Assembly (NCBI GenBank): GCA_963833575.1
Contig: CAWHXY010000007.1
Coordinates: 608,001-672,000 of the forward strand
Direction: 5' to 3'
Length of the DNA stretch: 64,000 bases
From: Candidatus Bathyarchaeota archaeon
Lineage (GTDB): Archaea > Thermoproteota > Bathyarchaeia > Bathyarchaeales > Bathycorpusculaceae
In this document: positions 1-64,000 of the stretch, piece after piece
Position numbering within the stretch: the first letter of the stretch is position 1
How the letters are laid out: each line of letters opens with the position of its first letter
Program-made: the position numbers and the translations under genes
The notes under the pieces: model-generated
The model's input: the letters and a program-made list of their open reading frames with translations, nothing else
What the model was told of the DNA's origin: nothing
Databases searched by the model: none

Positions 1-987
1 ATAAAAAAGATGGGTTATGAAATCATTCCTCAAGTTGGTTGCAGCGGCTACAGAATAGATATCGGCGTAATTGATCCAGTTAGTCCCGGATGTTATCTTC
101 TTGGAGTAGAATGCGATGGATCAACTTACAGATCAAGCAACAGTGCCCGGGACAGAGATCGCCTAAGAGAGCAAGTACTAACGAATTTGGGCTGGCGAAT
201 TCACCGTATTTGGTCACCTGCTTGGGTTGCAAGACGAGATTCTGAAATCAGACGTTTAAAAGATAATTTGGAACAAGCGCAACAGTTGCAGCTTGAAAAG
301 GAGGCTCAGAATCTAGTTGTTGATGATAAAGGAGATAATACTCCGAAGACAGATGTTCAAAAAATCCAGTTTGCAGGAATCGAAAAAATTGGTGTGCCTT
401 ATAAGATTCAACCGCTCAAAGCAGTGCATAATCCTTACATTAAAATCGCCACAGCGAACTCGACATATGATTCAAGACAAAAAAACGAGTTCCATTTCCC
501 TGAAAACAGAGAAAACCAAACAAAACTACTCTATGAGCTCGTTCAAAAAGAAGGCCCGGTTCATTTCGATTATGCAGTTGAACGTTTAGCATCTGCATGG
601 GGAGCAAAACAGGTAACACCTCAAATAACACACGCAGTTAAAGAGGCACTCAACAACTTACTAAAAGAACAAAAAGTGACTATCAAAGGCAGTTTTCTTT
701 GGCCGCCTGAACTTGCAGGAACTCCAATACGAATTCCTGTTCAAGGCATTCCTGAAACCAAACGGAAACCAGAATATATTGCGCCTGAAGAAGTTGAGTC
801 AGCTATGATGCTTGTTGCTCAATATGCCTTAGGAATCAGTGAAGACGCTTTAATTTCAGAGACAGCGAAAGTTTTCGGCTTGAACCATTCAGGAGGAGAC
901 GCCAAACAAGTTTTCTCTGAAATACTTAAGCAGTTGTTAAGAGACAGAAAACTGGTCGCCAAAGGCAACATCATTACCTTCGCTTAA
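1..987 (+). CDS. C-terminal part of a large helicase/nuclease protein (Vsr/MTES_1575-like endonuclease domain + DUF3320-like region); 5'-truncated by window edge
   Basis: Frame open from base 1; PQVGCSGYRIDIGV..LLGVECDG..YRSSNSARDRDRLR..VL..LGWRIHRIWS is typical of the C-terminal nuclease domain of DUF4011/DUF3320 SF1 helicases. Confidence 0.8.
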   Translation: MKKMGYEIIPQVGCSGYRIDIGVIDPVSPGCYLLGVECDGSTYRSSNSARDRDRLREQVLTNLGWRIHRIWSPAWVARRDSEIRRLKDNLEQAQQLQLEKEAQNLVVDDKGDNTPKTDVQKIQFAGIEKIGVPYKIQPLKAVHNPYIKIATANSTYDSRQKNEFHFPENRENQTKLLYELVQKEGPVHFDYAVERLASAWGAKQVTPQITHAVKEALNNLLKEQKVTIKGSFLWPPELAGTPIRIPVQGIPETKRKPEYIAPEEVESAMMLVAQYALGISEDALISETAKVFGLNHSGGDAKQVFSEILKQLLRDRKLVAKGNIITFA

Positions 988-1664
988 TCTTTATTTATTT
1001 CCTTTATTAGAACAGGCAAATCAGCTAATGCAGTTATAATATAGTTTGCTCCGCTATTTTTTAGCTGTTCAATTGTTGAAATTCCTGATGGAAAACCAAT
1101 TGCGATCGCTTTTAGTTCCTTGGCACTTTGCATGTCCACGATGCTATCTCCAACTATTACAGTTTCTTTTGGACGTATGTTTAATGTCTTAAGTGCAAGC
1201 TCAAACGGTTCTGTATTTGGTTTAACATCTTTTACTTTGTTTCTGGAAACTACAGCTTGGAAGAAATCTTGAATCTTAAAACGTTTAAGAATATAGTTGG
1301 TTGCCTTTTCACTATTTGTAGTACATAAACCCATCTTTGTTTTCATGCGTTTGAGTTCTTTTAGCATTTCGTTGGCTCCAATTTGCAAGCTAGTTGTTTG
1401 GGCGGCTTCCATTTCATATTTCTCGGCAATAGCTAAAGCTTGAGCACGGACTTCATCAAATGTTTCAGCGGGTTTACCGCTGTTCTTTAAGAAAATTTCT
1501 GTTTTTTTCAGCATTTCAAAAATGCTTTCATTAACATCTACAACTGAAGTTGGAACGCTCATTCTTATCAGGTAACTCCGGACTTCACCACGGAGAGATT
1601 TGAAATCTAAGTTGAAGTGGGCGAGTGTTCCGTCTAAGTCAAAGATTACAGATTGAACTGGCAC
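984..1664 (-). CDS. HAD-superfamily hydrolase (phosphoglycolate phosphatase-like)
   Basis: Motif I FDLDGTL, KP, VGDSIVD. Confidence 0.9.
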   Translation of the reverse strand: MPVQSVIFDLDGTLAHFNLDFKSLRGEVRSYLIRMSVPTSVVDVNESIFEMLKKTEIFLKNSGKPAETFDEVRAQALAIAEKYEMEAAQTTSLQIGANEMLKELKRMKTKMGLCTTNSEKATNYILKRFKIQDFFQAVVSRNKVKDVKPNTEPFELALKTLNIRPKETVIVGDSIVDMQSAKELKAIAIGFPSGISTIEQLKNSGANYIITALADLPVLIKEINKD

Positions 1665-1751
1665 AATTTTATGCTCCGTTTTCGAAAGTGAAACTGGGTT
1701 AACACTTGCTCAATTAGAAATATACTTTGTGGTTAGATATCGTTATCAGTG

Positions 1752-2723
1752 TTATCTTGTTATGATGACTTTCAGAGGCTTCTCCGATGGAGTATCAACC
1801 GTTTCCAATGCTTTTTCAAACTCATCAAGCTTAAATCTATGACTAATGAGCCCTTTTACATCTACAAGTTTTCTTTCAATTAATTCAATGGCTGAAGGGT
1901 ATTCAATAGGCGAAATGTAAATAGTGAAAAACATAGCTTCGTCAGCATCCTCCAAGTTCAAGTTACCCTTAGATTCTCCTACCAAAGCGACTTTACCAGC
2001 TTTCCTGACCAAATATGGAGTCTGCTCCACAGTACGTGAGGTTCCAGCAGCTTCAATTACCAAATCAGAACCCCTTTTGGTTAATTTCCTGACAGTTTCG
2101 ACGACATCTTCGGTTCTAGCGTTTATCACAACATCCGCACCGTACCTCTGGCTGCATTCAAGCCTGTAGTCTTCAAGATCTATTGCAATAACTCGGCATC
2201 CTTTCAGCAGTGCAACTTGGGTCATAAGCAAACCAATTGGACCTTGTCCAACAACGGTTACCCAATCACCTAAGTTCGGCTTCATGCAATCTAACACGCG
2301 CAGAGCCAAAGCCACAGGCTCAATAATTGCCGCTTCCTCGTCACTCACGCTATCGGGGACAGGGATTAAGCTTCTGGGTAACATAGCTTTGGATTCAGCG
2401 AAGAAACCGTCCCTTGTAAGCCCATAAAACTTGCCTCTGACACAATAAGTTGGCAGCCCCCGAAGACAATAGAAGCAGTGACCGCAATTTACAATAGGAA
2501 TCATAACCACGCGTTTACCCGTGTCTTCTTGATTTCCCCAAGCATCATGCCCAAAAATCATGCCTTTCTTCATCCATTTCCAATCGCCTCGGTAAAAATG
2601 CATATCGGTACCGCAGATACTTCCACCCTTAAACTTTACAAGCACTTTTCTATCTGAAACTTCAGGCTCAGGGACTTCTTCAATTTTGATATTATGTGCT
2701 CCTCGATAAACAACTGCCTTCAA
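1752..2723 (-). CDS. Zn-dependent alcohol dehydrogenase (threonine/sorbitol DH-like)
   Basis: ICGTD, GHD (GHE variant), CGHCFYC..C structural Zn site, GQGPIG Rossmann motif. Confidence 0.9.
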   Translation of the reverse strand: MKAVVYRGAHNIKIEEVPEPEVSDRKVLVKFKGGSICGTDMHFYRGDWKWMKKGMIFGHDAWGNQEDTGKRVVMIPIVNCGHCFYCLRGLPTYCVRGKFYGLTRDGFFAESKAMLPRSLIPVPDSVSDEEAAIIEPVALALRVLDCMKPNLGDWVTVVGQGPIGLLMTQVALLKGCRVIAIDLEDYRLECSQRYGADVVINARTEDVVETVRKLTKRGSDLVIEAAGTSRTVEQTPYLVRKAGKVALVGESKGNLNLEDADEAMFFTIYISPIEYPSAIELIERKLVDVKGLISHRFKLDEFEKALETVDTPSEKPLKVIITR

Positions 2724-2844
2724 AACTCATCAACCTCTGATAATTCAAGCATCAGTATTTGTGTATTAACTTTTTGCATTTTGAGAATTTTCGTTTTTGG
2801 GCTAGTTTAATAACTATAATGGCATATGCAAGGTTTGAGCGCAC

Positions 2845-3057
2845 ATGAATCTGGAAGAGTTAACTAAAGAGAGGATTTGGCAACTTCTTGTGGAAACAGT
2901 TCATGCTTCAGTTATGTACCCAACTCATAAATCATACACTCGAGACAGTATTTTGCCGCTGAATACAGACATTTCAGCAACCGAGCTTGCAGAACGACTT
3001 GGAATGCCTCTTGGCGAAGCACTTGTGATTTTGAGCGAGCTTGTACAATATAGTTAG
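2845..3057 (+). CDS. small hypothetical protein, HTH-like
   Basis: ISATELAERLGMPLGEA resembles an HTH; TATA-like sequence upstream. Confidence 0.6.
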   Translation: MNLEELTKERIWQLLVETVHASVMYPTHKSYTRDSILPLNTDISATELAERLGMPLGEALVILSELVQYS

Positions 3058-3134
3058 CGTCTGATTGTATGCTTGTTTTTTGTAGATTTTGTACATCTAG
3101 TTTAATAAGTACGTTATTTGAAGCGGTTGACTGC

Positions 3135-3158
3135 CGTTATGTTTAAATATTCACATCG
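3135..3158. promoter_or_regulatory. possible ModE operator overlapping tupA promoter
   Basis: CGTTATGT-N8-TCACATCG partly matches the ModE palindrome CGTTATRT-N8-AYATAACG; modE gene lies downstream of the operon. Confidence 0.3.
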
Positions 3159-3172
3159 TTTCCCTAAAAACA

Positions 3173-4564
3173 GTGAAAAAAATGAAAAGTACGCATATTA
3201 TCATAGCAGCAATTGTTATAATCGTTATTATCATTGGCGGAGTATTCGCTTACATATCCCTATCAACTCCTGCCTCGACACCTAATTCAACCCCTACTCC
3301 AACCCCTACAGCAACTTCGTCTCCTACCGCTTCACCGACACCAAATACATCAGCATCGCCCACACCAACTCCCTTTACAACACCATCTTCAACGCCGACT
3401 CCTGCAACATCTCCGACTTCAACTCCAACTCCTAGTGCGACAACGTTGAATATTGCAACAACCACAAGTCTTCATGACACAGGGCTGGAAGACACAGGAA
3501 TAAATGGCGACACAACAGGCACAATGAAAGCAGCTTTTGAAGCTAAGTATCCTTGGATAACTGTAAACTTCATCCCACTTGGAACTGGGGCAGCAATAGC
3601 TAGGGCAGAGGCAGGTGACGCAGACATGGTATTGGTTCATTCTCCCTCACAAGAACTCGCATTCCTAAACGGAGGATATGGAATAGACCGAAAAATCATA
3701 GCTTACAACTTCTTCACTATCGTTGGACCGGCAAACGACCCCGCAGGCATCAAAGGCATGACCAACGTTACACAAGCTCTAATCCAGCTCTACACCGCAG
3801 CACAAACAAATTCGCAGGTGCAGTGGGTCACAAGAAACGATGCCTCAGGTACAGCAACAGCAGAACAGAACCTATGGAAAGCCGCAGGCTATGCGAACTT
3901 TAATACTCTGCTGGCACAAACTTCATGGTTCCATGCAACTGGACAAGGGATGGGCGCAAGCTTGCTGGTAGCTAACAACGGCATCGGCGGAGGCTCACCT
4001 GCATACATTCTCAGCGACATGGGTACGTATTTGGCATACTCTAAAGCCGGCAACATTCCCCAACTAACCATCGAAATTCAAAACCAAAAAGCGTTACTAA
4101 ACGTGTATAGCGCCATAATTGATAATTTCCAAAATACCGCTTTGTCAAATACTCACTTTTACGCCGCACAAACATTCATAAACTATTTAGTCTCTACCGA
4201 AGGTCAACAGCTAATTGCGAATTTTGGAACATCAACCTACGGTCAACAACTTTTCGTTCCATTCGTACCTTTAGCTAGTGGTGCTGCACCCAACGCGACG
4301 TTACTAGGTTGGATTCAAAGCTACGCTTACATGAGCTACAATACTGCAACTAATTCAGCAATTATCAGTGCAAGCGGAACTGAATGTCCAACTCAATTCC
4401 GATCTTACGCAGGAGACATGTACTCGCCATCTTATGACACTGTGGCAAACATGAATCTCAACGCTTCAATAACCTCTCCAAACTATTATTCTACCGATGG
4501 ACAACAGCTTTTGCTTACGCAACCAACACCCACTCTAAGCAGTGGAAAATTCTACAAAGCATAA
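3173..4564 (+). CDS. tupA: tungstate ABC transporter substrate-binding protein with N-terminal TM anchor and Thr/Pro linker
   Basis: TTTS motif (ATTTSLHDTGL), GTGAAI, DMVLVHSP, RNDASGT; operon with permease and ATPase. Confidence 0.85.
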   Translation: MKKMKSTHIIIAAIVIIVIIIGGVFAYISLSTPASTPNSTPTPTPTATSSPTASPTPNTSASPTPTPFTTPSSTPTPATSPTSTPTPSATTLNIATTTSLHDTGLEDTGINGDTTGTMKAAFEAKYPWITVNFIPLGTGAAIARAEAGDADMVLVHSPSQELAFLNGGYGIDRKIIAYNFFTIVGPANDPAGIKGMTNVTQALIQLYTAAQTNSQVQWVTRNDASGTATAEQNLWKAAGYANFNTLLAQTSWFHATGQGMGASLLVANNGIGGGSPAYILSDMGTYLAYSKAGNIPQLTIEIQNQKALLNVYSAIIDNFQNTALSNTHFYAAQTFINYLVSTEGQQLIANFGTSTYGQQLFVPFVPLASGAAPNATLLGWIQSYAYMSYNTATNSAIISASGTECPTQFRSYAGDMYSPSYDTVANMNLNASITSPNYYSTDGQQLLLTQPTPTLSSGKFYKA

Positions 4565-4603
4565 TAGGGAAAACCTCAAATAAAATTCCCTTTATTTTCT
4601 TTT

Positions 4604-5377
4604 ATGATATGCATGGCGGATATTATCGTCCAATCCTTTCAACAAGCAATAAACTTACTTACCAGCGGCAATCCTGAAATCTATGCGACTGTTTACCGGA
4701 CAATCTATGTTGCAGGGGTAGGCGCACTTTTAGCATGTGTTTGGAGTGTTCCAATCGCTGTGCTGTTAGGCTTGTATAATTTTAAAGGAAAATGGGCAGT
4801 CAAAGGCTTCTTTAACGCCCTTATCGGCATCCCAACTGTTGCGCTCGGCTTGCTTATGTATTTGCTTTTGTCAAGGCAGGGTGAATTTGGTTTTTTGCAT
4901 CTCCTATACACACTTAATGGCATAGCTTTAGGTGATGCGATTCTTGTCTCTCCGTTAATTATTAGCTTCACAGCCAATGCATTAGGAACAGCGGATGTAC
5001 AACTCCGAGATTTGGCACGAACTCTTGGTGCGTCAGGTTTAAGAACGAACCTCAAGCTGATCCGAGAAACAATGTGGTCTATGATACTCTCGATTACAGC
5101 AGCTTTTAACAGAGGCTTTGGAGAACTCGGCATAGCCACACTGGTTGGCGCAAGTTTACTGGGAAATGGGACAGTATTTGGAGGGACCCGAGTCTTAACT
5201 ACAGCTATTGCGTTGGAAACAAACTTCGGACGCTTCGACATTGCGATGGCATATGCCATTATCCTTATGGCAATTGTAATTGCGTTGGCATTAACTCTTA
5301 GCTTAATAGAACGACTGCGACAGGAAGATGGATTACACGTAAAACTCTCATTCTGGAGAGGTTTGGGAGGAAGCTAA
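4604..5377 (+). CDS. tupB: tungstate ABC transporter permease
   Basis: IPTVALGL..YLLLSRQG, ARTLGAS, ELG, TRVLTTAIALET. Confidence 0.85.
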   Translation: MICMADIIVQSFQQAINLLTSGNPEIYATVYRTIYVAGVGALLACVWSVPIAVLLGLYNFKGKWAVKGFFNALIGIPTVALGLLMYLLLSRQGEFGFLHLLYTLNGIALGDAILVSPLIISFTANALGTADVQLRDLARTLGASGLRTNLKLIRETMWSMILSITAAFNRGFGELGIATLVGASLLGNGTVFGGTRVLTTAIALETNFGRFDIAMAYAIILMAIVIALALTLSLIERLRQEDGLHVKLSFWRGLGGS

Positions 5378-6094
5378 TTGAGCCTTCAACTGCAGCTTGT
5401 AGATATTAAGAAAAGCTACCGTAATGTTGCAGCTTTAGATTCAGTGTCTCTTGAAATGCAGGGAGGCAAAATCATTGTATTATTAGGGGTTAACGGGGCG
5501 GGAAAAACAACACTCATGCGCATCATGGCTGGCTTAGAAAACGCTGACAGTGGACAATTACTTTTCAATAACCAAAACATAGATTGTACAGCTTTACGCC
5601 AAGTATCAACGCTGGTTTTTCAGAAAAGTGCCATGTTCAGCAGCAATGTTTATGATAACTTAGCATATGGACTAAAAATAAGAAAGATTCCAAAAGAGGA
5701 AATTGAAAAGAAGATAACCGATGCCTTGCAAGCAGTTAGGCTTTCAGGGTTTGAAAAGCGCAGGGCAAAAAAGACTTCGGGCGGCGAGCAGCAGAGAATT
5801 GCGTTAGCCAGAGCTTTTTTGCTTGAATCGAATGTTTTTCTCCTAGACGAGCCAACGGCTAATTTGGATCCCAACAGTGCATCCATTATTGAAAAAGCGA
5901 TAGTTAGCCGGAAAAGGAACGATCGAATTATTGTAATGGCAACTCATAATCTAACTCAGGCAAGAAGAATAGCTGATGAAATAGTCCATATCTACAACGG
6001 TAAGATAGTAGAGGCTGCAGACCCAAAGAATTTCTTTGAAAACCCTAAAAGTGAAATTTCGCGCAAATTTGTTAACGGAGAATTAGAATTCTAA
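5378..6094 (+). CDS. tupC: tungstate ABC transporter ATP-binding protein
   Basis: Walker A GVNGAGKT, SGGEQQR, LLDEPT. Confidence 0.85.
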   Translation: MSLQLQLVDIKKSYRNVAALDSVSLEMQGGKIIVLLGVNGAGKTTLMRIMAGLENADSGQLLFNNQNIDCTALRQVSTLVFQKSAMFSSNVYDNLAYGLKIRKIPKEEIEKKITDALQAVRLSGFEKRRAKKTSGGEQQRIALARAFLLESNVFLLDEPTANLDPNSASIIEKAIVSRKRNDRIIVMATHNLTQARRIADEIVHIYNGKIVEAADPKNFFENPKSEISRKFVNGELEF

Positions 6095-6186
6095 TTTCTT
6101 CTATCCGAAGTAACTTAGTTTGCGCAAACCCGATTTTTTCTTTTTGATTAGCTTTATATGGTCTTTTTGACATAACCGTATTTAGA

Positions 6187-6744
6187 ATGCTCACTGATAA
6201 AAAACACAAATTCTCATGCAAGGTATGGCTGGAATACAAAGATAAGCCTGTAATTGGTAAGGGCGGAGCTGAAATTCTAGAAGCCATTGAGAAAGAAAAC
6301 TCGCTTACATCAGCTGCGGAGACCTTAGGAATGTCATATCGCTACGTTTGGAATTATGTTCAGGGCATTCAGAAGACTTTAGATCAATCTATAGTTGAAA
6401 CGCATAAAGGCGGAAAATCTGGCGGTGGTGGAGCGCTGCTGACTGATTTAGGCAAAAGTTTACTTGCAGAGTATAAGCAAGTTGAGAGCTATATGGGCAA
6501 GGTTTTGACAAGTTCAGAGAGTTTGGAGGTGAAAAGTTTGAAGTTGAGTGCAAGAAATCGGTTTAAAGGAAAAGTTATTGCTGTTGAAAAAGGGGTTATT
6601 ACCGCAAAAGTAAAAGTTGAGGTAAAGATGCCTGTCACGGTTACGGCAGTTATAACAAAGGACGCGGTTGAAGATTTAGATATTAAAGTCGGCGATGAAG
6701 TGGAAGCAATAGTTAAGTCAACAGAAGTAATGATTGCTAAATAA
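6187..6744 (+). CDS. modE: ModE-family regulator (wHTH + TOBE)
   Basis: SLTSAAETLGMSYRYVW, GGKSGGGA, SARNRFKG molybdate-binding motif. Confidence 0.85.
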   Translation: MLTDKKHKFSCKVWLEYKDKPVIGKGGAEILEAIEKENSLTSAAETLGMSYRYVWNYVQGIQKTLDQSIVETHKGGKSGGGGALLTDLGKSLLAEYKQVESYMGKVLTSSESLEVKSLKLSARNRFKGKVIAVEKGVITAKVKVEVKMPVTVTAVITKDAVEDLDIKVGDEVEAIVKSTEVMIAK

Positions 6745-6904
6745 CCCATATTTTATTTTGTTTTTCTCAAAAAGAACAACAGCAGTTGGAATTGCAATTT
6801 TTGAGCAAACGAGTTTGAATTGCTTTTTTAAAATTAAGCTTAAGTCATCTGCAAGTAGGTTCAATATTAGACAATGAAAATCATGAAAATAAAAATTTTA
6901 GGGA

Positions 6905-7456
6905 CTATTCTACTACGTATCTGTAAGTGATATGTTCGCCTGCGGTTGCGCTTTTTCTGGTGATTTTTAGCACGTCGCCTGGTTTTGCTCCGATGACTTT
7001 GACTGCGGGGTCACCTGATTTTATTTGTGGCATTTGGTAGGGTTTAACTTTGAATTGAGTGAGAAGTTGGTTTTTTTCTTTTTCGCTTAGGATTTCGTGG
7101 AAGGGAACTAGTGCATGTTCAAAAATGTCGAAGACTGGGAAAGATTTTGGTAGTAATTCTACTTGTTTCTTTTTTGCGCCAAGCTTCACTGCGTGTGTGT
7201 AGCGTCCTTCAGTAACTACGATTGCACGGTCAATCTCTTTTTCTTTCATCACTTTGTAGAGAGTGTTCATGGCTGCAATACCGACAGTTGCTTCTCCCAG
7301 GATACACCAGATGAGCGCTTTTTCTTTATCCTGCGGAATATCAATTATGTATCCGACGGCACCTTCAGATTTTTCTTTCTCAAGTAACTTGTATTTTCGA
7401 AGTTTAATCAGGACTTCTGCCTTGCGTTCTTCAATTGTTTCCATTTTAGCGCTCAA
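6905..7456 (-). CDS. rpo5: RNA polymerase subunit Rpo5 (RpoH) with long N-terminal extension
   Basis: C-terminal [52 protein letters not shown] is canonical Rpo5/RPB5-C. Confidence 0.95.
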
Positions 7457-7547
7457 ACTATAAACCTCAAAGATTAGGAATACGCGAAACCATAAGAAAC
7501 TATTGCCCTTAAACTTTTCCCCTTAAAAAAGGGTTGTGCTTAACTAT

Positions 7548-8126
7548 CTATGCTTTTATCAGTTTGTAGCCTATTTTTGGCCCCATTCCATACTGGTAGG
7601 CTAAGTTGATTATCATTATTCCCATGGCTTCCAGATATCGCGCTGCTTTCAATGGTCCGCAATCCACGGGGTCAAAACCGATGTCTCTTGTTAACTGGGC
7701 TACCGTTTGTTTCGCTTGTAAATCGTCGCCTGCAATAAACGCTGTTAGTTGTTCTTTGCCGATTTTGCCGCTGCTTTGGTTTTGAGCAAATACCGTGTTG
7801 AATGCTTTAACTACGTGGGCTTTAGGCAGTTTTTTCTGTATCTCTTCGGCAGAGGAAGTAGTGCAACTTATTGTTAACCCACCATTGGATCCTACTGCAT
7901 TAATTACGTCAACAACTATTTTTCCGTCGACATAAGATCTTATTTCTTCAACGGCATCATTGGCACTGCCGTGCGGAACAGCAAGAATAATGACTTCACC
8001 CCATTTTGTTGCTTCAGAAACAGGCTCAGCAGGATCCCGATGACCAAATTTTGTTTCATGCTTGACGCTTAGACCATTGCATAATGCGGTGCCAACATTG
8101 CCTTTTCCTATGATAGCAATTTTCAC
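7548..8126 (-). CDS. NADPH-dependent F420 reductase family oxidoreductase
   Basis: GKGNVG, ILAVP, VVKAFNT, IAGDD, GFDPVDCGPL. Confidence 0.85.
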   Translation of the reverse strand: MKIAIIGKGNVGTALCNGLSVKHETKFGHRDPAEPVSEATKWGEVIILAVPHGSANDAVEEIRSYVDGKIVVDVINAVGSNGGLTISCTTSSAEEIQKKLPKAHVVKAFNTVFAQNQSSGKIGKEQLTAFIAGDDLQAKQTVAQLTRDIGFDPVDCGPLKAARYLEAMGIMIINLAYQYGMGPKIGYKLIKA

Positions 8127-8492
8127 AGAGATTCATCTGAAAATAATGAGGTTAGTTTGAGTTCATTAGAAATTGTGATTGCATAATGCCTACAACTAAC
8201 TCTTCTATGGGAAACAAAGGGGTTAACCCAAGGCTTTGATTGAAATAGCATTTATTTTACAAATCTTTTTTGTTTGCGAGTTGCTTGATTTGATAATTTA
8301 TTTTAGAAACTGTTCAAACCGTTTCGTTCTCAGAAAGATTTACTTATCCAAAATGAAATTGAAGCCAGAATCATTGTTTGAAAAGATCAAGCATTTATGC
8401 AAAACTGATGAAAGAAAGAAAAGAAACAATTTGAGAGAAGGCATTAAACCCAATAGCATAAACAAAGTTTTCTAAGTTGGAGAATACTGGCA

Positions 8493-8708
8493 TTAAGCTT
8501 TCTTTGGTTTTATGGCTAGCTTCAAAGTAACGTTGACATCATATTCTTTTTCCATTTTTCCAACTGAAACATTCCATTCCTTGACTTCAACGTCCATATC
8601 CTTGAAGTGGGTCATAATTGATTCCCTGTATTGGTTAACCGTTTCGCCAATCTTCGAGATCCTTTCAGCAATATCCATATGTTTTTCAGACAATTTTCCA
8701 CCTCCCAT
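8493..8708 (-). CDS. small hypothetical protein
   Basis: Compact ORF with protein-like charged composition. Confidence 0.55.
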   Translation of the reverse strand: MGGGKLSEKHMDIAERISKIGETVNQYRESIMTHFKDMDVEVKEWNVSVGKMEKEYDVNVTLKLAIKPKKA

Positions 8709-8917
8709 ACCGAGAGCACTGTATATTCAAGTAAATCTGGTTCAAGCTTTCTTAAGCCTATGTGGCTGTAGCGAGACAACAACAAAGTCACAGCAAGACG
8801 CTAAATACTTACATAATAAGAAAGGCCCAACCTAAAATCACCCTCTCCTTCGGGAAAACTTGACTTGCTCTATATTTCGTTCTGATTAGTTTCTTCAGAT
8901 GGTTTGATACTTCTAAA

Positions 8918-10369
8918 TTAAGTTACGAGCGTTAAGTGACCGCTATCTATAGTTAAATCAACTGTGTAGCCTGAATTTGGAATTGTGCGAGTTTCGTTAT
9001 TTAGAGTAGTTAATACAAATGGTTTGGTTGCTTCGAAAATTTCGTGGTATGTTCCAAGCTTAACTAGAATGGTGTCGTTTTGGTTAGTTGCATACGATGA
9101 TAGTGCTTCTTGGATACTATTGTATCCTAAACCATTGTTTTGGTCTATTACTGGGTAGGTGACGTTTGATTCAAAGTCTTTAGGCCAATAAACGATTTTG
9201 CCATATTTGTTCTGCACGGTATTTTGGAATTGTGGGTCACTGTAGATGATGTTCAGGCTTGAATTGTATTGGTTAACCAGGTTTGTAACGTCCTTGTACA
9301 TTTTGACTGTCCAATTATCGGGCAAATGATAGCGCCATACTGAATCGTCAGGGCTGCGAAAGCCAAAAGCGTAGTATTGCGGAAGAACAAGTGCAGTATC
9401 TGCTGTGAGAACCCCGTGTTTGTCGGGGTTATGCTGCATGTAGCTCCAGAAATTTTTTAGTGCGTTGTAGTGGTCTTGCGTTAGTGTAGTGCCTGTGTAG
9501 TTTTGTGTTGAGTCGTAGATCACTATGTAGTTTGCACCTGAATTATAAGCCAAAACCATGTCATCGTATAGTTGAGGCCCAGACTCCAAATAGGGCGTTT
9601 GCCTATATGTCCATGTTATTATCGCTCCCCAATCCTTGTCTTGTGCCTGAGCCGCTCCTCTAACCAGTGAGATTTGTAAAGGTCTGCTATTATTCCATCC
9701 AAACTGAGCAAAAAGTGTGTCGTATCCAACTAAATAGTCAAACCAATACAACGCATAGTCTGAGGCAAAAACTGAAGAATTTAGACTGTGAGTAAAATTA
9801 GCGACCGCAGGCACACCACCACCATGAGTCCAAAGCCAATAAAAGTTTACATAATACTCCTCATAACTTATTGGCGAATCAATAGGCGGTTTTGCGCTAA
9901 ATGGGCCACTTTGGTCAAGTTGGATCCCTCCGGCTTCGTCATAAAAGTATATGCCAAGCATATGGTTACCATAGCGCTGTTTAGCTGCTGCGAACCATGT
10001 TGAAGGTGAATAATGATTCGTTACGCCCGGATAGTCACCTGATACAGTCATGTTCTGATAGTAGACAATGAGGTACATACCCGCCTTGTAAGCGTAATCA
10101 CACGTTTCATTAAGCAATGCCTCATTTGCAAGAATTAGAGACGACGCAATAATAAACAAGTTAGTGTAATCTTTAACGTTATCAATCAGTATTTTGCAGT
10201 CGCTGAAATTACTATCCCAACCCGTTTCAATTCCTACAAGAGGAGAGGGTAAACCTGCAGTCTGCTTTGACGGCGCAGGTAAAACTGTTAGAGCTACAAA
10301 AAAGGACACGATAATAACCACTACTAAGAAGATGGCTATGAAAATGTTTCTTTTCTTCGCCGTTATCAT
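8918..10369 (-). CDS. membrane-anchored secreted protein (possible TIM-barrel domain, truncated beta-helix start at C-terminus)
   Basis: N-terminal TM; GIYFYDEAGG; C-terminal YNSIQEAL..DTILVKLGTYHE resembles the start of CASH/NosD domains. Confidence 0.7.
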   Translation of the reverse strand: MITAKKRNIFIAIFLVVVIIVSFFVALTVLPAPSKQTAGLPSPLVGIETGWDSNFSDCKILIDNVKDYTNLFIIASSLILANEALLNETCDYAYKAGMYLIVYYQNMTVSGDYPGVTNHYSPSTWFAAAKQRYGNHMLGIYFYDEAGGIQLDQSGPFSAKPPIDSPISYEEYYVNFYWLWTHGGGVPAVANFTHSLNSSVFASDYALYWFDYLVGYDTLFAQFGWNNSRPLQISLVRGAAQAQDKDWGAIITWTYRQTPYLESGPQLYDDMVLAYNSGANYIVIYDSTQNYTGTTLTQDHYNALKNFWSYMQHNPDKHGVLTADTALVLPQYYAFGFRSPDDSVWRYHLPDNWTVKMYKDVTNLVNQYNSSLNIIYSDPQFQNTVQNKYGKIVYWPKDFESNVTYPVIDQNNGLGYNSIQEALSSYATNQNDTILVKLGTYHEIFEATKPFVLTTLNNETRTIPNSGYTVDLTIDSGHLTLVT

Positions 10370-10748
10370 ACCCTCAACTTTATCGTACTATAATTTTGTC
10401 CAAATTATTTGAATATACCCTCTCTTATGTTCACATTCACTTCTACAATCTGTAGATGTTCGAACTAAGCAAATCTAAAAGAACAACAACCGTTGGTTGT
10501 CACACTTGGGTATTGTTCTTCTCTTGAAAAAAGAAAGGCAACGGAATTAACATAGTGTCATCCTTTTACTTCTTCTAAGCTTCTAAAAGAAGAAGAAACT
10601 TGCGGGGTGCACACCTCTTCTTTCAACTTGCTAATCCGTTAGCCTTGTCGCAACATTTTGCGTCTATTTTAACAAGTTAAGAAAATCCCTAAGATATTCG
10701 GGATAACACCTATCTACGATCACGCATATGTATTATTAGGTATAGAAT

Positions 10749-12383
10749 ATGAGCCAAAATCAAATGTTCTGTTATCAATGTGAACAGACAGCCAAAGGTC
10801 AGGGCTGTACAGTAGCGGGCGTTTGCGGAAAAACAGCAGATGTTGCTGCGCTTCAAGATTTGCTTGTCTATATGCTAAGAGGACTTAGCCAACTCTCAGT
10901 TGAAGCTGCGAAAGCTGGCGCAAAAGACGAGAAAATCGGTGTTTTTACATGCGAAGCATTATTTGCAACTCTAACAAACGTAAATTTTGATCCAGAGTCA
11001 ATAGCAACGTACATAAAGAAAACTGCACAGTTACAAGAAGAATTACGCAGCAGAATAGTTGCAATAAAAGGTAAAGTTAACTCCACATTCAATTTAACGC
11101 TAAAAGAAACAACGGCAGACTTAATTGCGCAAGGAAAGCATTATGGAATAAACTCTGATCCAGCAATGGATCCAGATTTGCATTCGCTTCAGTGGCTTCT
11201 AACTTATGGGTTAAAGGGAGTAGCCGCTTACACATATCATGCTTACCTTCTTGGTAAGAGCGATGAAAAAGTTTTCGATTTTATCTCTGAAGGGCTCGTA
11301 GCTCCATTCGACAAATCACTTGGCGTTAATGAGTTTGTAGGATTAGTTTTCAAATGCGGCGAAACTAATGTACGTGCAATGGAACTTCTTGATGCAGGAA
11401 ACACCGAAAAATATGGTCATCCAGTCCCAACAAAGGTACCTTTGGGGCACAAAAAAGGAAAAGCAATACTTGTCTCAGGACACGACCTCATCGATTTGGA
11501 ACAAATTCTAAAACAAAGCCAAGACAAAAACATCACTGTCTACACACATGGAGAAATGCTTCCCACACACGGCTACCCAAAACTCAACAAATACCCAAAC
11601 TTCTACGCTCACTACGGAACAGCATGGCAAAACCAACAAAAAGAATTCGCCCAATTCCCCGGAGCCATACTAATGACTACAAACTGCATCCAAAGACCCG
11701 TCGAAAGCTACAAAGACAACATTTTCACTGCAGGGCCAGTAGCTTACCCAGGCGTGCAACATATAACTAACATGGACTTTTCTGCAGTGATAAACAAAGC
11801 GTTAGCGATGCCGGGTTTCCAAGAAGACACAGAAGGAAAAAGCGTTCTGGTGGGCTTCGGCAGAAACGCCGTCCTAAGCGTAGCAAGCAAAGTTATCGAA
11901 TCTGTCAAGAGTGGACACATTAAACGTTTCATATTAGTAGGCGGTTGCGATGGAGCCAAACCAGGAAGAAGCTACTACACAGAATTCGTAGAAAAAGCAC
12001 CCAGCAACACAATCATCTTAACATTGGCATGCGGCAAATTCCGTTTCTTCGACAAAGAATTGGGAACAATCGATGACATCCCAAGGTTGCTCGACATTGG
12101 ACAATGCAATGACGCATACTCCGCAGTCAAAATCGCTCAAGCATTAGCTGACGCCTTTGGCGTACAAGTCAACGATTTGCCACTATCTATAGTGCTATCA
12201 TGGTACGAACAAAAAGCCGTAGCAATCTTGCTATCACTGCTTTACTTGGGTATAAAAGATATGCGCATCGGACCAAGCCTGCCAGCATTCATAACACCAA
12301 ACATACTAAAGGTGCTAGTGGAAAAATTCAACATCATGCCCATTAAAACAGTAGACGAAGACCTCAAAGCTATCATGAAATAA
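10749..12383 (+). CDS. hcp: hybrid cluster protein (hydroxylamine reductase)
   Basis: MFCYQCEQT..GC..GVCGK, SGHDL, THGEMLP, GGCDG, GQCND, SWYEQKA. Confidence 0.97.
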   Translation: MSQNQMFCYQCEQTAKGQGCTVAGVCGKTADVAALQDLLVYMLRGLSQLSVEAAKAGAKDEKIGVFTCEALFATLTNVNFDPESIATYIKKTAQLQEELRSRIVAIKGKVNSTFNLTLKETTADLIAQGKHYGINSDPAMDPDLHSLQWLLTYGLKGVAAYTYHAYLLGKSDEKVFDFISEGLVAPFDKSLGVNEFVGLVFKCGETNVRAMELLDAGNTEKYGHPVPTKVPLGHKKGKAILVSGHDLIDLEQILKQSQDKNITVYTHGEMLPTHGYPKLNKYPNFYAHYGTAWQNQQKEFAQFPGAILMTTNCIQRPVESYKDNIFTAGPVAYPGVQHITNMDFSAVINKALAMPGFQEDTEGKSVLVGFGRNAVLSVASKVIESVKSGHIKRFILVGGCDGAKPGRSYYTEFVEKAPSNTIILTLACGKFRFFDKELGTIDDIPRLLDIGQCNDAYSAVKIAQALADAFGVQVNDLPLSIVLSWYEQKAVAILLSLLYLGIKDMRIGPSLPAFITPNILKVLVEKFNIMPIKTVDEDLKAIMK

Positions 12384-12387
12384 ACCG

Positions 12388-12430
12388 CTTTCTTTTTCTT
12401 TGTTCTTTTTTTCTTCGGTCTTTTTCTCTC
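12388..12430 (+). terminator. oligo-T/pyrimidine-rich archaeal terminator after hcp
   Basis: Several T-runs immediately after the stop codon. Confidence 0.5.
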
Positions 12431-12722
12431 TCACTACCCCTTCTCTTAGGGTTTACCGGAAGATACTACTAGGAACATCTATAGGATCCTAATACGCCGA
12501 AAAAACCGTCGCGTAATGAACCCGAAAACACGGTTCAGCTTTAGGCACATTCAAGGAAAACATTCTGCTAAAAAGTAAGTATCTTTATGACGGCACATTT
12601 GTTTTTCTTCGTTGGACTTTTAATTTGGATTTTTATCTTTCGAAATTAAGTTTTGCTATAGGCCGAGTTAATGCTTTATAAAGTAAGGCGCATAACAGCA
12701 AAGCCTATGAGGGAAACCAAGT

Positions 12723-13667
12723 TTGCCCAATCCGCTGCTAAGTCAAAAAGGTAAAGCTATCTTTATTACCCTGCTGGCTGGAGCATTATGGGGCACTTCT
12801 TTTCCAATAACAAAAATTGGGTTAACAGACACTGACCCGTTTGCATTTGTGTTCTGGCGGTTTCTAGTTTCAGCCTCAACTCTTTTAATAATCATGATAC
12901 TTCTAAAGAAAATGGATTTCAGAAAAATTCCAGACGTTAAACTTCTGGTTTTTCTTGGAATCACAAACGCCAGTGGCTATCTGCTCCAATATGTTGCTAT
13001 GGGGTCCACCACAGCGGCGAAAGCTGCGCTTTTCATAAATTTGAGCGCCATATGGGTTGCCCTTCTAAGTCCCAAACTGCTCGGTGAAACCTTCTCCAGA
13101 AAAAAAATCGTCGGCATAATCATTGGACTATTCGGCATCGTTTTTGTTAGCACAAACTTAGATTTTGCATCGTTAAGCGGTGGGCAATCCTTAGCAGACA
13201 TAACGCTTGTTATTTCAGGGTTCACTTGGGCAATATTTATGATCTACAATAAGAAGCTGGTTTCAAATTCCACTACTTCAGCAACTTTTCAATCGATGAC
13301 TTGGATCCTTTTGTTCACCTTCTTCTCCATAGCACCGTTTGCACTGTTGGCTGGACCTAACTTGTTTGATTTGTCAAGTTTTGCGTGGTTAGGGATTTTT
13401 TGGACTGCAATTGTTTGCTGGGTCATACCTTACTATTTGTGGCTTAAAGGGCTCAAACATCTTTCCGCCTCAACTTCAACTGTTTTGTTGTTGTCGGAAA
13501 TTGTGATGGCAGTTATCTTATCCATCGTTGTGCTAAAAGAACCAGTTACTGTATTTTCAAGTATTGGCGCATTCTTAATTGTCATAGCAATAGCACTTGT
13601 TTCCGTGCAAAATAAAAAAGCAAACAGCGGTAAAACCTCGTTGATTGACACTTTGGATAACGCTTAA
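12723..13667 (+). CDS. DMT/EamA family transporter
   Basis: LWGTSF..KIGL, two EamA repeats, about 10 TM segments. Confidence 0.9.
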   Translation: MPNPLLSQKGKAIFITLLAGALWGTSFPITKIGLTDTDPFAFVFWRFLVSASTLLIIMILLKKMDFRKIPDVKLLVFLGITNASGYLLQYVAMGSTTAAKAALFINLSAIWVALLSPKLLGETFSRKKIVGIIIGLFGIVFVSTNLDFASLSGGQSLADITLVISGFTWAIFMIYNKKLVSNSTTSATFQSMTWILLFTFFSIAPFALLAGPNLFDLSSFAWLGIFWTAIVCWVIPYYLWLKGLKHLSASTSTVLLLSEIVMAVILSIVVLKEPVTVFSSIGAFLIVIAIALVSVQNKKANSGKTSLIDTLDNA

Positions 13668-13692
13668 GCTTAAATACATAAAGTTGCGATAA

Positions 13693-14556
13693 ATGGCTGG
13701 GGAGAAAATAAAAAAAATGGCAAAAAACCTGACAATGGTTCTAGTTGTAATAATGCTCATTGTAGGCTTTGGTATCGGAATAATCGCTAGTCCGTTTATA
13801 GTGGCATCGAATAATTCATCGACAGACACAGTATGGACAAATATTGAGAAAAGAGGATACATTAACGTTGGGACAGACCCAAGTTGGCCACCCTATGAAC
13901 AGCTTGATAACGCGACAGGTGCAATCGTTGGATTCGAAGTTGATTTGGCAAACGCCTGCGCACAACAATTGGGGCTGACTATTCATTGGCATGATGTAAG
14001 CTTTGACGACATTATAACTGAGGTCCAAAATGGTCAACTCGACATGGGTGTTAGCGGTTTCTCAATAACAGCAGATAGACTTAACAGTGTATCATTTACC
14101 ATCCCACACACCACAACAGCGGCTCAACTCATCATGACTCAAAGCGAAATCAACAAGTTACACATAACCAATGGCACCATAACATCGCTAGCAGACGTCA
14201 AGAATCTAGGCTTGACTGTTGGAACTCAAGATGGCACAACTGAACAATCAGAGCTCCAAGCAGCTGGAGTTTCTGTGCGATCATGGGGAAGCTTTGCGGA
14301 TTCCATTCAGGACATGGCAAGCGCAAATCCAAGTGTACAGGCAGTTTATGCTGAAACTCCAATAACGACCGCTTGGATTGCTCAATACGCAGCTCAAGGC
14401 GTACCTATCGGCATTGTATACCAGCATCCATACTATCCATGTGCATTCGTAGTAAACAAAAACGCTCAAACTTTCCTTGCGAAATTTGACGGTGCAATTT
14501 CAAACATAATCAGTACAGGTCAACTAGATCAATTGAAAGCTAAATGGAATGCTTAA
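13693..14556 (+). CDS. polar amino-acid ABC transporter substrate-binding protein
   Basis: GTDPSWPPYE, GFEVDLA, ITADRL..VSFT, GTQDGTT. Confidence 0.9.
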   Translation: MAGEKIKKMAKNLTMVLVVIMLIVGFGIGIIASPFIVASNNSSTDTVWTNIEKRGYINVGTDPSWPPYEQLDNATGAIVGFEVDLANACAQQLGLTIHWHDVSFDDIITEVQNGQLDMGVSGFSITADRLNSVSFTIPHTTTAAQLIMTQSEINKLHITNGTITSLADVKNLGLTVGTQDGTTEQSELQAAGVSVRSWGSFADSIQDMASANPSVQAVYAETPITTAWIAQYAAQGVPIGIVYQHPYYPCAFVVNKNAQTFLAKFDGAISNIISTGQLDQLKAKWNA

Positions 14557-14572
14557 ACAAACGTGATTTGGC

Positions 14573-15223
14573 TTGGATGTTGGGCAAGAACTAATTTTCC
14601 TGATAGAGGGAGTCCCCCTCACTTTTTCCGTTTCCATCATCGCCTTTTTCGTTGGTTTGGGTATAGGGCTACCGTTGGCTTTCCTACGTGTATATGACGC
14701 TGAAGTTGGTTTCATCGTTGATGTATATGAGAAAGTCTTCAGGGGCATACCAGAAATTGTTCTAATGCTATTTCTTTTCTTCGGTTTAGGCCCAATCTTC
14801 AATTTTCCCTTCGGTAATCCTTTCTTTGTAGCAGCCCTGGTTCTGGGCTTGTCCAGCGGTGCTGATCAGTCTCAAATTTTCAGAGGCGCAATTCGAGGCG
14901 TCGGAGACGAGCAGATGATTGCTGCCCAATCCGTTGGCTGCTCTAAATGGAAGGGAATTTGGCATATTATGGTTCCTCAAGTTTTAACTTTTTCAACCTC
15001 AAGCTTAGGAAGCGAGTACGCGCTTTTAATCAAGAATTCATCGTATGTGTGGGTTATAGGCATATTAGATATCATGCAAAAAGCGCTTTATCTAAAAGTC
15101 GCGGATTATGACCCTATCGTCCCTTTCATCTTCGCAGCTGTATTATACGTTGCACTTACCTTTCCAATTGCTTTGTATCTTGATCGGTTAGGAAATAAAA
15201 GAAAGAAAAAAATAGGATTGTAG
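14573..15223 (+). CDS. amino-acid ABC transporter permease
   Basis: FRGIPEIV, EAA-like loop, PQ, LIKNSS. Confidence 0.9.
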   Translation: MDVGQELIFLIEGVPLTFSVSIIAFFVGLGIGLPLAFLRVYDAEVGFIVDVYEKVFRGIPEIVLMLFLFFGLGPIFNFPFGNPFFVAALVLGLSSGADQSQIFRGAIRGVGDEQMIAAQSVGCSKWKGIWHIMVPQVLTFSTSSLGSEYALLIKNSSYVWVIGILDIMQKALYLKVADYDPIVPFIFAAVLYVALTFPIALYLDRLGNKRKKKIGL

Positions 15224-15227
15224 AAAA

Positions 15228-15980
15228 ATGAGCGACATTATAATGGAAGCCAAAAACGTCTGCAAAAACTATGGCAAACTTGAAGCTGTAAAAGACGTGT
15301 CACTGCAAATCAGAAAAGGTGACATAAAACTGATCTTTGGCCCCAGTGGTTCCGGAAAAAGCACGTTTCTTCGCTGCATGGCAATGCTAGATATGCCTGA
15401 GTCGGGCGAAATTTACCTCAAAGAAGAATGCATCACAAAACCAGGCGTAGATTTGAATAAAGCGCGAGCAAGAATAGGCTACGTTTTTCAACACATTTAC
15501 CTGTTTAGGAATCTTACGGCTTTGGGAAACGTAGAGTTGGCTCTTAAACACGTGCTTAAATTGCCGAAAGATCAGGCGCGTGAGCGCGCGTTAGCCGCGT
15601 TAAAAGAAGTGAAAGTGCTTGAGTGCAAAGACCGCTATCCCTCCCAAATGTCTGGCGGGCAAGCGCAAAGAGTAGGAATCGCACGTGCCATCGCCCGCAA
15701 CCCCGACATCATATTACTCGATGAACCCACATCAGCTTTAGACCCTGAACTTACAGGAGAAGTCATCGACACGTTAAGAGATCTTGCACATGAAGGAACA
15801 ACCATGCTTATCGTTAGTCACGAGATGCCGTTTGCACGTGAAGTTGCCGAAGAGATGATTTTCTATGACGAGGGAAGCATCTTAGAAACAGGAACGCCAG
15901 ATCACTTTTTCAATGCACCTGATAGTGATCGAGCAAAAAAATTCATGACGAGAATAATTAACAAAACAACCCGAGAATAA
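15228..15980 (+). CDS. amino-acid ABC transporter ATP-binding protein
   Basis: GPSGSGKST, MSGGQAQR, DEPTSALDPEL, SHEMPFA. Confidence 0.92.
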   Translation: MSDIIMEAKNVCKNYGKLEAVKDVSLQIRKGDIKLIFGPSGSGKSTFLRCMAMLDMPESGEIYLKEECITKPGVDLNKARARIGYVFQHIYLFRNLTALGNVELALKHVLKLPKDQARERALAALKEVKVLECKDRYPSQMSGGQAQRVGIARAIARNPDIILLDEPTSALDPELTGEVIDTLRDLAHEGTTMLIVSHEMPFAREVAEEMIFYDEGSILETGTPDHFFNAPDSDRAKKFMTRIINKTTRE

Positions 15981-15983
15981 ACA

Positions 15984-16661
15984 ATGTTTGGACAATTTGG
16001 GCCTGTCTTGCTTCATTGGAATTGGATCCTTCAAGGACTACAGTTGACAATTGAAATTACGCTTTTCGGGGTCTTTTTAGGGCTAGCTTTGGCAATCGTG
16101 CTGGCAATTGGCGATATTTACGGAAACAAGGTACTTAAGGGAATTATCGCAGTTTATGTAGAAGCTTTTAGAGGCAGTCCATTGCTTGTTCAATTATTAA
16201 TAGCTGAATACACCATACCAGCAATAACGCATATTCCAATTGACCCGTATATTACAGCTTTCGTAGTTTTTGGAATAAACAGTGCCGCATACCAGAAAGG
16301 CTACCTCAAAGGGGCAATGGAAACCATATACGAAGATCAAATGCAAGCTGGGCTGTCAACAGGTATGTCCAAATGGCAAACCTTAAGGTACGTCATTATT
16401 CCTCAAGCTTTGCGTATTGTTATTCCTTCGTGGACAAACGAGTTCTGCTCTCTAACAAAGAGTTCCTCTGTTGTATCTTATGTGGGATTATATGACGTAG
16501 TGGGCGCAGGCAGAGAAGTAATTGGACAATTCTATATTGTTCTCCCAGTCTGGTTAGTCATTGGATTAATTTATCTAGCGTGGATTACCGGGTTCACGAA
16601 ATTAATGGATTACATTTACGAGAAAAAGAAGATTCCTGGCGTAGAACTGCTAATGCAGTAA
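15984..16661 (+). CDS. amino-acid ABC transporter permease
   Basis: FRGSPLLVQL, IIPQALR, NEF..LTKSSS. Confidence 0.9.
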   Translation: MFGQFGPVLLHWNWILQGLQLTIEITLFGVFLGLALAIVLAIGDIYGNKVLKGIIAVYVEAFRGSPLLVQLLIAEYTIPAITHIPIDPYITAFVVFGINSAAYQKGYLKGAMETIYEDQMQAGLSTGMSKWQTLRYVIIPQALRIVIPSWTNEFCSLTKSSSVVSYVGLYDVVGAGREVIGQFYIVLPVWLVIGLIYLAWITGFTKLMDYIYEKKKIPGVELLMQ

Positions 16662-16970
16662 ACGGAGCGTTTAGACGTTTAGTTTCTTAATTAGCCACGC
16701 AATGCAATTCTGCCCAAGCTTACCGAATAATTATTCAGTCTTGGACCAATGAGTTTTGTTCTTTGACAAAAAACACTTCAACATTTAAAGTTCTTTTATT
16801 CGAGCAGTTGAAATAAAGTTATGTTTATCAAAGCTTTCGTTTGAATTTTACTTTATTCTCATCCTAATACTAAAGTCTACTCTTAATTTCTTAGGATAAT
16901 ACAGAAAAAAACAAGTTAGAACTGAGGTGAGCTTTCGATGCCTTCAAGCTGTGAGTTCTGTTCAAATATT

Positions 16971-17578
16971 TCAAATCAAATTGACTATTGATTTGTACTC
17001 TATTTTTGCAACAGTATAGTTCTCTTGCACACTTGGGTTGATAATGTAAAAAGTTAATACCTGACCTATTTTTTGTACTGGTGAATAATCGGTTGCTGAA
17101 ACTAATGGTCCCCAACTTTCTGGAACACTGAAATTCTGAGAACTTCCAGCGTCAATGTACATTGATTGCGTGGTTGAGTTTTCCGTTGTGGAAGTTGGTC
17201 CAATTGGTTGTCCAATGACATTGTAACCCTCAATGGTTTGTATCATGACAACTGAGAAAGTTCCGCTCTGATTATCAAGATTCATTACGCTAACATAACT
17301 TGGAAAATACAAGTTTTGGGAAAACGAGTTCTTAGAATCTATTGTTCCATGAATTGGTAATTACTTTGCAGAGTTTTCGTTCTTTGCTCTTGTATAGCGA
17401 TCTTTATGGGAATTATAGGTTCTGTTACAACAAGAATAATTGCAATCGTAATTACAACAGCTAAAACTGGCACGATAAGTCGTTTGTATTTGGACAGATA
17501 TTTGTTTGGAGTTTTGGGAATCAAAGTAGTTTGTCTGAAGTATTTACGCTTCATCTTAGGTCGGATATTGCTTACCAT
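16971..17578 (-). pseudogene. membrane-anchored protein split by a 1-bp frameshift near 17350
   Basis: TM-bearing ORF 17339..17593 overlaps an open second frame (GTIDSKNSFSQNLYFPSY) that continues into ORF 16971..17312. Confidence 0.6.
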
Positions 17579-17615
17579 AAAAACATAAAGCAATCATAAC
17601 AGATAAAAGGCTACT

Positions 17616-17657
17616 CGTAAAAGTTCCTTGACTGAGTTTAGTCAAACTTTCTTGACT
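17616..17657. repeat. family A four-hexamer junction element, copy 1
   Basis: CGTAAA agttcc TTGACT gagttt AGTCAA actttc TTGACT. Confidence 0.9.
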
Positions 17658-18403
17658 TGGCTGGTTTTTCGATGCCTAAGCATTAACAGAAGAGGTATCG
17701 CTCCGAGGATTGCAAATAGTGCTCCAATAATCAGTGAAGAGGAAATGAGACTGTTCCATGACATCTTTAGGTCTGAATACCAATCTGGTAACAAATAGTT
17801 GTTGCTTTCAAAGTTGACCCATAAGTTGGATAAACCAAAAAAGAGAATGCTTGTACCACCAGCAAGAGAAACAGATGCAAGTCTTCTTCCAATGCCAATA
17901 CCCCATATTATTCCGAGAACAATCAAGAAAGAACCAATTAAGAGGTACCCCAAAAGAGTTACCTGCATATTGAACACCACTAACGAGATTAAAAATTGTG
18001 GCGAAACATCAGGCGGCACAATATCTTGTACTGGGACGGACAAATTCCAAAAATCAATAATATTGATATACCAATGTACCCAATAAACCAATAAAATGTA
18101 CGTTACAATTGCTATGAGCGTAAATCCAACTGCTATTAAGCAGTAGAACACTTTGCTTTTGATTTGTCGAATTATTGCAATCCCGATAACGGCAGAAAAT
18201 GCCCCTGCAATTAAGCAAACGCTAATGAGTGGTGCTTGAACATACCAGAAATAAAATCGATTCAGATAGCCCTCGGCTGAAAACTCGTTGATTTCAAGAT
18301 AATATGCTAATATGACTACTGCAATAATAATTAAGGCTAATCCGATAGCAACTGGAATGTATCCTCGTTTGTCTTTTTTCTTTGTCTTTTCCAAAGTTGC
18401 CAT
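17642..18403 (-). CDS. multi-pass membrane protein
   Basis: About 6 hydrophobic segments; ends RHRKTSQVKKV with stop inside repeat A1. Confidence 0.75.
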   Translation of the reverse strand: MATLEKTKKKDKRGYIPVAIGLALIIIAVVILAYYLEINEFSAEGYLNRFYFWYVQAPLISVCLIAGAFSAVIGIAIIRQIKSKVFYCLIAVGFTLIAIVTYILLVYWVHWYINIIDFWNLSVPVQDIVPPDVSPQFLISLVVFNMQVTLLGYLLIGSFLIVLGIIWGIGIGRRLASVSLAGGTSILFFGLSNLWVNFESNNYLLPDWYSDLKMSWNSLISSSLIIGALFAILGAIPLLLMLRHRKTSQVKKV

Positions 18404-18405
18404 AA

Positions 18406-19570
18406 CTACTCACTCAAGTTAGCGGTTTTTCGACTCCTTCGATAAATCAGCAATAGGACAACGACAACTAAGATGATTACGAGAGATGTAATTAAAATAA
18501 TCATAAGAGCACTCAGATATGGAAGCGGATGATGGTCAACGTTATTAGCGTCAATAACATAAGCAAACGGGTTATTGTAATCACTCCAATAATTGCCAGT
18601 TGACCCTTTATCCCATAAAACCATATCTGTTCCATTATTAACATAGCCAACGTCATATGGAAACGCATGTTCGACTTTTGCGTTTATTTTATTGTAGATA
18701 AAATGATTGTTATAGACAACGTTTCCTATACCTAATGGGTAGCCATCAACTCTAAGTGGAGCGAGAGATGAAGCTGTTGCAAAATTCATCAGGTCAATGC
18801 CTATTTGATTGTAGGCTAAATTATTATCCTGTACGATAGAATCACTACAATTTTCGCCAAATTGGATACCGTATCCAGTATTGTATGCTATGTTATTACT
18901 GTTAATGTAGAAAGGACCGTAAAAGCGAATAAGCACACCATTTGCATTATGTGATATATCGTTGTGATTCACAGTTACATTTTGGCTTGAATCAATAATT
19001 ATCGCTGTACCTTTGTTATCAGTTATGGTATTGTTTGAGATTTATGCTATTTGACGAAGCGAAGTAAATACCGTAGCCATCATTATTTGTTATGCTGTTT
19101 GAAGAGATAACGTTATTATCGCTAACTTCTGAGTCAATTCCTGCAAATTCGGAGTTTTCAATTTTGTTGTTGGTTATTTTGCAATTGCTGTTTGGCAAGT
19201 GTATTGCCGTTGGATAAAAACTACTGATAATTGTAAAACCTGAAAGGACAACATTATCGACTGTAATATCAATTAAGGCATTTGCGTAATAACTTGCTGT
19301 TCCTTCAATAGTTGTTGCTTGGTTATCCTGTCCGATTAATGAAACAGATTTGTTAATAGTTATTCCCGTGAATCCTGTAATATTGTATATTCCATCTTTT
19401 ACATACACGGTGTCTCCTGCACTTGCATTGCCTATTGCTTCTTGAATGGTTGGGTATTGGTCGGGAACAACAAGCGTTTTTGGGGAATCAGCCTTAACAA
19501 CAGAGTTTGAAACTAAAACTAACGACATTCCAAAAAAGAAAACAATCACTAAGGCTAAACACTTGTTCAT
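18406..19570 (-). pseudogene. NosD/CASH right-handed beta-helix surface protein, frameshifted near 19042
   Basis: VPDQYPTIQEAI..GDTVYVKDG, Asn-ladder repeats, GNYWSDY, C-terminal TM + RRSRKTAN; removing one A joins both ORFs. Confidence 0.8.
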
Positions 19571-19629
19571 ACTACCCCATCCCTCTTCCTTAATCTTGTC
19601 ATGGGCTGATGGTTCAATAAAAGTATTGC

Positions 19630-19671
19630 AGTAAAACTTCCTTGACTGCTATTAGTTAAACTTTCTTGACT
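19630..19671. repeat. family A element, copy 2
   Basis: AGTAAA acttcc TTGACT gctatt AGTTAA actttc TTGACT. Confidence 0.88.
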
Positions 19672-19703
19672 TGCTGTCTTCAAGTCTTCTTTTCAAGTGT
19701 TTT

Positions 19704-19790
19704 AAACTCAAACCCTCCGGCATTTTAGGCGGGGAATCGAATTGAACCCACACTCCAGTAGAGATTTCACCCGCATTTCCCCTTTTTTTT
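19704..19790. repeat. family B repeat, copy 1
   Basis: AACTCAAACCCTCCGGCATTTTAGGCGGGGAATCGAATTGAACCCACACTCC..., ending in a T-run. Confidence 0.85.
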
Positions 19791-19864
19791 ACGTGAACCT
19801 TCCTTTTATCAAGGTAATCGTTTAGAGTTCAGTTTAAATTCTGGAAACCAAACGAAAGAAAGCA

Positions 19865-19919
19865 GGGGGTTGGACTTGTACCCACACTTCTGTGGAAACC
19901 CATCCTCATTTCTTTTTTT
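19865..19919. repeat. family B repeat, degenerate partial copy
   Basis: GGGGGTTGGACTTGTACCCACACTTCTGTGGAAAC... followed by a T-run. Confidence 0.55.
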
Positions 19920-20002
19920 AATCAAATTTTGTTCGAGCTATTCGTCCTGACTACCTTTTAAATCACGATAATTCAATACAGCCAACCTCAAAAAGAAAAA
20001 GC

Positions 20003-20194
20003 ATGACATCTTCTAACCAAAATGTGACTGGCAGTTATGCAGTTTGCCCAAAATGTGGTTTTAAAAGGATAACAAAAGATGGAACCTATAGGATGGAAAC
20101 AAAACATGGAATGAATTTTTTCTTAGTAGATGCTTACGTCTGTGATAATTGCGGTTATATTGAGTTTTATAAGATGAGAGAGCCTATTTTGTGA
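20003..20194 (+). CDS. small Zn-ribbon protein
   Basis: CPKC...YVCDNCGYIEFY. Confidence 0.7.
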   Translation: MTSSNQNVTGSYAVCPKCGFKRITKDGTYRMETKHGMNFFLVDAYVCDNCGYIEFYKMREPIL

Positions 20195-20305
20195 CCAGTT
20201 TTTGAAGAGTACCGCTTTTGCCGTTGCTCCTTTCAATGTTCTTTGTTGCTGTGATAGTTAGGAATCGAAAAACCGCAAACATGAAATGAGATAACAGAGT
20301 CAGGG

Positions 20306-20389
20306 TTGAACTCAAACCCTCGGGCACTTTAGATGGGGAATCGAATTGAACCCACACTCCTTGGAGACTTCTCTGCATCTCCTTTTTTT
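20306..20389. repeat. family B repeat, copy 2
   Basis: TTGAACTCAAACCCTCGGGCACTTTAGATGGGGAATCGAATTGAACCCACACTCC..., ending in a T-run. Confidence 0.85.
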
Positions 20390-20392
20390 GTT

Positions 20393-20683
20393 CTAAGAAG
20401 GGTTCTGTTTTGTGTCTTCGCTCGTAGTTATTATTATTCTTCCTCGAATTCCAAGATAACCTGCCGCTACGACTACCAACCCAAGAATAAATATGACAAT
20501 GCCACCGCTTACATGTGAAAGAGCCCCCGTGTTAGCTAAAGTTATGCTGCCAAAATTAGTTAACCCATTAATGGCATTGAAAAATCCAGAACTTATTAAA
20601 ACAACACCTAATAAAGCAATTATTGCCCAAAAAATCTGTATAGTGGGTCTACCAATCTTGATAATTATCGTCATTCTGGTCAC
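20393..20683 (-). CDS. small two-TM membrane protein
   Basis: Two hydrophobic helices. Confidence 0.6.
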   Translation of the reverse strand: MTRMTIIIKIGRPTIQIFWAIIALLGVVLISSGFFNAINGLTNFGSITLANTGALSHVSGGIVIFILGLVVVAAGYLGIRGRIIITTSEDTKQNPS

Positions 20684-20702
20684 CTTTCATAAGCTACAAC
20701 GC

Positions 20703-21527
20703 TTAAAAGATTTTAGAACTTAATGTTTTTTGATACCTTAGTATTATTGCAACAGAGAGCGTCATGAGAAACAAAGGCAGAATCGCCCACAAAGGAAACT
20801 CCGGAACGGCAGGAGTTGGAGTCGGCGATGATGTTGAAGTTGGCGTTGGAGTTAACGTTGAGTTTAAGGATAACGGGGTAGGCGTTGGGTTTGACGAGGG
20901 AGATGCAGTGATTGAAGTAGAAGTTGACCCGTTAGATATGGTTATGGTTTGTGTGTTGCTCCAACCGCTTGATTGACCTGTAAAGTCTTCAGCACCATAA
21001 AGGGAATAAGGGGAAGGAACCGTTATCCAATACCCTATTGTTGCTTCTACTTGAAAGTCTACTTGACCGCCAGCGATAACTTCGGCTTGACCGGTGTTCC
21101 AGATTGGAGTGTATGAACCATTATACAGGGTCACCTCATAGCTGATGACCGTGTATTCAGAATTACTCGCAGGAACCCATGTGGAAATTGTATTCCATTC
21201 GTTGCCGTTGCTGAAATGTCCTTCTTCCTGAACGTTGTACGTCAAGCTAAGTGTGGTGCCGTTCTCAAGAGCGTTCGCATTAAAAGCTTGGTTTAGAATC
21301 ACAATCTGCACCGTGTCGTTGGCATACGTGTGCGTTACGGTTGCTCCTGTATCCGTATTTGTTGTGTTCACACTGTAAGATGATTCAGTGTATGTTACAC
21401 TAAACTCTGGAGCCGATGGTGTGGGTATCGACTGAGCAAATACGGGTTTAACTATCATTAGACTTAAACTTGAGATAGCGATGATTAGAATCAGAATAAC
21501 TGCGAAACTCTTGATTGTTCTTCCCAT
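20703..21527 (-). CDS. secreted surface protein with Thr/Pro linker and PEF-CTERM-like anchor
   Basis: Signal peptide; C-terminal AVPEFP-TM-basic tail (archaeosortase-type sorting signal). Confidence 0.8.
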   Translation of the reverse strand: MGRTIKSFAVILILIIAISSLSLMIVKPVFAQSIPTPSAPEFSVTYTESSYSVNTTNTDTGATVTHTYANDTVQIVILNQAFNANALENGTTLSLTYNVQEEGHFSNGNEWNTISTWVPASNSEYTVISYEVTLYNGSYTPIWNTGQAEVIAGGQVDFQVEATIGYWITVPSPYSLYGAEDFTGQSSGWSNTQTITISNGSTSTSITASPSSNPTPTPLSLNSTLTPTPTSTSSPTPTPAVPEFPLWAILPLFLMTLSVAIILRYQKTLSSKIF

Positions 21528-21564
21528 AGTTATAGCTAGAAATGATTTTGGATAAAAGACTTCT

Positions 21565-21606
21565 CGTAAAAATATCTTGACTGATTTAAGTCAAAGTTTC
21601 TTGACT
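21565..21606. repeat. family A element, copy 3
   Basis: CGTAAA aatatc TTGACT gattta AGTCAA agtttc TTGACT. Confidence 0.9.
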
Positions 21607-22515
21607 TCCTGAGTTAGCGGTTTTTCGATGCCTTCTATAAAATACTACGCTTAAAACTACTATGACGACTGCTCCACTTGAGACAATGACAATACTTAAC
21701 GTTGGCAAGTTAGTCGGCATAGGCAAAAAACCCTCAGTCTTTATAAGGTAAATTGTGCCCGACATTGGGATATCAACCGCCTCATATCCGACTCCCATTA
21801 TAGCAAGTGCGCCATCGGAAGTTTCAATTACTGAAGCTACCTTAAGAGGAGTAGCATATCCATATGGGTTCGTATAGTTCAAATTTAACACCCATTGAGT
21901 GTTATTATTGGAATCGGTTTTGATTATGCTTCCACCTGTCCAATAAGCAAACCCATCATCGCTTGTTCTAATCTTTCCGACTGATGAAGGGTCTAAATCG
22001 ACTAATGAAGAAGTCAATGAAGGAGTTACTTCTAAATTCGGAACGCTTGAATAGTTTCTAACAGATTCAATGTTTCCTTGAGGGTCCATTTTGATAAGAT
22101 TATATTCAAAAGCAGAATTATCCCAATATCCTGAAACTTCCAGTCCTCTATCGCTTGTCTGCTTAATTGCTAATCCAAGAATGTTATTGATGGCTTTTGT
22201 CCAGTTGATATTTCCCGAAGAGTCAACCTTGAAAACTATTGAGGGTGCAAAATTACCGTAAGAACCCCAACCTTCATCCATGAAGACATACCCACCATCA
22301 CTTGTCTGAATCAGATTGGAAACAGCTGCGACACCTTGAACCATATTGGTTACAGCTTGAACACCTGTGCCGTTGAAAAAAGCACCATATGTTTGTTGCC
22401 AAGCTATAGCAGGTGCTTGATTACTTGACTGTGCCTTGACAATGGTTGGTTGAACGGTTACTAAAGGTGTTAGAAGTAAGACAAGAACACTCATTAAAGC
22501 CAAACACTTGTTCAT
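21586..22515 (-). CDS. surface protein with QTSDGG repeats (beta-propeller-like) and C-terminal TM
   Basis: Signal peptide; repeated IQTSDGG / LxKxDxxGNxxW; ends RRHRKTANSGSQETLT inside repeat A3. Confidence 0.8.
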   Translation of the reverse strand: MNKCLALMSVLVLLLTPLVTVQPTIVKAQSSNQAPAIAWQQTYGAFFNGTGVQAVTNMVQGVAAVSNLIQTSDGGYVFMDEGWGSYGNFAPSIVFKVDSSGNINWTKAINNILGLAIKQTSDRGLEVSGYWDNSAFEYNLIKMDPQGNIESVRNYSSVPNLEVTPSLTSSLVDLDPSSVGKIRTSDDGFAYWTGGSIIKTDSNNNTQWVLNLNYTNPYGYATPLKVASVIETSDGALAIMGVGYEAVDIPMSGTIYLIKTEGFLPMPTNLPTLSIVIVSSGAVVIVVLSVVFYRRHRKTANSGSQETLT

Positions 22516-22572
22516 TCTATCCCATCAATCTTCCTTAACCTGTGAGGGAGCTATTGATGATAAAAAGATATT

Positions 22573-22614
22573 CGTAAAGGTTCCTTAACTGAAATTAGTC
22601 AAAGTTTCTTGACT
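22573..22614. repeat. family A element, copy 4
   Basis: CGTAAA ggttcc TTAACT gaaatt AGTCAA agtttc TTGACT. Confidence 0.9.
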
Positions 22615-23571
22615 TCCTGATCTAGCGGTTTTTCGATGTCTCCTATAAATTAACAGAACAATACTTGAGGCAACAACTACCGCTAAAAGTGCAATTATTA
22701 GAATTTGTTCATTAACGGTTATTATGTTGGGAGCTGGTGTGGGACTTGGTAAAGGTGTCGATAAAGGACTTTGTGACGGCAAAGGCAAAAATGCAGCAGT
22801 TTTCATTAAATAAATAGGACCCCATAAACCTTGAGGTTGCAAATAAGGGTCTGCAATGCCAAGACATGCAAGTGCTCCATCTGATGTTTCGATGATGGAA
22901 AATATTTTAAAAGGAAAAGTGATGGTGCCATTATAATAATTTGAAGGAATTGGATAAGGGAAATTTTCAATCCATTGTGTATTGTTATTTGGATTAGTTT
23001 TCACAAGGGTAGGAAAAGACGTTACTGTAGGAAAAACGTTTGAGTTTGCTGGTTCAAAGTAAGCGAACCCACCGTCGCTGGTTTGAATATTTGATGAGGC
23101 AATGGCTAAGTCTAAAACCGTAATTGTGTTTTCATACCATTGCATATTTCCCTTAGAATCGGTTTTAATGACAGCTGGTGTGTCAACGTAGGTGGTTCCG
23201 TATGTTGACCATTGTCCTGATATTTCATATCCGCCATCGCTGGTTTGAATGAGGTTTGACGCTGTAAATGATTTGATAGTTTTATTCCATTGCATATTGC
23301 CTAAAGAATCAAGCTTGTAGAGAATTGCAGGAGTAAAAAAGGTCTGGTAGAACTTGGCGCAATCTAAAAAGGCGTATCCACCATCACTTGTTTGAATCAA
23401 ATTAGAAACTAATTGAGTATTTCCTGACCCATATAATTTTTGCCATTGGGTGGCAGGAAAGGAAGTGGTGCTTGAGGTTTGGGCTGAAACTAAAGTAAAT
23501 TGAAGAATTATTAAAGATATTATGAAAACAGCAACGAGGAATGAATCGAAACTTTTGCTTAAACTACGCAT
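22585..23571 (-). CDS. surface protein with QTSDGG repeats, paralog of 21586..22515
   Basis: Same repeats; ends RRHRKTARSGSQETLTNFS inside repeat A4. Confidence 0.8.
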   Translation of the reverse strand: MRSLSKSFDSFLVAVFIISLIILQFTLVSAQTSSTTSFPATQWQKLYGSGNTQLVSNLIQTSDGGYAFLDCAKFYQTFFTPAILYKLDSLGNMQWNKTIKSFTASNLIQTSDGGYEISGQWSTYGTTYVDTPAVIKTDSKGNMQWYENTITVLDLAIASSNIQTSDGGFAYFEPANSNVFPTVTSFPTLVKTNPNNNTQWIENFPYPIPSNYYNGTITFPFKIFSIIETSDGALACLGIADPYLQPQGLWGPIYLMKTAAFLPLPSQSPLSTPLPSPTPAPNIITVNEQILIIALLAVVVASSIVLLIYRRHRKTARSGSQETLTNFS

Positions 23572-23608
23572 AATTACACAAAAGAATCGTATTCGATAAA
23601 AGCCTATT

Positions 23609-23650
23609 CGTAAAAGTTCCTTGACCGAGTTTAGTCAAGGTTTCTTGACT
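23609..23650. repeat. family A element, copy 5
   Basis: CGTAAA agttcc TTGACC gagttt AGTCAA ggtttc TTGACT. Confidence 0.9.
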
Positions 23651-23677
23651 TGACTGTTTTCGAGCCACCGTTTAGCG

Positions 23678-23759
23678 TTGAACTAAAACTCTCCGGCAAT
23701 TCAGGTGGGGAATCAAATTGAACCCACGTAGCAGTGGAAACTTTCCTTGAATCTCTTTT
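23678..23759. repeat. family B repeat, copy 3
   Basis: TTGAACTAAAACTCTCCGGCAATTCAGGTGGGGAATCAAATTGAACCCACGTAGCAGTGGAAAC. Confidence 0.8.
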
Positions 23760-23813
23760 ACTGAAATTAGGGTTTGAAATTTGTTGCGGGCTAGTGGCAA
23801 ACATATTTGATTG

Positions 23814-24389
23814 TTAAGATTTGAGTTTTTTTAGCAGCCAAGCTATATTTTGGCCTAAGTCATCCATTGTTTGCATGGCTTCGTTATCTTTTTCAACATC
23901 GCCTTTGTTTAAGCCTATTCCTATATTCCAATAGGATGAGCCAGGAATTATCATCTCGCTAATGAGAAAGAAATGATTTATAGCATCAAATGTCGGAATT
24001 GCACCTGCCCTTCGAACTGCAACAACTGCGGCACCAACTTTTCTCCTAAATAAATCAGAATTAGCTCGACTGACAAATCCTGAACGATCAATAAGAGCTT
24101 TCAATTCAGAAGACATCATTGAAAAATAAGTTGGAGAACCAAGGATAATTCCATCTGCCGCAACCATCTTTTCGATATATAGGTTAACATTATCGTTTAC
24201 AATTTTGCATTGCTTATTTTTGATTTTGAAGCATACACCGCAAGCTGTGCAACCGTGAATTTGCTCGCCTGCTAACTGAATTAGTTCGGTTTCTATTCCT
24301 TCACTTTCAAGAACCTGCAAGACCCGGCGAATCAAAATAGCAGTGTTTCCATCTTTCCGTGCGCTTCCATTAAAAGCAACAACCTTCAT
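23814..24389 (-). CDS. iron-sulfur flavoprotein (flavodoxin-like, Isf family)
   Basis: [23 protein letters not shown]. Confidence 0.9.
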
Positions 24390-24438
24390 TTTACAAACCT
24401 CTAAATGTAGCTTAGAGATTTAGGATAAAAAAGTAGCG

Positions 24439-25371
24439 TCAAGAAATTTTTCTCTTTCTCATCCGCTTAATGGTAAACACCGCCGCAAGCAACACCGCAG
24501 ATAACGATATTCCAAAAACTATTGCTTCAACTGTTATCATTGATATTTGAGTAGATGATTTAATCGGACTTTGCATCAACGGAAACCGATCCCGATCTAA
24601 AACATCAATTGCATAGGGAGTATCGCCTATTCCATCATGATTTGTGTCGGTGCCATTATAATCGCTCCAGTAATTTCCCTGTTTTCCATTATCCCAATTG
24701 TGCGGCGGCTCTGACATATTGTACGTTTTACATTGGCAACCGCTAAGTTGGACTTTATTGTTTTCAAAATCGTTTTGAAATACCATTATGTCGTTTGGGA
24801 CTACCCCCGTATTGAAGCCCATAAATACGCCTCGCATATTGTCGGAAATGTAATTTTGTGATAATGTGGCATTTGAGCCTGAAATCAATAATCCAACAAT
24901 ATTATCGGAGACAGTATTTCTGGTTACAGTATTGTTTTGGGTCCAGATGTACATGCCAATACTGAAGTTCTCGACGTTTAAGTTCTCAATTGTAATTCCA
25001 TTTACGCTCTTATTTCCTAAGTCAATGCCTATAGTGTATTTGTCCAGGGTGTTTGGGTCTGGTCCAGTTCCTATAACCCATATGTCTGTTGAGTTGCCGT
25101 TAAACGGACCCCTGAGCGTGTAGCCAGCGCCGTCAAGAACTGTATTACTTTTCAAGATTTTTATCGCTGCGTAAACGTTATCAATAAAAGTATAGATGTT
25201 TCCACTTCTCTGAATTGGCGCGGTGTCAGGGTAAATACTCCCGTCAGGTTGAATGAAAATTGTTGGTAGAACCGGTTGCGCGTTGGCGGATTTAAATACA
25301 AATATTGGTGAAACGAGTGCTAAGAAGATCATTATTGAAACTTTAGTTTTCTGAGCTCTCAATTTCCTCAT
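24439..25371 (-). CDS. NosD/CASH beta-helix surface protein
   Basis: IQPDGSI, LDGAGYTL, WDNGKQGNYWSDYNGTD..DGIGDTPY, C-terminal TM. Confidence 0.85.
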   Translation of the reverse strand: MRKLRAQKTKVSIMIFLALVSPIFVFKSANAQPVLPTIFIQPDGSIYPDTAPIQRSGNIYTFIDNVYAAIKILKSNTVLDGAGYTLRGPFNGNSTDIWVIGTGPDPNTLDKYTIGIDLGNKSVNGITIENLNVENFSIGMYIWTQNNTVTRNTVSDNIVGLLISGSNATLSQNYISDNMRGVFMGFNTGVVPNDIMVFQNDFENNKVQLSGCQCKTYNMSEPPHNWDNGKQGNYWSDYNGTDTNHDGIGDTPYAIDVLDRDRFPLMQSPIKSSTQISMITVEAIVFGISLSAVLLAAVFTIKRMRKRKIS

Positions 25372-26993
25372 TCACTATCTACCTTACCATCGTTCGAATT
25401 TATTAACCAGTTCCTAGACCTACAAACCGTTTTTCCAGCAAACTTAAACTGCAAACAATCCTCATATGGACACATCTCAATGCAGCGCAAACACCAGATA
25501 CACTGGGATGAAGCCACATCTCCACTTTTTTGCTCATACACTTCTTTGTCTTGGGTCGGGCAAACTCTCTTGCAAATACCACATTTCTTGCATTTCTCAG
25601 ATTGCTTATTCAAGCGCACGCCGGAAATCCATTTGAACGGCGGAAACCTGTTAAACAGCGCTATCAAACCGCCTAAAGGGCAAATTCTACACCATGACCG
25701 CCTAAAGAAGAACGCAGCAATAGTGACAACGGCTAAAATAATTAGATTCTCAGAGGTTAAATAGAAACCAAGCTGGTAAAATGCGCCTCCAGTTGTTTGC
25801 GTGATCCAATCTGGCCTTTGCAAGCTCAATCCAACGTCTGCTAACATGCAAAATGGTTTCATAGGGCAAACTTGGCAAAACGGCGCTGAAAAGTAATTGT
25901 AGACAAAGCCTCCTTTTTGAGTTCCAGGCACCAATTGAGTTCCAGCAATGGCTTGTGAGCCGAAAATAATGCTGAGTATGATAATAAGCGCTAGGATAAG
26001 ATAGCTTAACTGGTGAAATCGTTCGTTAAACTTGTCTGAAAAGCTTCTCCGCTTAATCCTTAATACTCTTCTTAAACGAGTCATCAAATCCAAATACAAG
26101 CCAAACGGGCAGACCCACCCACAGAAGATTCTTCCAAGAATAACAGCCGACACAATCACAACACCAAAAACTATAGCTAATCTAGCCAAGCCAGTGGAGT
26201 CATAATGTACACCCCAACCTTCTCCAACATTAAAGAACGGGTAAAGATACGTTTGAATTTGCCAAAGAGCACAAGTAACGGTTCTACCGCAAGGATAATA
26301 GCATCCGAAGAAGGGCACCGGCAGCCCATCAGGCAGTGATACTCCAAAGGCGCTAGTTGCAACCAGTGAACTATGCGGAGACAGTTCCTCGATGGGCAAA
26401 GACAGGTATTGGTGGTCAATGAAGACGCCGAAGAAAATCAGAAATAAAACGCCTATCTGAAACAGGAGCCTAAACGAACTGATCTTTATGGTTTTATTTC
26501 TAACTCCCAAAACTGCTGTAGCAACACCTAAGCTAATCAAAGCCGCAGTTGCCCCAAATACCGAATAATTCGGATGATACACTAGCGGTATGGCAGGAGG
26601 AGGAGCAGTTGGGTTAGGGTTGGCTGGATCAGTTACCTGAGCGAATAATCTATCGGCAATAACGCCGTTTATAGCAAAAATGTTCCAGTATCCAGCTGTA
26701 TCGAGTTTTTCAGTAACACTAAAATTGCCAGTGGTAGGGTCAGATAAGACATCTTGCTCTAGGTATGAGAAGTCGGGTCGTGTATAAACTACTCTTACGT
26801 ACTTATTTTCACCTGGCGGACAAATTTGCCCTGTTACGGTGACGGTCTGGTTAACGTTAATTTGGGTCACGTTTATGTTGGCTGTTACGCATGGGCCGTA
26901 GCAAGAGTTGGCTAGTTGAACATAATCTACGCTGACAAGGTAAGTGGTGATTATGATTGCAACAGTTAAACAGAGAACAGTTCGTCTTTTAAT
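25368..26993 (-). CDS. NapH/MauN-like membrane 4Fe-4S protein with extracellular N-terminal domain (probable ATT start at 26993)
   Basis: GRIFCGWVCPFG, FCQVCP, WCRICPLG, two CxxCxxCxxxCP; frame open upstream of the track start up to ATT behind GGTGAGG. Confidence 0.8.
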   Translation of the reverse strand: MKRRTVLCLTVAIIITTYLVSVDYVQLANSCYGPCVTANINVTQINVNQTVTVTGQICPPGENKYVRVVYTRPDFSYLEQDVLSDPTTGNFSVTEKLDTAGYWNIFAINGVIADRLFAQVTDPANPNPTAPPPAIPLVYHPNYSVFGATAALISLGVATAVLGVRNKTIKISSFRLLFQIGVLFLIFFGVFIDHQYLSLPIEELSPHSSLVATSAFGVSLPDGLPVPFFGCYYPCGRTVTCALWQIQTYLYPFFNVGEGWGVHYDSTGLARLAIVFGVVIVSAVILGRIFCGWVCPFGLYLDLMTRLRRVLRIKRRSFSDKFNERFHQLSYLILALIIILSIIFGSQAIAGTQLVPGTQKGGFVYNYFSAPFCQVCPMKPFCMLADVGLSLQRPDWITQTTGGAFYQLGFYLTSENLIILAVVTIAAFFFRRSWCRICPLGGLIALFNRFPPFKWISGVRLNKQSEKCKKCGICKRVCPTQDKEVYEQKSGDVASSQCIWCLRCIEMCPYEDCLQFKFAGKTVCRSRNWLINSNDGKVDSE

Positions 26994-27093
26994 GCAACCT
27001 CACCAACTGAGGTTCCTTCTAGACCTTTATTTGCTCATATGTTTTTGCAAATTACTGATCGGTTACTAGATATGCACCTTTGAGGAGAAAGGC

Positions 27094-28383
27094 CTATTCA
27101 AGGTGATACGCTTCTTCTCCATGTTGACTGATATCTAATCCGTCTTCTTCTTCTTTTGGACTAACTCGCAGTGGCGAAAATACGTCTACTAACCGCAGGA
27201 GCAAGTAAGAGCCGCCAAAAGCGAAGGCAGAAACAACTAGTACTGCAAGTACTTGTACACCAAGCAGAACAAGGTTTCCATCAACTAATCCGTGGACGAG
27301 AGGATTCACCAAAGCGGTTGCGAACAAGCCCACAGCAATAGCGCCGATTATCCCGCCGATTCCATGGCACGCAAAAACGTCCAATGTATCATCTATTCTT
27401 GATCTCCCTGCTCGCCAGTTAGCTACCAAGTTAGAAACTATGCCTGCTACTAAACCAATAATCACTGCTGCCATGAAGCTGACATATCCTGAAGCTGCAG
27501 TAATTGCTGCTAAACCGCATACTGCACCTACTGCAATACCTATCGCTGAAGGCTTGCCCTTTATTAGCCAATCCATTATCATCCAACTTACGGCTGCAGC
27601 GGCAGCTGCCAAATTGGTAACAACTACAGCTGAAACAGCAAGATTGTCGGCTGCTAACGCGCTACCGCCGTTGAAGCCGAACCAGCCGAACCACAGTAGA
27701 CCAGCGCCCAAAATTACATAGGGAATGTTTGTTGGTTTAAACTCCGTTCCCGCATTTGCCGGTTTACTTGCGCCTTTCTGGTCTAAGGCTTTAAGCTGAT
27801 CTTTCCAATAAACGACGCCTTTTCTTCGGCCAACAACAAGAGCAGCCGCCAACGCTGATAATCCTGCAGCTACGTGAACAACTATGCCGCCTGCAAAATC
27901 AACAGCACCCAACACATGAAGCCAACCGCCGACATTCCATATCCAGTGGGCAATCGGGGAGTAAACGAGAGTGGACCACAAAACAACAAAGATCAATAAT
28001 GATTTGAATTTGATTCTTTCTGCACATGCCCCTATAATTAGGGCTGGTGTGATAGCTGCAAACTTGAGTTGGAATGCAAAGAATAGAATTTCGGGAATAA
28101 GTGGCGCGTAGGATGTGTTAACTGTGTTTATTGTTATGCCGTTTAATCCAAATAAGCTCGGGCTGAAACCTATGATGCCACCTACAGTTTTTCCATAAAC
28201 GAAGCTGTAACCCCAGAAGAACCAGACGAGGCTAACTACTGCAAAAATAATGATGCATTGAACAAGAGTAGAAACCAGGTTTTTTCTTCGAACTAAACCA
28301 CCGTAAAAGAAAGCCAAGGCTGGAGTCATTAGCATTACTAGAGCTGTGGATGTTAGTACCCATGCGATGTCAGCTGCCGCCAT
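27094..28383 (-). CDS. amtB: ammonium transporter
   Basis: MLMTPALAFFYGGLVR, DFAGGIVVH, LWFGWFGFNGGS, DDTLDVFACHG. Confidence 0.95.
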   Translation of the reverse strand: MAAADIAWVLTSTALVMLMTPALAFFYGGLVRRKNLVSTLVQCIIIFAVVSLVWFFWGYSFVYGKTVGGIIGFSPSLFGLNGITINTVNTSYAPLIPEILFFAFQLKFAAITPALIIGACAERIKFKSLLIFVVLWSTLVYSPIAHWIWNVGGWLHVLGAVDFAGGIVVHVAAGLSALAAALVVGRRKGVVYWKDQLKALDQKGASKPANAGTEFKPTNIPYVILGAGLLWFGWFGFNGGSALAADNLAVSAVVVTNLAAAAAAVSWMIMDWLIKGKPSAIGIAVGAVCGLAAITAASGYVSFMAAVIIGLVAGIVSNLVANWRAGRSRIDDTLDVFACHGIGGIIGAIAVGLFATALVNPLVHGLVDGNLVLLGVQVLAVLVVSAFAFGGSYLLLRLVDVFSPLRVSPKEEEDGLDISQHGEEAYHLE

Positions 28384-28661
28384 TATCTCTCCCCTCTTTA
28401 GCGTTACTACTGATTGCTTGTTCATGCATCTTGGGAAAACTAATATTTAAACTAAGCATTCGATTCGATATTTGTTGTTATTATTGATAAATGCGCAGAA
28501 AAGCGCTTGCTTTACCGCCATTCTTTCAATATTTATTTTGAATGAAAGGATTTTATGGAAACATGTCCAAAAAAATGGGTTCAAAACTTCAGAATGTTCC
28601 AAGAAAAAAGTAAGTTAGAATTAAACTAAAAAAGAATATTTGTGAGGATTGGCTCGATCTC

Positions 28662-29951
28662 TCAATCGAGCTGATATGCTTCTTCGCCATGTTCGCTTAG
28701 GTCTAAGCCAGCGTCTTCTGCCTGTTCACTTACTCGTAGTGGTGAGAATATGTTCACCAATCTAAGCAATAAGTAGGAACCAAAGAACGCAAATGGAACT
28801 ACTACGCCGACTGCTGCTAACTGAACAAGCAACTGATGTGGATTTCCGAAGAGAGCACCGTTAACGCCGGGAACGCCTACTGTTGCACTGATAGCTGCTG
28901 AGGCGAAGAGTCCTGTTGCAATTGAACCCCATATTCCGCCGACACCATGGCAAGCAAACACATCTAGCGAATCATCCACACGCGATCGGCCTGCTCTCCA
29001 ATTTGCAACTAAGTTCGAGATAACTCCTGCTGCTAAGCCAATGATTAATGCTGATGAAACGCTGACGTACCCTGCTGCAGGTGTAATTGCGACCAATCCC
29101 ACCACAGCTCCAACAGCGATACCTGTTGCTGAAGGTTTCCCTTTGATTACCCAGTCTGAAAGCATCCAACTTACCGCAGCTGCCGCCGCCGCAAGATTTG
29201 TGGTTACAAGTGCTGAGACCGCTAAGTCATTTGCGGCTAACGCACTGCCCGCGTTGAAACCAAACCAGCCGAACCACAGAAGTGCAGCGCCGAGCAAAAC
29301 GTAAGGAATGTTTGTCGGTTTGAACTCGGTCGCGTTGTCTTTTTTGTCTAATGCTTTCATGGCGTTTTTCCATGGGACCGCACATCCTTTTCTTCTGCCC
29401 ACTACTAGTGCTGCGGCTAATGCCGAAAGGCCTGCTGAAATGTGGACTACGATGCCGCCTGCAAAGTCGATGGCTCCCAAGTTGTGTAGCCATCCGTTAG
29501 GGTTCCATACCCAGTGCGCTATTGGGACGTAGATAAGCGTAGACCAGAGAACCATGAATATGAGGAGCGATTTGAAGCGAATTCGTTCTGCGCAAGCGCC
29601 AATGATTAAGGCGGGTGTGATTGCTGCGAACTTTAGTTGAAATGCGAAGTATAGCAGTTCAGGGATTTGCGGCGCGAGTGATGTGTTAACCGCATGTATG
29701 TCTAGGCCGCTCATGCCTACTAAGCTTGGGCTAAAGCCGATTAAGCCGTTGATGCTGTTTCCAAAAACTAGGGCGTATCCCCAGAGTGCCCAGATAATGC
29801 TTACGACTGCGAATATTATGAAGCATTGTACGATTGTTGATACCAGGTTTTTCCTTCGTACTAGGCCTCCGTAGAAGAATCCTAGTGCTGGTGTCATTAG
29901 CATAACTAATGCTGTTGCCGTTAATACCCATGCTATGTCTCCTGATGCCAT
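28662..29951 (-). CDS. amtB: ammonium transporter (tandem paralog)
   Basis: Same Amt motifs with both conserved His residues. Confidence 0.95.
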   Translation of the reverse strand: MASGDIAWVLTATALVMLMTPALGFFYGGLVRRKNLVSTIVQCFIIFAVVSIIWALWGYALVFGNSINGLIGFSPSLVGMSGLDIHAVNTSLAPQIPELLYFAFQLKFAAITPALIIGACAERIRFKSLLIFMVLWSTLIYVPIAHWVWNPNGWLHNLGAIDFAGGIVVHISAGLSALAAALVVGRRKGCAVPWKNAMKALDKKDNATEFKPTNIPYVLLGAALLWFGWFGFNAGSALAANDLAVSALVTTNLAAAAAAVSWMLSDWVIKGKPSATGIAVGAVVGLVAITPAAGYVSVSSALIIGLAAGVISNLVANWRAGRSRVDDSLDVFACHGVGGIWGSIATGLFASAAISATVGVPGVNGALFGNPHQLLVQLAAVGVVVPFAFFGSYLLLRLVNIFSPLRVSEQAEDAGLDLSEHGEEAYQLD

Positions 29952-30360
29952 TTTTCATCTTCCTTTTGACATTCGTTTAGTTCAGTAATTTTTGTCTATA
30001 CAACTACACGGACTTATATTTAAAATATGCTCATATGAAACACATGTTTGCTTATTGGTGTGCAATCGTTTACTTCAACATGCGTTAGCATTTTATCCAT
30101 TCAATTTTTCAAGTAAACAAAGCCTCACATTAAAAAAACGTTCAAAACTAAGTCGAAAACTGGAATATCTTAAGGATTACAAAAAGCATGAAATTTAACC
30201 TGTTTCACAAATTTACAGATTTAAATAAAAACAATCATTGAAATGAGAAATAGCATCTGTAAAATCAAATTTTCTGCTCCAAAAACAAAACTAATAATTT
30301 CAAGTTTTACAAGAAAACTTATAATGTAACCCCCGTTTCTTTGGGTAAGGCGCACAAGAT

Positions 30361-31266
30361 ATGAAGTTTGGCACATTTACTTTTCAACCCCAAAAACCTA
30401 AAGGTTTTGATTTTAGTGTTTTACGCGTAAAGCCTGAAACCGGAATAAGACTAACTCCAGTTCAAGACATGAACAGTAACATTGCTATTTTTGCTGACAA
30501 TGTCGCTGTGCAGAACCATCCTGATTGGATATCTCAGTCACCTTTGGGTCCTGCAAAAATGGGAAACGCCAACTATAACATTTACTGGGACGTTGTATGT
30601 GCCACGCAGCCCCAGCACCGAGCTGAACAATTGAATTACATATCTGATGTTGACCGACAATCGCCCGGCATATGGCTAAACAGTCAGTATTTTGCAGACC
30701 ATGGACACTGCACTTGTACTAGATGCACTGAGCTATGGAAAAAAAGCGGTTTAAGCTGGTTTGAATGGCGAAGAAAAGAAGTCACCAATTACATGGCTGA
30801 AGTGAGAGAGGTAGTTAAAAAAGAACTTGTCTTAAGTATTCAACCTGATCCCATAAGCTCATATGAACGGTATGGCGTAGATTTTGACGATTTGGCAAAG
30901 TACGCCGACGCTTTCAACGTTGTAATGTTCAGCAAAAACTACGCCACTCCCTGGTACTGGGAAATGCTTACCCGCGGATTTAAGAAACTGCTTAAAAAGC
31001 CATTCTACATTAGCCTCTACGTTTTTGGTCCAGGCGACATTCCAAAGGATGTACCAACTGCCTCAGAACTGTTAACTGTCACTGTGCGGTGTGCAAGAGT
31101 TGGCGCTGACGGTTTCCTTTTCCTCACCGATGGGGAAAGCCAGCTACGAGATTTCCAAAAAACAGCTCTCGAACAAGTTGAACTAAGACAGAGACTAAGA
31201 AATTATGGTGGCAAGCCGGTACAGGAATTTCTCGATTTTGTCTCAAGTTGGGAAAAAACAATCTAA
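30361..31266 (+). CDS. conserved hypothetical protein, possible glycoside-hydrolase-like TIM barrel with CxCxxC
   Basis: HPDWIS, HCTCTRC, WRRKEVT..VRE, YGVDFDDL pattern. Confidence 0.6.
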   Translation: MKFGTFTFQPQKPKGFDFSVLRVKPETGIRLTPVQDMNSNIAIFADNVAVQNHPDWISQSPLGPAKMGNANYNIYWDVVCATQPQHRAEQLNYISDVDRQSPGIWLNSQYFADHGHCTCTRCTELWKKSGLSWFEWRRKEVTNYMAEVREVVKKELVLSIQPDPISSYERYGVDFDDLAKYADAFNVVMFSKNYATPWYWEMLTRGFKKLLKKPFYISLYVFGPGDIPKDVPTASELLTVTVRCARVGADGFLFLTDGESQLRDFQKTALEQVELRQRLRNYGGKPVQEFLDFVSSWEKTI

Positions 31267-31377
31267 TCTTTTTCTTAACGGAATTTCAGTTTCGACAAGT
31301 CGGTATCTTATTTAAAGATCCGTTATGTTTTTATTAAATCGTCAACACGATTAATTCAAGCTCTGGAGAATGTTAAT

Positions 31378-32013
31378 TTGGATTATACGTTTCTTTTAAA
31401 TTTCATTTTACAATTAGGTAAAGCAGTGATTGCTTTATTCATAATTGTTGATCCATTTGGAAACATTCCCATCTTTGTAGGCTTGACCGAGAATGTTCCT
31501 GAAGCACAAAGAAAAAAAATATACAACACCGCCGTAATAGTCGGGGTGATTCTATTGCTTGTTTTCGCTTTCACTGGTCAAGGAATTTTAACTCTTTTCG
31601 GGGTCTCGTTTCCCAGTTTTTATATCGCAGGGGGAATTTTGTTATTAATTGTTTCCATTAGAATTTTAATAACAGGTAGCATGCACGAGAATTTTGATTC
31701 TGTGGAGAGTTTAGGTGCAGTTCCCATAGCCATACCGCTTTTGGTAGGACCTGGCGCAATCACAACAACAATATTGGATCTTCAAATTTACGACATAACA
31801 ATAACTGTTTTAGCAGTTATATTGGTCTTAGCTTTAACATGGATTATTCTAAGGCATATCAATCAATTTTACAAATTATTGGGGAAAACTGGTTCTCTGG
31901 TTATAGCTAGAGTCATGGCACTACTTATTGCTGCGATTGCAGTTCAATATATCTTGACGGGGGTAACCCACTTTGGTAACTTGACGGGGGTAGCCCACTT
32001 AATAATTTTGTAA
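31378..32013 (+). CDS. marC: MarC family membrane protein
   Basis: IVDPFGNIP, AGGILLL, VPIAIPLLVGPGAI. Confidence 0.9.
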   Translation: MDYTFLLNFILQLGKAVIALFIIVDPFGNIPIFVGLTENVPEAQRKKIYNTAVIVGVILLLVFAFTGQGILTLFGVSFPSFYIAGGILLLIVSIRILITGSMHENFDSVESLGAVPIAIPLLVGPGAITTTILDLQIYDITITVLAVILVLALTWIILRHINQFYKLLGKTGSLVIARVMALLIAAIAVQYILTGVTHFGNLTGVAHLIIL

Positions 32014-32123
32014 AAAGAAACCTTTATCCACTTGAAGGTTTGATGTGACTGCAAATCAACAATCACAGAAAGTTATAGCGTTGTGGGCGGAATATCATAA
32101 TTATCTATTAGGAGAGTAGAAAA

Positions 32124-32360
32124 ATGGACGAAACGAGAAAATTTACGATGAATGAGTTAAGCAGTTATAATGGTAAAGGCGGAAAGCCTGCATATGTAGC
32201 CTTTAGGGGTAAGGTGTATGATGTGACAGAATCCAATATGTGGTTGGATGGTGACCACTTGGGCCATGTAGCTGGTGAAGATTTGACCATGGCGATGGAC
32301 ATTGCCCCACATGGTGAAGAAGTTTTAGAAAAGATGAAACTAGTCGGTATTTTAGGTTAA
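32124..32360 (+). CDS. cytochrome b5-like heme/steroid-binding domain protein
   Basis: FTMNELSSYNG..PAYVA..GKVYDVT..W..G.H..H.AG.DLT..APHG. Confidence 0.85.
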   Translation: MDETRKFTMNELSSYNGKGGKPAYVAFRGKVYDVTESNMWLDGDHLGHVAGEDLTMAMDIAPHGEEVLEKMKLVGILG

Positions 32361-32588
32361 GCAAGCGGCTTTTTTTCAAATCATTTTGGAAGATTTGAGC
32401 AGAAATCGAAAAACTGATCAGTAGTTTTTCGTTGTCCAAGGGTCTGGTTTAATTAAAAAGAGGCCAGCTTTTTTTGCTCCTCCAAATTTTTTCTTTGTTT
32501 TCCGCATAACCAATTTAAGCAAGTTTAATCATTGGGAAATACAGTTCAACTCGTTTTCTAAAATTCAGAACTCTAGTTTTTTGCTATT

Positions 32589-33272
32589 ATGTTCAAAAGT
32601 GAGAAAATGGAAAAAAGAAAAAATAATAAAATAATAATTTTTGCAGCCATTATAGTAGTCGCAATTTTACTTGTTGCAATTGTGGCTCTATACGTGCAAA
32701 ACACACCCAAAACGTTGTATCCAACAGAAATCCGCCAATATCAAGGCCAAAACCTCTCCTCAATAAACAGCGTTTACGAAAATGCAATTAAAGGAACACA
32801 ACACATTAACCAAACAACATATGAGTTAACGGTAACAGGGCTTGTGAACAAAACAATTCAGAGTAGTTACGACGAAGTGGTAAACAATCACCAATCGTAC
32901 CAGAAGGTTGTTACAATTTATTGTGTTGAAGGATGGAACGCAAAAATTCTTTGGGAAGGCATTCTCGTGAAAGATTTGTTGCAAGAAGCAGGAGTCAGCC
33001 AAAATGCATCAGTAGTTATTTTTCATGCTTCAGACGGATACACGACTGCGCTTCCAATGGACTACATAATTCAAAATAACATAATGATTGCTTACAAAAT
33101 GAACGGAGTAACTTTGACGCCGCAGATAGGGTGGCCTTTCATGCTTGTAGCCGAAAGCAAGTATGGGTACAAATGGATTAAATGGGTAACGGAAATTGAG
33201 GCTTCAAACAATACAAACTATCTGGGTTATTGGGAAAGCAGAGGTTATCCAAATAGCGCAACCTTACCATAA
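32589..33272 (+). CDS. molybdopterin-dependent oxidoreductase (sulfite oxidase/MsrP family), membrane-anchored
   Basis: CVEGW, WEGI, DGYTTALP, GWPFMLV..KYGYKWIKWV, GYWE.RGY. Confidence 0.88.
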   Translation: MFKSEKMEKRKNNKIIIFAAIIVVAILLVAIVALYVQNTPKTLYPTEIRQYQGQNLSSINSVYENAIKGTQHINQTTYELTVTGLVNKTIQSSYDEVVNNHQSYQKVVTIYCVEGWNAKILWEGILVKDLLQEAGVSQNASVVIFHASDGYTTALPMDYIIQNNIMIAYKMNGVTLTPQIGWPFMLVAESKYGYKWIKWVTEIEASNNTNYLGYWESRGYPNSATLP

Positions 33273-33331
33273 AAGAAACACAATTTCAAATAAACAATAA
33301 ATAAAACCCTACCGAATAGTAATTTCAAAAC

Positions 33332-33838
33332 GTGAACGCTATGAAGTCCGAATGCCGCGGTTGCAAAAAAACTTTCTCTGGTTCAGGCTTAACCGTAAAC
33401 ATAAACGGTAATGAACAGATGTATTGTGCAGATTGTTATTGGAAACTTCAAGCAGAATATAATAAGAAAAAAACATGTGAAGACTGCGGCTACTTTGATG
33501 AAGAATCCTGCGAGAAGAACAAAAAAACTTTGAAACCAGCAAAAATTGGATTCAACTCATATTTTGTTGAAGCAGAAAACTGTAGAGACTTTACAACAGA
33601 GAAAAAAGGAAGCCATAAACAGAAAGAAAAAGAATTAAGCCAAACGCAAAAAGAGACAGCTGCTCTGGTCAAAAAACTTTCGGAGAAAGGACAAACGTTA
33701 ACATACTATTGTTGCCACTGCGGAGCACCTATAAAAATTGGGTCAAAGGCACCTGAAATTCAAGACACTTGCGTTAGATGTAAAGGCGACCTTGAAATCG
33801 TAAACCTTGCAAAATTCATCAAACAACATCAGTCATAA
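33332..33838 (+). CDS. multi-Zn-finger hypothetical protein
   Basis: Several CxxC pairs. Confidence 0.7.
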   Translation: MNAMKSECRGCKKTFSGSGLTVNINGNEQMYCADCYWKLQAEYNKKKTCEDCGYFDEESCEKNKKTLKPAKIGFNSYFVEAENCRDFTTEKKGSHKQKEKELSQTQKETAALVKKLSEKGQTLTYYCCHCGAPIKIGSKAPEIQDTCVRCKGDLEIVNLAKFIKQHQS

Positions 33839-34347
33839 TTTAGGCTTGCCAGTAGGCGGGTTATTGTCAACACACCAGCCCAAATCAATGCCACAATAAA
33901 CAGAAGGTTCCTGAAAGTCAGCGAACAACTTTCGTGTAGAGCACCACCTTTCACACCTAATGACCCTGTTTTTGCAGTACAAATCCACGAACTAACAGCG
34001 TGCGATTAAAAATTCTCGCAACTAAATTCTAATAGGAGCGCTAACCCTAAGCTCTAACCCAGTCTTAATTGATGTCAAATTATCTCCGTTATGGTATTAC
34101 TTACGATAACCTATACAAAACATATAGAAATTTTAGCATACGACTCAATATTTCAAATTCATAAGAAACTTATGAACTATTGGCTTAAGCATCGAATCGA
34201 AGCTTACTACAGCGCGCTGCCTTGTCCCGATATTATGTTTTGAAGTATGTCGGTGATACGCTAAGTAAAAAAGATGTGTAACCTAACTCATTTAAATCTC
34301 AAAGTAGTCAATTGTGGTTAGATGCCAAGAAGTAGAGTGATTATTCG

Positions 34348-34806
34348 ATGAAAAAAATTATCACTGCAGTTATTTTAGTCATTTTGGCCTTAACGATTGC
34401 AACAAGCATTTACATTTGGGGATCCGCGAACATTCTACCTCATCCTGTAGCTACTCCAGCGCCAGGTGGGTATACGCTGATAAATGGAAATATTACCGTT
34501 AGCTATGAATATTTTATCCAATTTACTGTTCCCTCGGGTGCTTTTGACGTAAACGTATCAGGTAATTTCTCGGTTATCGGTGAAGGCACAATTAGAGTTA
34601 TTGTTGTCAATTCAACCGATTTTGTAAGCGGATTTGGATTGCCTACCAATTACGACAGCGAACAGCAAAGTGCTGGATACATTAATGTAACGCTTGCTCC
34701 AGGTGCAACCTATTATCTTGTTTACGCTAATATTGTTCAATGGGGTTATTCTCAACCGGCCAAAATTGTGGATACAGATGTTGACTTTAGCTTTTGGCAA
34801 ACTTGA
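34348..34806 (+). CDS. membrane-anchored hypothetical protein (beta-rich)
   Basis: N-terminal hydrophobic helix followed by beta-strand pattern. Confidence 0.65.
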   Translation: MKKIITAVILVILALTIATSIYIWGSANILPHPVATPAPGGYTLINGNITVSYEYFIQFTVPSGAFDVNVSGNFSVIGEGTIRVIVVNSTDFVSGFGLPTNYDSEQQSAGYINVTLAPGATYYLVYANIVQWGYSQPAKIVDTDVDFSFWQT

Positions 34807-35014
34807 TAAATCGCTTGTTTGACCTTCACACGTTCCTTGGCACGCTTTCTGCACAATGGATTAAAATGAGGAAAGAAACCACAAAAATTACTATGTCCAA
34901 AGGCTAAATTAGTTAATGCTAATTAGTCACCTTATGAATTACACTTTTTCTCGTCTAAACCTGAGCTGGATTTGGTGCGCAATATTTATGTGTCTAACTT
35001 AACCTAGTTTCTTA

Positions 35015-36222
35015 GTGAATTTTTTGGAAAACGAAAATCAAAAGACCAGCAGTGTTTCTGTCAGTAAGTCTGCTTTGACCGTATTGTTCATGGTTGTTTT
35101 TCTCGATAACTTGGGCTTTGCCATTGTAGTACCCTACTTGTACTTTTACGTGGTTTCTTTAGGAGGTTCAGCTTTCTTGTATGGGGTGCTTCTGGCTTCG
35201 TACAGTGTTATGTCTTTTGTTTTCACACCGATTGTTGCAAGGTTCAGTGACCGTTTCGGAAGAAGAAAAATTCTCCTCATTGCGCTGGCTGTGTCAAGTT
35301 TTAGTTATTTCCTCTTCGGCTCAGCACAGGCGATTTGGCTTCTATTCTCAGGCAGGATGATCTCGGGAACTACAGCTGCTACTGTTCCAGTTGCTCAGGC
35401 TTACGTGGCAGATGTTACCACACCTGACCAGAGACTTAGGTATCTGGGTTTGCTAGGCGCCGCTGCAGGCATTGCATTCATTTTAGGTCCCGCTATTGGG
35501 GGAACACTCAGTAACCTGTTTGGCTACGGTGTACCATCTTTTCTGGCTTCAGCGTTGGCTTTTACAAATTTAGTTTTAGCCTATTTCAGGTTGCCTGAAC
35601 CGTCAAGTTTTAACATAAAAAGAACCGTGCTGCCTTTGAAGGCATTACTGGCTGTTCTTCGGAAACGAAAAATAGTGTTACTTTTAGGTATTTACTTTCT
35701 GTTTTTTGCAGCCTTTGTTTTTCTTCAAGCGGCTCTTTCGCCTTGGCTGAAGGTGGTTTTTGGTTTTGGCGCATTCCAAACGGGATTGGTTTTCTTTTTT
35801 GTAGGGGGCGTCAGTGTGTTTACGCAAGCTGTTTTATTGCCGATTCTAAACAAAAAAGTAAGTCGTCTAACTCTGACATTGCTTAGCATTGGAGTTTTGT
35901 CTTTTGGGCTTGTGGCTTTGGCTTTGGTTCAAAACTTGGAATTTCTTTTCTTAGTCGCTTCTTTGATTTCTTTTGGTTTTGGAGTGCAGATTGTTACACT
36001 CAATACATTGATTTCACTCAATACGCCTAAGAGGCTCAAGGCGGAAGTTTAGGGGTTGCTTGGGCAATTGCTGGGCTTGCTCAAACGATTTCACCTGTTT
36101 TTGCAGCGAGCTTCTTTTCTTTTGGCGTTGCATCGGGTTTTGATGGATTGGTGTTTATTGTTGCAGTAGCTATCTCGGTTGCAACTGTGCCGTTGTTTTT
36201 AGTTCTTAAAAGAACTTCCTAA
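35015..36222 (+). pseudogene. TetA-like MFS transporter with 1-bp frameshift near 36030
   Basis: FSDRFGRRK, GPAIGG; shifted frame continues EAQGGSLGVAWAIAGLAQTISP... to TAA at 36222, supplying the last TMs. Confidence 0.8.
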
Positions 36223-36278
36223 TCAGAGACTGCACCAATTATGTCAGATGCGCTTAGATTAAACTAAAATCCTGAATA

Positions 36279-37217
36279 CTACAGCAAAACAGTTTCTTTG
36301 CTTTCAATTAGCTGCTTTACTGTAACTAGCTTGATTTCAATTTTGTTCATTCTTGCTCTACTAGCGGCAGTCTGTGCTTCAGTATCAAAACCAAAAGCTA
36401 CGACAATGCCGTTTCGAGCTCTTATTTGAATAATGGCATTCATGAAATTTTGCACTTGTAACTTGCTTATGTTGTCTGACTGCTTAATCATGATGGGCTC
36501 GTTAGAGCCTGTAAATCCGTCAATACCTTTTCTAGAATCTAAAGCCGAACTTGCATGTCCTCCAAGCCTTTTCAATATCCAATTTTGGTATTCAGTGGAT
36601 GTGAAACGTCTTACTTTTTGCTCTGAAAATCTCATCTTCTTAAACATCATGAATCCAGTAACTGAAAGTACTGCAATTAGTGCGATGCTTATTATTGCAA
36701 TTATGATGGTTGAATTATTGGCTCCTCCGGTTGAGTTGCTACTTCCTGGTGCGGTTCCATTTGGATTTGTAGTTTGTGTTCCACTTTCTGTCGGGCCCGT
36801 TATGAATTCCGGAGCAAACGACATTAAACAGCTGTAGTAAGGCTGAAAAGGTATATCATCAAAGGTGATTGTTATTGTGGTTGTTCCTTGAGCAGGGATA
36901 GTGGTTCTGCTAGATGAGAGTTTTTCAGTGAAGGTATCGTTGGTAGTTACTGTTGCTGTGGCAATGCCATAAATGTCCTCATACTCGTTGTTTTTAAAAG
37001 TTCCAGTAACGATTGTAGTATTAGTTCCACCGGTTTGGACGCTTACAAGAGTTACAGAAGGCGCTATTTGCGCGGAAGCAAGAAATTGATTAAATGTGCT
37101 GGATCTCTGACTAGCGTTAATCTCCCATGGACTTTGCATATTTGTTGATGCGCAGTTTAAGGTTAAAAGAACAATGACCGAAATTAACAAAAAAATTACA
37201 GCTTTGATTTTCTTCAA
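36279..37217 (-). CDS. single-pass membrane protein with extracellular domain and cytoplasmic Mrr-like endonuclease-fold domain
   Basis: Signal peptide, Ser/Thr linker, TM, then KGIDG..PIMIKQ..VQNF..GIVVAFGF..IKLVTVKQL. Confidence 0.7.
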   Translation of the reverse strand: MKKIKAVIFLLISVIVLLTLNCASTNMQSPWEINASQRSSTFNQFLASAQIAPSVTLVSVQTGGTNTTIVTGTFKNNEYEDIYGIATATVTTNDTFTEKLSSSRTTIPAQGTTTITITFDDIPFQPYYSCLMSFAPEFITGPTESGTQTTNPNGTAPGSSNSTGGANNSTIIIAIISIALIAVLSVTGFMMFKKMRFSEQKVRRFTSTEYQNWILKRLGGHASSALDSRKGIDGFTGSNEPIMIKQSDNISKLQVQNFMNAIIQIRARNGIVVAFGFDTEAQTAASRARMNKIEIKLVTVKQLIESKETVLL

Positions 37218-37693
37218 TTTTTTTTACGACCTATAGTTTTCTTATTAACGGACAAACAATTTTTGGCTGGTTCTTCAAACTGAAGCGCACCTGAAACTTC
37301 AAGGGCTAACTACCACCGTTCTCTATGATTCTCTTTGTTATTAAAAACTTTGTACAAAACATTGAGAGAAAAATTTAGCCCAGCTAGACTTGGGTTCTTC
37401 TTGCCCCAAAATTCTTGAACTATGATAAGAACAAATAACGAGTTTCTTTGAGAGTTAACAGTTTTGTTATTTAAGATTGTTACCTTTGTCCTCTTCAGTT
37501 GTTTCCATTGATATTTTTCAGATGTGGAATTCTTCCAAAATCAAATACAGTTTTTATGTTGAAGTCTATTGATTGAAAATTCATGTATTAACATAATCTT
37601 GGAACTGAATAAAGAATCTATTGCTCTTTATTTTGAATTCATAATATCTTTATAACAAATTCATTAAAAGCTTGTCGATCTGAGAAAATACTA

Positions 37694-40318
37694 ATGCAAA
37701 GCAGAAATCAAACTCAGCAAATTACTATTGGTTTAACAGATGTAACTCCTTCTGGTAAAGCTTCTCTTATTCATATTTTACACGTTGACGATGACGTTTC
37801 TATTCTGGAGATTACAAAACAGATTTTAATTGACATAGGTAATTTCGAAATTGACCATTCATGTTGTGTTGATGACGCACAAAAGAAACTAAAAGCTCAC
37901 AACTATGATGTTATTGTTTCTGATTATGATATGCCCCAAAAAAACGGGCTGGAATTCTTGAAAGAGCTAAGGGATGCAAAGAATGAAATTCCTTTTATCT
38001 TATTTACTGGAAAAGGAAGAGAAGAAGTAGCAATAAAAGCTCTAAACCTTGGTTCAGATGCTTATATAAACAAAGCAGGTGACCCGGAAACGGTTTACTG
38101 CGAGTTGTCACATGCTCTTCATAGAACTATAGAACGCAAGCGATCAAAGAAATTACTAGCTGATTCTGAACAAAAATACCGCAGGCTTATAGAAGATATG
38201 TCTCAAGGAGTAATTATTGTTGAAGGACCTAAGCCCCGTATCGTATTTGCAAACTCTGCAATGGAAAGAATGACAGGGTTTTCTAGTCAAGAACTATTCT
38301 TTTTTTCACCAACAGAAATTGCAGGATTAATCCATCCTGATGATAGAGCGGATTTCGTAAATCGGTTGGACCAGCGATTAGCAGGAGAAAAACAAGAATC
38401 AGCCTATGAATTTAAAGGAATAAGAAAAGATGGCTCAATGACTTGGCAGGAAGTTTGCAGTAGCCTCATTGAATACAATGGTCAGCGAGTTGTACAAGGC
38501 GTCTTTCTAGATATTACTCAGCGCAAAAACGCCGAAATGAAACTGATTGACAGCGAAGCAAAATATCGCAGCATCTTTGATAACGCCGAAGCAGGAATGT
38601 TTAGGACGAAGTTAGATGGATCGGCGATTCTTGATTGCAACGAGAAGTTTCTCAAGATTTTTAATCGTACTCGAGATGAAGTGCAAGGTAACCCCTCAAT
38701 AATGCATTGGGCAGACCCTTTTCAGCGGCAAGAAATGCTTCGTTTGCTTCAAAATAATGGTTTTGTAAGCGGTTTTGAGTGTAAGTTGTTAAACAAGCAG
38801 GGTGAGGTTAGAACTTGCATCGGATCGATTAAGGTTTGTCCGGAACAGGAAATTTTGGAAGGATCAGTAATAGATATCACTGACCGAAAAAGGGCTGAAG
38901 AAGACTTGAAGGAAAGTGAGGAACGTTATCATAGCTTATCTTCAGCAACGTTTGAAGGAATCGGAATTAGTAGAGAAGGCAAAATCTTAGATGCCAATAA
39001 TCAATTTGCGAAGATGCTCGGATATGAGGCGAATGAAATTATAGGCGCAAACGTCTCCGACATTGTTGCTCCAGAATCGCTAGATCTTGTGGTAGCAAAT
39101 ATCAAGAAAGCGTTTGAAGGCCCTTACGAGCATTTAGCGAAGAGGCAGGATGGTTCAATCTTTCCAGTTGAAGTAAGAGCCACGGTCATTAACTACAAAG
39201 GGCATTCGGCGAGAGTAAGCGCAATCCGCGATATAACGGATAGAAAAGAAGCTGGAAAAGAACTCGAAAACAACAAGATATACTTTGAAACACAGCTAAA
39301 TTCAGTTCTTTCAGGAATTATTGTTGTGGACAGTGAAAGCCACGAAATAATAGATGCAAACCCCGCAGCATTAAGGTTAATCGGTGCAGTCAAAGAAGAA
39401 GTTGTCGGTAAGGTTTGCCACAAATTCATTTGCCCGGCTGAAATTGGTAAGTGCCCAATAACGGACTTAGGACAAACTATTGACAAAGCAGAAAGAGTAA
39501 TAATTACCGTGGATGGCCGACGCCCAGTAATTAAAAGCGTTGTAAAAACAAAACACAATGGAAAAACTTTGCTTGTAGAAAACTTTGTTGACATATCAAC
39601 TTTAAAGAAAATTGAAGAGAACTTAAAACAAAATCAGAAACGCCTAGAAATGATGAATGAAAAACTCAGGTTTGTCGGCGAGTTAACTAGACATGATGTT
39701 CGAAATAAACTCAGCGCAATAACCGCATACTCATATATAATAAGGAAAAAACATGCAGACCAAGCAGATATAGCCATTGACCTTGACAAGATGGGTCAAT
39801 CAATTAAGCAGATTGAGCGAATCTTTGACTTTGCCAAGGTCTACGAACATTTAGGTGTCGAAAAACTAGAATTTGTAAACGTGGGAAGCATACTGGATGA
39901 CGCTAAAGCTCTTTTTTCCGGTTCGCTTCCAATAATTGTTAACGATTGTTATTCTCTTAACGTTGCTGCAGATTCTTTTCTGCGACAAATGTTCTACAAT
40001 TTCATTGACAACACGCTTAAACATGGAAAAAACGCAACAACAATAAAAGTGCATTTTCAAGAGATTGATAACCAACTGAAATTGTTCTACGAAGATGACG
40101 GCCCTGGAATATCCGTTAATAATAAAACAAAGCTCTTCAAGGAGGGCTTTAGCACCGGAGGCAGCACAGGATTTGGCTTGTTCTTATCAAAGAAAATGAT
40201 TGAAGTTTATGGGTGGGAAATTGAAGAAAGTGGCGAACCAGGCAAAGGTGTTAAATTCGTAATAACCATTCCAAAGATGAAAAACAACGGCGAAGTAAAT
40301 TACAAAATTCAATATTGA
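37694..40318 (+). CDS. hybrid sensor: receiver domain + 4 PAS + histidine kinase
   Basis: HVDDD..SDYDMP..FTGKG; DIT.RK PAS ends; RHDVRN H-box, N-box, DDGPG, GFGL. Confidence 0.92.
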   Translation: MQSRNQTQQITIGLTDVTPSGKASLIHILHVDDDVSILEITKQILIDIGNFEIDHSCCVDDAQKKLKAHNYDVIVSDYDMPQKNGLEFLKELRDAKNEIPFILFTGKGREEVAIKALNLGSDAYINKAGDPETVYCELSHALHRTIERKRSKKLLADSEQKYRRLIEDMSQGVIIVEGPKPRIVFANSAMERMTGFSSQELFFFSPTEIAGLIHPDDRADFVNRLDQRLAGEKQESAYEFKGIRKDGSMTWQEVCSSLIEYNGQRVVQGVFLDITQRKNAEMKLIDSEAKYRSIFDNAEAGMFRTKLDGSAILDCNEKFLKIFNRTRDEVQGNPSIMHWADPFQRQEMLRLLQNNGFVSGFECKLLNKQGEVRTCIGSIKVCPEQEILEGSVIDITDRKRAEEDLKESEERYHSLSSATFEGIGISREGKILDANNQFAKMLGYEANEIIGANVSDIVAPESLDLVVANIKKAFEGPYEHLAKRQDGSIFPVEVRATVINYKGHSARVSAIRDITDRKEAGKELENNKIYFETQLNSVLSGIIVVDSESHEIIDANPAALRLIGAVKEEVVGKVCHKFICPAEIGKCPITDLGQTIDKAERVIITVDGRRPVIKSVVKTKHNGKTLLVENFVDISTLKKIEENLKQNQKRLEMMNEKLRFVGELTRHDVRNKLSAITAYSYIIRKKHADQADIAIDLDKMGQSIKQIERIFDFAKVYEHLGVEKLEFVNVGSILDDAKALFSGSLPIIVNDCYSLNVAADSFLRQMFYNFIDNTLKHGKNATTIKVHFQEIDNQLKLFYEDDGPGISVNNKTKLFKEGFSTGGSTGFGLFLSKKMIEVYGWEIEESGEPGKGVKFVITIPKMKNNGEVNYKIQY

Positions 40319-40401
40319 TCTAATTTATTGTCTTTGAAAAGTCGCTGTTTTTTTAATTTAGTTTTTTAAAAGTATTTTCTTCGATTATAAAATTACGGCC
40401 A

Positions 40402-41244
40402 TTAAGTTTGACATTTAGGGCAAACGAATACTTTGCCTTCTCCAAGACTCAACTCTTGTATAGGCGAGTCGCAAACTGGACAGTTCTTCTTTCTCAGGTT
40501 CGGACCCATTTTTGTTACATATTGGCCTTTATTCTGATATAAGTCTAAGAACTGAGTTTTCCCGTTCAACCTAAGTCTTTCTCGAATTACAAGATTGACC
40601 GAGTCGAAAAGGGCTTTCCTCTCATTCAAATTCAAATCAGATGCCTTCCTATTTGGGTGAAGTTTCGCCCTGTATATTATATCTTGAAAAGCGCTGTTGC
40701 TCAGCCCTACCAAGACGGCGTCTTTCCCAACGAGCTCAGGTTTGAGCGCCCGGTTATTTTCTGATAGAAGCCTTGAAAAACGCTCGAAAGTGAAGTTCTC
40801 GTCAATAGGTGAGAAAACAGCATTGTTAAAATCTCGTTTGAAAACGTAAGAATCCATTAGTTCAGCATCCTTCAGCACCCTCATACCGCCCATATTGGTA
40901 AATCTAACCGTCAACGCGGTTTCGTCAGAAAAATCTATCTTTAAGTGAAACTTCTCTGGAACAGTCACTTCAGACAAGTGATAAAAAATCTCGCCGCCGT
41001 ATTCCGGGTTAAGAATCATATTCATCCTCTCATCAAGCTTCACAAGTATAGAGTTGCCCCTTGAAATGACAGATTCAACTTCTCTATTCACAATCTGATC
41101 AAAAGATTTGTTATCTCTGTTAATGAACCCAATTTTCTGCAATTTTTCGCAATCACGCAATCGATAACCCTTGATGCGTTTGCCCTTCAACTCTTTGTTC
41201 ATCTGATCCGCAAGAATCTTTGCTTCCGGAAGCTCAATACTCAT
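40402..41244 (-). CDS. Fpg/Nei-family DNA glycosylase-like protein
   Basis: ELPEA N-terminus, H2TH (GLSN..DIIYRAKLHP), C-terminal CPVC..CPKCQ zinc finger. Confidence 0.85.
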   Translation of the reverse strand: MSIELPEAKILADQMNKELKGKRIKGYRLRDCEKLQKIGFINRDNKSFDQIVNREVESVISRGNSILVKLDERMNMILNPEYGGEIFYHLSEVTVPEKFHLKIDFSDETALTVRFTNMGGMRVLKDAELMDSYVFKRDFNNAVFSPIDENFTFERFSRLLSENNRALKPELVGKDAVLVGLSNSAFQDIIYRAKLHPNRKASDLNLNERKALFDSVNLVIRERLRLNGKTQFLDLYQNKGQYVTKMGPNLRKKNCPVCDSPIQELSLGEGKVFVCPKCQT

Positions 41245-41417
41245 CTAAACCCTCCTAAGCACAAGTTCTTGTAACCAACCCACTGTTTAAAACATTTATG
41301 CATTGAACGACAAGCCTAAGCTCCACAAAAAATTTTCTAAAGGAATACTATTCTCTGCTCCATTTGCTTATCCGCTAGTAATTAGAAAATTAGAAACGAA
41401 ATAATATCGATGAAATT

Positions 41418-41543
41418 CTATCTGGATTTTTGTCTTTCCAGTCTGGCGGACTTCTTATCCTTGCGTTTAGCATCTCTATCTTTCTTCTTCTGAGGCTGAG
41501 GTTTTCCTCGATCTTGTTCTCCAGTTTCTCCTCTTTTTGACAT
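41418..41543 (-). CDS. 41-aa highly basic small protein (below ORF-track cutoff)
   Basis: MSKRGETGEQDRGKPQPQKKKDRDAKRKDKKSARLERQKSR; AAGGAGAA SD just upstream of ATG. Confidence 0.55.
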   Translation of the reverse strand: MSKRGETGEQDRGKPQPQKKKDRDAKRKDKKSARLERQKSR

Positions 41544-41652
41544 TTAAGTTCTCCTTCTTACAAAAGAAATGAGCTAGTCTCATTCTTGAACCTATCTTTC
41601 TTTCTTGCTATGCTTTGTGATTTTATTATTTTTAACCTCAAGAAATCTACCG

Positions 41653-42303
41653 TTACAAGTTTTGAAGGTATTTGATTAGCCGTTGCAAGTCTCCGGTTTT
41701 TTTCATCTGCTCTTTTTGAAGCATTTCTATTATGTTAAATTTGATGTAGAGTCCGCCAGGAGGATACAGCTGACGGGCGACTATGGTAAAGACTTTACAG
41801 TTTTCTTTTCCTATGACTTCTTCTTTAAATCGCCATTTATAGGGCGTTTTTGGTGGGAGTAACGTTTCAGAAAGAACGATAACTGCAAAATTCCTCACAT
41901 TTGCAGTTGCTTCAAGCTCATTAAATTTAGCTCGCAACACCTTATTTTGGTCTTCTCGCTTTCCGTTTTCCAAAGTCCTTCCGCTGACAGCATTGTTCTT
42001 AATCTCTATGACCATCTTCACATTGTTAGACGGGTAGGTTTTTTGGTTTGGGTCTACACCATTCTTTAAGAGAAGCAGATCATTTTTGATTTTAGATCCT
42101 TGGATTGTGACGTTTGGAATCGTTGAAAGATTAAGATTTCTTTTCATTAAGTGATTTCGGATGACTATTTCCGTTGAATTTCCAGATTTCTCGCGAGCTG
42201 TTTTATCGTTTTTTTGTTTCTGAAATTCTTCGCTAACCTCAATTAGCATTGTGTATTCTTCATCGCAAGCAGTTAGTATTGGTTTTTTGGAATAATTTGG
42301 CAT
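41653..42303 (-). CDS. putative PD-(D/E)xK nuclease, restriction-endonuclease-like
   Basis: SGNSTE..., NDLLLL.., VIEIKN arrangement. Confidence 0.55.
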   Translation of the reverse strand: MPNYSKKPILTACDEEYTMLIEVSEEFQKQKNDKTAREKSGNSTEIVIRNHLMKRNLNLSTIPNVTIQGSKIKNDLLLLKNGVDPNQKTYPSNNVKMVIEIKNNAVSGRTLENGKREDQNKVLRAKFNELEATANVRNFAVIVLSETLLPPKTPYKWRFKEEVIGKENCKVFTIVARQLYPPGGLYIKFNIIEMLQKEQMKKTGDLQRLIKYLQNL

Positions 42304-42568
42304 GAATAAAATATCACAATTATAAATTAAAAAAACTAACGTAATTCTCTTTGCAAACTCCGCAACAAAAACCTTGGGCAGTTTGTCTTTCAGCTTTCTC
42401 CTTTGATAAGAGACCTATTTTATTCTTATTAAATGAAAATTCCAGATGATCTAAATGCCGCGGACGTGGCGCAGTAAACCTTTTTTCATTTTTTGTCGAC
42501 TATTTTCCATTGGGCTTTTTCAAATGGTTTTTATGTGAGACTGTCCTAAATACGAGTGGTGTTTTGTA

Positions 42569-42850
42569 ATGGTTGAAGATTTTGAACAAGACGATTTCGA
42601 CATGATTGACCCATCAGCCAAAAAAGTTCTTGTAGCACTTTCCCAATTTGAGAAAGGTCTCTTGGTGACGGTGGACCTCTTACACAAAAAAACAGGTTTA
42701 ATGCCTGAAGCCCTAAACGACGCAGTGCGACACCTGACAAAATCCAAACTCATCGACGTACCTGAGCTGGCAAAAAAACATGGCCCCTACGATTTCAACA
42801 CCGTCGAAATAACCGACTTCGGAAGGCAAGTGCTAGCGAAATTCGGATAA
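42569..42850 (+). CDS. small winged-helix protein
   Basis: HTH pattern followed by ITDFGR wing end. Confidence 0.65.
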   Translation: MVEDFEQDDFDMIDPSAKKVLVALSQFEKGLLVTVDLLHKKTGLMPEALNDAVRHLTKSKLIDVPELAKKHGPYDFNTVEITDFGRQVLAKFG

Positions 42851-43076
42851 AACATTACAACTAAGCCCTCATCTTAACTAGCAACGATACTTTTCTTTTT
42901 TTAAGAATAAACAAAATATAGAGATAGTCCCTATACAGCGCGCGCTGTCTGGAATGTTTGGAGGTTATGGCGGCGTCATCTTAATTATTGCGCGAGCTGA
43001 ATTCTAAGTCGATGTTTTTGTAGCTTATTTGCTAAAATAGCTGATAAAACAAGCCTGATTTGTCAAAAGGAGAAAA

Positions 43077-43118
43077 GCGCGGGATGTTAGGTTTACATTC
43101 ACGTTTAAATTTCACTCG
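43077..43118 (-). repeat. family C tRNA-Ser 3'-end/att-like site, copy 1 (degenerate)
   Basis: GCGCGGGATGTTAGGTTTACA TTCACG TTTAAATTTCACTCG. Confidence 0.75.
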
Positions 43119-43306
43119 AAAAAGTTAGGAGTCCCCTTAACCTGAATTGGATCGCCACCATTTTTCAGTGATAATAACTATTCTATGAAATAGCTCGACG
43201 TCTCGCGAGTGTAAATTGCCTGTAAAAGAAAATAGTTGGACTTAAACTCTTATCTATAGGTTCTTTGGAGTTATTTAGATCCGTTTTACATGGATTGCGC
43301 GAAACG

Positions 43307-44119
43307 CTATATATCGGCTCTTTCCGTGATCTCGGCGCCTTCGAACACAAAAAGCTTGGGTTTGCCCCCTTCTATCTGCACGAAGGTATTATGGATAGGT
43401 GAGGTTGTAACCCATGAGCCGGTATTTGCGAGGTTCTCGTCCTTGTTCACGAAAGGTCTGTGAGTATGCCCAAAGATAAGAATTTCCTTTGGCTGAACTG
43501 TGGAACACGCCTTCTTTTCTACACCCTTCAGGTTTTCTATAAGCCTCTGCTCAGGACCTAGCTGCAGCATCTCAGCTAATCGGTGTTTTCTTGCCCGATC
43601 AATAACGTTGAAAAAGCGAGATAGGTCACTATCGTAACGACCAAGAGCAGCCCAAATGTTAGTATCGCGGTCGCCCTTCTGATCAGACATTGAGTGGCAG
43701 AGCGATTCCATAAAGTGCTCCCTCTGCATTTCGTCGAACTCCCAGCCGTGAACAAATCTGCAACTTATACCGTTTTGCTGAAGCGTAAGATCCTTAAGGA
43801 AGTCGATGGGGTATCCTCGGCTTTGTAGCTTGCGGACGTGGAAATCATGGTTTCCTGCGACGTAATAGACACGCATCTTTTTTTGTAAACTGATAATCAG
43901 ATCGAGAACGTCATGGTTCTCGAGGAAAATGCCTGATGAATCTCGTCTCCACATGTCAACGATGTCGCCGAGAAGCACCAGATCTGTAACACTAGGGTCG
44001 GATTGAAGTTTTTCGATAAAGCGGATAAATGCAGCTTTGTCAGAGGAATCGAATCCTAGATGTAAGTCCGAAACAGCAATAATCGACAAATAGTATTCTC
44101 CCAAAATCCAATTAAACAA
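43307..44119 (-). CDS. calcineurin-like metallophosphoesterase (LpxH-like)
   Basis: SDLHLG, LGDIVD, GNHD, HG, GHTH; true start possibly TTG near 44089. Confidence 0.9.
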   Translation of the reverse strand: MFNWILGEYYLSIIAVSDLHLGFDSSDKAAFIRFIEKLQSDPSVTDLVLLGDIVDMWRRDSSGIFLENHDVLDLIISLQKKMRVYYVAGNHDFHVRKLQSRGYPIDFLKDLTLQQNGISCRFVHGWEFDEMQREHFMESLCHSMSDQKGDRDTNIWAALGRYDSDLSRFFNVIDRARKHRLAEMLQLGPEQRLIENLKGVEKKACSTVQPKEILIFGHTHRPFVNKDENLANTGSWVTTSPIHNTFVQIEGGKPKLFVFEGAEITERADI

Positions 44120-44254
44120 TTATAATATAATAGCTTTCTTGTTTCATATTTTCTTAACTATCTCGCGGGTAATTTAAACAATAGACCTGAGGCGGTAAGC
44201 CATAATTTCAGATGATAATTTGGAAATAATTATTAAAAATAAGTTCAGAAATAG

Positions 44255-44312
44255 GCTGAATTTGGAAATGGCGCGGGATGTTAGATTTACACCCACGTTT
44301 AAATTCCACACG
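44255..44312 (-). repeat. family C tRNA-Ser 3'-end/att-like site, copy 2
   Basis: First 27 bp (GCTGAATTTGGAAATGGCGCGGGATGT) identical to 50834-50860, then TAGATTTACA CCCACG TTTAAATTCCACACG. Confidence 0.9.
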
Positions 44313-44459
44313 GAAACCATGTAGAGAAAAATCGGTGTGTAATATTGAATTTATACTTTCTCTCTCTATAAAATTCAGCAATAAAGTCAAGAAGCCTCTT
44401 GCCGATGCCGATTCCCTGAAAGTCAAGCAAAACCACAAGCCTACTTATGCGAAAATGGT

Positions 44460-45239
44460 CTATTTTTCTGTGGTTTGCAGAAATAGAATTTTTCTTATTG
44501 CTTCTATACCTTTAGTGGTTATGATATAATCGCCTTTGTTGTCCTCTTGGGCTATCAGCTTTGAATTAAGAAGCTTTTTGAGATGAAAAATAAGGTGACC
44601 TCCTTTCAAGGTCATAATTTGGGATAATTTAGAAAAGTTCTTTTTCCCCTCATACAAACCGATGAGAATCTTAAGTCTTACAGGATTAGATAGTGGCTCA
44701 AGAAAGTTTTCAACGATAAAAGGAATATTTACTGTCTCTTGACTAGGTTTGTTGCCATTGGTTTTTTCGACAAGAACTATTGTTTGGAAGGCCCTCTTTT
44801 CTCTTTTTAGTTTCTTCTGAAAATTAGTTTGACAGCTCTCGCATTGAGTGTCCTTAGCTTTTTCCAGCCGGATGCCTGCTTGCTTTATTCTTGCTTCCAG
44901 ATCAGCCAAAGCCTCTTTTGATTCGCCTGACTTAATAATCAAAAGATTTTCAGCTAACTGTTCTCTAAAGAATTCATGGCATTTTGCCCTTTTTTCACAA
45001 TCAGCACTCAGTAGTCTATCAATGTCTTCACTAGCTTCTTCATTTAGGAGATCGGCGTATTGCATTAAGCGGTTTTGAGAGAGCACCTCTTCCACGGCAC
45101 TTAACCGATCTTTTAGGATTACGCTTTCTATCCTGCCTAATTCGGCTTTTAGGCTAATAACTTCATGTATTAGTTCACAGAGAGAATTATTTACAGCCTC
45201 TTGATCCGTTTGTTCGGCTTTTTTGTTCATTATACACAC
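44460..45239 (-). CDS. ArsR-family wHTH regulator with N-terminal helical Cys-containing domain
   Basis: PLSNPVRLKIL..FSKLS..GGHLIFHLKKL..YIITTKG; divergent from flavodoxin. Confidence 0.85.
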   Translation of the reverse strand: MCIMNKKAEQTDQEAVNNSLCELIHEVISLKAELGRIESVILKDRLSAVEEVLSQNRLMQYADLLNEEASEDIDRLLSADCEKRAKCHEFFREQLAENLLIIKSGESKEALADLEARIKQAGIRLEKAKDTQCESCQTNFQKKLKREKRAFQTIVLVEKTNGNKPSQETVNIPFIVENFLEPLSNPVRLKILIGLYEGKKNFSKLSQIMTLKGGHLIFHLKKLLNSKLIAQEDNKGDYIITTKGIEAIRKILFLQTTEK

Positions 45240-45315
45240 TGCATTTGGTACATTATTATTACCTAAAACTATATAAAACTATTCCGTTTTTTTATCATAA
45301 AATAGAGGTATTAAA

Positions 45316-45756
45316 ATGCCAAAAGTATTAGTAGCGTATTATTCTAAAACTGGAAACACCAAACAAGTTGCTGAAGCCATAGCCGAAGGCGCAAAAAGTG
45401 TCAAAGGCGTCAATGTTGAAATAAAAAATGTTCAAGATATCAGTGCAAAAGAAGCAGTTGAAGCTGACGGATTCGCATTTGGATCGCCAGCTTATTTTAG
45501 CATGATGTCAGGTCCATTGCTGACTTTGCTTACAGAACTTTACTTTGTACGCGATAAATTAGCTGGTAAAACTATGGTTGCATTTGCGACCGGAGGCGGC
45601 AGCCAAACGAAGACCACCGCAAACATCGAAAGCGTGCTCAAAGCCTTCAATCCAAAGCTGATTCTCCCAGGACTAGCAATCGGTAACGCAATCTCAGAAA
45701 CCGATAAACAGCAAGCAAAACAACTAGGCGAGAAATTAGCCAAAGCCCTCGCTTAG
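45316..45756 (+). CDS. flavodoxin-domain protein
   Basis: YYSKTGNT, GSPAYF, AFATGG. Confidence 0.9.
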   Translation: MPKVLVAYYSKTGNTKQVAEAIAEGAKSVKGVNVEIKNVQDISAKEAVEADGFAFGSPAYFSMMSGPLLTLLTELYFVRDKLAGKTMVAFATGGGSQTKTTANIESVLKAFNPKLILPGLAIGNAISETDKQQAKQLGEKLAKALA

Positions 45757-45828
45757 GAAAAATCTTAGCAAATGCAAACTACTATTGCTGTTCAACCATC
45801 CTTTTTTTATAAAAAACCTAGCAGAATA

Positions 45829-46346
45829 CCTGCCGCGGTAGCGGCAGGATGAATGCGTCCCACAAATTCTTTCTTTGCCCTACTCTGATAGGTCTGTCAT
45901 TATTGGAAGAGGAGGTGAGAGACCTGGAAAAGGCAAGGGCGTGTGCTTTCCAAGCCAATTATCACCTCATCTGGGCAGTTAAATACCGGCGTAAGGTACT
46001 AGTCGCCCAGTTGAGGTTAGGCTTTTGGAAGTACTTAAAATGATTGTTGAAAACCATGGCTATCAGTTGCTGGCTGCTAAGGTTCATGATGGCGATCATG
46101 TGCATTTGTTTGTTTCTGCTCCGCCAAAGATGTCGATTCCTGCTATGGTGAGTGTTTTCAAATGTGTTTCTGCTAAATTGCTGTTTGAGGAGTTTGCGCA
46201 GTTTAAGTTGTGGCTTTGGGGTGGACATTTGTGGTCTGAGGGCTATGCTGTTAGGACTGCTGGTTCGGTGCCTGGCTGGAAAATAGAGGAATATATCAAC
46301 AGAGCCTAAACGTGGATGCTCGCCCCGGAAGGGGCGAGTAGTTCAC
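45829..46346 (+). mobile_element. IS200/IS605-family element, tnpA only (no tnpB)
   Basis: Left hairpin CCTGCCGC-GGTA-GCGGCAGG (45829-45848), right hairpin CTCGCCCC-GGAA-GGGGCGAG (46319-46338) followed by TTCAC. Confidence 0.85.
45915..46309 (+). pseudogene. tnpA: Y1 HUH transposase, frameshifted near 46004
   Basis: YHLIWAVKYRRKVL, then shifted frame DHVHLFV..PP..K..S..LWSEGY..YI. Confidence 0.88.
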
Positions 46347-46589
46347 TTTTTTGACTAGTGCACCACACTATAATATCAGCTCCACATCACTTAATATCGG
46401 GAAAGGTAAAACGCTTGTAAAAGATTCCATCTCCGACTAAAATATTTTAAAAGTGCTGAGGCATGTGCAACTTAAACGAAAAGCCATTTTATACGATAAA
46501 CTGAGAAGTATTAATTAATTCTTTAGCGTTTATTGAAGCCTTATTTGCGTAACTAACCAAGAATATAGTTCTAATTGGCAAAAGGAGCG

Positions 46590-46633
46590 TGGCGCTGGAT
46601 GTTTGATTTACACCCACGTTTAAATTCCACACG
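46590..46633 (-). repeat. family C tRNA-Ser 3'-end/att-like site, copy 3
   Basis: TGGCGCTGGATGTTTGATTTACA CCCACG TTTAAATTCCACACG. Confidence 0.88.
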
Positions 46634-46668
46634 AGAGAGCATAGCGCAAATCGACGTAGTAAAAGACT

Positions 46669-47232
46669 TCAAGGCGATGGATATTCGGGCGGATAGAGCC
46701 AGCGGCGGAGTAGTTTCGTTAGCTGAGGCATTGCGAAATAAGTCAGCCCAAGCACCAGAATAATCGTAATCACGAGGTTGCTTGCGAGCAAAGACCAAGA
46801 GCCGATGATGGGGTTAAGAAAGAAATTTGCGACTAAGCTTATCATGTAAGCGGCCGCGAAAGTTACAAGAGCCATCTTCCAGCGTGGAGGAGGCTTGATC
46901 ACCTCGAGTTTAGGTAAGGCAAACCATGTTTCAAGCCCAGTGGCACTCGCGTAATTCGGAGTGGAATAGCTGTTTACTTCTTCGAGCATTTTTGTTCTAT
47001 TCTCCGATTTTTGCCAGTTCTCCAATGAAGACTTGTCTTTGAATCTGGTAATAATGTATCGCCTGCCAGATTTGCTGCCACCTGGAGCAATAACGGTTGT
47101 ATTTAGATAGCCTGGAGCCTTCTTCTTAATTTCCAAAAAACGTCTATGCCACTCATCATAATCGGCTTCCCTACCAACCCTTATCTCTCTGCTAATAATC
47201 TCTGTGACTCCAATAGCTTCATCTATCACCAT
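46669..47232 (-). CDS. antibiotic biosynthesis monooxygenase-domain protein with C-terminal TMs
   Basis: GREADYDEW..PGYL..F..LENW..S..R; TGLETWF..PPRWKMAL. Confidence 0.85.
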   Translation of the reverse strand: MVIDEAIGVTEIISREIRVGREADYDEWHRRFLEIKKKAPGYLNTTVIAPGGSKSGRRYIITRFKDKSSLENWQKSENRTKMLEEVNSYSTPNYASATGLETWFALPKLEVIKPPPRWKMALVTFAAAYMISLVANFFLNPIIGSWSLLASNLVITIILVLGLTYFAMPQLTKLLRRWLYPPEYPSP

Positions 47233-47287
47233 TTTTCAACTTCACTCTTATTGACTAATAAAACAAGACATTTTCACAAGATAAGCA

Positions 47288-47878
47288 CTATTTTTTGAGC
47301 GTAGCTTCTATTGCCGTCTTGATGCTAACGTCTTTTCCTATGGGGAAGCCGCCCGTTTCATTCTCAAGATCAGTCAACAATCCGAAGTCTTTTCGGTTGA
47401 CTTTCGCTCTTGTTTGAAACGCCACTCTTGTGTTTCCCCATGGGTCTTGGACAACGCCACTAAATTTTAGTGCAGCGATAATCTTTTGAGTTATTCCACG
47501 TATTGTAAAATCGCCCTCGACTGTGAAGCTGCCTCCCGGCTCGACTTTCATTCCGGTACTGGAAAAAGTCATTTTCGGATATTTCTGTACATCAAAAAAT
47601 TTTGGGCTCCGAAGGTCCGCGTCGCGTCCTACATGATGCGTATCGATACTGGCTGTTTCTACGCTAAACTCAAAACTTGACAATAACGGTTCATCGGCTA
47701 TCCCGATCTCACCAAAAATCGAGTTAAAACGATCCCTAACTTGACCCACTATTAGATGCTGCACAGAAAATTCCGCGAAACTATGTACAGGGTCAACGAC
47801 ATACTCACCTGCTGGAGGCAACGGGTTCCCAAAATACACGCGCGAATTATCTCTTATCTTATTCATACGAATTAACAT
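47288..47878 (-). CDS. YceI family protein
   Basis: DPVHS..FSVQHL, SIDT..RDADLRS..FFDV..YP, DPWGNTR. Confidence 0.9.
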   Translation of the reverse strand: MLIRMNKIRDNSRVYFGNPLPPAGEYVVDPVHSFAEFSVQHLIVGQVRDRFNSIFGEIGIADEPLLSSFEFSVETASIDTHHVGRDADLRSPKFFDVQKYPKMTFSSTGMKVEPGGSFTVEGDFTIRGITQKIIAALKFSGVVQDPWGNTRVAFQTRAKVNRKDFGLLTDLENETGGFPIGKDVSIKTAIEATLKK

Positions 47879-47972
47879 CGCCCTTTCGGTTTGTTTTTCT
47901 ATTTACCGACTTTTCTAAAATCAAAAGTCATTACTCACAGGTATTAAATATATAGTTAGCCTATTCTAACTT

Positions 47973-48677
47973 ATGGCAAAAGAAACGAAAGCAAAAATCA
48001 TGGTGACCAAGGACGGCCCTTATCTCGTAAGTGGTAGTTTACCAATTGATAAACAGATAATTGGAATAGGAAAAGAAGGCGAGCCTGAAAAATGGATCCA
48101 AGGCAAGAAAGTGCCTGCTGGCGAAACCTGCGCATTATGTCGCTGCGGTGAGTCAAAAAGCAAACCATTCTGCGATGGCACCCATGGCAAAATTAAGTTC
48201 AATGGCACGGAAACTGCAAGCAAAAAAACACGTGACAAACAGGCTAAAGTCATGGATGGACCAACTTTGAAGCTGGAGGATGTTCCCGCGTTGTGCGCAG
48301 CTGCTAGATTCTGCCACAGAGGAGGAGGAACCTGGGAACTAACACATCACTCTGACGATCTAAAAGCCCGCGAGTTAGCTATCGAAGAAGCATGCCAATG
48401 TCCATCAGGACGACTCGTTGAATCTGACAAAAAAACCGGGAAAGTTTTCGAAAAAGAATTTGTAAAGTCAATAAGCCTCATAGAGGACCCACAGAACAAG
48501 GTAAGCGGTCCAATCGGGCTCAGAGGTGGCATACCGGTGGAATCTTCAGATGGAACTACCTATGAAGTTCGGAACCGCCAAACCCTTTGCAGATGCGGCA
48601 AATCCCAGAATAAACCTTTCTGCGACGGCTCTCACATTGACGAAGGCTTCAATGACGGCGACGAATCTCTAAAATAA
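47973..48677 (+). CDS. CDGSH iron-sulfur domain protein (two CDGSH domains + central ferredoxin-like domain)
   Basis: LCRCGESKSKPFCDGTH, CAAARFC..CPSG, LCRCGKSQNKPFCDGSH. Confidence 0.92.
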   Translation: MAKETKAKIMVTKDGPYLVSGSLPIDKQIIGIGKEGEPEKWIQGKKVPAGETCALCRCGESKSKPFCDGTHGKIKFNGTETASKKTRDKQAKVMDGPTLKLEDVPALCAAARFCHRGGGTWELTHHSDDLKARELAIEEACQCPSGRLVESDKKTGKVFEKEFVKSISLIEDPQNKVSGPIGLRGGIPVESSDGTTYEVRNRQTLCRCGKSQNKPFCDGSHIDEGFNDGDESLK

Positions 48678-48723
48678 AATAGACGAGAAATAGCGCCCAA
48701 AGAAAAAGAGAGGGCTTAAGGAT

Positions 48724-49062
48724 TTACTCTTTTGTAGTAAGTTCCTTAAGCTGTTTTTTGTTTAAGCCAACATGTGGCTCTGCGTCTACGCGCTTGTGCA
48801 CTTTTCCTTTCTTGAACATTATCACTGTCGGATAGTATTCTATTCCGTATTCTTCGCAAACATCAGGCTCTTCATCAACAATGACGCTAAGGCACTCTTC
48901 CGGATTGCTCTTTGAATACTCTTCAAATATTGGCAAAAACTCCCGGGAAAACGGGCACCAGGTCGCATAGAACAGCACAACCGCTTTGTCTTTACTGTCT
49001 AACTTCTCGTGAAAAATACTTTTCTTTTTGTTCTCAGTTGTAATTTTTTTACGTGCGCTCAT
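48724..49062 (-). CDS. thioredoxin-fold protein (CxxS)
   Basis: FYATWCPFS, YPT cis-Pro, FKKG. Confidence 0.85.
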   Translation of the reverse strand: MSARKKITTENKKKSIFHEKLDSKDKAVVLFYATWCPFSREFLPIFEEYSKSNPEECLSVIVDEEPDVCEEYGIEYYPTVIMFKKGKVHKRVDAEPHVGLNKKQLKELTTKE

Positions 49063-49064
49063 AA

Positions 49065-49931
49065 TTACATCACACTGATTTTTTTAGGCTTAACTGGATT
49101 TTTAATTTTGATAAAAGTATCTGAATCTAGTTCTTCAAAGGCTTTATCGAGCTCTTCTTCGGTGTTCATAACGATTGGTCCTCTCCACGCAACAGGCTCG
49201 TTTAACGGCTCTCCAGACACAAACAGAAACCGAGCGCCGCCTTTCGAGACTATTTTGACTAAATCACCTTCACTAAAAACTGCACACTGACCCTGCAATA
49301 TCTTCTTGGTCCCAATCTCTATTGATCCTTCAACGAGGTAGGCAAAAACCGTATCGTTCTTTGGTGTGGCGTGATTGAATATTTTTCCGGCATCGAGCTC
49401 TACATCGAAGTATTCTATGTGTATTGCTAAGTCGCGAACCGGTCCTTCCATTCCATCGACCTTGCCTGCTATGACTTTTATTTTTGAGCCATCTTTTTCT
49501 AGCACTGGGATCTGTTGTTTTTCTATGCCGCGATATTTAGGGTCGATCATTTTCTTTTTTGCGGGCAGATTTACCCATAGTTGGAAGCCCTGCATTAACC
49601 CATCGTATTTTTGGGGCATTTCTTGATGGATTATACCTGAACCAGCAGTCATCCACTGCACATCTCCAGATTTGATAACGCCCTTATTGCCCATGCTGTC
49701 GCCGTGTTCAACTTCGCCTGTCCACATGTAAGTGACTGTTTCCATTCCTCTATGAGGATGCCACGGAAAACCTAGAATGTAATCTTCAGGATCATCGGAT
49801 CCAAAGTGGTCCAAAAGCAAGAAAGGATCAAGCGTAGAGTTATCATCGTTTCCCAAAACTCGTTTTAACTTAACACCAGCGCCTTCTAAAGTTGTACGAC
49901 GATTTAGAATCTTGTCAACCTTTCTCTCCAT
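49065..49931 (-). CDS. pirin family protein
   Basis: DPFLLLDHF, HPHRGMETVTY, QWMTAGSGIIHQE, QLWVNLP. Confidence 0.95.
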   Translation of the reverse strand: MERKVDKILNRRTTLEGAGVKLKRVLGNDDNSTLDPFLLLDHFGSDDPEDYILGFPWHPHRGMETVTYMWTGEVEHGDSMGNKGVIKSGDVQWMTAGSGIIHQEMPQKYDGLMQGFQLWVNLPAKKKMIDPKYRGIEKQQIPVLEKDGSKIKVIAGKVDGMEGPVRDLAIHIEYFDVELDAGKIFNHATPKNDTVFAYLVEGSIEIGTKKILQGQCAVFSEGDLVKIVSKGGARFLFVSGEPLNEPVAWRGPIVMNTEEELDKAFEELDSDTFIKIKNPVKPKKISVM

Positions 49932-49968
49932 ACCCACCACCTCACGAAAAGAAAAAAATGGATTCTGT

Positions 49969-50415
49969 TTACTTTGACAGCCCAAGTTGCTGCATAAAAC
50001 CTACGACATCGTAGAATAGTCGCTCTTCGACGATTTCTCCGTTTTTCCATGTGGCGACAGTGCAAAATTCGAGCTTTGCCGTTTTTCCGGTTGACGGGAT
50101 CATTTTTCCGTCGGGACCTTTCATCGATCCCTTCATAGTTACAGTCCAATCGGCTACAGTGCACGTGTAGTCTCCAGCGCCGAACATTATTTTGTATGGG
50201 CTGTTGACGAGTTTGTTGTCAAATGTCTTGAAGAACTCTACCGCTTCAACGTCGTGGGCATGACGTCCCATGGTAGGTAATGGTTGAGCTGGCCAGTACA
50301 CTCTCACGTCTTCTCGGTGTCGCTTTTTGAAAGTTTCCCAGAGTGGGCTGTTTGGCCCCGCATTCCAAGCATCATCAAGGGTTTTCATCAACTCAAGATT
50401 TTCTTTAACTCCCAT
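49969..50415 (-). CDS. SnoaL-like ester cyclase
   Basis: G.M..PDGKMIPSTGK..WKNGEIVEERLFYD..QLGL. Confidence 0.85.
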   Translation of the reverse strand: MGVKENLELMKTLDDAWNAGPNSPLWETFKKRHREDVRVYWPAQPLPTMGRHAHDVEAVEFFKTFDNKLVNSPYKIMFGAGDYTCTVADWTVTMKGSMKGPDGKMIPSTGKTAKLEFCTVATWKNGEIVEERLFYDVVGFMQQLGLSK

Positions 50416-50847
50416 AAAATTCGCCTACTAGTTGTTTGGCGTTATTGTTAATAAACGTGAGCAATTTTAAAATCATAGCTTATTCCCTCTTCTTTGAAAC
50501 GTGTTAAAATAGATATTTTTTAAGTTTGAGGCTATATCTACTGCGAGTTATTTGGGCGAGCGCTAGCTCCACCTTGATTCAGTTTTCGCCCCCTTCACCC
50601 AAACGTTGTGAGAGCGGTTTCTAAATTGACATATGAACAAAGCAAAAAGAAACCTAAATGAAGTAATTTTGAGCAAGTTTGATCCTTCAGGAGTCTGAGT
50701 GTATACTTGGCTTACCCCAAAAAACTGTGGTCAGATTCGAGTTGGCGTGGCTTCAAACAGTGGACCGCATGGGGTAATGCATTTTTTCTGAGAAGAATTT
50801 AGGCTCAATTTCTAAAATTAACGTTAGTGGTGAGCTGAATTTGGAAA

Positions 50848-50934
50848 TGGCGCGGGATGTGGGATTTGAACCCACGCGGCCTTTCGACCACAGACTTAGC
50901 AGGCCTGCCCCCTACCAGGCTAGGGCAATCCCGC
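50848..50934 (-). tRNA. tRNA-Ser(GCT), CCA encoded
   Basis: Acceptor GCGGGAT/ATCCCGC + GCCA; anticodon loop CTGCTAA; long variable arm; GGTTCAAATCC T-arm. Confidence 0.95.
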
Positions 50935-51122
50935 ACGGAAGAAATTCTTGAAATTATGCCAAGTCTGGATTACTGTTTAGATTGTAACGGGTCGCATATT
51001 TTTGCTTTCTGTATTTTGAAAACTGTAAATTAAACTGAACAACACGAATGGTCTCGCTCTGAGTCTTGCAAGTGAAATCATTCCTACTCTATAGGTTGCC
51101 AGCTGGAAGATAGCTATTTAGA

Positions 51123-51192
51123 CGATTTAACTAATTTTGACTTTTTTTGACTTATTTTAACTTTTGTTGACTGATTTTGACTTTTCTCGACT
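51123..51192. repeat. seven tandem 10-bp units with TT(G/A)ACT-like core
   Basis: cgatttaact/aattttgact/ttttttgact/tattttaact/tttgttgact/gattttgact/tttctcgact. Confidence 0.8.
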
Positions 51193-51477
51193 CATCCTGC
51201 AGATATTTCAAGCCCCAAAACAAGAAAACAACTCAAAACACAACCAAAAAAAATTGGAGAAAAACCAAAAGCGCACAAATCTCGCGAAGGACTCAAACTA
51301 TTAAGCGTTAACAAGATGATAGTTTTTTTGAGCTGGGGTTGCCTTGCGGAAGGGGAATCAAATGGCTGTTCTTCGCTAAAATACCTATATTCATGAAAGT
51401 AGATCACATAGAAAAAGAAATAGTGAAATACTTCTAGTGTCAACAATAGAGATAGATATTTCTGGCAGGTTCTGGGA

Positions 51478-51909
51478 ATGGTACAAAAACTATCCAAAAA
51501 AGATATTGCATTCATGCAGCAATTGCCTGTGTGTCGATTAGCTACAGCAACTGAAGAATGCGAACCAATAGTGAGGCCTGTTTGGTCCGTTTTTGATGGC
51601 GTTTTTATTTATTTTGCATCTGATCCTGATACTCCAAAATTAGAACAGATAGAAAATAACCCCGAAGTATCCATAGTTTTTGATGATTACGACCGAGAAA
51701 ACTGGTCAAAAATCAGAGGTGTCCGTGTTCAAGGAGAAGCAACCATAATGTGGAGCGGAAAAGAATACGTTTATGCGCATTCGCTTCTTAAAGAGAAGTT
51801 TCCTGAATACCAAACTGAATCGGGGGGATGGAAGGAAGGCGATGTGCCAATAATCAAAGTACTTCCTACGTCTTTCAATAAATGGCAACAAGGCAAGTGG
51901 ACAAAATAA
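51478..51909 (+). CDS. pyridoxamine 5'-phosphate oxidase-like (PPOX/split-barrel) protein
   Basis: RLATA..P..PVW..DG..YF..KL..I..NP.VS..D..W..GV.VQGEA. Confidence 0.85.
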   Translation: MVQKLSKKDIAFMQQLPVCRLATATEECEPIVRPVWSVFDGVFIYFASDPDTPKLEQIENNPEVSIVFDDYDRENWSKIRGVRVQGEATIMWSGKEYVYAHSLLKEKFPEYQTESGGWKEGDVPIIKVLPTSFNKWQQGKWTK

Positions 51910-51955
51910 ATTGTACTCTCGACGAATCAAGACATGCAAAGGGGTCATAAATTAG

Positions 51956-52777
51956 TTATTTTTCGCCTTTAATAATCCCTATGCGCCCTACCATGAATGG
52001 CAACTTCAGGGCCGCTGGGATAAACGATGAATTATGTGTTTCAACGAATTCTACTTTGGTTATTCCCCAGCTTTTTATCGTTGCAACCAACGTTTCAGGG
52101 TCACCATAGATTTGTTTGAGAAGGAAAAGATCTTGGAAAGCGAATTTTCCGCCTTTCTTGACTACGCGCAAAGCTTCACGAATTACCTCATGTTTGTCTT
52201 TTTTATCGCTGACTTCGTGGAAACAAAGGTTGCTTACTGCCGCATCAAAATATTCATCCTCAAAGGGCAGCTTTGAAGCGCTTGCTTTCTGAAACACGAC
52301 TCGTTGAGCTACGCTTTCAACTTTAGCATTAGCTTCGCAGGTTTCTTTTGAGTATTCCCAACGTTCTCCCCAATAATCAATCCCAGTTACCTGTGCCGTT
52401 ATGAACTTTTTTGCCAGCTTTATAGATAAGACACCGTTTCCACAACCTATGTCCAAAGCTTGCCCTTCGCCGTTCCAGTCTAAATTTGTAACTACGGTCT
52501 CCCAAATTTGATTTTGGACGTTTCGACCCTTTGGCGAGAAAAGGTACCGCGCATAAGCAAAATACAAACTTACAGCAAAGAACAGTAGAGAAGGAATTGC
52601 CAGCAACCAAAACAGAAAGTTAACAACAACGAATTCGTGCAACAAGAAAATTAATGCTAAGAACACAACGCCAAATATTCCAAATGAATAGATTAGTCGT
52701 TTTGAAACCCAATTACCGTAATCCGCCGGTTGATTCTTCTGGTTAGCCATATCTCTTGCCCATAAACAGTTATGCAA
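51956..52777 (-). CDS. class I SAM-dependent methyltransferase with N-terminal TMs
   Basis: LDIGCGNG, LPFEDEYFDAAVS..FH, RVVKKGG; probable start at MANQK (52750). Confidence 0.9.
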   Translation of the reverse strand: MHNCLWARDMANQKNQPADYGNWVSKRLIYSFGIFGVVFLALIFLLHEFVVVNFLFWLLAIPSLLFFAVSLYFAYARYLFSPKGRNVQNQIWETVVTNLDWNGEGQALDIGCGNGVLSIKLAKKFITAQVTGIDYWGERWEYSKETCEANAKVESVAQRVVFQKASASKLPFEDEYFDAAVSNLCFHEVSDKKDKHEVIREALRVVKKGGKFAFQDLFLLKQIYGDPETLVATIKSWGITKVEFVETHNSSFIPAALKLPFMVGRIGIIKGEK

Positions 52778-52805
52778 GGAATTATAAGAATTAGTTTCTT
52801 GTGTG

Positions 52806-53570
52806 TTAAGGTGTTTGGTTGGCGTTATCAGTAGAATCTATCGTGTCATATACTTGGTTTGCAATGAGCGTTGCTCCTTCACTGTTAGGATGTATTCCAT
52901 CTACAAAGTAACTACTGTTGTTCCCAAATGCATCATAAATGTCGATTATTGGCAAGTTCATTTGGTTTGCCAGATCATCTGTGTGTGGAATTATGGTATT
53001 TGACAAGTAGGCAGGGCTTAAATCTGAACTATCATTAAAAATCGGCGGTGAATCTGCGAGGTAAATTTGTGGAGTGCTTTGGAGACCCTCAAATGAAGTA
53101 ATTAGTTTGGCATAATCAGCCTCAAAACTTTCATTATACTGGTGAAGAGACATGAGGTCATCATTGGTTCCAAGCATGATGATAACGATGTTGGGTTCGA
53201 AGTCTTGGGCAGTTTGGAATTCGGTTTGATTCATGTATGGCTTCCAAGAATTAAGCGAAACCGTTGAACCACTTGATCCAAAGTTGCCTACTGTATAGTT
53301 GTCGCCAAGCATCCCTTGAAGATCAGACGGGTATCCACTAACTGCAGTAATACTGTCACCAACGCATGCAACCCGAATAGGCTCACTCGGAGAAGAAGTG
53401 GAGAGTTCTGAGTTATGTGGATCAAAAATCTTGAAAATTGCCAGAGGTAACATAAGAATGACGATAGCAAGAGCAATTGCCATTAACTTTGTTTGCTTTT
53501 TCATGCTATCTACTCGATTGAAACAAGCCCTTATGTCATCCATTGATTTATCCATGTTGGTAAGAGCCAA
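52806..53570 (-). CDS. SGNH/GDSL esterase, membrane-anchored
   Basis: VGDSIT, LGTND, DGIHP; probable start at MKKQTK (53504). Confidence 0.9.
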   Translation of the reverse strand: MALTNMDKSMDDIRACFNRVDSMKKQTKLMAIALAIVILMLPLAIFKIFDPHNSELSTSSPSEPIRVACVGDSITAVSGYPSDLQGMLGDNYTVGNFGSSGSTVSLNSWKPYMNQTEFQTAQDFEPNIVIIMLGTNDDLMSLHQYNESFEADYAKLITSFEGLQSTPQIYLADSPPIFNDSSDLSPAYLSNTIIPHTDDLANQMNLPIIDIYDAFGNNSSYFVDGIHPNSEGATLIANQVYDTIDSTDNANQTP

Positions 53571-53624
53571 GTCATTGCTTCAACAAGTAATTACGAATAA
53601 CATTTGATTAGAGGATTTCTTTGA

Positions 53625-53667
53625 TGGCGCAGCGGGTTAGATTTGAACCAGGTTTAAATTTTACGCG
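53625..53667 (-). repeat. family C tRNA 3'-end/att-like site, copy 4 (downstream of tRNA-Leu)
   Basis: TGGCGCAGCGGGTTAGATTTGAA CCAGG TTTAAATTTTACGCG vs tRNA-Leu TAGTGCAGAGGGTGGGATTTGAACCCACG. Confidence 0.75.
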
Positions 53668-53789
53668 CATGGAAACAAATCGTTTTGTGTTGCTATGGTA
53701 CCTGTTCCCCATAGTTTTGAAACCTTCAGATGACTTGAGCTCGACCGTTTTGTCTTGGAGTTTGCGAAGAGCGAAGAAAAAGCTCGCAC

Positions 53790-54236
53790 TTACCAAGCTC
53801 CTTCTGTTCCATGTATTTCAAAATGCTCATCTGTAGCGATATGGTTGAACGTCATCTGTAAAGAGTTGTGTGTGCCATCATTAGATAATGTGTAACGGTT
53901 AGGACTTTGTATGTAGTACTTCCAGACCAGCGAGATGTTTTCCGAAATTAAGTCAGTTGGAACTGTTATGTCGAAGAAAACAGTTTTTCTATATGACCCA
54001 ACGAAATCAACTGAAACATACTTCAAATCAGTCAAAGATGAGTTAGATAAGTAAACCTTTGGTGCAGAATTCCAATTGGTACTAACAGTTATAATGTATG
54101 TCTTCTCTCCAACTGAAATAGGATAAGTGTATAATTTGCTCTCTGCGATTTCAAACCATAAGAGCCCACTTATTATTGACGTGATAAGGATTGCTGCTAT
54201 AACGGTTATTACTAATTTTCTTCTCTTCATAAGCAC
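53790..54236 (-). CDS. membrane-anchored hypothetical surface protein
   Basis: KRRK + TM, then a beta-rich domain. Confidence 0.7.
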   Translation of the reverse strand: MLMKRRKLVITVIAAILITSIISGLLWFEIAESKLYTYPISVGEKTYIITVSTNWNSAPKVYLSNSSLTDLKYVSVDFVGSYRKTVFFDITVPTDLISENISLVWKYYIQSPNRYTLSNDGTHNSLQMTFNHIATDEHFEIHGTEGAW

Positions 54237-54269
54237 CGATTAGTTGATTATTTTGACTATAAAGGTTTC

Positions 54270-54311
54270 AGTCTAAGTTTCTTGACTGCCCTTAGTCAAG
54301 GTTTCTTGACG
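54270..54311. repeat. family A element, copy 6
   Basis: AGTCTA agtttc TTGACT gccctt AGTCAA ggtttc TTGACG. Confidence 0.85.
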
Positions 54312-54417
54312 ATTCACCTTTTTATAAATCACACTAAAAAAAAGAAAGTTAAGCATAAAGAGTTTGCAGTAGTGGTTTTTTTAAAAGAAACTCCCGATAA
54401 CTGGGGTTTGCATGTAG

Positions 54418-54502
54418 TGCAGAGGGTGGGATTTGAACCCACGAACCTCTACAGGATAGGCTCCTGAAGCCTACGCCTTTGACCATGCTCGGCGACCTCT
54501 GC
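54418..54502 (-). tRNA. tRNA-Leu(CAG)
   Basis: Acceptor GCAGAGG/CCTCTGC + A; anticodon stem TAGGC/GCCTA with loop TTCAGGA; long variable arm. Confidence 0.95.
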
Positions 54503-54578
54503 GTTTAGTGGTGTATCAAAATTAGTTCTTAATGATAAATATGTTACCACTAGCAAAGCTGCCGTGGTTTTTGAATTC

Positions 54579-54863
54579 TTAAGCTTGGACTTTGAGTTTT
54601 TCAATTATTTTTTGAGTTTCTTCTTCGGAGGGATGTGTGATGGCGCCTACAGGGCAGATGTCTTCGCAACCTCTGCACATAACTACGCATGCATTTTGAT
54701 TTTTTACAACCGTTTTCTTTTCATCATCTTTTACTTCGAATCCAAAAGTCTTCATGTGACAGAAATCTACGCATTTTACGCATCTGATACATTTTTCGTA
54801 ATTGATTTTCGGGCTCCAAGGTATTTTACTTCTAGGAACGCCCTCATATGTTTCTTCAGACAC
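54579..54863 (-). CDS. 2x[4Fe-4S] ferredoxin
   Basis: CIRCVKCVDFC and CVVMCRGCEDICPVGAI. Confidence 0.9.
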   Translation of the reverse strand: MSEETYEGVPRSKIPWSPKINYEKCIRCVKCVDFCHMKTFGFEVKDDEKKTVVKNQNACVVMCRGCEDICPVGAITHPSEEETQKIIEKLKVQA

Positions 54864-54892
54864 AATTTTGCCTTCTTTTCAAATTTAAGGAG

Positions 54893-54966
54893 GGCCGGGG
54901 CAGGGATTTGAACCCTGGCAAAAGGCTCCACAGGCCTCTAGGCTACCAAGCTACCTCACCCCGGCC
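54893..54966 (-). tRNA. tRNA-His(GTG) with genomically encoded G-1
   Basis: G+GCCGGGG/CCCCGGC+C; anticodon loop CTGTGGA. Confidence 0.95.
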
Positions 54967-55201
54967 ACTTTTCGCTGACTTCAGCCTCTTTTCACGCTTG
55001 GGTGCAAACATTTACGTTTTCTCAGCAATATTAACTTGTCTTTTCAACGAAGGATTTCAATCACTGACACAGGCTAATTCCTTTAGCAATTAAGCCATTA
55101 TAAAAGTGCGGCTAAAGGAGGTAACACCAAATTTTGATTGTTCTTCTGCAAGTACCTTTAACTTCAAGTTTTTCTCTACCTATGCATAGAAGGCCGATTG
55201 G

Positions 55202-55828
55202 TTGACAGACGCTTGGCGCGAACCCTATCATGTCGTAATAGAATTAGAAAACAAGGATTGTAAAATGGTAAAGAAACTCGCTTCTTTGGGATTTAGCCAT
55301 TTGAAAGTTGTTGATGTACGCAGTTCAAGCAGCGGATCAGTTAGGCACCTCATGGATGTGGGTGAAGATCAAGCGCATAAGGTTCCACGAGAACTTACAA
55401 CTAAAGGTCATGTTGAAGGTAAATCGTCAGTTTGGCTTGAAAGTGAAGGTTGCCAAGTCTGCAACACCATTTTGTCGCATGACGCTTTTTTAGTATCAGG
55501 TAAAAGCATCCAAGGCAACATGTTGACTTACAGTTTCATGGTGCCAACCTTCGAGGCCTACAGAGGAATATTAAGCGACTTGGAAAAAGCAGGCTACAAT
55601 GTTAACGTGCGCAAACTAGGCAAGTTTGAGCAGCAAATCGGCGTTTTAACGGAAAACCAAGAGAGAATCTTTTGGCTTGCATTAAAAAGTGGGTTTTTTG
55701 ATTATCCAAGACAAATAGGCATGGCGGAGCTCGCGGCTAAACTGGGAATCAGCGCAGCTACGCTTTCAGAGATTGTTCGTAGAGGAACAAGAAGACTGCT
55801 TGAGCACTACTTCAAACGTGAATTGTAG
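55202..55828 (+). CDS. HTH_10 (Bat/HTH-10) family transcription regulator
   Basis: LTENQERI..A..GFFDYPR..ELA..LGIS..TLSE..RRG. Confidence 0.88.
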   Translation: MTDAWREPYHVVIELENKDCKMVKKLASLGFSHLKVVDVRSSSSGSVRHLMDVGEDQAHKVPRELTTKGHVEGKSSVWLESEGCQVCNTILSHDAFLVSGKSIQGNMLTYSFMVPTFEAYRGILSDLEKAGYNVNVRKLGKFEQQIGVLTENQERIFWLALKSGFFDYPRQIGMAELAAKLGISAATLSEIVRRGTRRLLEHYFKREL

Positions 55829-55839
55829 AAAAGAAGAAA

Positions 55840-56517
55840 TTAGATCCTAAGTTGAACGTTTTCGGTGTATTGACGTATTATTTCTGCAAATTCCTTGATT
55901 GTTTCTGGTGCATAAGGTTTGAGCGCTTGAAATTGCTTATCCAATGTGTCCTCTGGGATGAATTGTTGGAGTGCATGGGTTTTTGAGCCTTTTACCATTT
56001 CACCAATGCATGTTGCGTCTTGAGCTGTAACGAGTTCTGGAACAACTGTTGTCCTGAATTCATAAGGTACTTTGCCCATTTTCAGGATTTCCATGGTCCG
56101 CAATAATCCATTGGTATCTTGTGCACCGAGCAGTTTGTATTTTTCCTTACAGGTTTTAACATCCATAGCCACGTAGTCCACGCTTGCCAAGCATTCCTCA
56201 AGCACGTCTGGAAAAAATCCGTTTGTATCCAACTTCACTGAAAAGCCTCGTTGCTTGAGCTTAGCGAGGAATTTGGGCAGTTCCTTATGCATGCATGGTT
56301 CCCCACCGGTAATGACAACTGCATCAACGTATTTTTTGCGACTTTCAAGGATTTCCAGTGCCGCAGCTTCTTGCAGAAACGGCGGCTGCGGGTTTGTGGT
56401 TATTCGCCAATTGTGGCAGAAGGGACAACGTAGATTACAGCCTGGAGTAAACAGCACACTGGCTACTTTGTCGGGGTAATCAAGTAAACTTGTTTTTTGT
56501 ATTCCACTAAACTTCAT
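55840..56517 (-). CDS. nrdG: anaerobic ribonucleotide reductase activating enzyme (radical SAM)
   Basis: GCNLRCPFCHN, TGGEP, KLDTNG; downstream of nrdD. Confidence 0.93.
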   Translation of the reverse strand: MKFSGIQKTSLLDYPDKVASVLFTPGCNLRCPFCHNWRITTNPQPPFLQEAAALEILESRKKYVDAVVITGGEPCMHKELPKFLAKLKQRGFSVKLDTNGFFPDVLEECLASVDYVAMDVKTCKEKYKLLGAQDTNGLLRTMEILKMGKVPYEFRTTVVPELVTAQDATCIGEMVKGSKTHALQQFIPEDTLDKQFQALKPYAPETIKEFAEIIRQYTENVQLRI

Positions 56518-56532
56518 GAAGTAATTTTCCTC

Positions 56533-58659
56533 TCAGGTTGTTAAGGGCGCCGTAGGCATAACTGTTGATCGATCAAAAGTTTTACGTATGGCAAATTCTG
56601 CTTGTTTTCCATCGTTCCATTGGTCAACTGGTCTTAGGTACCCAACTACTCGTGAGTAGATTTCGCAGTTTGCTCCGCAAACGGGGCATTGTTTGTGTTC
56701 ACCGCTTGTGTAACCGTGGGTTGGGCAAATACTAAAGGTCGGCGTTAATGTGAAGTAGGGTAGTTTTGAGTTCATCGATACTTTCTTGATCAGTTCAGCA
56801 GCTGCCTTCCATGAGTGTAACCGTTCGCCCATGAAAATGTGAAACACTGTACCTCCTGTATAAAGTGACTGCAATGTTTCCTGATGTTCTAGGGCTTCGA
56901 AGAGGTCACCGGCAAAATCAACGGGAAGCTGAGAAGAGTTAGTATAGAATGGTTCAGCATGATTTGCGTTAATCTGTTTTTGGTTGGCGAATATTATGTC
57001 TTTATAGCGTTTTTTGTCTATGCGAGCAAGTCTATAAGATGTTCCTTCGGCGGGGGTAGCTTCAAGGTTGTATATGCAGTCTGTTTCTTCTTGATAATCG
57101 GCTAAACGGTTGCGCATGAAAGTCAACAGTTTCAGAGCGAATGCTTGTCCGTCAGGTGATGCAATATTTTGTCCTAGCAGGTTCAAGATTGCTTCGTTGA
57201 CGCCCACGATTCCTATCGTGGAAAAATGATTCTTCCAGAATTTGTCGTAGCCATCCTTTACATGACGTAGGTACCGTCGTGAATAGGGGTACAAACCGTT
57301 ATCGGTGAATGCCTCAAGTACTTTGCGTTTTATCTCTAAGCTTGCTTTTGCAGTTTCCATTAAGGCTTCTAAGCGCTCAAAGAACTCGTCTTCATCTTTC
57401 GACAGATAACCGACTCTTGGAAGATTGAGAGTTACAACGCCTATGCTACCAGTTAATGGATTAGCGCCAAAGAATCCACCGCCCCGTTTGCGTAACTCAC
57501 GATTATCTATTCTCAGGCGGCAGCACATACTTCGAACATCTTCAGGTTTCATGTCAGTGTTAACAAAGTTTGAGAAGTATGGTACACCATATTTGGCGGT
57601 TACTTCAAAGATAGCTTGTGACACCTTTGAATCCCAATCGAAATCTTTGGTTATATTGTATGTAGGAATGGGGAAGGTGAAAACTCTGCCCTTTGAGTCG
57701 CCTTGTTGCATGACCTGAGCGAAAGCTAAATTGAACATTTCCATTTCCTTGGTCATGCTTCCGTATGTGTCTTGGGTTAATTTTCCATTGAAGAGAACTG
57801 CTTCGTCCTTCATGAAATCGGGCACAGTTAAATCTAAAGTTAAATTGGTAAATGGTGTTTGGAAACCTACGCGTGTCGGCACGTTCATGTTGAAGAAGAA
57901 TTCTTGTAGCGCTTGTTCAACATCTTTCTGTTGAAGGTTGTCGTATTTTATGAATGGTGCAAGGTAAGTGTCAAAGTTGCTAAATGCCTGTGCTCCTGCC
58001 GCTTCGCCTTGTAAGGTGTAGAAAAAGTTTACGACTTGACCTAATGCTGTGCGAAAATGTTTTGCAGGTTTGCTTTCGATTTTTCCATGTACTCCGCCGA
58101 ATCCGGAGAGCAGTAAGTCACTTATGTCCCAGCCGACGCAGTAAGGTCCTAAGACGCCTAAGTCGTGAATGTGTATGTCGCCTGAAAAGTGGGCGTCAGC
58201 GATGTTTGTTGGGTAAATTCTGGAAATCCAGTATTTAGCGATCACAGTTGATGATAAATAATTGTTTAATCCTTGCAGGGAATAGCTCATGTTGCTGTTT
58301 TCTTTTACTCGCCAATCCTCAACCTCAAGGTACTGGTCCACCATGTCTGAGGAGCTTAACAGCGCAGCTAATTCACGCATGTCGGTATGCTGTTTCCTGT
58401 AGAGAATGTAGGCTTTAGCTGTCTGGGCATGTCCATTTTCAATTAAACGTTTTTCAACGATATCTTGAACTTCCTCAACGGTCGGCACTCCATCGTCGCC
58501 GTAAGTCTTTTGCAGTTCAGCCACTACTTCATCGCTCAAGCGTTTTGCTTGATCTTTGTTTGTTCCGCCTACTGCTTTTACCGCTTTCCAAATGGCGGTT
58601 GTTATTCGTTCCTGATCAAAGGGTTCTAACTTACTATCACGTTTTAATACAAACCTCAT
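56533..58659 (-). CDS. nrdD: class III anaerobic ribonucleoside-triphosphate reductase with ATP-cone
   Basis: ATP-cone, HIHDL, SMCCRL, EATPAE, glycyl-radical loop YSRVVGYLRPV. Confidence 0.96.
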   Translation of the reverse strand: MRFVLKRDSKLEPFDQERITTAIWKAVKAVGGTNKDQAKRLSDEVVAELQKTYGDDGVPTVEEVQDIVEKRLIENGHAQTAKAYILYRKQHTDMRELAALLSSSDMVDQYLEVEDWRVKENSNMSYSLQGLNNYLSSTVIAKYWISRIYPTNIADAHFSGDIHIHDLGVLGPYCVGWDISDLLLSGFGGVHGKIESKPAKHFRTALGQVVNFFYTLQGEAAGAQAFSNFDTYLAPFIKYDNLQQKDVEQALQEFFFNMNVPTRVGFQTPFTNLTLDLTVPDFMKDEAVLFNGKLTQDTYGSMTKEMEMFNLAFAQVMQQGDSKGRVFTFPIPTYNITKDFDWDSKVSQAIFEVTAKYGVPYFSNFVNTDMKPEDVRSMCCRLRIDNRELRKRGGGFFGANPLTGSIGVVTLNLPRVGYLSKDEDEFFERLEALMETAKASLEIKRKVLEAFTDNGLYPYSRRYLRHVKDGYDKFWKNHFSTIGIVGVNEAILNLLGQNIASPDGQAFALKLLTFMRNRLADYQEETDCIYNLEATPAEGTSYRLARIDKKRYKDIIFANQKQINANHAEPFYTNSSQLPVDFAGDLFEALEHQETLQSLYTGGTVFHIFMGERLHSWKAAAELIKKVSMNSKLPYFTLTPTFSICPTHGYTSGEHKQCPVCGANCEIYSRVVGYLRPVDQWNDGKQAEFAIRKTFDRSTVMPTAPLTT

Positions 58660-59102
58660 TTTTTCACCTCAAGGAGTAACCGCCTGAAATCTTCAGGCTC
58701 TTCAAACTGTTTATAAACTGAAGCAAATCGAATGTATGCGATGCGGTCTAAGTTTTTTAGATGCTTCATGATTAAATCCCCGATTTCTTGGGATGCAACT
58801 TCTTCCGCATCTTTTAGCATAAGATCCTGCCTTACTTTGCCTGCCAACTCGTTGATTTGGCTCATAGTTACAGGTCTTTTCTCACATGCTTTCTGTAAGC
58901 CACGTATAATCTTGTTTACGTCGAAACGTTGAAGCTCACCGTCTTTTTTCCTAACCATAAGCTCTACTGTTTCCAGATACTCGTAGGTAGTGTAGCGTTT
59001 TGAGCAGTTAATACATTCTCTGCGTCTACGCGTAGTGTTCTCTGGAGAGTCGCGTGTTTCCAATGTTTTGGAGTTTTCCGAATTACAGTAGGGGCATCTC
59101 AT
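58656..59102 (-). CDS. nrdR: NrdR transcriptional repressor
   Basis: MRCPYC..RRRRECINC..RYTTYE, ATP-cone, AYIRFASVY. Confidence 0.95.
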   Translation of the reverse strand: MRCPYCNSENSKTLETRDSPENTTRRRRECINCSKRYTTYEYLETVELMVRKKDGELQRFDVNKIIRGLQKACEKRPVTMSQINELAGKVRQDLMLKDAEEVASQEIGDLIMKHLKNLDRIAYIRFASVYKQFEEPEDFRRLLLEVKK

Positions 59103-59124
59103 ATATTCAACATACTCATGCTTT

Positions 59125-59172
59125 GCTATATATGTAGTGTAACAATCTGACTGTAACCACTATAGTTAGCGT
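59125..59172. promoter_or_regulatory. two tandem NrdR boxes next to the TATA box
   Basis: GCTATATATGTAGTGT (59125) and CCACTATAGTTAGCGT (59157), each 12/16 to ACACWATATATWGTGT, 32 bp apart; TTATATA on minus strand at 59174-59180. Confidence 0.75.
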
Positions 59173-59416
59173 ATATATAAGGTCTTTTTACATTAAAACG
59201 CAAATATCATGTATTAAGACAAAAACCACTCCATAAAAAATAAACAAAAAACACAAAATAAAAAATTGAAAAACAGACCTTTTTCAGCAAAAAGCCCCTT
59301 TTTCACGCAAATAATAGTTAGGTTAAAGCTTGCGCAAGAAATATAATTAAAATGGTATATACAGGCTTACTTACCTTTATCTTGATAAAATACGAGAATA
59401 TGACTAAGGTTCAGAT

Positions 59417-59770
59417 ATGAAGCCAAAAATTGTAAAAGCTAGCTCCTTAAAAGAATACGCAACTCCAGAACGGTGTTTTTTATATGAAAATTATAGCGAT
59501 GATAACGTTTCAATTGCAAGAGCGCGAGTTAAACCCGGAGTTACAACCGCTGCACACCATCTCAAAGGGGCAACAGAAATATGCATTATTTCCCGTGGAC
59601 GAGGCAAAGTGAAAGTTGGAGATCTCCAACCAACTGAAGTATTTGCTGGCGACGTAGTAGTTATTCCAGCTGGCGTTTCTCAAAAAATAACTAACATCGG
59701 AAAGACCGATTTAATATTCCATTGCGTCTGCACACCAAGATTCACTGCAGACTGTTACTTTACTGAATAG
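59417..59770 (+). CDS. cupin domain protein
   Basis: PG..T..HHL..E..I..G.G; GD.V.IPAG..Q.I.N. Confidence 0.88.
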   Translation: MKPKIVKASSLKEYATPERCFLYENYSDDNVSIARARVKPGVTTAAHHLKGATEICIISRGRGKVKVGDLQPTEVFAGDVVVIPAGVSQKITNIGKTDLIFHCVCTPRFTADCYFTE

Positions 59771-59921
59771 GAGACAGAAAAAAGTCGCCATAAAAACCGA
59801 CATATATCCATTTTGATAATACCGCTTTATATGTTTTAGACACCAATTAGGGAAATGAGAAGAAAGGAGAAAAAGAGGAGAAAGGGAAGGCTTCTTACGC
59901 CTCTTTATGAGGCATTCCTTC

Positions 59922-62817
<2,896 letters not shown>

Positions 62818-62841
62818 TAATTATTTTCAATTTTCTGACTG

Positions 62842-62979
62842 CTATCCGCTGCCAGATGCCTTATCGATTCCTATGCAACAAGTGCATTTTGCGGTTTCTC
62901 TACAATATGGACAAACACAGTTACAATCATCGATAAATTTTCCGCAGTTTAAGCAACGAGGCAAATCTTTTTCGCACAT
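62842..62979 (-). CDS. 45-aa Cys-rich small protein (10 Cys; below ORF-track cutoff)
   Basis: MCEKDLPRCLNCGKFIDDCNCVCPYCRETAKCTCCIGIDKASGSG; co-oriented between the ferritin-like gene and korA. Confidence 0.7.
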   Translation of the reverse strand: MCEKDLPRCLNCGKFIDDCNCVCPYCRETAKCTCCIGIDKASGSG

Positions 62980-63080
62980 TATCACTTCGCCTCTGCCATA
63001 TTTATGGTTGCATAATCTTCGGAATTAAGTTTTCGGAATTGGGTTTTCCTATGTTTGATAAAAGAGGGGAAGAATGTTTT

Positions 63081-64000
63081 TTATTTTACAAAGTCATCGA
63101 ATGTCCAATAATGATCTTCTTCTTGGAGTATTATGTCTTCGAACATGCGTCTTGTTGTTGTGTCGCCGCGTTTGAGTGCTTCTGCGATAATTTGTCGGTA
63201 TAGAGATATTGTGGTGCTTTCTAATGCATGATCCAGTGTTAAGAAGTCCTGAGCTGTGTCACCGACTGCTGGAAGTGGATCTGGTTTGTATGTTGCTTCA
63301 CCTTCAAGTAGAAAAATACGTTCGCTGATTTTTTCCAGATGGTCCATTTCTGCCATAAAGACGTCTTTCAATATTTTGCTTACAACTGCAGCTTTGTTGG
63401 TTTCGCTGACAGTTTCCAATGGAGTATTTTTCATTCGGAGTTCAAGGAAAGCCATTTTTTCATGCTGATTTGTGTATTGGATAATTGCAGTTATTTCTCC
63501 TGAGACAGCCTTGTTTAAAAGCGTAAAGTAATCGTCCGTGTATATTTTACGCCACTCTGCCAACGGCACTTTGCTTGGCACGTCTTTCTCGTCTTGGAAC
63601 TTTGTATATTCTTGAAACTTGAATAAGTGACCTTCTTCTTCACCGTAGATTTTTTCGAATACTTCGCGTGTTTCCCAATCACCCATTTTTCCAGCTGTCT
63701 CGATGATTTGCCGGTAAAGTGTAAGGGCTTCTTCTTCAGCCTTTACGCCTAGCTTGGCAAATTCGCTTAAGCTATCGCCAACATTAATTTTGCTAGATTT
63801 GGTTGTTGCTTTTCCACCAAGATAGTAAATGCGTTCCATAATAGTTGCTGCATGCTTCATTTCTTGAATTGCAATTTCGCGTAGGAATTTTCCAACAGCA
63901 TCATAAGTGGTTTTATCTAGGAGAATATTTTCGGGAAGAGTTCTTCGTACAAGTTTTTCCATTTTTGCGTGTTGAAGCATATATTGGAGTGAAACTTGAA
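63081..64000 (-). CDS. tandem two-domain ferritin/bacterioferritin-like protein; 5'-truncated by window edge
   Basis: Two repeats of QY..QH..EM.H...ERI..L.G..E..Y..I..GD..TR..FE.I..EE.H. Confidence 0.85.
   Translation of the reverse strand, partial: QVSLQYMLQHAKMEKLVRRTLPENILLDKTTYDAVGKFLREIAIQEMKHAATIMERIYYLGGKATTKSSKINVGDSLSEFAKLGVKAEEEALTLYRQIIETAGKMGDWETREVFEKIYGEEEGHLFKFQEYTKFQDEKDVPSKVPLAEWRKIYTDDYFTLLNKAVSGEITAIIQYTNQHEKMAFLELRMKNTPLETVSETNKAAVVSKILKDVFMAEMDHLEKISERIFLLEGEATYKPDPLPAVGDTAQDFLTLDHALESTTISLYRQIIAEALKRGDTTTRRMFEDIILQEEDHYWTFDDFVK

Follow-up and report, generated by a model that had tools for sequence, protein, structure and literature searches.

A 42-bp double-palindromic element as a putative transcription-factor docking site in surface-protein promoters of one Bathyarchaeia group

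A 42-bp element that recurs in surface-protein promoters of one group of Bathyarchaeia is, judging from its sequence and surroundings, most likely a docking site for a transcription factor, and not a site of recombination. It occurs six times in the window analyzed here, a stretch of 64,000 nucleotides from a Candidatus Bathyarchaeota archaeon (C7:608001-672000): five times in an array of minus-strand genes, and once alone (Table 1). That it serves as the transcription-factor site of a lineage-specific surface-protein regulon is the best explanation overall, and one we consider probable.

Table 1. Element copies, TATA-like boxes, and genes of the array (window coordinates)
Feature	Position	Strand	Remarks
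Element copy 1	17616..17657	-	includes stop of upstream 253-aa membrane-protein gene; encodes its tail VKKV; PWM score 65.6
Element copy 2	19630..19671	-	PWM score 56.6
Element copy 3	21565..21606	-	includes stop codon of upstream 309-aa gene; PWM score 59.0
Element copy 4	22573..22614	-	includes stop codon and last 9-10 codons of upstream 328-aa gene; PWM score 62.4
Element copy 5	23609..23650	-	two tandem palindromic sites, four hexamers at 12-bp steps; array's first promoter; PWM score 64.5
Element copy 6	54270..54311	-	solitary, outside array; upstream of 148-aa ORF 53790-54236; PWM score 55.1
TATA-like box CTTTTATC	23595..23602	-	6 nt downstream of copy 5
Equivalent TATA-like boxes of array	22559-22566, 21551-21558, 19616-19623, 17602-17609	-	
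Island with whole array	16706..23811		species-specific, 7.1 kb; between ABC-transporter operon (ends 16661) and FMN-reductase gene (stop at 23814)
328-aa secreted repeat protein	22585..23571	-	signal-like N-terminus, C-terminal TM, YRRHRKT tail; ATG 23 nt past TATA box
309-aa protein	21586..22515	-	paralogue of 328-aa protein, 37% identity
274-aa surface protein	20703..21527	-	signal peptide, Thr/Pro-rich linker, ...VPEFP + TM + basic C-terminus (PEF-CTERM-like by eye)
NosD-like right-handed beta-helix surface protein	18406..19570	-	two ORFs: 19019-19570 (signal peptide), 18406-18972 (TM anchor)
253-aa polytopic membrane protein	17642..18403	-	without own element
Last unit of array	16971..17593	-	single-pass membrane ORF, 79-84 aa (17339-17593; an ATG 23 nt past TATA box), and 113-aa ORF (16971-17312)
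Separate intergenic repeat, ~90 nt	23674..23755	-	directly upstream of copy 5; outside 56-bp module

Searched with TTGACT-N6-AGTCAA-N6-TTGACT, allowing up to two mismatches, the window yields 10 matches at these six places—most of them matched on both strands because the site is palindromic—against a chance expectation of 0.00 (100 dinucleotide-preserving shuffles). Read on the minus strand, each copy has the form AGTCAA-N6-TTGACT-N6-AGTCAA-N6-TTTAC[G/T], and the six align in register with no indels, as the first-pass annotation of this DNA had reported. The rigidity it stressed applies to all six window copies but not across species: in an orthologous copy from genome G016, the first palindrome is spaced by 7 nt, and 5 nt separate the element from the TATA box. 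It was also right that three copies contain the stop codon of the upstream gene; the 253-, 309- and 328-aa ORFs end inside copies 1, 3 and 4, respectively.

A TATA-like box lies 6–7 nt downstream of the element in all six copies. The spacing noted at first pass is confirmed: in copies 1–5, TTTTAT starts 7 nt past the element (CTTTTAT, after 6 nt), and copy 6 has CTTTATA at a similar place. The intervening 6 nt form a BRE-like, A-rich ...AGC stretch. Of 96 pattern matches (up to two mismatches, both orientations) checked for a TATA-like box at 52 loci in congeneric species, 43 have one nearby, at offset 48 in 37 cases, 47 in three, 49 in two, and 51 in one; the remaining 53 are mostly the same sites in reverse reading. 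The 37 forward sites at the fixed distance come from 13 other species. Information content across the 52 sites is high at positions 1–56, and close to zero in the 29 nt upstream and past position 57. For the hexamers this is partly circular, because the sites were selected by three of them, but GAAA at positions 7–10, TtTACg at 37–42, and the BRE/TATA stretch at 43–56 are conserved outside the selecting pattern. The conserved block comprises 56 bp—four hexamers at 12-bp steps, 6 nt, and the TATA box—between flanks that are not conserved. The commonest ATG offset in the other species is 78–80, that is 22–24 nt past the TATA box (15 of 36 sites), which suggests that mRNAs of module-driven genes are leaderless. 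The core BRE/TATA resembles the GC + TTTAAAT / TTTAT boxes that precede tRNA genes in this genome; the module promoters are therefore not obviously weak, and the case for an obligate activator is the weaker for it.

Altogether the genome contains some 15–20 copies on six or seven of its eight contigs. A position weight matrix (PWM) scan, suggested at first pass, finds 15 sites that score more than 30 bits, on contigs C4, C5, C6, C7 and C8, and weaker or variant ones on C1, C2, C4 and C7, and the element recurs in related species. Most copies are solitary and precede single genes; others stand in arrays. Within the genus, 17 of the 24 other genomes contain at least one match; none of 16 from other genera of the order, searched with the same pattern, contains any. 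A reversed-pattern control gave no matches in all 41 genomes. When 300 further genomes were drawn from the class, matches were found in 7 of 14 of the genus, two of three of a sister genus, none of 31 from other genera of the family, and 3 of 252 from other families, the last as single matches only. The module marks a putative lineage-specific regulon of one Bathyarchaeia genus and a sister genus, and is almost never met elsewhere in the class.

The genes so marked overwhelmingly encode secreted or membrane-anchored proteins. Among the 37 forward sites in the 13 other species, 36 have an ORF, and 35 of these ORFs begin with a hydrophobic segment; such a segment is combined with a C-terminal anchor in 27 of the 33 that are complete, compared with 128 of 2217 ORFs (5.8%) of this genome by the same test, a crude hydropathy rule applied to crude ORF calls. 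Each of the 12 strongest sites in this genome stands before an ORF that has one or more membrane or signal segments. In the window, the downstream ORFs start with hydrophobic or signal-like segments, end in membrane anchors, or do both; the 148-aa ORF has an N-terminal membrane segment. Proteins of the regulon are predicted to have a signal peptide and, at the C-terminus, a membrane anchor of the PEF-CTERM-like or YRRHRKT type. The downstream genes had been described as encoding membrane or surface proteins, which they do, and as mostly unrelated, which is not true of all, the 328- and 309-aa proteins being paralogues.

The island that houses the array is absent from at least nine congeners. 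Neither edge carries an element; the left is marked by a ~45-nt relic of an FMN-reductase 3' end (16676-16720). The 328-aa protein has no match in Pfam or NCBIfam, and its gene has orthologues in genomes G023 and G016 (83% nucleotide identity), each with its own element in which the half-sites are kept and the spacers differ. The 328- and 309-aa genes lie in tandem as element-bounded units of 1036 and 1008 bp, and their proteins share the tail SGSQETLT because the junction and element encode it. Two paralogous loci make up the mosaic 274-aa gene: 20767-21607 matches C8:156534-157336 at 85% identity, and 20343-20783 matches C6:81869-82313 at 95%. A homologue of the 253-aa protein, encoded at C8:163281-163982, likewise ends ...VKKV inside an element. 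The ~90-nt repeat recurs at 20302-20390 and 19700-19789, and in part at 19865-19919. At three of the five junctions in the array, an ORF reads into the element that follows it, a form that recombination at the element would also leave. Contigs from the one sequencing run that covers the locus, at low depth, showed no joints, but they were too sparse to be informative on this point.

How might the module work? The element would be its upstream half, and would comprise two tandem sites for a dimeric DNA-binding protein: AGTCAA-N6-TTGACT, and, centered 24 bp further on, AGTCAA-N6-TTTACG, followed directly by the 6-nt BRE-like stretch and the CTTTTATC TATA box. We infer that a transcription factor bound to both sites, roughly 38–80 bp upstream of the transcription start, contacts the TFB/TBP–BRE/TATA complex, and that transcription starts 22–24 nt past the TATA box, in many cases on the first base of the ATG. 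Archaeal activators, in the cited passages of one account, typically bind immediately upstream of BRE (PMC5512572). Activation by recruitment has perhaps an even chance of being the mode employed; repression by occlusion is possible but somewhat doubtful, and a combination of the two rather unlikely. In the array, genes of the regulon would have gathered in a variable island, there to duplicate or convert through ordinary recombination, with short stretches of homology supplied by the 56-bp modules. The first-pass annotation had offered, as its second option, an operator for a surface-protein regulon, spread by module duplication, and this is what the fixed TATA geometry, dispersed copies, and surface targets favor.

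Its headline was different: integron-like cassettes, each with a promoter, moved by a recombinase acting in trans. Such a recombinase would be a tyrosine or other site-specific enzyme, encoded elsewhere in the genome, with the element as its core site. The hexamers are indeed inverted around 6-bp spacers, genes and sites alternate in a single orientation, and the content of the locus varies between species. The genome also has five Phage_integrase-family genes (PF00589; C6:133344, C1:827, C2:778, C7:19451 and C4:4201), two of which have a weak or variant element 6–10 kb away (C7:13197 and C4:13948). All five lie outside the window, in keeping with the statement that it contains no integrase, and the nearest on this contig is more than about 590 kb from the array. 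Recombinase core arms are about 11–13 bp long, whereas those of the element are only 6 bp. As single strands the copies fold weakly and inconsistently (−0.6 to −6.1 kcal/mol; z-score below −2 in two of six), and a separate TATA box accompanies every unit at a constant distance, here as in the 13 other species (37 of 43 boxes at one offset). With no integrase nearby, weak folding, and a promoter for every unit, this reading is unsupported. Genome-wide, moreover, scattered solitary copies predominate, the element is kept upstream of orthologues in different species, and the island edges lack it; we regard the idea as very improbable. Conserved gene order, with no breakpoints at the element, had been proposed as the mark of a simple operator. 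Judged in this way, the locus gives a mixed answer. Its gene content does differ between species, as at least nine congeners lack the array entirely, but the difference amounts to replacement of a whole island and not to cassettes exchanged at elements.

A milder proposal, compatible with the transcription-factor site, is that the module doubles as a substrate for RadA-type homologous recombination, such that unequal crossing-over and gene conversion between modules may shuffle promoter-plus-gene units among surface-protein loci with no need of a dedicated recombinase. The species-specific island, the tandem paralogues in element-bounded units, the mosaic 274-aa gene, and the three ORFs that run into the next element all fit, and homology between copies, and between G000 and G016, stops at the distal edge of the element (21607, 23649). 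Such an edge is expected, too, if the element alone is under selection, so no breakpoint is located by it; 56 bp at 80–88% identity is a poor substrate, and the island's edges are element-free. We think this somewhat unlikely. Alternatively, a paralogous TFB or TBP, or a chromatin protein, might read the whole block as a promoter class of envelope genes. Element and BRE/TATA do form one contiguous conserved block with fixed spacing, and the BRE-adjacent hexamer deviates in a conserved way (TTTACG versus TTGACT), but hexamer pairs with twofold symmetry, spaced 12 bp apart, typify dimeric helix-turn-helix proteins and not TFB–BRE contacts, and we give this little credence. Near-identical copies (80–88%) with sharp boundaries could suggest a MITE-like 56-bp unit that transposes in front of genes. 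Against this, the flanks, with information content near zero, show no conserved sign of target-site duplication, terminal inverted repeats are absent beyond the internal palindromes, and copies occur almost only before one functional class of gene, at a start-codon distance that fits a promoter, and are kept at orthologous genes across species. A mobile element of this kind is scarcely credible.

If a transcription factor docks at the element, as we favor, a tentative candidate is a family of proteins of ~315–330 aa with an N-terminal Cys4 motif (C28, C31, C39 and C43, invariant in 33 sequences), three winged-helix domains, seen as three wHTH domains in a structure model, and a long C-terminal helix. 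No full-length solved structural relative was found for this architecture. In a tree of 41 homologues, a single fast-evolving clade of 14 members (clade E; SH-aLRT 98) holds all 12 genes with an element within 350 nt upstream, and none of the 27 homologues outside it has one; G250 provides a further case of an element-carrying paralogue. The correspondence is imperfect. Genomes G007, G015, G016, G043 and G222 have elements (5, 4, 3, 6 and 4 matches) without a clade-E paralogue, G005 and G234 have matches yet yielded no homologue, and G006, G017, G018 and G023 have clade E without a strict element match. The clade-E paralogue may be merely a target, and its assignment as regulator is shaky.

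Among known systems, integron attC/IntI arrays are similar in that genes alternate with short, imperfect inverted repeats, in one orientation, within a variable region. Integron cassettes normally lack promoters, however, and depend for expression on a shared one beside intI and attI, and attC sites, about 57–141 nt long, work as folded single strands; here every unit brings a TATA box of its own, integrase genes are absent nearby, the single strands fold only weakly, and orthologues in different species keep the element upstream. The Thermococcales glycolytic motif (TrmB/Tgr) and the SurR and NrpR operators belong to regulons defined by comparative genomics: short palindromes at a fixed BRE/TATA position, before a coherent set of genes throughout a lineage, with a regulator that is often autoregulated. 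The present element shares the palindromic motif, the fixed position, and the lineage-wide gene set, but it targets the surface proteome, it is a double site of 42 bp and unusually rigid, and its candidate regulator has the Cys4 + 3 x wHTH architecture. Ptr2 of Methanocaldococcus jannaschii, an Lrp/AsnC protein with AT-rich-centered sites, and TFB-RF1 of Pyrococcus furiosus offer tandem palindromic sites, or a site directly upstream of BRE/TATA, much as here. The TATA or BRE boxes of their promoters are weak; the core promoter of the present module, by contrast, seems close to consensus. Both activate via upstream sites by recruiting TBP or TFB, according to the passages cited (PMC5512572). 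In the same passages, the Sulfolobus ara-box, a consensus box immediately upstream of BRE/TATA, confers regulated expression on several promoters (PMC5512572); the shared box next to BRE/TATA is alike, but motif, lineage and gene class (sugar metabolism, for the ara-box) are all different. EarA of Methanococcus maripaludis, as far as the cited text describes it, is an activator required for transcription of fla, the archaellum operon, whose promoter has four 6-bp sites immediately upstream of BRE/TATA (PMC5512572), with the consensus TACATA given in a second source (PMC10665913). Four hexamers so placed, in promoters of cell-surface components, are what the two have in common. EarA sites follow one shared consensus at, so far as these sources go, essentially one operon; the sites here form two inverted-repeat pairs at rigid 12-bp steps, with another motif, at ~15–20 promoters per genome, in a Bathyarchaeia lineage.

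The 42-bp element, built of four hexamers, matches TTGACT-N6-AGTCAA-N6-TTGACT with no more than two mismatches at six places in the window (10 matches over both strands), where none would be expected: 100 dinucleotide-preserving shuffles of the window contained none. An indel-free alignment of the six copies in minus-strand orientation gives AGTCAA-N6-TTGACT-N6-AGTCAA-N6-TTTAC[G/T], and 6 nt past the element comes CTTTTAT[C/T], or CTTTATA in copy 6. In three copies the element also holds the stop codon of an ORF. Pattern search and alignment at all six places thus confirm how the first-pass annotation had described the copies, their register and their in-element stops. The position-weight-matrix scan that it had proposed, run alongside a mismatch scan over the 2.75 Mb and 8 contigs of this genome, yields 15 sites above 30 bits (12 of which were the seeds of the matrix) on contigs C4, C5, C6, C7 and C8, plus weaker ones. 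Nearly all of these sites, strong and weak, are followed at equal distance by the same TATA-like box, and most stand before single genes; several are solitary, and small groups exist besides the window array. Readings of the element as a replication-origin (ORB) or CRISPR repeat were dropped because the copies occur one per promoter, at irregular 1–2-kb spacing, and on many contigs. TATA-like boxes flank copy 6 left and right; the copy lies just downstream of a tRNA-Leu gene, and the plus direction encodes nothing before the tRNA.

Features of the window and of the genome (C1–C8, contigs of this genome; unprefixed positions count along the window; L001, fetched locus)
Feature	Position	Strand	Remarks
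Element copy 1	17616	minus (gene strand)	pattern search, ≤2 mismatches; stop of ORF 17642-18403 inside
Element copy 2	19630	minus	same search
Element copy 3	21565	minus	same search; stop of ORF 21586-22515 inside
Element copy 4	22573	minus	same search; stop of ORF 22585-23571 inside
Element copy 5	23609	minus	same search
Element copy 6	54270	minus	same search; TATA-like boxes within 54255-54330
Sites >30 bits, not matrix seeds	C8:163296, C5:18096, C6:75465		matrix scan
Weaker or variant sites	C2:22384, C7:360881, C4:13948, C4:1178909, C1:68240, C7:13197		genome scans
Small groups of sites	C8:157-164 kb; C6:3.9-7.9 kb		three sites; two sites
328-aa and 309-aa repeat proteins	22585-23571, 21586-22515	minus	window targets; paralogues, 37% identical
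274-aa protein		minus	window target; ..VPEFP.. + TM + basic tail
NosD-like beta-helix protein	18406-19570	minus	window target; two ORFs
Small membrane proteins		minus	further window targets
ORF-poor DNA	19790-20300		about 500 nt, with repeat fragments
Element-coded tail stretches	22585-22614, 21586-21606, 17642-17657; C8:163281-163296		two reading frames
ABC-transporter operon	13008-16700		flank of island
FMN-reductase block	23812-26900		flank of island
FMN-reductase relic	16676-16720		about 45 nt, 3' end of gene
Intergenic repeat, about 90 nt	23674-23755, 20302-20390, 19700-19789	minus	also C8:18-27 kb, C8:157-165 kb, C6:74-82 kb
tRNA-Leu gene	54417-54502	minus	
Tyrosine-recombinase genes	C6:133344, C1:827, C2:778, C7:19451, C4:4201		PF00589 matches
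Candidate regulator gene	C4:1179000-1179983		L001:3001-3987; 328 aa; a second paralogue of this protein is encoded at C4:595199-596128

Conservation extends beyond the 42 bp. In 52 pooled sites—37 from other species and 15 from this genome—information content is high at positions 1–56 and about zero outside them, both across the 29 upstream nucleotides and past the last position of the block, 57 onward. For the three hexamers of the search pattern, conservation is in part built in by the selection, but GAAA in the first spacer (positions 7–10), the fourth hexamer TtTACg, the A-rich ...AGC stretch and CTTTTATc are conserved although they played no part in selection, and because of this span we regard the unit as one of 56 bp. 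This module opens with two 18-bp dyad sites, 24 bp from center to center, and continues with a BRE-like hexamer followed by the TATA box. Within each dyad the half-sites AGTCAA and TTGACT are centered 12 bp apart, about one helical turn, as in archaeal transcription-factor sites, and the conserved spacer of site 1 is asymmetric.

Among 96 matches examined in both orientations at 52 relatives' loci, 43 have a TATA-like box nearby. In 37 of the 43, from 13 other species, the box is at offset 48, as it also is in the copies of this genome: a fixed position immediately upstream of BRE and TATA, as for an archaeal UAS or operator. The box itself resembles the GC + TTTAAAT / TTTAT boxes upstream of the tRNA genes of this genome. 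The ATG most often lies 78–80 nt from where the element begins (15 of 36 sites), which is 22–24 nt past the TATA box. Since this is where archaeal transcription normally starts, many module genes would give leaderless mRNAs. The element had been called rigid, and its six window copies are; but the orthologous promoter of the 328-aa gene in genome G016 (locus L082:4940-5000) departs from this, its site-1 spacer being 7 nt long, one more, and its gap between element and TATA box 5 nt, one fewer, so the geometry is strongly, not absolutely, fixed, and indels occur.

With at most one mismatch, the pattern is found in 17 of the 24 other genomes of the genus and in none of 16 that belong to different genera of the same order; a reversed-pattern control gave nothing in any of 41 genomes. 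In a class-wide draw of 300 other genomes, 7 of the 14 congeneric ones have matches, as do 2 of the 3 that represent one sister genus; the 31 from the family's remaining genera have none, and the 252 that belong to other families yield three single matches. Orthologues in other species retain the element while spacers drift, and at orthologous and functionally related promoters alike it is conserved between unconserved flanks.

The genes downstream are, for the most part, predicted to encode surface proteins. An ORF is present at 36 of 37 forward sites in 13 other species; 35 of these 36 begin with a hydrophobic, signal-like segment, and 27 of the 33 complete ones have a signal-like N-terminus together with a C-terminal membrane anchor. 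By the same crude hydropathy rule and crude ORF calls, the background pass rate is 128 of 2217 ORFs (5.8%) of this genome. Against NCBIfam and Pfam, the only domain matches on the array proteins are to NosD/beta-helix, and no sorting-signal model matched there. By eye, several targets end in ..VPEFP.., ..VPELSW.. or ..IPEFPSW.., then TM and K/R, with no NCBIfam match; many targets in relatives likewise have a ..PEF/PEL.. tail, TM and K/R. These tails resemble, again by eye, the PEF-CTERM archaeosortase signal, a PEF-type motif with TM helix and basic cluster; two exosortase/archaeosortase-family genes (PF09721) are present in the genome. Other targets end in YRRHRKT, instead. The NosD-like gene of the window is split into a signal-peptide half and an anchor half, likely through frameshift, pseudogene decay or assembly error, and the ORF-poor DNA lies upstream of it.

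Some targets are not surface proteins. They are a winged-helix protein; a phosphodiesterase-family protein whose gene lies about 125 nt from the TATA-like box of the variant at C1:68240; and a stretch with no ORF. The last follows a variant element on C2 (L003:5000-5400, minus strand) that has a perfect second palindrome and is kept in genome G009 (L091); about 300 nt separate it from a radical-SAM gene. This stretch has no Rfam match at E ≤ 0.1, and possibly represents a long leader or an RNA of a new type. Directly downstream of variant elements in three genomes (loci L105, L116 and L117 in G001, G012 and G022, respectively) is a conserved Cys-containing protein of 56–68 aa, which tblastn did not find in the present genome.

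Where ORFs run into elements, the DNA appears to shape the protein. The tail SGSQETLT is identical in the 328-aa and 309-aa paralogues, kept in proteins that otherwise share so little, and a 253-aa protein shares with its C8 homologue an end, ..VKKV, that falls inside an element. Because junction and element encode these ends, we regard the tails as imprinted by the constraint on the element's DNA.

The array is an island. In four congeners examined on sequences (G003, G042, G058 and G012) the ABC-transporter operon abuts the FMN-reductase block, 35–300 nt apart, and coordinates alone place the same junction in five others (G011, G070, G059, G002 and G066), so that the whole island is missing in at least nine. 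At the locus G009 has 2.3 kb of unrelated cytoplasmic genes and lacks the element; G013 has a rearranged flank. Locus content does vary among species, and in an integron such variation would have its breakpoints at the sites; neither edge of the island is an element. Adjoining the ABC-permease stop, instead, is the FMN-reductase relic, which marks truncation of the ancestral neighbor gene on entry of the 7.1-kb island and another FMN-reductase copy; judging by this relic, the array arrived by replacement or illegitimate recombination. Its copies share only the ~56–60-bp module, at 77–88% identity, and the 274-aa gene combines two paralogous loci as a mosaic, with 85% identity to C8:156534-157336 and 95% to C6:81869-82313. 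Contigs from public reads (one DNA dataset, share 0.34, and two runs of the same study) are short over the locus, at ~2–4x; they show no joints, one ambiguous contig touches two elements, and coverage is too sparse to bear on excision or rearrangement.

A separate repeat of about 90 nt (about 25 nhmmer matches at E < 0.01) clusters in the same surface-protein regions. It usually begins just past a stop codon, and in four cases is directly upstream of an element. At the gathering threshold Rfam detects three tRNAs only in the window, matching neither element nor repeat, and the consensus fold of seven copies of the repeat is weak (-7.0 kcal/mol, 3 of 15 pairs compensatory); we do not propose a structured RNA.

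The first-pass annotation had headlined the array as an integron-like cassette system, with a dedicated recombinase acting on the element. We consider this very improbable. Integron cassettes normally lack promoters and are expressed from a shared one, whereas each unit here has its own, and most copies serve single genes. attC sites fold as single-stranded bulged hairpins of about 57–141 nt; the 42-nt copies fold inconsistently, at -0.6 to -6.1 kcal/mol, with z-scores below -2 in two of six. Tyrosine-recombinase core sites of the lox/FRT/dif type have inverted arms of about 11–13 bp around a 6–8-bp crossover spacer; the arms of the element are 6 bp only. Retention of the element at orthologues with drifting spacers also speaks against it, and no IntI-type gene adjoins the array. 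The window was correctly said to lack an integrase: none of five PF00589 matches genome-wide falls within C7:608001-672000, and the nearest on that contig is at C7:19451. All but the C6 gene lie within 20 kb of contig starts, and these are possibly integrated elements at assembly breaks; two of the five are 6–10 kb from the weak or variant elements C4:13948 and C7:13197.

A MITE-like mobile element is just as hard to credit. Information content of about zero in the flanks means that no duplicated flanks are visible, the terminal inverted repeats with target-site duplications of such elements are not seen, and the copies are conserved at orthologues. Nor, given a conserved pair of dyad sites ahead of the core promoter, do we favor a promoter class served by an alternative basal factor, which seems improbable. 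Ordinary recombination between modules, as a role added to regulation, is rather doubtful; stacking of units, mosaic genes and ORFs that run into elements are all compatible with it. The annotation's second reading, an operator of a surface-protein regulon, has fared well as a prediction, upheld by fixed promoter position, conservation and target class. The element, then, is most likely a cis-regulatory module, new, with a predicted surface-protein regulon, in an uncultured archaeal genus.

One target may be the regulator. The variant element at C4:1178909 is 91 nt upstream of a gene for a 328-aa winged-helix protein with ArsR/SmtB-type and HTH_45 domains (Pfam HTH_45, 1.3e-10; HTH_5, 3.4e-06). 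Retention of an element in a gene's own promoter classically points to a regulator under its own control. Among 24 genomes of the genus 23 have homologues, as do 5 of 16 outside it, and the family is widespread in Bathyarchaeia (1479 database matches at E ≤ 1e-10; homologues at loci L035–L074). The tree built from 41 homologues gathers in a single 14-member clade (SH-aLRT 98) all 12 genes with an element no more than 350 nt upstream, seven with both sites and five with one; none of the 27 homologues outside the clade has one. Genome G250 adds a further case (element C5:225758-225799, gene from C5:225882). Four cysteines, C28, C31, C39 and C43, are invariant across a 33-sequence alignment (CxxC-x7-C-x3-C), with three winged-helix domains following. 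In an AlphaFold model (pLDDT 78.9) a helical Cys4 region forms the N-terminus, and three winged-helix units and a long helix at the C-terminus make up the rest. A Foldseek search of the PDB gives the model no full-length relative (best E 0.047); the matches, to HlyU, SqrR and PadR at E of about 0.05, cover single domains only. Several genomes with elements lack the clade, however, and in two with matches no homologue was found; the clade paralogue may be only a target, and the binder may be the conserved paralogue or another protein. That this Cys4, triple winged-helix family regulates the module is a tentative proposal, somewhat short of an even bet; with its unusual architecture it is a plausible candidate.

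Bathyarchaeia are abundant, uncultured sediment archaea. We found no cis-regulatory motif or regulon described for them in the open-access literature and, among the matches listed there for AGTCAA/TTGACT in archaea, none that looked related by title or abstract. The 56-bp module could offer a handle on the control of surface display—adhesins, beta-helix proteins, archaeosortase-type anchored proteins—and a native promoter with its operator, ready for use in future genetics or in heterologous assays. It could likewise make surface-proteome genes simple to predict in the genus's metagenome-assembled genomes. There is a caution in it, too: what looks like an integron, with genes and palindromes in an array, can in fact be a run of tandem regulon members. 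A bolder combination, which we think unlikely, makes the module both the docking site of a Cys4, triple winged-helix surface-proteome regulator and a recombination handle. A redox- or metal-sensing regulator would read all four hexamers, and the handle would let promoter-plus-gene units duplicate, swap and stack into species-specific islands. If true, this would be an integrase-free cassette system diversifying the cell surface.

As for how the module may work, we envisage a dimeric or multi-domain winged-helix protein that would occupy both dyad sites directly upstream of BRE, and would either recruit TFB/TBP or block them. Because the core promoter looks near-consensus, we give the sign of regulation only by probability: activation has about an even chance, repression is somewhat less probable, and both together are unlikely. 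According to PMC5512572, archaeal activators typically bind immediately upstream of BRE, and EarA does so at the archaellum promoter through four 6-bp sites; PMC10665913 quotes TACATA as the EarA-site consensus. The four-site archaellum promoter of EarA is the closest known arrangement to the module.

Follow-up and report, generated by a model that had tools for sequence, protein, structure and literature searches.

A probable gene-accretion hotspot at a Bathyarchaeia tRNA-Ser(GCT) gene, with a conserved composite junction and recombinase-free cassettes

How the abundant, uncultured Bathyarchaeia exchange genes is poorly known; our literature search turned up proviruses and genomic islands but no site of the kind examined here. 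We analyzed a 64,000-nucleotide stretch (the window) from the genome of a peat and soil archaeon (source genome, G000; 2.75 Mb, 94% complete). Among described systems, the CIME or accretion-mobilization model of streptococcal ICEs involves integrase-less derivatives and postulates a helper in trans. The locus resembles it in that the segments carry no recombination genes and a helper in trans is likewise postulated. It differs in that the repeat is a conserved composite (an altered T-arm plus an inverted arm) rather than a plain copy of the tRNA end, and in that a single core is joined to acceptor ends taken from several different tRNAs (Ser, Leu-like, and Arg-like). In addition, a cognate integrase-bearing element with the same site was not found among the genomes and contigs searched, and the neighboring elements use different att sequences.

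Tandem integrations at one tRNA gene are known from archaea, as described in the accessible part of PMC8371274. Like such islands, the locus ends in an intact tRNA, carries direct repeats of that tRNA's 3′ end that all point the same way, and varies in content between relatives, with an empty site in one of them (G008); unlike them, its elements lack an integrase of their own. In tycheposons and the tRNA-seeded genomic islands of Prochlorococcus, newer elements reportedly push older ones into the island (preprint, accessible part). There, as here, cargo units are stacked beside tRNA genes with partial tRNA copies between them. Tycheposons differ in encoding a tyrosine recombinase and replication genes of their own, neither of which occurs in the units described here, and their repeats are partial tRNAs, whereas here a conserved non-tRNA half is added. 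Integrons and CALINs share with the locus rows of recombinase-less cassettes, a common junction site, and shuffling between arrays, but no IntI, attC-like fold, or orientation bias was detected here, and the cassettes are multigenic and their arrays anchored on tRNA genes. In contrast to SSV-type gene capture, there are no split integrase halves, and the open reading frames (ORFs) overlapping the sites are short and match no family. A classical 7.2-kb element in a relative (G091) shares the same tRNA-Ser(GCT) and the same array, and its 295-aa tyrosine-type integrase (PF00589, E = 2.4e-14) belongs to the family proposed below as helper. Its repeat, unlike the junction studied here, reproduces 24 nt of the tRNA end faithfully, doubles as the beginning of the integrase ORF, and has neither the altered T-arm nor the arm. 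We regard the locus as tRNA-island accretion of a novel form.

Layout of the locus and anatomy of the junction

Cargo cassettes of 0.6 to 4 kb each are arranged head to tail at the tRNA-Ser locus, from ~42.4 to 50.9 kb of the window (Table 1), and all three Ser-type sites lie 3′ of tRNA-Ser(GCT) in the same orientation. An earlier model-made reading of the letters (the sequence-only reading) had described three copies of the tRNA 3′ end fused to an arm, which sequence matches bore out. Pfam confirmed the gene content that it listed for the segments, and the 27-bp identity that it reported was recovered exactly (44255-44281 equals 50833-50859, comprising 15 bp of flank and 12 bp of tRNA end). 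Its three sites and three segments are real, but it missed cassette Z and the Leu-type site, which lies 750 bp 3′ of tRNA-Leu(CAG) (54417-54502). No site was recognized by nhmmer at the left end of cassette Z in the source genome (42251-42520); homologues of this cassette are bounded by a site on each side in G107, and by a site and the tRNA in G012. In the empty locus of G008, the conserved left neighbor gene is 80 bp from the tRNA. The class-a module that abuts the tRNA shares homology with the one left of site 44269 and with flanks from other genomes, and the class-b type adjoins the real tRNA in G003 and G019. A homologue of cassette A (86%) was found in G020, ~770 bp from a Leu-like tRNA end. 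Of the five copies of the site in the source genome, three are in the array at tRNA-Ser and one in that at tRNA-Leu, and the fifth is an orphan on C4.

Table 1. Features of the tRNA-Ser(GCT) locus and its surroundings (window coordinates)
Feature	Position	Strand	Evidence	Content or remark
Conserved left neighbor gene	41653..42303	minus		216 aa, no Pfam family
Cassette Z	42458..43075			Small 93-aa ORF plus class-b module; homologues bounded by sites in G107
Site 1	43076..43122	plus	nhmmer E 9e-15	Variant: spacer TTCACG, arm TTTAAATTTCACTCG
Cassette A	43123..44159		Pfam	Metallophosphoesterase, 43307-44119, minus strand
Class-a junction module	44160..44268	plus		Arm-like copy 44164-44178, minus strand
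Site 2	44269..44315	plus	nhmmer E 2e-17	27-bp tRNA-end-plus-flank identity begins at 44255
Cassette B	44316..46455		Pfam	ArsR/DUF7347-like regulator and flavodoxin; IS200/IS605 insertion, ~45804-46352
Class-b junction module	46456..46589	plus		Arm-like copy 46462-46476, minus strand
Site 3	46590..46636	plus	nhmmer E 8e-16	TGGCGCTGGATG + TTTGATTTACA + CCCACG + TTTAAATTCCACACG
Cassette C, tRNA-proximal	46637..50708		Pfam; bounds from nhmmer	ABM-like, YceI, CDGSH/Fer4_19, thioredoxin, pirin, SnoaL
Class-a junction module	50709..50847	plus		Abuts real tRNA directly; right end of cassette C
tRNA-Ser(GCT)	50848..50934	minus	ARAGORN; Rfam tRNA, 54.9 bits	Intact, CCA encoded; array anchor
Leu-type site, weaker, same family	53625..53668	plus	nhmmer E 0.0011; arm match	Leu-like acceptor

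Exact copies of the arm TTTAAATTCCACACG occur at 44298 and 46619 and nowhere else in the whole 2.75-Mb genome; the copy at 43104 has two mismatches. All three copies carry TTTACA where the tRNA has TTTGAA, and T(A/T)G where it has GGG. These shared departures, already pointed out in the sequence-only reading, were also present in 63 Ser-type copies from other genomes. That reading had further described a palindrome matching at 11 of 13 positions. This figure holds only between the true T-arm and the arm, which were not found joined in any of ~80 sites; the copies themselves have TGTTAGATTTACA as their left arm, matching at 9 of 13 positions around CCCACG. The consensus 13-6-13 arms are equally readable as tandem T-arm-like direct repeats. 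The core spans ~33 bp, TGTTAG(A/G)TTTACA - CCCACG - TTTAAATTCCACA, and forms an imperfect palindrome derived from the T-arm. It is preceded on the left by the target tRNA's acceptor/CCA end (~12 nt) and by a 125- to 150-bp module of one of two types. The real tRNA always retains its true T-arm although a cassette-type module abuts it, and therefore the tRNA-proximal junction cannot arise by a simple exchange at CCCACG with the tRNA.

As had been claimed, the site is being maintained and is not in decay: across the 63 Ser-type copies, the majority fraction was 0.91 over 47 bp versus 0.39 over the adjoining 37 nt on the right. In several copies the 31-bp module is perfect but the acceptor is decayed or absent. 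In Rfam, the tRNA was the sole match, and the junction block matched no family. A second arm-like copy was present 124 to 150 nt upstream of 22 of 74 sites (5 of 74 in the control). A MITE was considered on account of the arm-like copies at both junction ends but rejected, G000 having five copies, four of them in tRNA-side arrays.

A 22-mer of the site, searched with up to 3 mismatches, gave 75 matches in 42 of 120 genus genomes, whereas the reversed control pattern gave a single match. The recurrence of the site is therefore beyond chance. Exact matches among GTDB species genomes fell in Bathyarchaeia in 36 of 37 cases, going by record names. Wherever tRNA-Ser and sites occurred together (12 of 12 loci), the sites were 3′ of the tRNA in a single orientation; G010 has one additional inverted site. 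Arrays across genomes contain zero to five or more cassettes of 0.7 to 11 kb, with redox, detoxification, transport, and toxin-antitoxin-type genes as cargo. ORFs in 29 cassettes were divided evenly between strands relative to the site (48 plus, 49 minus), and a promoter or directional-cassette reading was rejected on this lack of bias.

Exchange of cassettes between species and tRNA loci

Cassettes vary as whole units. Comparison of the locus between relatives upheld the earlier proposal that segments come and go with breakpoints at the sites. The copies do not represent internal duplications of one large integrase-bearing element. Locus content ranges from empty (G008) through one cassette (G012) to four (G000), and cassette Z takes the tRNA-proximal place in G012, an internal one in G107, and the distal one in G000. 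Other species carry the same cassettes at other positions, with homology bounded by sites: G003_c2 matches G019a_c1 from end to end (85.6%), homology between G023_c1 and G123_c1 begins 2 to 7 nt past a site, and that between G016C4_c1 and G123_c2 stops at a site.

Cassettes have also changed tRNA loci. Cassette B (ArsR-like regulator plus flavodoxin), here in the tRNA-Ser array, occurs in G016 (84%) in an array beside an Arg(CCU)-like tRNA, flanked by a site with an Arg-type acceptor on the left and one with a Ser-type acceptor on the right. The right site has the rare GGCGCTGG and TTG variants in common with the G000 copy, while its arm side and the following cassette are unlike G000. This pattern places the exchange inside the common module and, on the basis of two rare variants in the single mixed-acceptor array found, points to a putative crossover in the central module around CCCACG. 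Linkage to the flanks could not locate the crossover, because all four combinations of flank class (a or b) and site variant (TAGA or TAGG) were common (15, 14, 7, and 5, in a set of 86 anchors of which 3 rows were mis-anchored). Homologues of cassette B in G004 and G020 had no recognizable sites alongside.

In contigs of four public runs, unlike sequence follows right after the arm (from 43123, 43126, and 44312), and the contig diverging at 43126 continues as the left end of the tRNA-proximal cassette of G019. These contigs, at shares of 0.23 or less, lend weak support to cassette exchange at the sites. The same contigs gave no evidence of circles or of excision within the population, stretches lacking coverage being uninformative. 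One side of a further joint (X3, 46535 to 50850) consists of 21 nt at 90% likeness; this joint may come from a relative in which a class-b module abuts the tRNA. Homologous recombination over the 45- to 190-bp repeats could produce the same shuffling.

Recombinases and competing explanations

The cassettes carry no recombinase of their own, in agreement with the sequence-only reading. Pfam detected none in the window cassettes besides an IS200 Y1 transposase fragment, and a six-frame search of the window with PF00589 gave no match, whole or partial. In five other arrays, none of 37 ORFs encoded a recombinase. Tyrosine and serine recombinases were likewise absent from 103 representative ORFs within 2 kb of ~60 sites, a set that contained one rve and one DDE transposase. 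Among 15 other genomes, only 2 had a PF00589 match at 10 kb or less from a site, each match being of another type, and the sole integrase gene in 29 cassettes from 17 loci belongs to the classical element inserted in G091_c2. No autonomous element combining site and recombinase was found in genus genomes, IMG/VR, or metagenome contigs. IMG/VR gave 0 matches for two exact patterns when searched for a viral or plasmid carrier. Exact 27-mers were present on 23 metagenome contigs, mostly short, of which L128 alone carries an integrase; it resembles the classical G091 arrangement, whose att is without the arm. The integrase-bearing elements of G091 and G016 both have a faithful tRNA copy as att and no arm.

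We somewhat favor the view that a gene-accretion hotspot, with tRNA-Ser(GCT) as its anchor, occupies the region from ~42.4 to 50.9 kb, with the junction as a maintained site-specific recombination site served by a putative recombinase in trans. Cassettes would be excised and inserted by exchange between two sites, within or beside the central CCCACG, and the enzyme would be encoded elsewhere. We infer that exchange is site-specific rather than homologous, and the same holds for the enzyme, the exact crossover, and any current activity. A broader version, which we hold only tentatively, is a cassette system of the genus's own, with a universal 33-bp core, interchangeable tRNA "address" ends, and a recombinase elsewhere. 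The T-arm in the core would have been copied and then altered enough to lose its match to the tRNA, and recombinase-less cassettes would have moved from the array of one tRNA gene to that of another and across species. Were this broader version true, this archaeal system would be a functional counterpart of the integron, assembled from other components. If the core is used in trans, arrays would be built in a manner distinct from integrons and ordinary islands. The common recognizable junction would serve as a sequence tag for the flexible gene pool of Bathyarchaeia and offer a defined substrate for archaeal recombinase tests.

It is rather doubtful that the junctions are instead passive relics, that is, leftover attP-like joints of one-family elements that entered the tRNA serially, lost their integrase modules, remained alike by descent, and were later shuffled by homologous recombination between repeats. 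Tandem integration at one tRNA and integrase loss are described for archaea in the accessible part of PMC8371274 and for tycheposons in that of the preprint, and a classical integrase-bearing element is present in the G091 array. Full attP-like modules are expected at tandem joints, which the 125- to 150-bp modules with a second arm-like copy fit, and G123_c2 resembles three fused cassettes with decayed sites. Yet apart from that classical element, no integrase gene or fragment was found in the Pfam-annotated cassettes, and the 47-bp block stays uniform next to unrelated sequence. The 31-bp module stays perfect where the acceptor decays. Truly displaced tRNA ends show another pattern of decay, as at L107:9316-9341, which retains sequence from the tRNA body and has different substitutions.

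That the conserved block is mainly a regulatory signal carried along with the cassettes, and not a recombination site, is improbable. Its TTTAAAT core, which we liken to an archaeal TATA box, and the run of A that follows the arm hardly vary in the 63 Ser-type copies, and a T-run precedes the arm on the tRNA-sense strand; however, the even strand distribution of ORFs, the tRNA acceptor end within the block, its coincidence with homology breakpoints, and the lack of an Rfam match all argue otherwise. XerC/D probably move pdif modules on Acinetobacter plasmids. That the palindromic core is a dif-like site at which host XerA moves modules, XerA having been named earlier as a candidate enzyme, is nonetheless very improbable. 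The 13-6-13 layout does resemble the 11-6-11 dif layout (PMC8371274, accessible part), but XerA was not detected in the 94%-complete source genome, where the NF040815 model reached at best 69 bits against a cut-off of 220 that was passed in 4 of 14 control genomes, and the top PF00589 matches in G000 were integrases with zinc-ribbon N-termini or located beside tRNAs. Least credible is a genuine integron-type system, in which attC-like sites would fold as single strands and be served by a dedicated IntI-like enzyme. Recombinase-less arrays with a common junction and arms that end in ..AAAC and begin with GTTT.. recall one, but single-strand folding was unremarkable (z of −0.1 to −2.3 in six stretches), gene strands were unbiased, the cassettes are multigenic, and the arrays lack a flanking integrase.

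For the favored hotspot with a helper in trans, the most likely source of the enzyme would be the genus's abundant family of tRNA-targeting tyrosine integrases (~300 aa), to which the G091 integrase belongs; the family's own elements are without the arm. Co-occurrence with the sites (40 of 42 genomes with sites versus 60 of 78 others) was rejected as evidence, the family being too ubiquitous and the comparison confounded by completeness. The family is present in 100 of the 120 genomes, and its copies in the source genome lie at C6:149577 and C6:133074.

A composite site at the tRNA-Ser(GCT) array

The sites that delimit the cassettes 3′ of tRNA-Ser(GCT) are composite. In plus-strand order, each comprises the CCA/acceptor end of the tRNA (TGGCGCGGGATG), an altered T-arm (T(A/T)G(A/G)TTTACA CCCAC; tRNA counterpart, GGGATTTGAA CCCAC), and a G plus the arm TTTAAATTCCACACG, followed by an A run; the central part reads TTTACA-CCCACG-TTTAAATT. 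The 27-bp identity to the tRNA end plus flank that had been noticed near 44255 is exact (44255 to 44281). When the entire 2.75-Mb genome (G000) was searched, the exact arm was confined to the tRNA-Ser(GCT) array sites, and a site profile recovered five copies: the three array sites, one on contig C4 with a different acceptor, and a weak, Leu-type copy (see table). This last copy bounds a one-gene segment (53669 to 54416; ORF 53790 to 54236, 148 amino acids, no Pfam family) and therefore marks a second mini-array in the window.

Coordinates of tRNA, site, arm-like, and integrase features in G000 (window positions unless a contig is named)
Feature	Position	Strand or orientation	Remarks
tRNA-Ser(GCT)	50848-50934	minus	CCA encoded
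Three array sites	43076-43122, 44269-44315, 46590-46636	single shared orientation	3′ side of tRNA-Ser(GCT), lower coordinates
Weak site, Leu-like acceptor	53625-53668		750 bp 3′ of tRNA-Leu(CAG)
Second arm-like copies	44164-44178, 46462-46476		
G091-type integrase family	C6:149577-150371		adjoins tRNA-Ala
G091-type integrase family	C6:133074-133916		
G091-type integrase family	C1:95-1542		apparently frameshifted (two frames match); directly 3′ of tRNA-Cys, contig start

To describe site conservation, we gathered 86 distinct anchors, 3 of them mis-anchored; 63 carried a Ser(GCT) acceptor. Across these 63 copies, the majority-base fraction was 0.91 over the 47-bp site, 0.39 in the 37 nt to its right, and approximately 0.5 to its left, where two flank types alternate. 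In other copies, this altered T-arm and arm followed an acceptor end of an Arg(CCU)-like, a Leu-like, or a second Ser-like type. Because several copies retained a perfect 31-bp module despite a decayed or missing acceptor, the best-kept part is TGTTAG(A/G)TTTACA-CCCACG-TTTAAATTCCACA, a core of about 33 bp. The sequence-only reading had described an inverted repeat matching at 11 of 13 positions: this holds for the real T-arm against the arm, a pairing never observed, but not for the actual sites, in which the arms of the core match at 9 of 13. A displaced genuine tRNA end in a relative, G116 (L107:9316-9341), kept tRNA body sequence and carried substitutions different from those of the sites.

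The junction extends beyond the site, to 190 bp in full: on the left side, the acceptor is preceded by a 125- to 150-bp module that belongs to either class a or class b. Modules of both classes are also found abutting real tRNAs (G000 and G001 for class a; G003, G019, and G010 for class b). A second arm-like copy (GTGGAATTTAAAC, ≤3 mismatches) was found 124 to 150 nt upstream in 22 of 74 sites versus 5 of 74 in a downstream control window. Single-strand folding of site and junction was unremarkable (z = −0.1 to −2.3), ORFs were divided evenly between the two strands with respect to the site (48 versus 49), and Rfam matched the tRNA alone.

Across the genus, the 22-mer ACCCACGTTTAAATTCCACACG (≤3 mismatches) was detected in 42 of 120 genomes, with 75 matches versus 1 for the reversed control. 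With one genome per GTDB species, the exact degenerate pattern identified 37 loci, 36 of which have record titles of Candidatus Bathyarchaeota or Bathyarchaeia metagenome-assembled genomes, from projects on peat, bog, and soil. The remaining exact match lies on a 6.4-kb contig (L090) assigned to a Candidatus Acidoferrum bin, where its neighbor is an HtrA-like protease; chance, mis-binning of the contig, or transfer may account for it. The exact 27-mer was present in 23 JGI metagenome contigs, and IMG/VR yielded no match to two exact patterns of the site.

Cassette content and exchange among relatives

The cassette gene content listed from sequence alone was borne out by Pfam. Array cargo includes ABC transporters, GNAT, Fic, and PIN proteins, alcohol dehydrogenases, flavodoxins, nitroreductase, ArsB, and hemerythrin. 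Cassette B contains an IS200/IS605 copy (45804 to 46352) with many copies in relatives (78 to 87% identity); its transposase may be broken, since the Y1_Tnp match falls on one ORF (46025 to 46309) and a second short ORF is present (45849 to 46043). Outside any array, G000 also carries paralogues of the cassette C genes for thioredoxin-pirin and SnoaL (C4:796273-797489 and C6:277629-278075; 76 to 79% DNA identity).

Using one genome per species, we delimited 29 cassettes of 700 to 11,259 bp in 17 loci. Cassettes are named here by genome and order within the array. G003_c2 and G019a_c1 correspond over their full length (85.6%), and 1.76 kb is common to G003_c1 and the tRNA-proximal G116_c3. G023_c1 and G123_c1 are homologous over their first 686 nt, from 2 to 7 nt past the site onward, and G016C4_c1 and G123_c2 over their last 570 nt, ending at the next site. 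G123_c2 looks like three cassettes fused once the intervening sites were lost.

The gene at 41653 to 42303 is the conserved left neighbor of the array. It encodes 216 amino acids with no Pfam family; its DNA is conserved throughout the genus at approximately 80% identity, and its linkage to the array is not constant. In G008, 80 bp separate it from the tRNA, and the locus is therefore empty. The order in G012 is left-neighbor gene, site, cassette Z, and tRNA; in G107, cassette Z is flanked by two sites; and in G000 it is the distal cassette (42458 to 43075), with its left site gone. Behind cassette Z in G012 (L018:9880-9960), a left half-site (acceptor plus TAGATTTACAC) without CCCACG or arm is fused straight to a class-a module and the tRNA, and may mark the place from which a cassette was lost. 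A second tRNA-Ser-like copy, full-length or divergent, occurs in or beside the array of some relatives (L020 of G019:C5 at 7043 and 9725; L019 of G003 at 16720; L027 of G015 at 8413 and 9834).

Contigs from four public runs have unlike sequence directly past the arm at 43123, 43126, and 44312, and the same kind of break precedes the tRNA end at 50848; the contig leaving at 43126 continues into the left end of the tRNA-proximal cassette of G019. These contigs come from related organisms and lend weak support to exchange at the sites.

Possible position of the crossover and candidate recombinases

Cassette B, with its ArsR-like and flavodoxin genes, shows 84% identity between G000 and G016; in the latter it lies within an array beside an Arg(CCU)-like tRNA. 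Its left site in G016 combines an Arg-type acceptor with a Ser-type arm, and its right site combines a class-b module with a Ser-type acceptor. The rare variants GGCGCTGG and TTG are common to the right site in both genomes, which differ from each other on the arm side and in the next cassette. Exchange inside the acceptor could not give the G016 arrangement; exchange at CCCACG or close to it, within the common module, could. Linkage among variants of the site was of no help in placing the crossover. A simple scheme meets an obstacle at the real tRNA, which retains its own T-arm in every case, even where it abuts a cassette-type module, and a true T-arm joined to the arm was seen at no site; the tRNA-proximal joint must therefore form by another route, perhaps by exchange within TGGCGCGGGATGT or through an older event.

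The tRNA-derived sites and cassettes recognized from sequence alone were confirmed and extended, and the comparative data support the proposed maintained cassette-end site and serial accretion. What we infer is that an enzyme acts in trans, where the crossover falls, and that the cassettes are mobile today. The system is best filed as tRNA-island accretion with integron-like behavior. Tandem integration and integrase loss have been described for archaeal elements (PMC8371274), as has stacking at tRNAs for tycheposons, in a preprint. The composite site was not found in the openly available main texts searched on Bathyarchaeia viruses and islands, archaeal tandem integration, and tycheposons.

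No recombinase was found in the cassettes of G000, in which the only Pfam match of this kind was the IS200 Y1 transposase fragment in cassette B, or in those of other arrays examined. Elsewhere, a PF00589 match lay within 10 kb of a site in 2 of 15 other genomes: G091 (2.3 kb) and G016 (7.5 to 10 kb). The G091 match belongs to a classical element of 7.2 kb that has inserted itself between tRNA-Ser(GCT) and the final cassette (L105:17131-18018 plus L106:1-4452, G091:C13). On its left, a class-b module leads into a repeat that faithfully copies 24 nt of the tRNA end; the element has no arm. This 24-nt att core supplies the start codon and first eight codons of a tyrosine integrase of 295 amino acids, behind which come a HEPN/AbiV gene, small ORFs, and an HNH nuclease. 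The integrase in G016, which abuts the Arg-like tRNA, shares 62% identity with that of G091.

This integrase family occurs in 100 of 120 genomes, including 40 of the 42 with sites. XerA was not detectable in G000 (best score, 69 bits versus a cutoff of 220). The five Phage_integrase matches of G000 all lie outside the window, and the genome also holds fragments of the G091-type family in addition to the copies in the table. Integrases that are intact in G000 comprise C6:149577-150371, C6:132726-133922, C7:158233-158952, and a family of roughly 490 amino acids. On C2, an integrase lies directly 3′ of tRNA-Gln at the contig start (199 to 1704), with its ORF running into the tRNA; the integrases at the starts of C1 and C2 suggest further integrated elements at contig breaks.
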